Source: an uncultured virus (IMG/VR IMGVR_UViG_3300030102_003916) (taxonomy: Duplodnaviria; Heunggongvirae; Uroviricota; Caudoviricetes; Kyanoviridae). Taken from it: a DNA stretch of 20,000 nt. Shown in pieces: positions 1 through 20,000 of this stretch; positions within the stretch are counted from its first letter, which is position 1; each line of letters starts with the position of its first letter. The stretch spans positions 55,656 to 75,655 of IMG/VR virus record IMGVR_UViG_3300030102_003916; one strand, given 5' to 3'. The notes beneath the pieces are model-generated. The model did not search any database, had not been told where the DNA came from, and worked only from the letters and a program-made list of their open reading frames with translations. The position numbers were made by a program, and so were the translations under genes.

Positions 1-205
1 GTGTTATTGTCTTCTTCTTATCAATGAGAATTCGACCAGTCAAATCGGTGAATATCGACATCGTTTTTCCATCAAAGAAAGCGGCGGCGTCCAATGAGAA
101 CTCTTTGGGCCTTTGCCACCCCTCTGGCAAATCACTAGCATCGGTGGAGGAGAAGACCCGATAGGCAATCACCCTGTTTGCTGACATCCAATCATACAAC
201 GACAT
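1..205 (-). CDS. 5' part of a gene running off the window; N-terminus resembles RNase_H_2 (DEDD-type exonuclease-like) proteins, apparently lacking the first acidic motif
   Basis: Manual translation MSLYDWMSANRVIAYRVFSSTDASDLPEGWQRPKEFSLDAAAFFDGKTMSIFTD..., open to the window edge; ATG at 205 lies 2 nt after the stop of the upstream gene (alternative ATG at 187). Pattern strand-...GW..P..F......(W/F)DG recalls viral RNase_H_2 proteins. Confidence 0.45.
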   Translation of the reverse strand, partial: MSLYDWMSANRVIAYRVFSSTDASDLPEGWQRPKEFSLDAAAFFDGKTMSIFTDLTGRILIDKKKTIT

Positions 206-207
206 AA

Positions 208-1656
208 TCACACCTCCAAAGAAACGTACACGTTTCTCCCTTCCTTAACCATGACCGACAGTTTGTTCTCGATGAGTTTGCTTAGTCTCCTTTCGGCGGT
301 CTTGACGCTTACAGCATTGAGCGCGGCATATCTAGTCTGTAACTCGGTCTTTCTCACGACCTCCTTCTTGGTGCGATCGTGGACTTGTCTCTTACATCCT
401 GCAAACGCCTGTTTCCATGCTCTGACATCAGCCTGTCTTTCCCTAGATGCCTTGTAGTCTCGCTTCTGCTCCAACCATATGATTAGATTGTGGAGATTGT
501 CATAGATTATCTCTGACGCCATGGAGATGTGTTCAGCAGTAATCACATTGGTTCCCATGGTAGCGGCAATCATGTTGCTGAATATGATAGTGTAATTCTC
601 GACGTTTGGCAAAAAGGATATTGCAGTCTCTCTCACATTGCCATCTGATACCGTCTTGACAAGATCGTAGTAGTCATCAACCGCACTTAACAGAGCGGCG
701 TGGTAGTTAGGCCCTATTGAGAATAGCATATGGCTGTGATTCACAGCAACCTCCTCTCTCTGCTCCTCGGACATTGAATCCCATTGGTCTTGGTCTATTC
801 CTGCTACGGTGAACAGCCTGTCTCTGACATCATCTCTCATGCCGATAATCCAATTGGATATTTCCTCATACGACCAGACCTGTTCGGGAACTGGAACATA
901 GACACCAGACATTCGATGCTCGCTAGTGGTCTGCCGTGTCTCCAGATTGACATCGTTCTGGTACAAGAATACTCTTTGGAAGAACCCCTTCTCAAGGACG
1001 TGGTGCATGATGTCCTTTGGTGGGAAGGTAGTAGCCCATAGGGAGATTCCAGATGGCGTGTATATCGACGCACCCTTCAAGTGATTGACAAGCACATTGG
1101 TTTCGCTACCGATGGGAGCCATGGCCTGTTGCAAGAATAGAATCTTCTGACTGAAATACGATTTGGAATCATCAAGGAGTATGCTACCCTCATCGAACAG
1201 CAGAGTCTTGTATCCATTCAGAAGACCGGGGACCACTTCAAAATCAACCCCTCCCACTCTCTTTCCATCCTCATCCACCTTTGGTGTCTCGATTACAGAA
1301 CCAATCAATTTGGAGTCTGACCCCGCACTAAACTTCTCGCTCTCTATTCCGCACAACTTCAATATCTTGGCCGTGAATTCGTATGCTATCGACTTCCCCG
1401 ATCTTGAGGCCTGTATCCAGAAGACATGAAGTCGGGAGTCGATGTAAGCACCGTGTATTGGTATCCTCACATATGGAGCGAGCATCTGTCCAAGGATGTA
1501 AAAGTAAGAGAGCATCCCTGCATAATGGTTGAAGAAAGATAGAGTGTCGAACCTCTCGACGTACTGCCTGAGTTTGTTACTGCCCTCATAGGGAGAGTTT
1601 ACCACGCTGTAATCATTCCACTCTCTTCTTGTCGAAGCCAACCCTCTCTCTATCAT
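208..1656 (-). CDS. MCM-like AAA+ ATPase/helicase with C-terminal winged helix, lacking the MCM N-terminal domain
   Basis: LHVFWIQASRSGKS (Walker A), SAGSDSKLIGSV (like MCM SSAAGLTAAV), VVPGLL..TLLFDEG (like LEAGAL..IDEF, Walker B), FFQRV (Arg finger), C-terminal SVKTAERRLSKLIE..VKEGRNVYV (wHTH). Confidence 0.75.
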   Translation of the reverse strand: MIERGLASTRREWNDYSVVNSPYEGSNKLRQYVERFDTLSFFNHYAGMLSYFYILGQMLAPYVRIPIHGAYIDSRLHVFWIQASRSGKSIAYEFTAKILKLCGIESEKFSAGSDSKLIGSVIETPKVDEDGKRVGGVDFEVVPGLLNGYKTLLFDEGSILLDDSKSYFSQKILFLQQAMAPIGSETNVLVNHLKGASIYTPSGISLWATTFPPKDIMHHVLEKGFFQRVFLYQNDVNLETRQTTSEHRMSGVYVPVPEQVWSYEEISNWIIGMRDDVRDRLFTVAGIDQDQWDSMSEEQREEVAVNHSHMLFSIGPNYHAALLSAVDDYYDLVKTVSDGNVRETAISFLPNVENYTIIFSNMIAATMGTNVITAEHISMASEIIYDNLHNLIIWLEQKRDYKASRERQADVRAWKQAFAGCKRQVHDRTKKEVVRKTELQTRYAALNAVSVKTAERRLSKLIENKLSVMVKEGRNVYVSLEV

Positions 1657-1657
1657 T

Positions 1658-2368
1658 TCAAGCCCTCTTCATCTTCACTTTCTCATCGGCAACCGGCTCC
1701 TCGCTGTTGAGACAGAGCAGGATTCGGTTCGCGCGGATTTTGCCAACACCCTCCGCCGCTTGTAATTCCTTCGGAGAACATGATGTGATTTCTGAGATTG
1801 AGCCGAAGGTAGCAAGGAGTCGCTTGGCTATTGCCTCGCTACATCCTGCGGCTCTGAGGATGTCTATCCTCCTGTCCTCTGATGCCGTCTTACGAAGCAG
1901 ACGGTACGTCGTGGGTGCGCTGAGTGAGCCATGCTTCTCAAACCGCTTACAGATGAACCGAGCGGCTGATGATCTGTCGGGCATGATTAGGATACTGGCA
2001 TCGTAGTCATTGTGGAATCTCGCTATCGACCCATAGAACGAGCCGAACACCTTGGGGTAACTCGTCTTCCGACCACCCCTCCTCGCCTTCGTTATGTATT
2101 GGTCTAACGACCCCCACACCACTAAGGCAAATTGGTTGTAGTTATCATCGAGATTCTGCAACTGCCTCTCCAAGTGACCTGAATACAGACTGCTCATGTA
2201 ATCGGATATGCTCTTTGCCTCGATGCCCACACTCGCAAATGCGTAGTCAGTAATCATGTTCTGGTTGATTACATAGGAGAGTCCCTTCTTATCGCAATAC
2301 TTCTTGACGAGATCCTCAAGGCCTGAGCGTTCACGATTGTCAATATAGAGAACCTTGGTCACGGCCAA
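1658..2368 (-). CDS. ERCC4/XPF (Hef/Mus81-type) structure-specific endonuclease with HhH2 domain
   Basis: IDNRE, TDY...IEAKSISDY.SS..SGHL..Q (ERKxxxD motif variant), C-terminal HhH motifs AGCSEAIAKRLL..FGS and LQAAEGVGKIRA. Confidence 0.92.
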   Translation of the reverse strand: MAVTKVLYIDNRERSGLEDLVKKYCDKKGLSYVINQNMITDYAFASVGIEAKSISDYMSSLYSGHLERQLQNLDDNYNQFALVVWGSLDQYITKARRGGRKTSYPKVFGSFYGSIARFHNDYDASILIMPDRSSAARFICKRFEKHGSLSAPTTYRLLRKTASEDRRIDILRAAGCSEAIAKRLLATFGSISEITSCSPKELQAAEGVGKIRANRILLCLNSEEPVADEKVKMKRA

Positions 2369-2631
2369 CCGACCCCTGCTTGTTCGGCAAGTAAGAGTCT
2401 ATTCATCAACTCAACAACCAACTGCGCCCATTCCTCACTTTGAGTGAGTGCTATGACTTTACCCTCCAATCTAACCTCAAAATCTGTGGGCCTGTCCTTA
2501 TGTACCGCTATCGACCACGGCATCGCTTCTCGTATTGCCTCTGCCTGTTCTGGATCTTCGCTGTCAAACGCGGCTAGTAGCCTTGCCGCCTTCTCTCTTC
2601 TTATCTCATCTATGTCTTTGTCTTCACTCAT
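2359..2631 (-). CDS. hypothetical protein (90 aa)
   Basis: Starts immediately after the primase stop with SD GGAG upstream; overlaps the next gene by 10 nt. Confidence 0.75.
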   Translation of the reverse strand: MSEDKDIDEIRREKAARLLAAFDSEDPEQAEAIREAMPWSIAVHKDRPTDFEVRLEGKVIALTQSEEWAQLVVELMNRLLLAEQAGVGWP

Positions 2632-3726
2632 CTATTCAACTCCCTTACCATCGAACATGGGGCATTTGCCAAGGCAAAGTCCTTCGCTATATATCCTCGC
2701 ACAGGAGGGCGTTAGGTAATGCTTGCTTGCGCCATGAACGAGCATCTGCTGAGTAATCTTTGGGCTGTAATCTGCCCACTCCAAACCTGCTATCACTTCA
2801 TGAGTCCATTGGACTACCTCTGCATTGCTAACCTTGCTCTCATGTGGTGGTCTAGCAAAGTCCCTCTTGTAGTCCATGAGGTACATCATGAGGTACGATC
2901 GTGGTTTGTGTGGTGGATTACTACCCTTGGTACAACAGGCGGCGTCAAGGCATGGGAGGATAGGAACCCCATTTAGGTTCCTTGCTGATACCCCAATTTC
3001 CGCCGCGTCGAACTTTTGAAACAATCCTGTCAGTCCTGTCATGTTTGGGTCATGACTGACAATCTCGATTTCCAAGCCATTCTTGCCGTATGCCTTCATG
3101 CCACCTGATTGCGTTTCTGCCTTGTCGCTGATTGTTGTCCAACCATCTTGCAAATCCTTGGTGGAGACTGGTATAGACCACTTCTTTCTTTTGAAATTGT
3201 ATGAATTTGGGATTCTGATATGCCTATCGGGTCTGAATGATACGACAGGATCGATTGTGACCAAATCCATGTTCTTAATCCACTTGTTGATGATGACCCT
3301 CCCAGAGAATAACAGGTTAGCCAACTCGTCCGGTGGCAACGTGTGTATCTCTGATAGCATGACCCAGATGTGGAATCCACCGCCGGAGTACCATGTCGCA
3401 TGACGTATGTCTTCCTTCTTGAGATGCTCCGTTAGTGTCAGGGTGTCACGGGTGCATCTCTCTCCCCACTCGTCCTCGGTCCCCTCCGGCAAAACCTCCT
3501 CTGCCCTGCCTTTGTCAAGGTCGATGACGAAGTGTGGCACGATTGCCGTTGAGTATTCGCATCGGTTGCCCTTGGTCTTCAAATGACGGAAACCATAGAC
3601 TGTCGTGGTCAGGTTGTCCCTCCCATTCATGCTGTCTATGTACCTCTGTAACTCGACCATGTTGCGAACGACCTTCCTCGTCCTCATGTTTACTTCGCGT
3701 GGGAAGTCCGCAAACAAGTGCGACAT
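2632..3726 (-). CDS. Archaeo-eukaryotic DNA primase, PriS catalytic domain fused to PriL C-terminal Fe-S domain
   Basis: AEP motifs FVIDLD, YSGGGFHIW, RHIRIPNSYN; PriL-CTD cysteines ILPCL...NPPH..R...TPSCARIYSEGLCLGKC. Start moved to the ATG at 3726 (MSHLFADFPRE), 2 nt after the upstream stop. Confidence 0.9.
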   Translation of the reverse strand: MSHLFADFPREVNMRTRKVVRNMVELQRYIDSMNGRDNLTTTVYGFRHLKTKGNRCEYSTAIVPHFVIDLDKGRAEEVLPEGTEDEWGERCTRDTLTLTEHLKKEDIRHATWYSGGGFHIWVMLSEIHTLPPDELANLLFSGRVIINKWIKNMDLVTIDPVVSFRPDRHIRIPNSYNFKRKKWSIPVSTKDLQDGWTTISDKAETQSGGMKAYGKNGLEIEIVSHDPNMTGLTGLFQKFDAAEIGVSARNLNGVPILPCLDAACCTKGSNPPHKPRSYLMMYLMDYKRDFARPPHESKVSNAEVVQWTHEVIAGLEWADYSPKITQQMLVHGASKHYLTPSCARIYSEGLCLGKCPMFDGKGVE

Positions 3727-3728
3727 AC

Positions 3729-4706
3729 CTAGCCCTCTTGAGGGTAGGGCCATAGAATCTTCTCATAGCGAGGACAATATCCCTTGAGATCGCACCAAGG
3801 TTCACAAATGACCTCCTGCGCTCTCCAGAAATCAATCAATGCAAAGGCCCTACCATCTAAATCGCCCTTGTATTGGTTATACGTCCGCACCAGTAATCTC
3901 AATTTATCCATCATGGAGTCCATGTCCTTCTGCCGGACATCCTCCACGCCACGCCACACCGCATCAGGCTCCTCGCCCTCCTTAGACGCATAGCCACCCG
4001 TGTGGTCCCACCCCCATCGCTCGCACTCCAGACCACCCAGAACCTCATGGTCGCATTCTTTCAAGAGCATGACATAGTATGCCATCTCCTCTCTCATGTT
4101 ACTCCACTTTGAGGGCTTGTGGTCTTTCCACATACCCGTCTTCAACTCATGAACATGAGGTATCCCCTCGGCATCAGCGAACAACCTGTCCACGATTCCT
4201 GTAAGATGAACCAACTGTCCCTCTATGGTGACTACCGCGTCCAGACTTACCTCATTGCCAATCGGAAGGAAGAAGTGAGGGTCAGCACAATTCATGAATC
4301 GCTCTGCTTCAAGTTTCATGTATTTCGTCAAGTGCTGTTCCTCATCCAATTCATAGGGACCGCGCTTCGGATCGCCCTCTCCAACGAACTCCATGAAATA
4401 CTTCTCGACGTTCTCCAACCCGTATGACTTCATGGATGCGGCGTAAGATACGCTTACGTCTTGATAGAAGCGTTCGATTGAGTCATGAACATTGGACCCG
4501 CGAATCATAGCCTCAGTCTCCTCAGACTTGATACCAAGGACTCTCTTGATGAATGACTGCTGTTGGCAGAATCCGAAATCACCCAATGATGACTTCGACA
4601 CTCTCAATATCACATTGTCATTCATGCCCGGATGCCATTGGTATGAAGAGAAGAGTCCCGGCCTTCCCGGTACGGGGTATCTCTTTGGTGGACTAAATAC
4701 CGACAC
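3729..4706 (-). CDS. Cas4/RecB-like PD-(D/E)XK exonuclease (PDDEXK_1) with predicted 4Fe-4S cluster
   Basis: SKSSL..F.FC, RGSNVH..IE, GIVDRL, ELKTG, C-terminal C..WCD....CP. Confidence 0.9.
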   Translation of the reverse strand: MSVFSPPKRYPVPGRPGLFSSYQWHPGMNDNVILRVSKSSLGDFGFCQQQSFIKRVLGIKSEETEAMIRGSNVHDSIERFYQDVSVSYAASMKSYGLENVEKYFMEFVGEGDPKRGPYELDEEQHLTKYMKLEAERFMNCADPHFFLPIGNEVSLDAVVTIEGQLVHLTGIVDRLFADAEGIPHVHELKTGMWKDHKPSKWSNMREEMAYYVMLLKECDHEVLGGLECERWGWDHTGGYASKEGEEPDAVWRGVEDVRQKDMDSMMDKLRLLVRTYNQYKGDLDGRAFALIDFWRAQEVICEPWCDLKGYCPRYEKILWPYPQEG

Positions 4707-4733
4707 TATCCATTCCCCCTATGGATAATCCCC

Positions 4734-6029
4734 CTATTCGTCAATTACATCATCAGGATGATCTAGCGACCCATCTCTGAGTCCCTTCCAACCGTACCAC
4801 TCTCCTCCTTCGGGGTCACGTCGGAAGACCTTGACCCTCCCAGAGGACTTTAGGCTCGTTCGGTTATGCGTGATGATGGCATGGGACTCTGACACTCCGG
4901 TCAATTCGCCCTTCTCGTCCCTCTCCTCAGTCACCTCAAACTTGGCGACCTGTTGTAGCCAACCTTCTGTGTCCTTGAGCCAATGCGCTGTCTCAGCACC
5001 TATGATTTCGTTGCCACCGCTATCGTATGCGGTCTTCCCGTGCGTGATGATGTAGCAATGCACACCTAGTCTGCACAGTTCCTGCAACGCAGTCAGAGCA
5101 GAATTGTATCGGCTCTTTCTGATGTTCCAATTGAATCGACCTATCTTGGTGGTAGCGTCCTTTCCTGCTACGGCTATGCCGTCTGGCCCTAACTTGAGGT
5201 CATCCACCTTCATGATAGTCTCACAGATGTGTAGCCAATGATCTGCACCATCGAACACCACGGTCTTGAGATATGGCTTCGGCATCTTCCCATGCTCGTT
5301 GTAGTATGCCAATTGACCCTTAGCCATCTCGACAGCCGCTCTGAGATAGTCCATGGTGTTCTGGAACGTGGCAGGGTAGTCGTATGGGACTCGACTGGCC
5401 GCAGTCGATGACATGACCCATGGATTGAGGACGAGGATGTTTGTGTCGCCCTCGTGGTGAGCAGACTTGGTAGTCTCTCCACCCAGATCGAAATCGTAGT
5501 GGTGCATCTCCGCACCGTTCTTCTTCTCCTCTTCCGTGAGGCTATCCAGAACCGCGCCCGTCTTACCCGACTTCGGTGGTCCCCAGATTCCCATCAGGAC
5601 GTAGTACGTCTTCTCGCTGATGAGATTCTTGGCCCTAGCCGCCTCTATCTGCTCCCATGCGGGGTTCGCTGATTTGGTCAGCCATTGTGCTGATGGTGTC
5701 TTCTTCTTCCCTATTCTTGGGTCACGCACCTCGATGCCCTTTTCCTTAGCCATTTCAATTTCCTCTTCGTATGTCTCCTTCGTCACTTTCTTCTCCTCCT
5801 TTACTGGAAACTCTGCCGGGGTTCCACCCGCCCCACTATACCCATCTCCACCTGCGGCTTCGATGTCCCTCAATTCCTGCTCCTCGATTGATAGGTTAGG
5901 ATCGTACTCTCCCTCTTGAACGAATATCTGCTTTGCTAGAGGCTCAGGCTTACCACCTTCTGCCGGAGGATTAACCTCCTTGGCCTCAGTAGTGTCCTTC
6001 TTCTCCCAATTGTCCATGAATCCGGTCAT
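4734..6029 (-). CDS. AAA_24 / Sak4-like P-loop ATPase (recombination/annealing) with long acidic N-terminal extension
   Basis: Walker A GIWGPPKSGKT, DFDLGG, Walker B TVVFDG, YIITH; position between SSB-like gene and exonuclease is typical of phage recombination modules. Confidence 0.8.
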   Translation of the reverse strand: MTGFMDNWEKKDTTEAKEVNPPAEGGKPEPLAKQIFVQEGEYDPNLSIEEQELRDIEAAGGDGYSGAGGTPAEFPVKEEKKVTKETYEEEIEMAKEKGIEVRDPRIGKKKTPSAQWLTKSANPAWEQIEAARAKNLISEKTYYVLMGIWGPPKSGKTGAVLDSLTEEEKKNGAEMHHYDFDLGGETTKSAHHEGDTNILVLNPWVMSSTAASRVPYDYPATFQNTMDYLRAAVEMAKGQLAYYNEHGKMPKPYLKTVVFDGADHWLHICETIMKVDDLKLGPDGIAVAGKDATTKIGRFNWNIRKSRYNSALTALQELCRLGVHCYIITHGKTAYDSGGNEIIGAETAHWLKDTEGWLQQVAKFEVTEERDEKGELTGVSESHAIITHNRTSLKSSGRVKVFRRDPEGGEWYGWKGLRDGSLDHPDDVIDE

Positions 6030-6310
6030 TCTAAGTCCTCCAATGGAAATCTGGTCATGACATCGCTGTTGTTGTCGTAATTGTCAAGCGTAGCCTGAGT
6101 CAGTATAGCGGCTACGACATGGAGATTGCTGTAATCCACATCTAGGTGTCCTATCCTAGAGGAACCTCCTGATTCATTGTCATCAGCGACTTGGTACTCA
6201 TCGTTACCTTCCCTAAGCCACTTAACGAAGTCAAGGAATTGTCCCTTGACAAGTCTCTGTGAGTCTTTGGTAGTCCAGTTTCTTAACTCTCCCCAACCTT
6301 TCTTACTCAT
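6026..6310 (-). CDS. hypothetical protein
   Basis: Likely start MSKKG at 6310 (SD GGAGTGA upstream, 1 nt after the previous stop); ends with ATGA overlap with the next gene. Confidence 0.75.
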   Translation of the reverse strand: MSKKGWGELRNWTTKDSQRLVKGQFLDFVKWLREGNDEYQVADDNESGGSSRIGHLDVDYSNLHVVAAILTQATLDNYDNNSDVMTRFPLEDLE

Positions 6311-6311
6311 T

Positions 6312-7616
6312 TTAATCACTCCTGAATCCATCTAGGCCGCTAAGATCGTCGTCGTCTGCATCCTGACCCCATAGTATTCTCCTTGGGACAGGCCATACAT
6401 TGAGAGCGTCTAGGTTGAGGCGTGTCTCACCCATGTCCGACTCCCATGTGCTTGAGCGCACGGTGACGAATACCTGTGTCCCTGCTGTGAAGTCTCTCCA
6501 TGTGTCATTGTCCAATCCTTGGAAGGCATGATGGTCATTGACTAGGTATCTGCTGACATTGAGCCACAGGTTGTTCTCGCCATCCCTTCTGAGAGCCGCG
6601 CTACTCAGAGTCATGGAGTGTCTGTGTCCTCCGTCGGTGTACCTGTTAGGCTCTCCATCGTGGTCTATGTAGTCCACCACGCCCCTCATGCAAAAGAGAG
6701 GACCATATGATCGGCCAGTCTTCTCTGAATAGGTGGTGTTGGCCTCGTAGTAGTCCATGACGCTTGAGAGGTCGGTGACGTATCCCATGAATTGGGACAG
6801 GTACTGATCGGGAGTGAACATAGCCTCCGCAGTCGCTCTCTGTGCATCGGGAACCCAATCTAGGCTGTAAGAGGGGTCGATGTTGTTTGCCTTGAGTATG
6901 GACTCCTCTGGGTTGAAGTATGACTCTCCCACCTCTGCCTTGAAACTGATTGGCTTGTTCATCTGCAAATGCACGTCAGCCGCATCGAAGGAGCATTCCA
7001 ATCTCATGGGGGGCAACGGCCCCTCAACTAGGAATTTGTCTGCTGTGTTACCGACGAACAGCCACTCGCGCTTAAGGGAAGATGCTCTCTTTGGTCCCTT
7101 TGGCCCTAGTAGTGCGACGTAGTATGACTTGTTCGGTACTGCTATCGCCCAAGGGGGAAGGCTACCCTCATCGCCCTGTTCGGTGTGTATTACCTGATCT
7201 GCCGCATTGGACACCTTCCATGAACCATCGGTGTAGTGAACCCTGCCAACGCCAACCGTGTTGTCGTTGTTGTATGGTCTGATACCATGACTGAGTACGT
7301 TATTCAAGTCAATCTCCGCTTGCTCTGTGGCTAAGTCTCTCTGCTTGGACATCAAGTCTCGGAGAGAAACATGGCCGACAATCATGCCGACCCAATCTTC
7401 GCCCTTGCCGGACGAGGCCCCTCTGGCCCTAATCTTGTTCACTCTGTATGACTCTAAGAAGAACTCAAGATCCTCATCGTCAAGGTTGGCTAACTTACCC
7501 TTAGCGTCTTTCCACGCATCTGGGTAGTGGCCTTCCACAAAGCCCGTGAAGTCCTTTTCGACTTCTGCTTCCGTCTTTCCTGTTCGCTGTGCTATTTCAC
7601 TAAATATATCTGACAT
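6312..7616 (-). CDS. probable RPA/SSB-like single-stranded DNA-binding protein (OB folds)
   Basis: N-terminal helical segment like archaeal RPA (EIAQRTGKTEAEVEKDF), beta-rich C-terminal OB-like region (FTAGTQVFVTV...LNLDALNVW), acidic tail DADDDDL; context upstream of the AAA_24 ATPase and exonuclease. Function is inferred. Confidence 0.6.
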   Translation of the reverse strand: MSDIFSEIAQRTGKTEAEVEKDFTGFVEGHYPDAWKDAKGKLANLDDEDLEFFLESYRVNKIRARGASSGKGEDWVGMIVGHVSLRDLMSKQRDLATEQAEIDLNNVLSHGIRPYNNDNTVGVGRVHYTDGSWKVSNAADQVIHTEQGDEGSLPPWAIAVPNKSYYVALLGPKGPKRASSLKREWLFVGNTADKFLVEGPLPPMRLECSFDAADVHLQMNKPISFKAEVGESYFNPEESILKANNIDPSYSLDWVPDAQRATAEAMFTPDQYLSQFMGYVTDLSSVMDYYEANTTYSEKTGRSYGPLFCMRGVVDYIDHDGEPNRYTDGGHRHSMTLSSAALRRDGENNLWLNVSRYLVNDHHAFQGLDNDTWRDFTAGTQVFVTVRSSTWESDMGETRLNLDALNVWPVPRRILWGQDADDDDLSGLDGFRSD

Positions 7617-7651
7617 AACTAATCCCTCAATGGGAGTCCGACGTGTGAGGA

Positions 7652-8029
7652 CTACCCTATAATCCCGCCGACGCTTTCAAGCAATTCCAATGCGTTCTCA
7701 ACGTCTGCATGAGTTTCTGGTTGAGACAGGACACCATTGTACCTTCTGACCATCTCCAGACCCTCTGTCGTGTTCGACAAGTCCTCTAGGCCGTTAATGA
7801 TGTTCAGTATCTTGGTAATCTCCTCGGTGTCCGAATACACGTTCTTGACTTCTATGCCTTTGTCGTTCAAGGCTCGTGACACTCCTGCTTTGATTACGGG
7901 TATCCTCAATTCTGGTCTGATAATGTAACCACATTTGCGCTCTGTGGTTTGAACGCACTTGATACCCCCTCTTATCGACGATGCGAGGATGATTACATCA
8001 CGATCATTCTGATTCAGTATCTTCGACAT
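7652..8029 (-). CDS. degenerate LAGLIDADG-endonuclease-like protein
   Basis: Start MSKILNQ at 8029 (SD GGAGGAG). KCGYIIRPELRI resembles K.GY.V.P.F.I, followed by ..EEITKILNII.. and a terminal ETHADVENALELL helix as in single-motif LAGLIDADG proteins; no LAGLIDADG acidic motif. Confidence 0.45.
   Translation of the reverse strand: MSKILNQNDRDVIILASSIRGGIKCVQTTERKCGYIIRPELRIPVIKAGVSRALNDKGIEVKNVYSDTEEITKILNIINGLEDLSNTTEGLEMVRRYNGVLSQPETHADVENALELLESVGGIIG
7658..7672 (-). promoter_or_regulatory. putative viral promoter: GTCGGCGGGA + TTATA
   Basis: 13 bp identical to 18320-18332; TATA-like element 42-46 nt upstream of the SSB-like gene ATG, with SD-like GAGGGA in the leader. Confidence 0.6.
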
Positions 8030-9431
8030 ATCCAATCTCCTCCACACCCATGCACTCTGAAATCCCTGCATCGGTCTTGATGCCCGTTATCGTACCCATG
8101 ACATACGCGCCTATGTCTCCCCATCCTGATGACAATATATCCACCGTGACGAACAAAGGCGTGTCAATCTTGATTGCCTCGCCATCAATCATCTTGTATG
8201 ACGCACAGTAATTGTTGAAGTCAAAGTCACTCTCCATCTCACAGACAGGATAGTAATCGAAACCATCTCTCACTCCAAGTTTCCATAACTTCCTCGGCGC
8301 ACCTCCTGTCGTCGAATCAACGACTCGACCAGATAGCACACGGAGAATACGATCCTTGGATATTGGATTCAACAATGCGATTTCCTCAATGGTGTTCTCA
8401 TAAGTTAGCACCCCCCTCGCATTGCGAAGTATGAAGGGAAGGCCAGACTCAATGTGAACCGTCGCATGATAAGGTGCTTCCAACATCGTCATTGATTTCA
8501 TGCCCCACGCAGGTATGTCATTGAATCTGCGTCTGCGCTTTGTGTACGTTGCCTTGGGGTCATCTGGGTTCAGCCAATCAATCAATAGCATGGGGTTCTC
8601 CCTATGCTCTGCATAATCCACCAAATACACTCCTTCTGGGAGATTCAAAGATGAGGCCCATCGCTCCATCCATCCATCATCATCCGGTAACTCCTCCCCT
8701 GATGCACTAAATCCGACTGTGCCAGAGGACGAATGATGCAAGGTGGCCCACACCCCCTCGACTGTCTCAGCATAGCATCTAGTGAATGCCACGGCGTCCG
8801 TGCTTTCAACCAGATTCGGTGATGGGATTAACAATGGCATATTCGGAATCGGACGTATCTTGTTGTAATTGAAAGACCCCATGTTCAAGTCTCTCACGGT
8901 GTTTCTCAAACCTAGCAGATTCACAGATGTCCTCACATGATGGAATGGTTGGTCGTATGCCATGCCCAACGCCCTAACCACATCTCTTCGCCTGACTGGT
9001 GCGGCCCTTATGCTCAAACGCATGAATAAAGGGTGCAAGTCTCTCTTGTTTATGCGATCGAAGAGAGGACGTATCAACCATGCTCTAACCTCATTGTCGT
9101 CCGCCTCCAGAATCTTGTGCATCCTATCGACAATCGCTTTGGCGTGTCCCTCCGTGACGACAGTCTCAGACAATGATGTGAGCAGATCGATTGGGTCGGG
9201 ATTGGATTCGACCTCTTCTGGATACGCATCAGTCAATAGAAAATATATCTCTCTGAAATCCTCATCGCTAAGGCGATTGCCCACTCCATTCTTAGGATAG
9301 AAGAATGAAACCACCGACCATGGGTCTGTTGTCTCGGCACGGATATTGTTCGCAACCATTTCTGCTCTGTTTCTCAGTCGGTACAGCGTCATGACTCTCC
9401 ATGTCTCTGCCAGAGATCGGTACTTCAACAA
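8004..9431 (-). CDS. ATP-dependent DNA ligase homologue (DBD + NTase + OB domains), apparently catalytically inactive
   Basis: Collinear with archaeal ligases: YAETVEGVWATLH (motif I, normally EYKYDGERVQIH), GFSASGE (FSR), LLIDWL (FDIL), TYTKRRR, FILRNARG (EGLMLK), LRVLSGR, KLGVRDGFDYYPVC (OB). TTG start with SD GGAGGAGTGA. Confidence 0.75.
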   Translation of the reverse strand: MLKYRSLAETWRVMTLYRLRNRAEMVANNIRAETTDPWSVVSFFYPKNGVGNRLSDEDFREIYFLLTDAYPEEVESNPDPIDLLTSLSETVVTEGHAKAIVDRMHKILEADDNEVRAWLIRPLFDRINKRDLHPLFMRLSIRAAPVRRRDVVRALGMAYDQPFHHVRTSVNLLGLRNTVRDLNMGSFNYNKIRPIPNMPLLIPSPNLVESTDAVAFTRCYAETVEGVWATLHHSSSGTVGFSASGEELPDDDGWMERWASSLNLPEGVYLVDYAEHRENPMLLIDWLNPDDPKATYTKRRRRFNDIPAWGMKSMTMLEAPYHATVHIESGLPFILRNARGVLTYENTIEEIALLNPISKDRILRVLSGRVVDSTTGGAPRKLWKLGVRDGFDYYPVCEMESDFDFNNYCASYKMIDGEAIKIDTPLFVTVDILSSGWGDIGAYVMGTITGIKTDAGISECMGVEEIGYVEDTESE

Positions 9432-9434
9432 CTG

Positions 9435-9839
9435 TCACTCCTCCTCGTCCCTCATCCACCATGCAACGCAGTCTTGGTACAACTCCTCATCGCCTATGAC
9501 ATCTATGATTATGTCTCTAGCCCAATCTTGAATGAACCACCTGTCCTCGATCCTGCCAAGACTGTCCATGGCCTTCACGCCCCTCCCCAATGTCATCTGC
9601 CCTATGTATTTGAGATAGGAGACTGATACCTTCTTGCCCGTGCAATTCGCTACGATGTATATGCAATCGAAGCAATGAGTAATCGGACTGCGATTTACCT
9701 TGCTTCTAGTCTTCGACCAGATTTCATAGGAATACTCCGATAGTGACTCATAATCCTCGTCGTCGATAATCTCCCAAATCATCTGAATGAGAGACTTATG
9801 CTCAGACAGGAAGTCGTCGATGGATTCCCATTTACTCAT
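9435..9839 (-). CDS. hypothetical protein with TFIIB/TFB cyclin-repeat-like segment
   Basis: NRSPITHCFDCIYIVANCTGKKVS resembles TFB repeat GRSP..(A)AAC(I/L)YIA....G...T; likely start MSKWE at 9839. Confidence 0.5.
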   Translation of the reverse strand: MSKWESIDDFLSEHKSLIQMIWEIIDDEDYESLSEYSYEIWSKTRSKVNRSPITHCFDCIYIVANCTGKKVSVSYLKYIGQMTLGRGVKAMDSLGRIEDRWFIQDWARDIIIDVIGDEELYQDCVAWWMRDEEE

Positions 9840-10125
9840 CAACATCCCTCAAGGAGTCCTTTTCCACGACAATCCATACGTCATCATCCTCGACCAAATC
9901 CGAGAGCGCATCTCTCAATGCCCTAGCCTCAGTCCTGTTCAGAAAGAAACCGGCCTTGGTATAACCAGTCCAACCTGTTTTCGATGGCACGATACGACGC
10001 ATTCTCACGTTGAGCATACGTCCATCAAAGGCATTCGATGTTATGACGTGCAACTCCTCACCGGGATGACAAGTCGTTTCAATCTCATCATGAATGACGT
10101 TCTGGTAGTCATGCTCTCTGGTCAT
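9832..10125 (-). CDS. PC4-family ssDNA-binding/transcription coactivator-like protein
   Basis: EELHV......GRMLNVR.........YTKAGFFL...EA..L.DAL matches the PC4 pattern (..DIR....PTKKGISL..E...L). Confidence 0.7.
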   Translation of the reverse strand: MTREHDYQNVIHDEIETTCHPGEELHVITSNAFDGRMLNVRMRRIVPSKTGWTGYTKAGFFLNRTEARALRDALSDLVEDDDVWIVVEKDSLRDVDE

Positions 10126-10126
10126 C

Positions 10127-10630
10127 TCATTCCTCCTCTGATAGTATCTGCTTTATCCTAGCCCCTCTGTCATCCATTACCACATGGAGATTATCCCAAG
10201 CCTTTGTGAATCCTTGTTTGCCACAGGTCGGGCATTTTCTATCTGTTATCTGAATCATTATCTTGCCGGGTTCAGGCGGCTCTATCCTGACTATGGTTCC
10301 ACATTGCTTTGAGCATACCGCCGCCTCCCCATACCTGTCCTCTGGTATGTTCAACACCTCTCCCTCTTGGTTCCATGCCTTCTCGATCGCAAGTCCCACT
10401 TCCCAACCAATGTGCTTACCCAACTCGACTAGGTACTCATGGTCATCGAACAGGGTCCGAGATTCCTTTGTCACTTTATGAGTGGGCAGAGCGGCATACA
10501 ACTCGACGAGGACTATCTGGTTCTCCCCGGTTCTCTCATAGACACCGAGGTCTGGGACAATCCACCGTCCCCCCTCCGCCAGACCACCCCACAATTGGAT
10601 GGCCCATATGCAATCCTCCTCAGTAATCAT
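10127..10630 (-). CDS. hypothetical protein with C-terminal Zn ribbon
   Basis: CSKQC...CPTCG; tightly packed, ends in EEE encoding the next SD. Confidence 0.75.
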   Translation of the reverse strand: MITEEDCIWAIQLWGGLAEGGRWIVPDLGVYERTGENQIVLVELYAALPTHKVTKESRTLFDDHEYLVELGKHIGWEVGLAIEKAWNQEGEVLNIPEDRYGEAAVCSKQCGTIVRIEPPEPGKIMIQITDRKCPTCGKQGFTKAWDNLHVVMDDRGARIKQILSEEE

Positions 10631-10784
10631 TCGGATCCCACTCCCACTTCTTGCACATGGGACACGCTAGAGTCCCTTGCATCCTACTCTTCATGATGTT
10701 CTTTCTCCTCTTGCTCTTTGTCATTCTCACACCGCATCCCTCACACCACACTTGATACGCATATACATCTTCATCTTCGGTCAC
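10620..10784 (-). CDS. Zn-finger microprotein (54 aa)
   Basis: Manual translation MTEDEDVYAYQVWCEGCGVRMTKSKRRKNIMKSRMQGTLACPMCKKWEWDPNDY; GTGA overlap with the upstream gene; SD GGAGGGG. Confidence 0.7.
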   Translation of the reverse strand: MTEDEDVYAYQVWCEGCGVRMTKSKRRKNIMKSRMQGTLACPMCKKWEWDPNDY

Positions 10785-11101
10785 AGAATCCCCTCCAACT
10801 CTGAGTCACTCAGGTGCTTGGCAGACTGTAACCACCTCCTCACACGGAAGCCCACTCCCTCGGTTCTTTCCTTGTCATAGCGAGACAGCCAATCCTCTGC
10901 AATCCTCAAACGCGAGTCTATTATGTCTAACTTCTCTGCTTTCTCTATCCCAGACCACTCTTGATATTCGGATGTAGCAAGCAAAGCCCCCCTCTCTGCT
11001 CTGATTTCAGCCATCAATTCATTCCATGGTGCGGACAGCATTCTGTATCGCCTCTCTATGGCATATGCCCTTCCCTTTGGGTCGTTCATGGCAATATCCA
11101 T
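10781..11101 (-). CDS. hypothetical helical protein (start may be ATG 11089)
   Basis: ORF track; promoter-like element 24-29 nt upstream of the ATG at 11089. Confidence 0.7.
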   Translation of the reverse strand: MDIAMNDPKGRAYAIERRYRMLSAPWNELMAEIRAERGALLATSEYQEWSGIEKAEKLDIIDSRLRIAEDWLSRYDKERTEGVGFRVRRWLQSAKHLSDSELEGIL

Positions 11102-11112
11102 CGCGGTTTACG

Positions 11113-11127
11113 GTATAACCCCGCCTC
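11113..11127 (-). promoter_or_regulatory. putative viral promoter GAGGCGGGG + TTATAC
   Basis: Matches GGCGGG[AG]TTA[TA]A in a short intergenic gap; spacing fits a leaderless start at 11089. Confidence 0.55.
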
Positions 11128-11129
11128 TC

Positions 11130-11606
11130 TCACAGCCAATCAGGCATTGAATCATCGAAGTCATCTAGCGGCGGCACTATTCGGACGGCAAACAAGTCGT
11201 CTAAATCCAATTGAACAGGATGCCATCCTCTCCTCTCAAGCATAGAGTCCACATAATTCAGAATCGTCGAATCCTTCTCCACCAACTCCAGAGTGTCTCC
11301 TGTAACCACACCATGAGGAATCCAACCAGTCCTTCCGGTATCGACCTCAATCACACCAAAATGCCTGTCTGGCAACTTCATGGGAAGTATATCTCTGGAG
11401 AACATATTCTCTGCAAGCCTGACATTCTGCATTATGATGATTGACGATCTGATGTCCCATGGTTGTCCGTCAGCAGTTTCTCCCTCATCAGAACCCGCAT
11501 AGCCATCGTCGCTAATTACAGTAAGGCTTGGCATGACCCAACGAGCGAGCGCGTACTCAAAGGCCGCTTTAGGGGCATCAGGGAGGTTGTCCTTGTCAAT
11601 CCTCAT
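11130..11606 (-). CDS. hypothetical protein (158 aa)
   Basis: ORF track; SD GGAG and ATGA coupling with the upstream micro-ORF. Confidence 0.75.
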   Translation of the reverse strand: MRIDKDNLPDAPKAAFEYALARWVMPSLTVISDDGYAGSDEGETADGQPWDIRSSIIIMQNVRLAENMFSRDILPMKLPDRHFGVIEVDTGRTGWIPHGVVTGDTLELVEKDSTILNYVDSMLERRGWHPVQLDLDDLFAVRIVPPLDDFDDSMPDWL

Positions 11607-11716
11607 TCAATCAACTCCTTGTTAGGCTTACATCTAGGGCATGGGCCTTCGTAATGACTGTTCACATTATGATAATACATTGTACCTGTACCAAGACAAT
11701 ATTTGCACTTGGTCAT
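11603..11716 (-). CDS. Zn-finger microprotein (37 aa, CxxCxGxG...CPxC)
   Basis: MTKCKYCLGTGTMYYHNVNSHYEGPCPRCKPNKELIE; ATGA overlaps at both ends, exactly filling the gap. Confidence 0.7.
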   Translation of the reverse strand: MTKCKYCLGTGTMYYHNVNSHYEGPCPRCKPNKELIE

Positions 11717-11982
11717 TGATTCTCCCTCATCATCTTAATCAGTATGTCATATGCCTTCTTAGCAGGGGCATTGATGACTATTGGCTCAGGATCATCGGCA
11801 GTCCTGTGTATCGTCCACTCGGTAGTGTCCACGCCGTTACCGGGAGTCATGGTCATGGAGTGTGGTGGGCGTCCGAATAGGAACTGTGCGCCCACCCAGA
11901 CGTTCTTGGCCTTCTTGCGTGTCCTGCCGGGGCATCTAGTGAACTCAGTTACTCTTGGCCCTTTGTTGTAAGCCATGCTCAC
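11713..11982 (-). CDS. hypothetical basic protein
   Basis: ORF track; coupled to neighbours, SD GGAGGAG. Confidence 0.7.
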   Translation of the reverse strand: MSMAYNKGPRVTEFTRCPGRTRKKAKNVWVGAQFLFGRPPHSMTMTPGNGVDTTEWTIHRTADDPEPIVINAPAKKAYDILIKMMRENQ

Positions 11983-12203
11983 TCCTCCTCCTCTTTCTTA
12001 GCGGTGATTACCCTGCCAAAGTGATCGCCCATGTAAACGTGGTTTGACACACAAACCGCGCCGACCTTCTCAGTCAGTTTCATGCTCAATCCGTAGTTAG
12101 CCATTAATTGAGCCAAGTCCTCCATGAGGTCCGGCACTCTGTCTCTCCGAAACGATGCGACGTTCCTCAGAGTGATTTTGATTCCTACCCAATCTCCCAT
12201 CAT
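11979..12203 (-). CDS. hypothetical protein (74 aa)
   Basis: 4-nt overlaps with both neighbours. Confidence 0.7.
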   Translation of the reverse strand: MMGDWVGIKITLRNVASFRRDRVPDLMEDLAQLMANYGLSMKLTEKVGAVCVSNHVYMGDHFGRVITAKKEEEE

Positions 12204-12508
12204 GCCATCTCCTGTCTTGCGATTATCTCTTGGTGAAACTCGTCACCCATCTTGGTAATCAACTCACGGAGAATCTCTCTTGTGTCTGATACCTGACCGG
12301 CCTCTATCCAATCGGAGAGCCTAGCGAGTATATCTATCAATGAATTGAAACGAGGGGTGTTTGCTAATTGCTCAATAGTCTCGTCAAGCACTCGGATTGC
12401 CTCCCCATGCTCATCCTGTCCTAGCCTCGTGTACGCGATTAGCAACAGGCCTGATACTGCACGTTCCATTCCTCTTACGGCATCATAGGCACTATCAATG
12501 GGATTCAT
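12200..12508 (-). CDS. hypothetical helical protein (102 aa)
   Basis: SD GGAGGTGGAGG; ATGA overlaps. Confidence 0.75.
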   Translation of the reverse strand: MNPIDSAYDAVRGMERAVSGLLLIAYTRLGQDEHGEAIRVLDETIEQLANTPRFNSLIDILARLSDWIEAGQVSDTREILRELITKMGDEFHQEIIARQEMA

Positions 12509-12663
12509 GCCTCCACCTCCTCACACGCGCACCTCTCGCCACCCCACTCCTCCTCGCGGTAGTCTGGGATGATTGGCAGGTCGCAGATTGCACAGTCACA
12601 TAGATCAGTAACCCATGCGGGCAGGTACTCCTCTGGATGCTGTGGGTAGTCTGAGTCTCTCAT
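12505..12663 (-). CDS. Cys-rich acidic microprotein (52 aa)
   Basis: MRDSDYPQHPEEYLPAWVTDLCDCAICDLPIIPDYREEEWGGERCACEEVEA; ATGA overlaps at both ends. Confidence 0.7.
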   Translation of the reverse strand: MRDSDYPQHPEEYLPAWVTDLCDCAICDLPIIPDYREEEWGGERCACEEVEA

Positions 12664-12869
12664 CTTAACCATCTCCTCCCTTCTGGTAGTAGTGCGTTTG
12701 CTTCTCTTATTTTTTTTCGGAATTGAATTATTTCGCTTGTTTCCATCTCATCAAGCCTGTCAGCGAACTCATCTATGGAATCATCATCGTGATACAGATA
12801 GTTTACTTTGTCAAGAAACTTGCTCAAATCCGATTGCAAACTGGATACTGATCCTTTTCTGCTTGGCAT
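12660..12869 (-). CDS. hypothetical protein (69 aa)
   Basis: ORF track; SD GGAGGCGTGA upstream. Confidence 0.7.
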   Translation of the reverse strand: MPSRKGSVSSLQSDLSKFLDKVNYLYHDDDSIDEFADRLDEMETSEIIQFRKKIREANALLPEGRRWLR

Positions 12870-12873
12870 CTTA

Positions 12874-13242
12874 TCACGCCTCCACCGCTACGACATCAAT
12901 GTAGTGCATGATGTCCTCTTCCTCTCTCAAGGCAGGGGTATCCATCACAATGACATTGCCCGCAATGAGTTTCTCACTCATGAGGACATTGGGGAAAAGC
13001 AATTTCTGGAAGTATGTTACGAAACGTGCATTGGTCTGGAACTCATCGCTCAGTCCGGCCATCTCATTTGCAAAGATGATGTGTCCGGGGACGGGTAGTT
13101 TCTCAATTGGACCCTCCACGAATCCCTGCAATTCCTCTAACGTGAAGTCCTCCCCATTCTTGGGTTCGACCTCGACAATGGGATAAGGATAGGCCTCGCT
13201 ACGCTGATAGAATATCCATGCCTTCTTTGGTAAGTCGCCCAT
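12874..13242 (-). CDS. DUF3846-family protein
   Basis: FTLEELQGFVEGPIE...ANE.....N..A......IAGNVIV, the characteristic pattern of this phage family. Confidence 0.75.
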   Translation of the reverse strand: MGDLPKKAWIFYQRSEAYPYPIVEVEPKNGEDFTLEELQGFVEGPIEKLPVPGHIIFANEMAGLSDEFQTNARFVTYFQKLLFPNVLMSEKLIAGNVIVMDTPALREEEDIMHYIDVVAVEA

Positions 13243-13243
13243 G

Positions 13244-13393
13244 CTACTCCTCCTCCTGATCTAGTAGTGCCTCAACGCGATTCTTCGCTAGTGCCTTGGC
13301 ACTCATGATGTGAGGCGGGTCTGCCTTGCGTCGTGCCTTGAATTTCATGTTGTAGCGGTATCTCTGTGCGGCTCTCTGTCTGCTGTTAGGCAT
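13244..13393 (-). CDS. small basic protein (49 aa)
   Basis: MPNSRQRAAQRYRYNMKFKARRKADPPHIMSAKALAKNRVEALLDQEEE; fills the gap, SD GGAGGAGTGA. Confidence 0.65.
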   Translation of the reverse strand: MPNSRQRAAQRYRYNMKFKARRKADPPHIMSAKALAKNRVEALLDQEEE

Positions 13394-13395
13394 GG

Positions 13396-13740
13396 TCACT
13401 CCTCCTCCGTATCTGCATAGGAATGAACGGGGCGAATAGTGCCGTATGAGGGTATATCAGCCACCTGATTGACCCCTGCCAACATCCTATCGACGAAGGC
13501 GTTCCTCTCTGCTCGCGTTGCGCCCTTGAGAGTGTATATCGCCGTGCCGAGTCTGTTCTTGACCGTGTACCTCAGTCCCGACTTCGACTTGATTACAGTC
13601 ACACCAGTAATGGGGTCAGACCACTTCAAGGGCTTCTTCAACTCATGAGTGCCGTACTTCTCCCCTGATGCCATCAGGATGTATTTCTCCCCGGTCTGCT
13701 CTGCTTGGATGTATCCGTACCGATCGTATGTGTATGACAT
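13396..13740 (-). CDS. hypothetical protein (114 aa)
   Basis: ORF track; begins directly after the previous stop. Confidence 0.75.
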   Translation of the reverse strand: MSYTYDRYGYIQAEQTGEKYILMASGEKYGTHELKKPLKWSDPITGVTVIKSKSGLRYTVKNRLGTAIYTLKGATRAERNAFVDRMLAGVNQVADIPSYGTIRPVHSYADTEEE

Positions 13741-14754
13741 TCACTCGTCCCCCATCCAATTGTAGCGGCAGGAGCGACCGCTCGCTCCGTTGGTGACAAT
13801 CCAACCTGCCTTGAGTAGTGCGTCGAAGCGTGGCCTCCAGTCGTCATCGTTGAGGCCCATCTCCGCCATGCCCTTCCGTACTGCACCGATAGTCAGGTCG
13901 CCTAGAGACAGGACGCTACTAAGTGCGTCCGTAATCTGCTCCCTCTGCTTGACTATGGCGGAGAATGCGGGGGCGTCACCCTCGACCCCCACACCCTCCT
14001 CGGATGTGATGGACTGAACAGTCTGTCCCTCTCCTCCCATGACTACTATGCTAGGAGGCATCTCCTCGGTCGGGTGAACAACCGGGTCCGAGGTGGGTGA
14101 CTCATGGGTTGGAGTAGTAATGATGTCGGATCTTGTGACCGGACTAGCGACTGGTGTCTCTAGTCCCTCGACGGTGACGCTGACGTTGGTCTGAATCGTA
14201 CCCTTGGAACGGGACTTGACTCTGCGTGTGAGTGACTCGACCATGGCGTCTATGCGCTCCTTGTCTTGGATGTCTGGTAACTGTGCCTTGTCTATGGACG
14301 TGCGACCGGACTCGTTAGTGACCATGGCCTCGTCCTGAACCTCGTTGAGTAAATCCACTACTTCCTGAACCCTGTCCATGTTACCGCCGAATGCGTGACG
14401 CAGACTAGCAATCAAGAAGGAGTAATTGTATTTGTGGTCAAGAGCCATGGTCGTCGTGACATCGCTCTTGCCCACGGGTATCACGACTGATGGCTTGTCG
14501 TCCTCTGCTTGGCGGACCTTGAGTGTGACACCACCCACAGTCACCTCTAAGTCCGTCTGCCCGACAGTCCTCAATGGGTTCATGCCCTTACGCTCCTCTT
14601 GTGAGAAGTAAACGCGCTCACCCGTGACTTCCATCTGCTCATGGATGAGTCTCTTCACCTCTGCACCTATCGGTTCCAGAGCGATTAACTCAACGGGTAT
14701 ATTGCCCGCACCAAATTGTTCTTTCAATTGCTTTCCTATCTTTGCTTTGCTCAT
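13741..14754 (-). CDS. hypothetical protein with Thr/Pro-rich linker and C-terminal winged-helix domain
   Basis: C-terminus GDLTIGAVRKGM...DDWRPRFDALLKAGWIVTNGASGRSCRY fits wHTH; SD AGGAG. Confidence 0.7.
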   Translation of the reverse strand: MSKAKIGKQLKEQFGAGNIPVELIALEPIGAEVKRLIHEQMEVTGERVYFSQEERKGMNPLRTVGQTDLEVTVGGVTLKVRQAEDDKPSVVIPVGKSDVTTTMALDHKYNYSFLIASLRHAFGGNMDRVQEVVDLLNEVQDEAMVTNESGRTSIDKAQLPDIQDKERIDAMVESLTRRVKSRSKGTIQTNVSVTVEGLETPVASPVTRSDIITTPTHESPTSDPVVHPTEEMPPSIVVMGGEGQTVQSITSEEGVGVEGDAPAFSAIVKQREQITDALSSVLSLGDLTIGAVRKGMAEMGLNDDDWRPRFDALLKAGWIVTNGASGRSCRYNWMGDE

Positions 14755-14812
14755 TCTATTGTCTCCTAGCCCTCATCGGGGAATACTTCATGAGTGGGGG
14801 TAGTATTTGAAC

Positions 14813-14971
14813 CTACTTCCGCTTGTGATATGCGACCATACCAGATCGCTTCTCCTTCATGTTCAACAGGTAGCACTTGCCACAGTACCATCTCTTGCGA
14901 GTCACTTGCGAGACTGATGATTTGGTATTCCTAGTATTGATGTCCTTTCTGCACCTGTAACACACGGGCAT
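14813..14971 (-). CDS. Zn-finger microprotein (52 aa)
   Basis: MPVCYRCRKDINTRNTKSSVSQVTRKRWYCGKCYLLNMKEKRSGMVAYHKRK. Confidence 0.65.
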   Translation of the reverse strand: MPVCYRCRKDINTRNTKSSVSQVTRKRWYCGKCYLLNMKEKRSGMVAYHKRK

Positions 14972-14993
14972 GATTAGCAAAGGGGCGTTTCGC

Positions 14994-15113
14994 TTATGAT
15001 TGCTCCTCTGGTATCGTCCATGGCCTCTGGTTCAGACAAACCTCGCAGTATATCTCTCTCTTGAAGAATACGTTCCTCATCCTGCATCTCTGGCATAGGG
15101 ACAATGTAGCCAT
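14994..15113 (-). CDS. Zn-finger microprotein (39 aa)
   Basis: MATLSLCQRCRMRNVFFKREIYCEVCLNQRPWTIPEEQS; SD GGAGGT, starts right after the upstream stop. Confidence 0.65.
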   Translation of the reverse strand: MATLSLCQRCRMRNVFFKREIYCEVCLNQRPWTIPEEQS

Positions 15114-15272
15114 TCACTCAACCTCCACTCCACACTTCGGGCATTGATCTCCTTTGTTCCAATCTGCTTGAATTAAAATGCCGTGACTGTTCTTGCACTT
15201 GTTAGGACAAGGCCTTTTCTTGTTTCCAGATGGCAGGGTAATATTGAACATCCCTCTAAATGGGTCTTCCAT
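15114..15272 (-). CDS. Zn-finger microprotein (52 aa)
   Basis: MEDPFRGMFNITLPSGNKKRPCPNKCKNSHGILIQADWNKGDQCPKCGVEVE; abuts both neighbours. Confidence 0.7.
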   Translation of the reverse strand: MEDPFRGMFNITLPSGNKKRPCPNKCKNSHGILIQADWNKGDQCPKCGVEVE

Positions 15273-15530
15273 TCACTCGTCCCCCTTTGGCTCGTAATCG
15301 ACGTGGTTCTCAGGTAGCCTGTGCTTTCTCCTGTCGCTCATGTTCTCAAGATACTTACAGATGTTCTCTGCTCCCTTCCTGAATCTCTTCTCCGCAACCT
15401 TGTCTCCCCTTGGTATCATCTGGGACATGAGTCCGCTCAGGTTAATCTCGTATCCTATGTGTTGGAGGATTTCGTACTCGACGTGCGTGATGCTTACTGC
15501 CCTGCCCTTGCTGATTTGTCCATCGCTCAT
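15273..15530 (-). CDS. hypothetical protein (85 aa)
   Basis: ORF track; ATGA overlap with the upstream micro-ORF. Confidence 0.75.
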   Translation of the reverse strand: MSDGQISKGRAVSITHVEYEILQHIGYEINLSGLMSQMIPRGDKVAEKRFRKGAENICKYLENMSDRRKHRLPENHVDYEPKGDE

Positions 15531-15655
15531 CTCTTACACCTGCAAGCATCGTTCATCAAGGCTCCCCATGGTCCGGTCGATCCACCGCACTTTCGACAGA
15601 TGCCCAAAAGCACCTCACTCTTTTTTGCTTCATTTTTCTTCTTCTTTTCACTCAT
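15527..15655 (-). CDS. Lys-rich Cys microprotein (42 aa)
   Basis: MSEKKKKNEAKKSEVLLGICRKCGGSTGPWGALMNDACRCKR; first gene after the AT-rich intergenic region. Confidence 0.6.
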   Translation of the reverse strand: MSEKKKKNEAKKSEVLLGICRKCGGSTGPWGALMNDACRCKR

Positions 15656-15876
15656 TTTTTCACTTCCATAAACCGGGCCAATTTTGCCTCGGTAAAATTA
15701 ACGAGTCGGTATTTGACCATAAAGGCTTCTGCCCAAAAACGGGGTACTGCGAGCCATTTTTGTTAAAAAATGCCTATTTTTGGATATACAACGTGCATTT
15801 ATGATCGAAATAGAATCGAAACTGCACGAGCGAGAATCGAACCTATTTTGTGAGCGAAAGCACTTGGGGGAAGAAC
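15656..15876. other. AT-rich non-coding region between divergent genes, with A/T tracts and short repeats
   Basis: Longest non-coding stretch in the window; multiple A/T runs, ATCGAA x3, CC(A/T)ATTTT-like motif x4. Confidence 0.6.
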
Positions 15877-16227
15877 ATGAAACGAATACGATATGATTGT
15901 GTGAAATGTGGTAAGACAACCTATGACCGCCGCATCTGTGGTTGGTGTAGGTTGGACATGAGTCTTGAGGAGACATTGAAACTACTGAATGACAATCCAG
16001 TAACTCCCTCTGGCAAACCAATCCGACATTCCGTTCATAGTATGCAAAAGAAAAGGGAGGTGAACAAAGTGAGAAATTGTGACGTATGCGAGGCAAGAAA
16101 GGCCCGCCGACAGAAGGTCATGGATGTCCTATTTTCAGCCGTGAAGGCCGGATTTGGAGCCGCCTTTCAGTTGGGTGTGTCAGTCGGTGCTATCTATTAT
16201 CTGATTCAAGAGGGGGTGATCCTCTGA
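15877..16227 (+). CDS. Zn-finger protein with C-terminal hydrophobic (TM-like) segment; only credible plus-strand gene
   Basis: Start MKRIRYDCVKC (GGGGAAG upstream); CxxC...CxxC, CDVC; C-terminal GFGAAFQLGVSVGAIYYLI. Confidence 0.6.
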   Translation: MKRIRYDCVKCGKTTYDRRICGWCRLDMSLEETLKLLNDNPVTPSGKPIRHSVHSMQKKREVNKVRNCDVCEARKARRQKVMDVLFSAVKAGFGAAFQLGVSVGAIYYLIQEGVIL

Positions 16228-16452
16228 CTGAGGACGAGGAGGAATAACACCAGAATCTGTGATGTGGGGGTGCGCTTGCATTCGCCATCCGTTGGCCTCT
16301 CTCCTGAGTCTAGCGCATCTTCCACATCGGACAACAGTATCCTTGGATTGCGTCCTGATATTGTGCTTCTTGCAATCCCTGCATTGCCTGTAATTCTCAG
16401 GCTTGCGAGCGGGGCCTCTCTTCTTGTGTCTGCGAGCGTATGGCTTCATCAT
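16180..16452 (-). CDS. basic Zn-ribbon protein
   Basis: CRDC...CGRC, Arg/Lys-rich N-terminus; ATGA overlap with the upstream gene. Confidence 0.65.
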   Translation of the reverse strand: MMKPYARRHKKRGPARKPENYRQCRDCKKHNIRTQSKDTVVRCGRCARLRREANGWRMQAHPHITDSGVIPPRPQSEDHPLLNQIIDSTD

Positions 16453-16709
16453 GACCAGTCCTTGTAATCCAACGTCAAGTCCCAGACCTGTATGTTGTAC
16501 CTCTGGTTCTCGATGGGTGATTTGGTCTGGACGAAACCGATCGCTCTGAACCGGGGGTCTTTCGATAGAACATTGGTGGTTTGCTGTAATGTGGTTCCAC
16601 CATAGGACGATTTGTTGATGTGGTCGAAAATCTGCTGTGTCGTTTGCGGACCCTTCTTCTCAAGGTGCTTCACAATCTTGAGCCGTAGTCGCTTCGTCTT
16701 TCCAGTCAT
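16449..16709 (-). CDS. DUF3860-like winged-helix protein
   Basis: KT.RLR.KI...L.....TT.QI.DHIN.....GTT.QQ..NVLSKD, as recalled from the marine DUF3860 family; likely start MTGKTK at 16709. Confidence 0.7.
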   Translation of the reverse strand: MTGKTKRLRLKIVKHLEKKGPQTTQQIFDHINKSSYGGTTLQQTTNVLSKDPRFRAIGFVQTKSPIENQRYNIQVWDLTLDYKDWS

Positions 16710-16726
16710 GATTCTCTTGAAGGGAC

Positions 16727-18292
16727 TCAACCCATCATCCCCGGCATTGGTGGCATACCCCCGTCACCTGCCTTCATACTAATCACGTCGTCTATTCTTA
16801 GAATCATGATGGCGGCTTCGGTAGCGGAGCCAAGTGCTGTCCACACTACCTTGTGTGGCTCTATGACCTTCGCATCTCTCATGTTCACCACGTCCCCCTC
16901 TGTGTTTATCCCGTAGTCCGCGCTCTCTGCCTTGCGTAGCGCGAGGACTGCATCGACCGGATCGATTCCGGCGTTCTCTGCCAGAGTCTTCGGTATCGAC
17001 TCCAGAGCGTCGCTGAAAGCGGAGATTGCCATTCCCTTTCTGTCTCCCATGGTAGCGGCCTTCAACCTCAGATGTCGGGCTAGGTGGGCATACACCCCTC
17101 CACCCCCTGCAACCAGTTTCTTGGCCCTAGCACTCAGGAAAACCACACCCATAGCGTCGTCCCATGCTCTCTCTATCTCATCTAGGGAGTGGCCTGTGCT
17201 ACCACGAAGCACGGCGGTGACGCTCGTCGTCCTATCAGATTTCAGGACCGTGCAATGGTAGTCTCCGAACTTGACCTCCTCAATATTAGAGGCCAGTCCC
17301 ATGTCCTCCGGGTCTATGTCTTCCAAGCCATTGACGAACCTCGCGCCCGTTGCCTTCTTGAGTGCCTCCATCCTGCTTTTCTTCACGCGCTTTAGGCAGA
17401 AGATTCCGGCCTTCGCCAGATAGTGCATTGCGAGGTCGTCCACTTCCTTCTGGCAGAACACCGCATTAGCACCTGTTGATATTATCTCCGCGCACATCGC
17501 CTTGAGCATCTCCTCCTCTTGAGCCAAGAAGTCCTTGACCTGATCCGGGTTGTTGATGTTGAGCGTCGTGTCGAACTTCGACTCCTTGATGCCTATCTCC
17601 TCTGTGACCAATAGGACATGAGCGTCACTCAGGCTCGCGGGCATCTCGCTGTGCGCTCGCTCCTTCTCTATGAGGACACCATGAATCAATGCGGACTCAT
17701 CATACGTCCCACCAGAGAATGAGGCTACCATGATGTCATCTAACGTACCCTCATCACCTATTGTCTGGACGGCTTCGACGCACATTGCTGAGATTACCTC
17801 TGCCGCTCCTTCTGCACTCTTCCCGGTCAGGCTAGTCATGGCGACGCTAGTCAAGTCCTCCTCTGTCGCCTCCCATCCTAATGTGGCTAATTCGTCCTTG
17901 GCTAGGTCATGAGCCTCCTTGAAGCCTCTGCATATGATTGTCTGGTGTATGCTATCGTCTAGCAGGTCTTCTGCACGTTCCAATATAGCCCCGACCAGAA
18001 CGGCGGCTGATGTCGTTCCATCGTGGGCCTCCTGTTCTTGGGTTTCGGATACCTCTATGATGAGTTTCGCGGCAGGGTGNNNNNNNNNNGCTCCGTCGTT
18101 GGTGATGACCACATCTCCTGATGGGTCCACTAGCATCTTGTCGGCTCCTTCTGGACCGAGCGTGGATCTTACGGTTTCAGCGACGGCCTTAGCCGCCGCG
18201 ATGTTGTTGCTCTGGGCGGGCTTCCCCCTGATTCGCTCCGTCCCCTCCTTCATTATGAATATCGGTTGGTTGCCTTGTGGCACGTTGTTCAT
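16727..18292 (-). CDS. ths: group II chaperonin (thermosome subunit), virus-encoded
   Basis: Start [17 protein letters not shown] (ATG 18292); [64 protein letters not shown] tail. Contains a 10-N gap at 18080-18089. Confidence 0.97.
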
Positions 18293-18316
18293 AACGTCGG
18301 TGCTGACAGGATTGAC

Positions 18317-18332
18317 ATTTAATCCCGCCGAC
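18317..18332 (-). promoter_or_regulatory. putative viral promoter GTCGGCGGGA + TTAAAT for the thermosome gene
   Basis: TATA-like TTAAAT 25-30 nt upstream of ATG 18292 (leaderless spacing); 13 bp identical to 7660-7672. Confidence 0.65.
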
Positions 18333-18333
18333 C

Positions 18334-18468
18334 TTATCTCAGGATTTCCTTGACTTTGACATAGAGATAGAGCCACAGCAAAGCGACTCCTCCCCACGCG
18401 CTCATGCTCTTGATTAAGTCCCAATTCGCCTCTGCTTGCTCTGGACTGGTCGCCATTACCTCAAGCAT
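18334..18468 (-). CDS. small single-TM membrane protein (44 aa)
   Basis: [44 protein letters not shown]; only the 3' end of the 170-aa track ORF is credible. Confidence 0.55.
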
Positions 18469-18568
18469 CCTCAGTCTCTCCCCACGTCCTGCAATAGAAG
18501 CACAATGAGGCGGGCGATGGACTCCAGTTAGAGCAACCGGGCTTGTTGCATTGACACGCCCTATACAT
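18461..18568 (-). CDS. Cys-rich microprotein (35 aa)
   Basis: [42 protein letters not shown] upstream. Confidence 0.55.
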   Translation of the reverse strand: MYRACQCNKPGCSNWSPSPASLCFYCRTWGETEDA

Positions 18569-18692
18569 GATACATACTCCCTTGATTGTATAGGATAGTC
18601 CAGTCGATCGCAACCACGAACAGGGGGATTAGCAGGGGGCGACTCGACTGAACCATCGACCCCACAGACTGGTGTATCGTTATGAATCCTTA

Positions 18693-18965
18693 CTAGGGTA
18701 GCCGCCTGACCAGAGGGTAATCGAAGTGACAGCAGGTCTTGCACACCCACTCCTCCCCTTCCTCTAGGCCACCATGGAGGACGGTCCAACAGTCGTAGCA
18801 CACTATCCTCCCCGGCAACTCTCCCTCTGCCTCTGGATGCTCGCATCCCTCATCCACGCGGCCACAGTCCGGGCATGGTTCGCCGTCCTTCCAACGTGGC
18901 TTATCCAGAACCTCGACTCCCTCTATCTCCTTCGCGGCGTCGGCCCATGATGGCAGATCAGTCAT
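18693..18965 (-). CDS. multi-CxxC Zn-binding protein (90 aa)
   Basis: Start MTDLPSW at 18965 (SD GGAGGAGG, ATGA overlap); CPDC, CYDC, CKTCC. Confidence 0.7.
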   Translation of the reverse strand: MTDLPSWADAAKEIEGVEVLDKPRWKDGEPCPDCGRVDEGCEHPEAEGELPGRIVCYDCWTVLHGGLEEGEEWVCKTCCHFDYPLVRRLP

Positions 18966-19201
18966 TCCTCCTCCTCCTTCCATGCGCTTCTTCCTCTTTT
19001 GGCTCTTAGGATTGCTTTCTGCTCTTTGTGTGGTAACTCCTCGATGGTGTATCCCAAGCCGTGGCAACAGGAACATATTCGCTTCCTAGCCAGACCCAAA
19101 TTGAGTCTCCTCTGGAGATACTCTATCTTTCTCTCGCGCCACGCGCTACGCTTCGATTTCCTTGGCTTCCACTCCTCGCTGAAATAGCCCTGCTTTGTCA
19201 T
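18962..19201 (-). CDS. small basic protein with CxxCxGxG motif
   Basis: CSCCHGLG; SD GGAGG; ATGA overlaps. Confidence 0.7.
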   Translation of the reverse strand: MTKQGYFSEEWKPRKSKRSAWRERKIEYLQRRLNLGLARKRICSCCHGLGYTIEELPHKEQKAILRAKRGRSAWKEEEE

Positions 19202-19467
19202 TTGTTAGACCTCCATCTCGACATGGTAATCCATGAGTCCTCGTCCTTGGGAATGGCGTTGCGGGATATGCACCTGAAATCACGCTTGACGGCAGTCTCC
19301 TCATGGGCTGAATAGCACCCCTCTGCCGCCTCCAGACTGTCGAACTCAGCCGTGACCGTAGCCATGGCCCCATCCTCGTTCAGAATCTCTCCTATGACGC
19401 GATATGACGGCTCTATTGACTCATCGACTGCTATGATGAAGGTGAACTCGATCGGCTCGCTCATCAT
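19198..19467 (-). CDS. hypothetical protein
   Basis: Likely start MMSEPIEF (19467/19464), preceded by GAGGGAG and a TATA box. Confidence 0.7.
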   Translation of the reverse strand: MMSEPIEFTFIIAVDESIEPSYRVIGEILNEDGAMATVTAEFDSLEAAEGCYSAHEETAVKRDFRCISRNAIPKDEDSWITMSRWRSNK

Positions 19468-19488
19468 GCTCCCTCGACCCTCTCTCTG

Positions 19489-19500
19489 TATAAATCCTCT
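19489..19500 (-). promoter_or_regulatory. putative TATA box (AGAGGATTTATA)
   Basis: TTTATA 22-30 nt upstream of the ATGs at 19467/19464. Confidence 0.5.
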
Positions 19501-19506
19501 ATCCAC

Positions 19507-19797
19507 TCACTCGTCATCCTCTAGGTTCTCGTCCTCGTAGTCGGTCGCCCTCTGCATACCTGCCTGTATCTGGTCAGCCATCTTGATGTGGCCCACAACC
19601 AAATCTAGCCTAGCGAACTCCTTCCCGACCCATGTCATGGGGCCGGTCATGGTATGGCCTGTCAGAGGGTGCGTCATGGTCACGATCCTGTCCTCTATGT
19701 TCAGAACCATGACCCTGCCATCAGCGAGCGTCATGCGCTCCTCTATGACCACCTCCATGTCCTCGTCGAACTCCGTTGGCGTCCACTCCTCGGTCAT
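19507..19797 (-). CDS. hypothetical acidic protein
   Basis: Likely start MTEEW at 19797 (SD GGAGGT, ATGA overlap). Confidence 0.7.
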   Translation of the reverse strand: MTEEWTPTEFDEDMEVVIEERMTLADGRVMVLNIEDRIVTMTHPLTGHTMTGPMTWVGKEFARLDLVVGHIKMADQIQAGMQRATDYEDENLEDDE

Positions 19798-19988
19798 TCT
19801 TCCAACCTCCTGAAAACTGCATACATTCTCTCTTTTGTGAATCCATTCCATCCACACGGGAGCGTTCTATGCGAGATACCTGTTCTCTTCTTCATGCCCG
19901 CGCTCGCTTTCTTAGCGTATTCCAATGTCTTGGGTTGGGTGACTCTTTGGTATTTCACCCCGTCAATAGTGCTGAATCTTCTGGGCAT
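19794..19988 (-). CDS. small basic protein (64 aa)
   Basis: ORF track; TAATG overlap with an upstream ORF leaving the window. Confidence 0.7.
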   Translation of the reverse strand: MPRRFSTIDGVKYQRVTQPKTLEYAKKASAGMKKRTGISHRTLPCGWNGFTKERMYAVFRRLEE

Positions 19989-20000
19989 TATGCTTCCATC

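Follow-up and report, generated by a model that had tools for sequence, protein, structure and literature searches.

DNA ligases need the lysine of motif I for ligation. To our knowledge, naturally inactive DNA ligases are rare, and the described case that we found is a two-domain module in a poxvirus processivity factor. The middle domain of vaccinia A20 is called "an inactive DNA ligase" and is made up of a catalytic subdomain and an OB fold (PMC11142717). Among viruses of archaea, the ligases of magroviruses are described as similar in sequence to cellular ligases (PMC5434244). A literature search found no description of a natural dead ligase that keeps all three domains, passages of PMC7470946 and PMC7824862 included.

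The gene considered here lies in a 20,000-nucleotide stretch of DNA from an uncultured virus (hereafter the window). It is best explained, with a probability of roughly 0.55, as a pseudo-ligase that is maintained for a role without catalysis, as a subunit that binds DNA or acts as a scaffold; this role would probably be in the copying or repair of viral DNA.

A Ligase Fold Along the Whole Protein

The gene is an uninterrupted ORF of 475 aa (Table 1), as the initial annotation had stated without giving its strand, which is the minus strand. The ORF begins with a TTG at 9431, and the stop codon of the upstream 136-aa gene occupies 9435-9437, a spacing which suggests that translation of the two genes may be coupled. 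The N-terminus of the protein is conserved among its homologues.

Sequence searches give little indication of a ligase. No ligase match to the 475-aa protein was obtained in Pfam (E <= 0.1), in PHROGs, by phmmer against the PDB or by a family-profile search of the PDB, the gathering scores of PF01068, PF04675 and PF04679 were not reached, and no match turned up by tblastn among 50,697 phage records. Global hhalign of the family profile with ligase profiles, whole-length or per domain, returned trivial end alignments only, and local hhalign with alternatives returned one short match in the DNA-binding domain (DBD). Structure searches gave a different picture. The AlphaFold2 model (pLDDT 85.9, pTM 0.65) has 107 Foldseek matches in the PDB at E <= 1e-3, led by 6wbo (7.2e-18), and the best 49 of these 107 are all ATP-dependent DNA ligases or complexes including one. 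VIA-align over 48,161 chains superposed model residues 2-456 on 2hiv_A (Z 16.6, 439 aligned) and residues 1-472 on 3gde_A (Z 15.6, 459 aligned). Taken singly, residues 1-193 match the Lig1 DBD (8b8t_A; Z 13.9, rmsd 2.9, 176 aligned) and residues 192-359 the Lig3 nucleotidyltransferase (NTase) domain (10ye_L; Z 15.0, rmsd 2.8, 165 aligned), both by VIA-align. Foldseek and VIA-align agree on the domain order of ATP-dependent DNA ligases, DBD, NTase and OB. A structure search of BFVD likewise returned viral DNA ligases, including that of Halogranum tailed virus 1 (HGTV-1) at 2.4e-14, and an ESM Atlas feature search gave 0.90-0.93 to three-domain ligase clusters, the nearest of which are viral ligases. 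The collinearity with archaeal ligases asserted initially is thus borne out end to end by structure, the comparison that had been proposed as a check, whereas it finds no footing in sequence matches. Annotation by fold alone would miscall the pseudo-ligase as an active ligase.

Table 1. Features of the pseudo-ligase gene and its neighbours, with positions in the window.
Feature	Coordinates	Strand	Basis and remarks
482-aa P-loop protein, possible helicase	208..1656	-	syntenic in 39/58 loci
ERCC4/XPF-type nuclease with helix-hairpin-helix motifs	1658..2368	-	syntenic in 41/58 loci
373-aa protein, archaeo-eukaryotic primase-like motifs	2632..3753	-	motifs recognised by eye, putatively primase-like; syntenic in 45/58 loci
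PD-(D/E)XK (Cas4-like) nuclease	3729..4706	-	syntenic in 52/58 loci
431-aa P-loop ATPase	4734..6029	-	Walker A by eye; weak Sak4-like PHROG match (E 0.035); syntenic in 55/58 loci
434-aa gene	6312..7616	-	syntenic in 56/58 loci; same contigs as pseudo-ligase
Small downstream gene, 139-aa ORF	7652..8071	-	overlaps 3' end of pseudo-ligase; syntenic in 55/58 loci
Pseudo-ligase ORF, three-domain ligase fold without catalytic lysine	8004..9431	-	TTG start
OB-fold domain homologue and acidic C-terminal tail, residues 359-475	8007..8357	-	AlphaFold2 model; full-length matches reach residues 456-472
NTase (adenylation) domain homologue, residues 194-358	8358..8852	-	VIA-align match
K312, sole conserved lysine of the family	8496..8498	-	family columns
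R299-R300, kept arginines that align with the RR invariant among canonical ligases	8532..8537	-	alignment
I284-D285, motif IIIa (F-D) remnant	8577..8582	-	segment alignment, family columns
ETVEGVW, motif I (KxDGxR) remnant, residues 222-228	8748..8768	-	alignments, exact translation
DBD homologue, helical, residues 1-193	8853..9431	-	VIA-align match
136-aa gene, upstream of pseudo-ligase	9435..9845	-	syntenic in 50/58 loci
GAGGAGGAG, Shine-Dalgarno-like run (GGAGGAG within), end of upstream gene	9438..9446	-	7 nt before TTG start

Loss of Catalytic Residues

The reported replacement of KxDGxR by ETVEGVW is upheld across the family. E225, G226, W228 and H232 align to the D, G, R and H of KYDGxRxQxH, which puts tryptophan at the arginine position, and the lysine position falls on T223 or on a gap. 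This column holds no lysine in any of the 45 distinct viral sequences (I16 S9 T7 N4 E2 H2 R2 V1 P1 Y1). Among database proteins, one of 22 has a lysine at the motif I position: P0021, reading KVEGTW, which counts against a reading of catalytic loss.

The remaining motifs are changed to different degrees. In motif Ia, S242-A243 is aligned to the canonical Ser-Arg in a segment chosen by collinearity (E 0.0014), and the arginine column is A, S or V in 22/22 rows of the family alignment. The positions of motifs III, IV, V and VI were mapped approximately, by secondary-structure order and weak segment alignments chosen by collinearity (E 0.0014 to 0.6). The region of motif III, placed by strand order only, has D/E272 in 45/45 sequences, Y273 and A274 in 44/45 each, and glutamate at position 275 in 25/45. 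The aromatic residue of motif IIIa is replaced, I284-D285 being aligned to F-D in a chosen segment (E 9e-5) with V22 I15 L5 C3 in column 284, and D285 is present in 45/45. In the same phylum, canonical ligases share the invariant lysines K250, K403, K420, K422 and K547, whereas K312 is the only lysine column conserved at 80% or above anywhere in the 475-aa protein. Loss of the lysines of motifs IV (EGxxxK) and V (KxK) is for this reason free of the alignment register. The motif VI alignment in the OB domain is weak (E 0.22) and its columns are variable, and R388 is the only K/R column in this domain that is conserved at 90% or above. Lysine and arginine together make up 9% of the NTase domain, compared with 16% for canonical ligases.

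The substitution of the KxK and EG-motif lysines proposed in the initial annotation can accordingly be retained, with motif VI placed less firmly in its weak alignment, but its statement that all catalytic motifs are lost goes slightly too far: what is kept are the glycine of motif I and the aspartate of IIIa, an acidic residue where motif I has its aspartate and another in the strand of motif III, and the RR pair. On sequence and model together, the gene very probably descends from an archaeal/viral-type three-domain ATP-dependent ligase and no longer has the lysine of motif I, nor most of the residues for AMP binding and chemistry, and its product would neither self-adenylylate nor seal nicks.

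Many invariant residues surround the former active site, namely E222, E225, G226, H232, D/E272, D285, R299/R300 and K312, and these could reflect a kept ligand pocket or some chemistry. Might the protein then still be an enzyme, either a ligase or nucleotidyltransferase with its nucleophile relocated to K312, or one whose old pocket has turned to another DNA-end reaction? K312 is present in 45/45 loci sequences and 20/20 rows of the widened alignment and has no counterpart among the invariant residues of canonical ligases, while E222, E225, H232, D/E272 and D285 are conserved around the old pocket and constraint on the NTase domain equals that on the other domains. Virus and host also show no canonical ATP-dependent ligase (see below), so viral sealing would be useful, and other families include pseudoenzymes whose residues have migrated (PMC10211241). 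We consider this explanation improbable nonetheless. Conservation is missing for the lysines of motifs IV and V, the Ia arginine, the adenine-stacking phenylalanine and, as far as its weak alignment goes, the basic residues of motif VI, and the retention of G226, H232, D285 and the RR pair may be structural, as these are invariant in active ligases too. We know of no member of the covalent nucleotidyltransferase superfamily with a nucleophilic lysine outside motif I, and sealing can come from the NAD+-dependent ligase of the host.

A Closed Family Under Purifying Selection

About 35 proteins make up the family, which is closed; it is present at 58 viral loci and in a single cellular assembly, that of a Poseidoniales archaeon. 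Searching 1.84 billion representatives with phmmer gave 31 matches, including one false match, P0060, which was rejected as a family member because inspection showed a repeat protein. The widened family profile recovered 35 proteins from 5.8 billion, with none between E 5e-93 and 0.01. No operon was found with a canonical ligase in the slot of the pseudo-ligase, and the 434-aa neighbour used as bait gave the same set of contigs.

Of 51 loci, which range from 26 to 98% in identity, 50 have an intact ORF; the exception, L031, carries a copy truncated to 294 aa. The median dN/dS is 0.048 (range 0.023-0.078), calculated on those 28 pairs, out of 990, whose dS lay between 0.05 and 1.5, and values are alike for the DBD (0.039), NTase (0.045) and OB (0.047) domains. 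The earlier proposal that the gene is kept by selection without decay holds, the comparison of dN/dS among homologues having been suggested for this purpose and pointing to strong purifying selection. The absent catalytic residues and the truncated L031 copy are what a recently inactivated gene heading to loss would have, but intact ORFs, dN/dS of about 0.05 in all domains, many family-specific invariant residues and fixed synteny all run against it, and we give that explanation practically no weight. The pseudogene reading was rejected on these grounds. Purifying selection is strong on each of its three domains within the one closed lineage, and the gene is no relic in decay.

Gene Neighbourhood and Ligases of Virus and Host

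The pseudo-ligase lies in an operon whose neighbours, a replication and recombination gene set, are syntenic in 39-56 of the 58 loci (Table 1). PDB profile searches with the 434-aa and 482-aa neighbours gave no match, and an ESM Atlas search with the 434-aa protein gave no useful one. The conserved core of the small downstream gene suggests that its start may lie at 8029, giving 125 aa. Elsewhere in the window, the gene-poor stretch at 14,700-16,800 contains one weak 17-nt repeat pair only.

A link of the carriers to Poseidoniales (Marine Group II) archaea, as tailed viruses of this group, is supported. The magrovirus context implied by the initial annotation agrees in this host link and departs in gene content, as the lineage shows no PolB, PCNA or canonical ligase, unlike the magroviruses described in PMC5434244. 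A PF01068 search of the whole viral contig gave 0 matches to a canonical ligase, and PolB and PCNA were found in none of five records of the lineage, four of which are at least 91% complete. Among 13 sampled Poseidoniales genomes, all encode an NAD+-dependent ligase and none an ATP-dependent ligase domain.

These gene contents bear on two further explanations. In one, the pseudo-ligase is directed at the host: its kept ligase surface would dock on the host replisome, either recruiting polymerase, clamp or NAD+ ligase to viral DNA or blocking host replication, with DNA binding not its main means of action. As the lineage shows no PolB or PCNA, its viruses must depend on replication proteins of the host, archaeal ligases are partners of PCNA (as the titles of entries 7rpx and 7qnz, among the structural matches, indicate), and the C-terminal tail GVEE[LI]G[YW] is conserved and acidic. 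A hijack or decoy of this kind is unlikely, however, as regular-expression searches with strict and relaxed patterns found no PIP box, and none of the 13 genomes sampled from the host order showed an ATP-dependent ligase to compete with. The dominant-negative inhibitor of host ligase/PCNA complexes proposed initially is weakened by the same observations, and the narrower form, a competitor of a host ATP-dependent ligase, was rejected as no sampled Poseidoniales genome encodes one.

The other explanation involves a second ligase-fold domain in the virus. The initial annotation had asked for a second, active ligase in the full genome; no canonical one was found, and what is present is one divergent NTase(+OB) domain, spanning residues 661-898 in a 1,107-aa structural-module protein (Foldseek 6.6e-8; VIA-align Z 13.1, rmsd 3.2 over 158). 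It occurs in 13 of 21 records and has a lysine at or beside the motif I position in 12/12 sequences. The pseudo-ligase could be a regulatory or structural partner of this domain in a jointly working ligase or end-handling complex, and both proteins are present in every near-complete relative (4/4 records at least 90% complete). Their genes belong to separate modules about 50 kb apart on the contig, however, and the alignment shows neither the canonical motif IV lysine nor the motif V lysines in the second domain. Such a partnership is highly improbable. No literature on heterodimeric DNA ligases of phages was found.

How Might the Pseudo-Ligase Work?

The charges of the three domains differ. 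The DBD is net basic (pI 9.25 in the window protein, family median 8.2), with nine arginine columns conserved at 90% or above, and DNA binding by the pseudo-ligase is plausible on this composition; according to PMC7470946, ligase DBDs touch DNA mostly via main-chain atoms. Both other domains are acidic, at a net charge of -9 (family median) for NTase and -4 for OB, for which reason full encirclement of DNA is not favoured.

The most likely working mode, put forward tentatively, is a non-catalytic DNA-binding or scaffold subunit that keeps a ligase-style grip on duplex DNA. The basic DBD would grip the duplex, with the other two domains possibly closing on it, and the pseudo-ligase might mark or hold nicks, ends or junctions, or bridge replication and recombination proteins. 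The inactive ligase module of poxvirus A20/A22 would be a precedent by analogy. A more specific version, in which a ring-closing non-catalytic clamp or adaptor is loaded at nicks, at primer ends or at recombination junctions and ties host replication and repair enzymes, such as the bacterial-type NAD+ ligase or a polymerase, to the viral DNA, is quite unlikely.

Whichever mode applies, a complete DBD-NTase-OB body without the chemistry is strongly constrained in viruses of marine archaea that form an abundant group and whose hosts have themselves swapped the archaeal ATP-dependent ligase for an NAD+ enzyme. The family is a natural experiment on uses of the ligase scaffold besides sealing, and the pseudo-ligase is an unannotated signature gene for the PolB-less lineage of Poseidoniales viruses.

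Comparison With Known Systems

The pseudo-ligase resembles the Lig1-type ATP-dependent ligases of archaea and eukaryotes (2hiv, 3gde, 2cfm, 6wbo, 1x9n) in DBD-NTase-OB order, in fold and over its whole length, and shares with them the motif I glycine and following histidine, the IIIa aspartate, the RR pair and several structural glycines. It differs in having about 11-13% identity to them and no Pfam match, in lacking the motif I lysine and conserved basic residues of motifs IV, V and, apparently, VI, and in an acidic NTase domain that is about 40 aa shorter and has no long loop between motifs III and IIIa. The HGTV-1 ligase (BFVD R4T9C5, 475 aa) is of similar size and, as noted above, a structural match. 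Both it and the magrovirus ligases (Philosof et al. 2017; PMC5434244) belong, like the pseudo-ligase, to replication modules of tailed archaeal viruses. Judged by the description of the magrovirus enzymes, the pseudo-ligase differs from them in having no detectable sequence similarity to cellular ligases and no catalytic lysine, and its viruses in having no detectable PolB.

Other proteins have reused the NTase fold without its lysine. The m3G-cap-binding domain of Snurportin-1 (1xk5_A; Z 12.4, rmsd 3.4 over 152) does so for binding, as its entry titles indicate, but it is a single domain without DBD or OB whose ligand is an RNA cap and which belongs to an import adaptor of eukaryotes. A further case is the middle domain of poxvirus A20/A22, as described in PMC11142717: like it, the pseudo-ligase is an inactive ligase-fold module in a viral replication protein, with an NTase and OB fold that lacks the catalytic residues. 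The A20/A22 module consists of NTase and OB only and has no ligase DBD, being flanked instead by domains that bind uracil-DNA glycosylase and the polymerase. Monkeypox virus A22 (8wpf_B) matches the pseudo-ligase model at Z 8.1, far below real ligases, and as this match is so much the weaker, the two inactivations were most likely independent. If the pseudo-ligase did act as a clamp or adaptor, it would be the archaeal-virus counterpart of A20/A22, independently reached and built on a complete ligase body.

Gene and predicted fold

The pseudo-ligase is encoded on a viral record of 75,655 bp, 71% complete by CheckV estimate, of which the window covers the final 20 kb. A GGAGGAG run lies 7 nt before its start codon and the upstream gene's stop codon 3 nt before it, and the start call is sound because the N-terminus is conserved among homologs. 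Sequence comparison gave a noise match to the DED domain (E 0.029) in Pfam, no match in PHROGs, and noise alone when phmmer and a family profile were run against all PDB sequences. AlphaFold2 was given an alignment of 21 of the 31 homologs with the window protein (near-duplicates and fragments left out) and produced a model of mean pLDDT 85.9 and pTM 0.65.

Foldseek returned 107 PDB matches to this model at E<=1e-3, and all 49 listed were ATP-dependent DNA ligases or complexes with one; the top places among those listed go to ligases of Thermococcus, Pyrococcus and Archaeoglobus (7e-18 to 1e-15) and the next to human Lig1, Lig3 and Lig4. VIA-align, which is independent of Foldseek and was run against 48,161 chains, aligned the Sulfolobus solfataricus ligase over 439 residues (Z 16.6, model 2-456) and that of Archaeoglobus fulgidus over 459 (Z 15.6, model 1-472). 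Single domains also matched tightly, the Lig1 DNA-binding domain (DBD) fitting model residues 1-193 (Z 13.9, rmsd 2.9 over 176 residues) and the Lig3 adenylation domain residues 192-359 (Z 15.0, rmsd 2.8 over 165 residues). A viral structure library likewise returned DNA ligases, among them the enzyme of a haloarchaeal virus, Halogranum tailed virus 1 (2.4e-14), and a protein-language-model feature search gave three-domain ligase clusters at 0.90-0.93. Homology to ligases is thus not seen by sequence alone but clear in the predicted structure, and the collinearity from DBD to OB domain put forward in the initial annotation is right, since ligases are matched both end to end and domain by domain.

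Features of the viral contig and of the modeled protein (window coordinates unless stated; occurrence out of 58 related loci)
Feature	Coordinates	Strand	Loci	Remarks
Pseudo-ligase	8004-9431	minus		475 aa, TTG start
Helical domain	residues 1-193			AlphaFold2 model
Mixed α/β domain	residues about 194-358			AlphaFold2 model
β-barrel	residues about 359-456			AlphaFold2 model
167-aa zinc-finger protein			47	operon
97-aa protein			49	operon, after 167-aa protein in order
136-aa protein			50	operon, next before pseudo-ligase
139-aa protein	7652-8071	minus	55	operon, next after pseudo-ligase
434-aa protein			56	operon, after 139-aa protein
P-loop ATPase			55	operon
Cas4-like PD-(D/E)XK nuclease			52	operon, domain search call
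373-aa protein	2632-3753	minus	45	primase-like motifs by eye only
ERCC4/XPF nuclease			41	operon, domain search call
482-aa P-loop protein			39	operon
Group II chaperonin (thermosome)	16727-18424	minus	28	Cpn60_TCP1, E 1e-138
1,107-aa protein (P0063)	G000:C1:10363-13686 = L001:10363-13686 (window's own contig), outside window	plus		between portal and prohead-protease genes

Catalytic residues

Canonical ligases for comparison were found by searching genomes from the host's phylum with the Pfam model PF01068, and 20 were aligned (L069 and 19 of the 30 loci L079-L108; loci with long N-terminal extensions left out). Invariant in this alignment are K250, D252, G253, R255 and H259 of motif I, S269 and R270 of motif Ia, E299 of motif III, F339 and D340 of motif IIIa, R357 and R358, E398 and K403 of motif IV, K420 and K422 of motif V, and R536, R539, R544 and K547 of motif VI. 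The initial annotation had read ETVEGVW at motif I, and this heptapeptide is residues 222-228 (8768-8748), exactly as placed there. A weak profile-profile alignment of the family with ligases (E 0.016) equates T223, E225, G226, W228 and H232 with the Lys, Asp, Gly, Arg and His of motif I; a second, also weak (E 0.27), gives the same mapping but leaves the Lys in a one-residue gap. Segment-wise alignments, supportive only as the segments were picked by collinearity, reproduce the motif I mapping and set S242-A243 against the S-R of motif Ia (E 0.0014), and I284-D285 against the F-D of motif IIIa with R299-R300 against the RR pair (E 9e-5). The motif VI segment matched weakly (E 0.22) and that of motifs IV-V yielded nothing usable; motifs III, IV, V and VI were placed by secondary-structure order.

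Conservation was counted in 45 distinct sequences from viral loci. The motif I Lys column varies freely (I16 S9 T7 N4 E2 H2 R2 V1 P1 Y1), with no lysine among them; Lys occurs at position 223 in one database protein, P0021 (1 of 22 in the family alignment). The loss of the nucleophilic lysine proposed initially is thereby borne out, both profile runs having put T223 or a gap in its place. K312 (45/45) is the sole Lys column conserved at >=80% across the whole protein, a count independent of alignment register, so the lysines of motifs I, IV and V cannot all be present. The accompanying claim that every catalytic motif is lost holds for the conserved lysines and is slightly too broad otherwise: the family keeps the motif I Gly (G226, 45/45, as is H232), acidity at the position of its Asp (E225, 41/45, as is E222), the motif IIIa Asp, the RR pair and, in the strand of motif III, the acidic D/E272 (45/45, placed by secondary-structure order). 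The aromatic position of motif IIIa is V22 I15 L5 C3.

Family and selection

The family is small and closed. It comprises 31 proteins of 35-98% identity among 5.8 billion, none with a Pfam domain, and a widened profile collects 35, with no protein between E 5e-93 and 0.01. Searching 1.84 billion representative clusters also gave 31 matches, of which one, the repeat protein P0060, is false. Homologs lie in 58 viral loci and in one locus only among 185,579 species genomes. The ORF is intact (459-496 aa) in 50 of 51 loci with a near-full match; the only broken copy, L031 (L031:909-1793), is cut to 294 aa, through either a true truncation or a misassembly, and was left out of later counts. Nei-Gojobori dN/dS has a median of 0.048 (range 0.023-0.078; 28 of 990 pairs, with 0.05<dS<1.5) and is similar in the DBD (0.039), nucleotidyltransferase (NTase; 0.045) and OB (0.047) domains. 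Selection is thus strong on each of the three domains, which marks the gene as functional and every domain as important.

Virus, host and operon

The contig encodes a terminase, portal, prohead protease and SU10-type capsid protein as well as a group II chaperonin, and its source is therefore a tailed archaeal virus. In the viral record the chaperonin gene includes a short run of N. The sole cellular match, at 98% protein identity, is a 106,262-bp contig from an uncultured Poseidoniales archaeon (L065, G021:C2), and its collinearity with the viral contig (nucleotide identity ~96% over the replication module and 72-93% over the structural one) links the virus to this order. This contig runs ~21 kb past the window's end, with extra genes for a D12 adenine methyltransferase, a GP88-like protein and an HMGL-like enzyme.

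The pseudo-ligase keeps the same position within a replication/recombination operon, and its 434-aa neighbor was found on the same contig set. The 139-aa ORF overlaps the 3′ end of the pseudo-ligase gene; the family core of that ORF starts near residue 15-30, so its real start is probably 8029, judging from conservation. It carries the motifs RGxIxC...CGYxIRPE and LNGxLxQPxxHxEV. The 373-aa protein, whose sole database match is a PHROG of unknown function, has an acidic DxD and sGGGFH and RIPNS stretches, which we take to resemble archaeo-eukaryotic primases. Between two minus-strand gene blocks, 14755-16726 is gene-poor: G+C is lower there (0.46), short ORFs occur on either strand, and repeats amount to one weak 17-nt pair.

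Other ligases in virus and host

PF01068 had no match in the window's contig or the Poseidoniales assembly and none above cut-off in 20 related records, four of them >=91% complete. Among 34 extra ORFs of the 106-kb contig Pfam found neither ligase nor polymerase, and PolB and PCNA models had no match in five records (the window's own and four near-complete relatives of 97-108 kb). Magroviruses are described with PolB, clamp, clamp loader and one or two ligases similar in sequence to cellular ones (PMC5434244; PMC12999244; PMC10160649; PMC11706807), whereas none of PolB, PCNA and canonical ligase was detected here. Because PolB and PCNA domains went undetected in the five records, the lineage is distinct from the PolB-defined magrovirus groups.

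Sub-threshold PF01068 matches occur in three of the 20 related records, inside ORFs of 590 (a frame ending at a contig edge), 1,154 and 1,161 aa, whose counterpart is the 1,107-aa protein. Residues 661-898 of the latter are present in 13 of 21 records, including 4/4 of those >=90% complete, and are predicted to adopt an NTase(+OB) ligase fold (pLDDT 74.3; Foldseek 6.6e-8; VIA-align Z 13.1, rmsd 3.2 over 158 residues). Alignment of the domain with true ligases spans motifs IIIa to V (E 3.6e-4) and leaves the Lys of motif IV and the lysines of motif V without a match. Around motif I its pattern is Q-[KTH]-[KM]-P-x-G-x-[RH]; 7 of 12 sequences have the Lys where canonical ligases do, and the remaining five have it one residue earlier. 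The protein is the predicted carrier of a second, divergent ligase-fold domain, putative as to activity, and is reminiscent of magroviruses, for which a "ligase embedded in the structural module" has been reported.

Inhibition of a host ligase was among the roles first suggested. PF01068 was not found in 13 sampled, incomplete Poseidoniales genomes (G021-G033; loci L066-L068), all 13 of which have an NAD+-dependent (bacterial-type) ligase adenylation domain, and this argues against competition with a host ATP-dependent enzyme. In samples of likewise incomplete genomes, ATP-dependent ligases occur in 12 of 31 from elsewhere in the class and 42 of 61 from the phylum.

Possible role and known pseudo-ligases

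Lacking the nucleophilic lysine, what would such a protein do? We infer that it does not ligate and that it keeps the DNA-gripping architecture of ligases; it would serve as a DNA-binding or scaffold subunit in viral replication/recombination. With a family median pI of 8.2 and nine conserved arginine columns the DBD is basic, and the NTase domain is depleted of basic residues (K+R 9% vs 16% in canonical ligases). Ligase DBDs contact DNA mostly via main-chain atoms (PMC7470946). The role may not be purely structural, as invariant residues cluster around the old pocket and K312 is invariant.

The closest precedent is the vaccinia A20/monkeypox A22 processivity factor, whose middle domain is called an "inactive DNA ligase" (PMC11142717); A22 (8wpf_B) aligns with the model at VIA-align Z 8.1. 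Also among the structural matches, the snurportin cap-binding domain (Z 12.4) is an NTase fold without the lysine, reused for binding. The openly available main texts searched hold no description of this family or of a natural three-domain inactive ligase. Pseudo-ligases are a kind already known, and this one differs in keeping the whole ligase body, in belonging to an archaeal virus, and in occurring in a virus lineage with no polymerase or clamp of its own detected.
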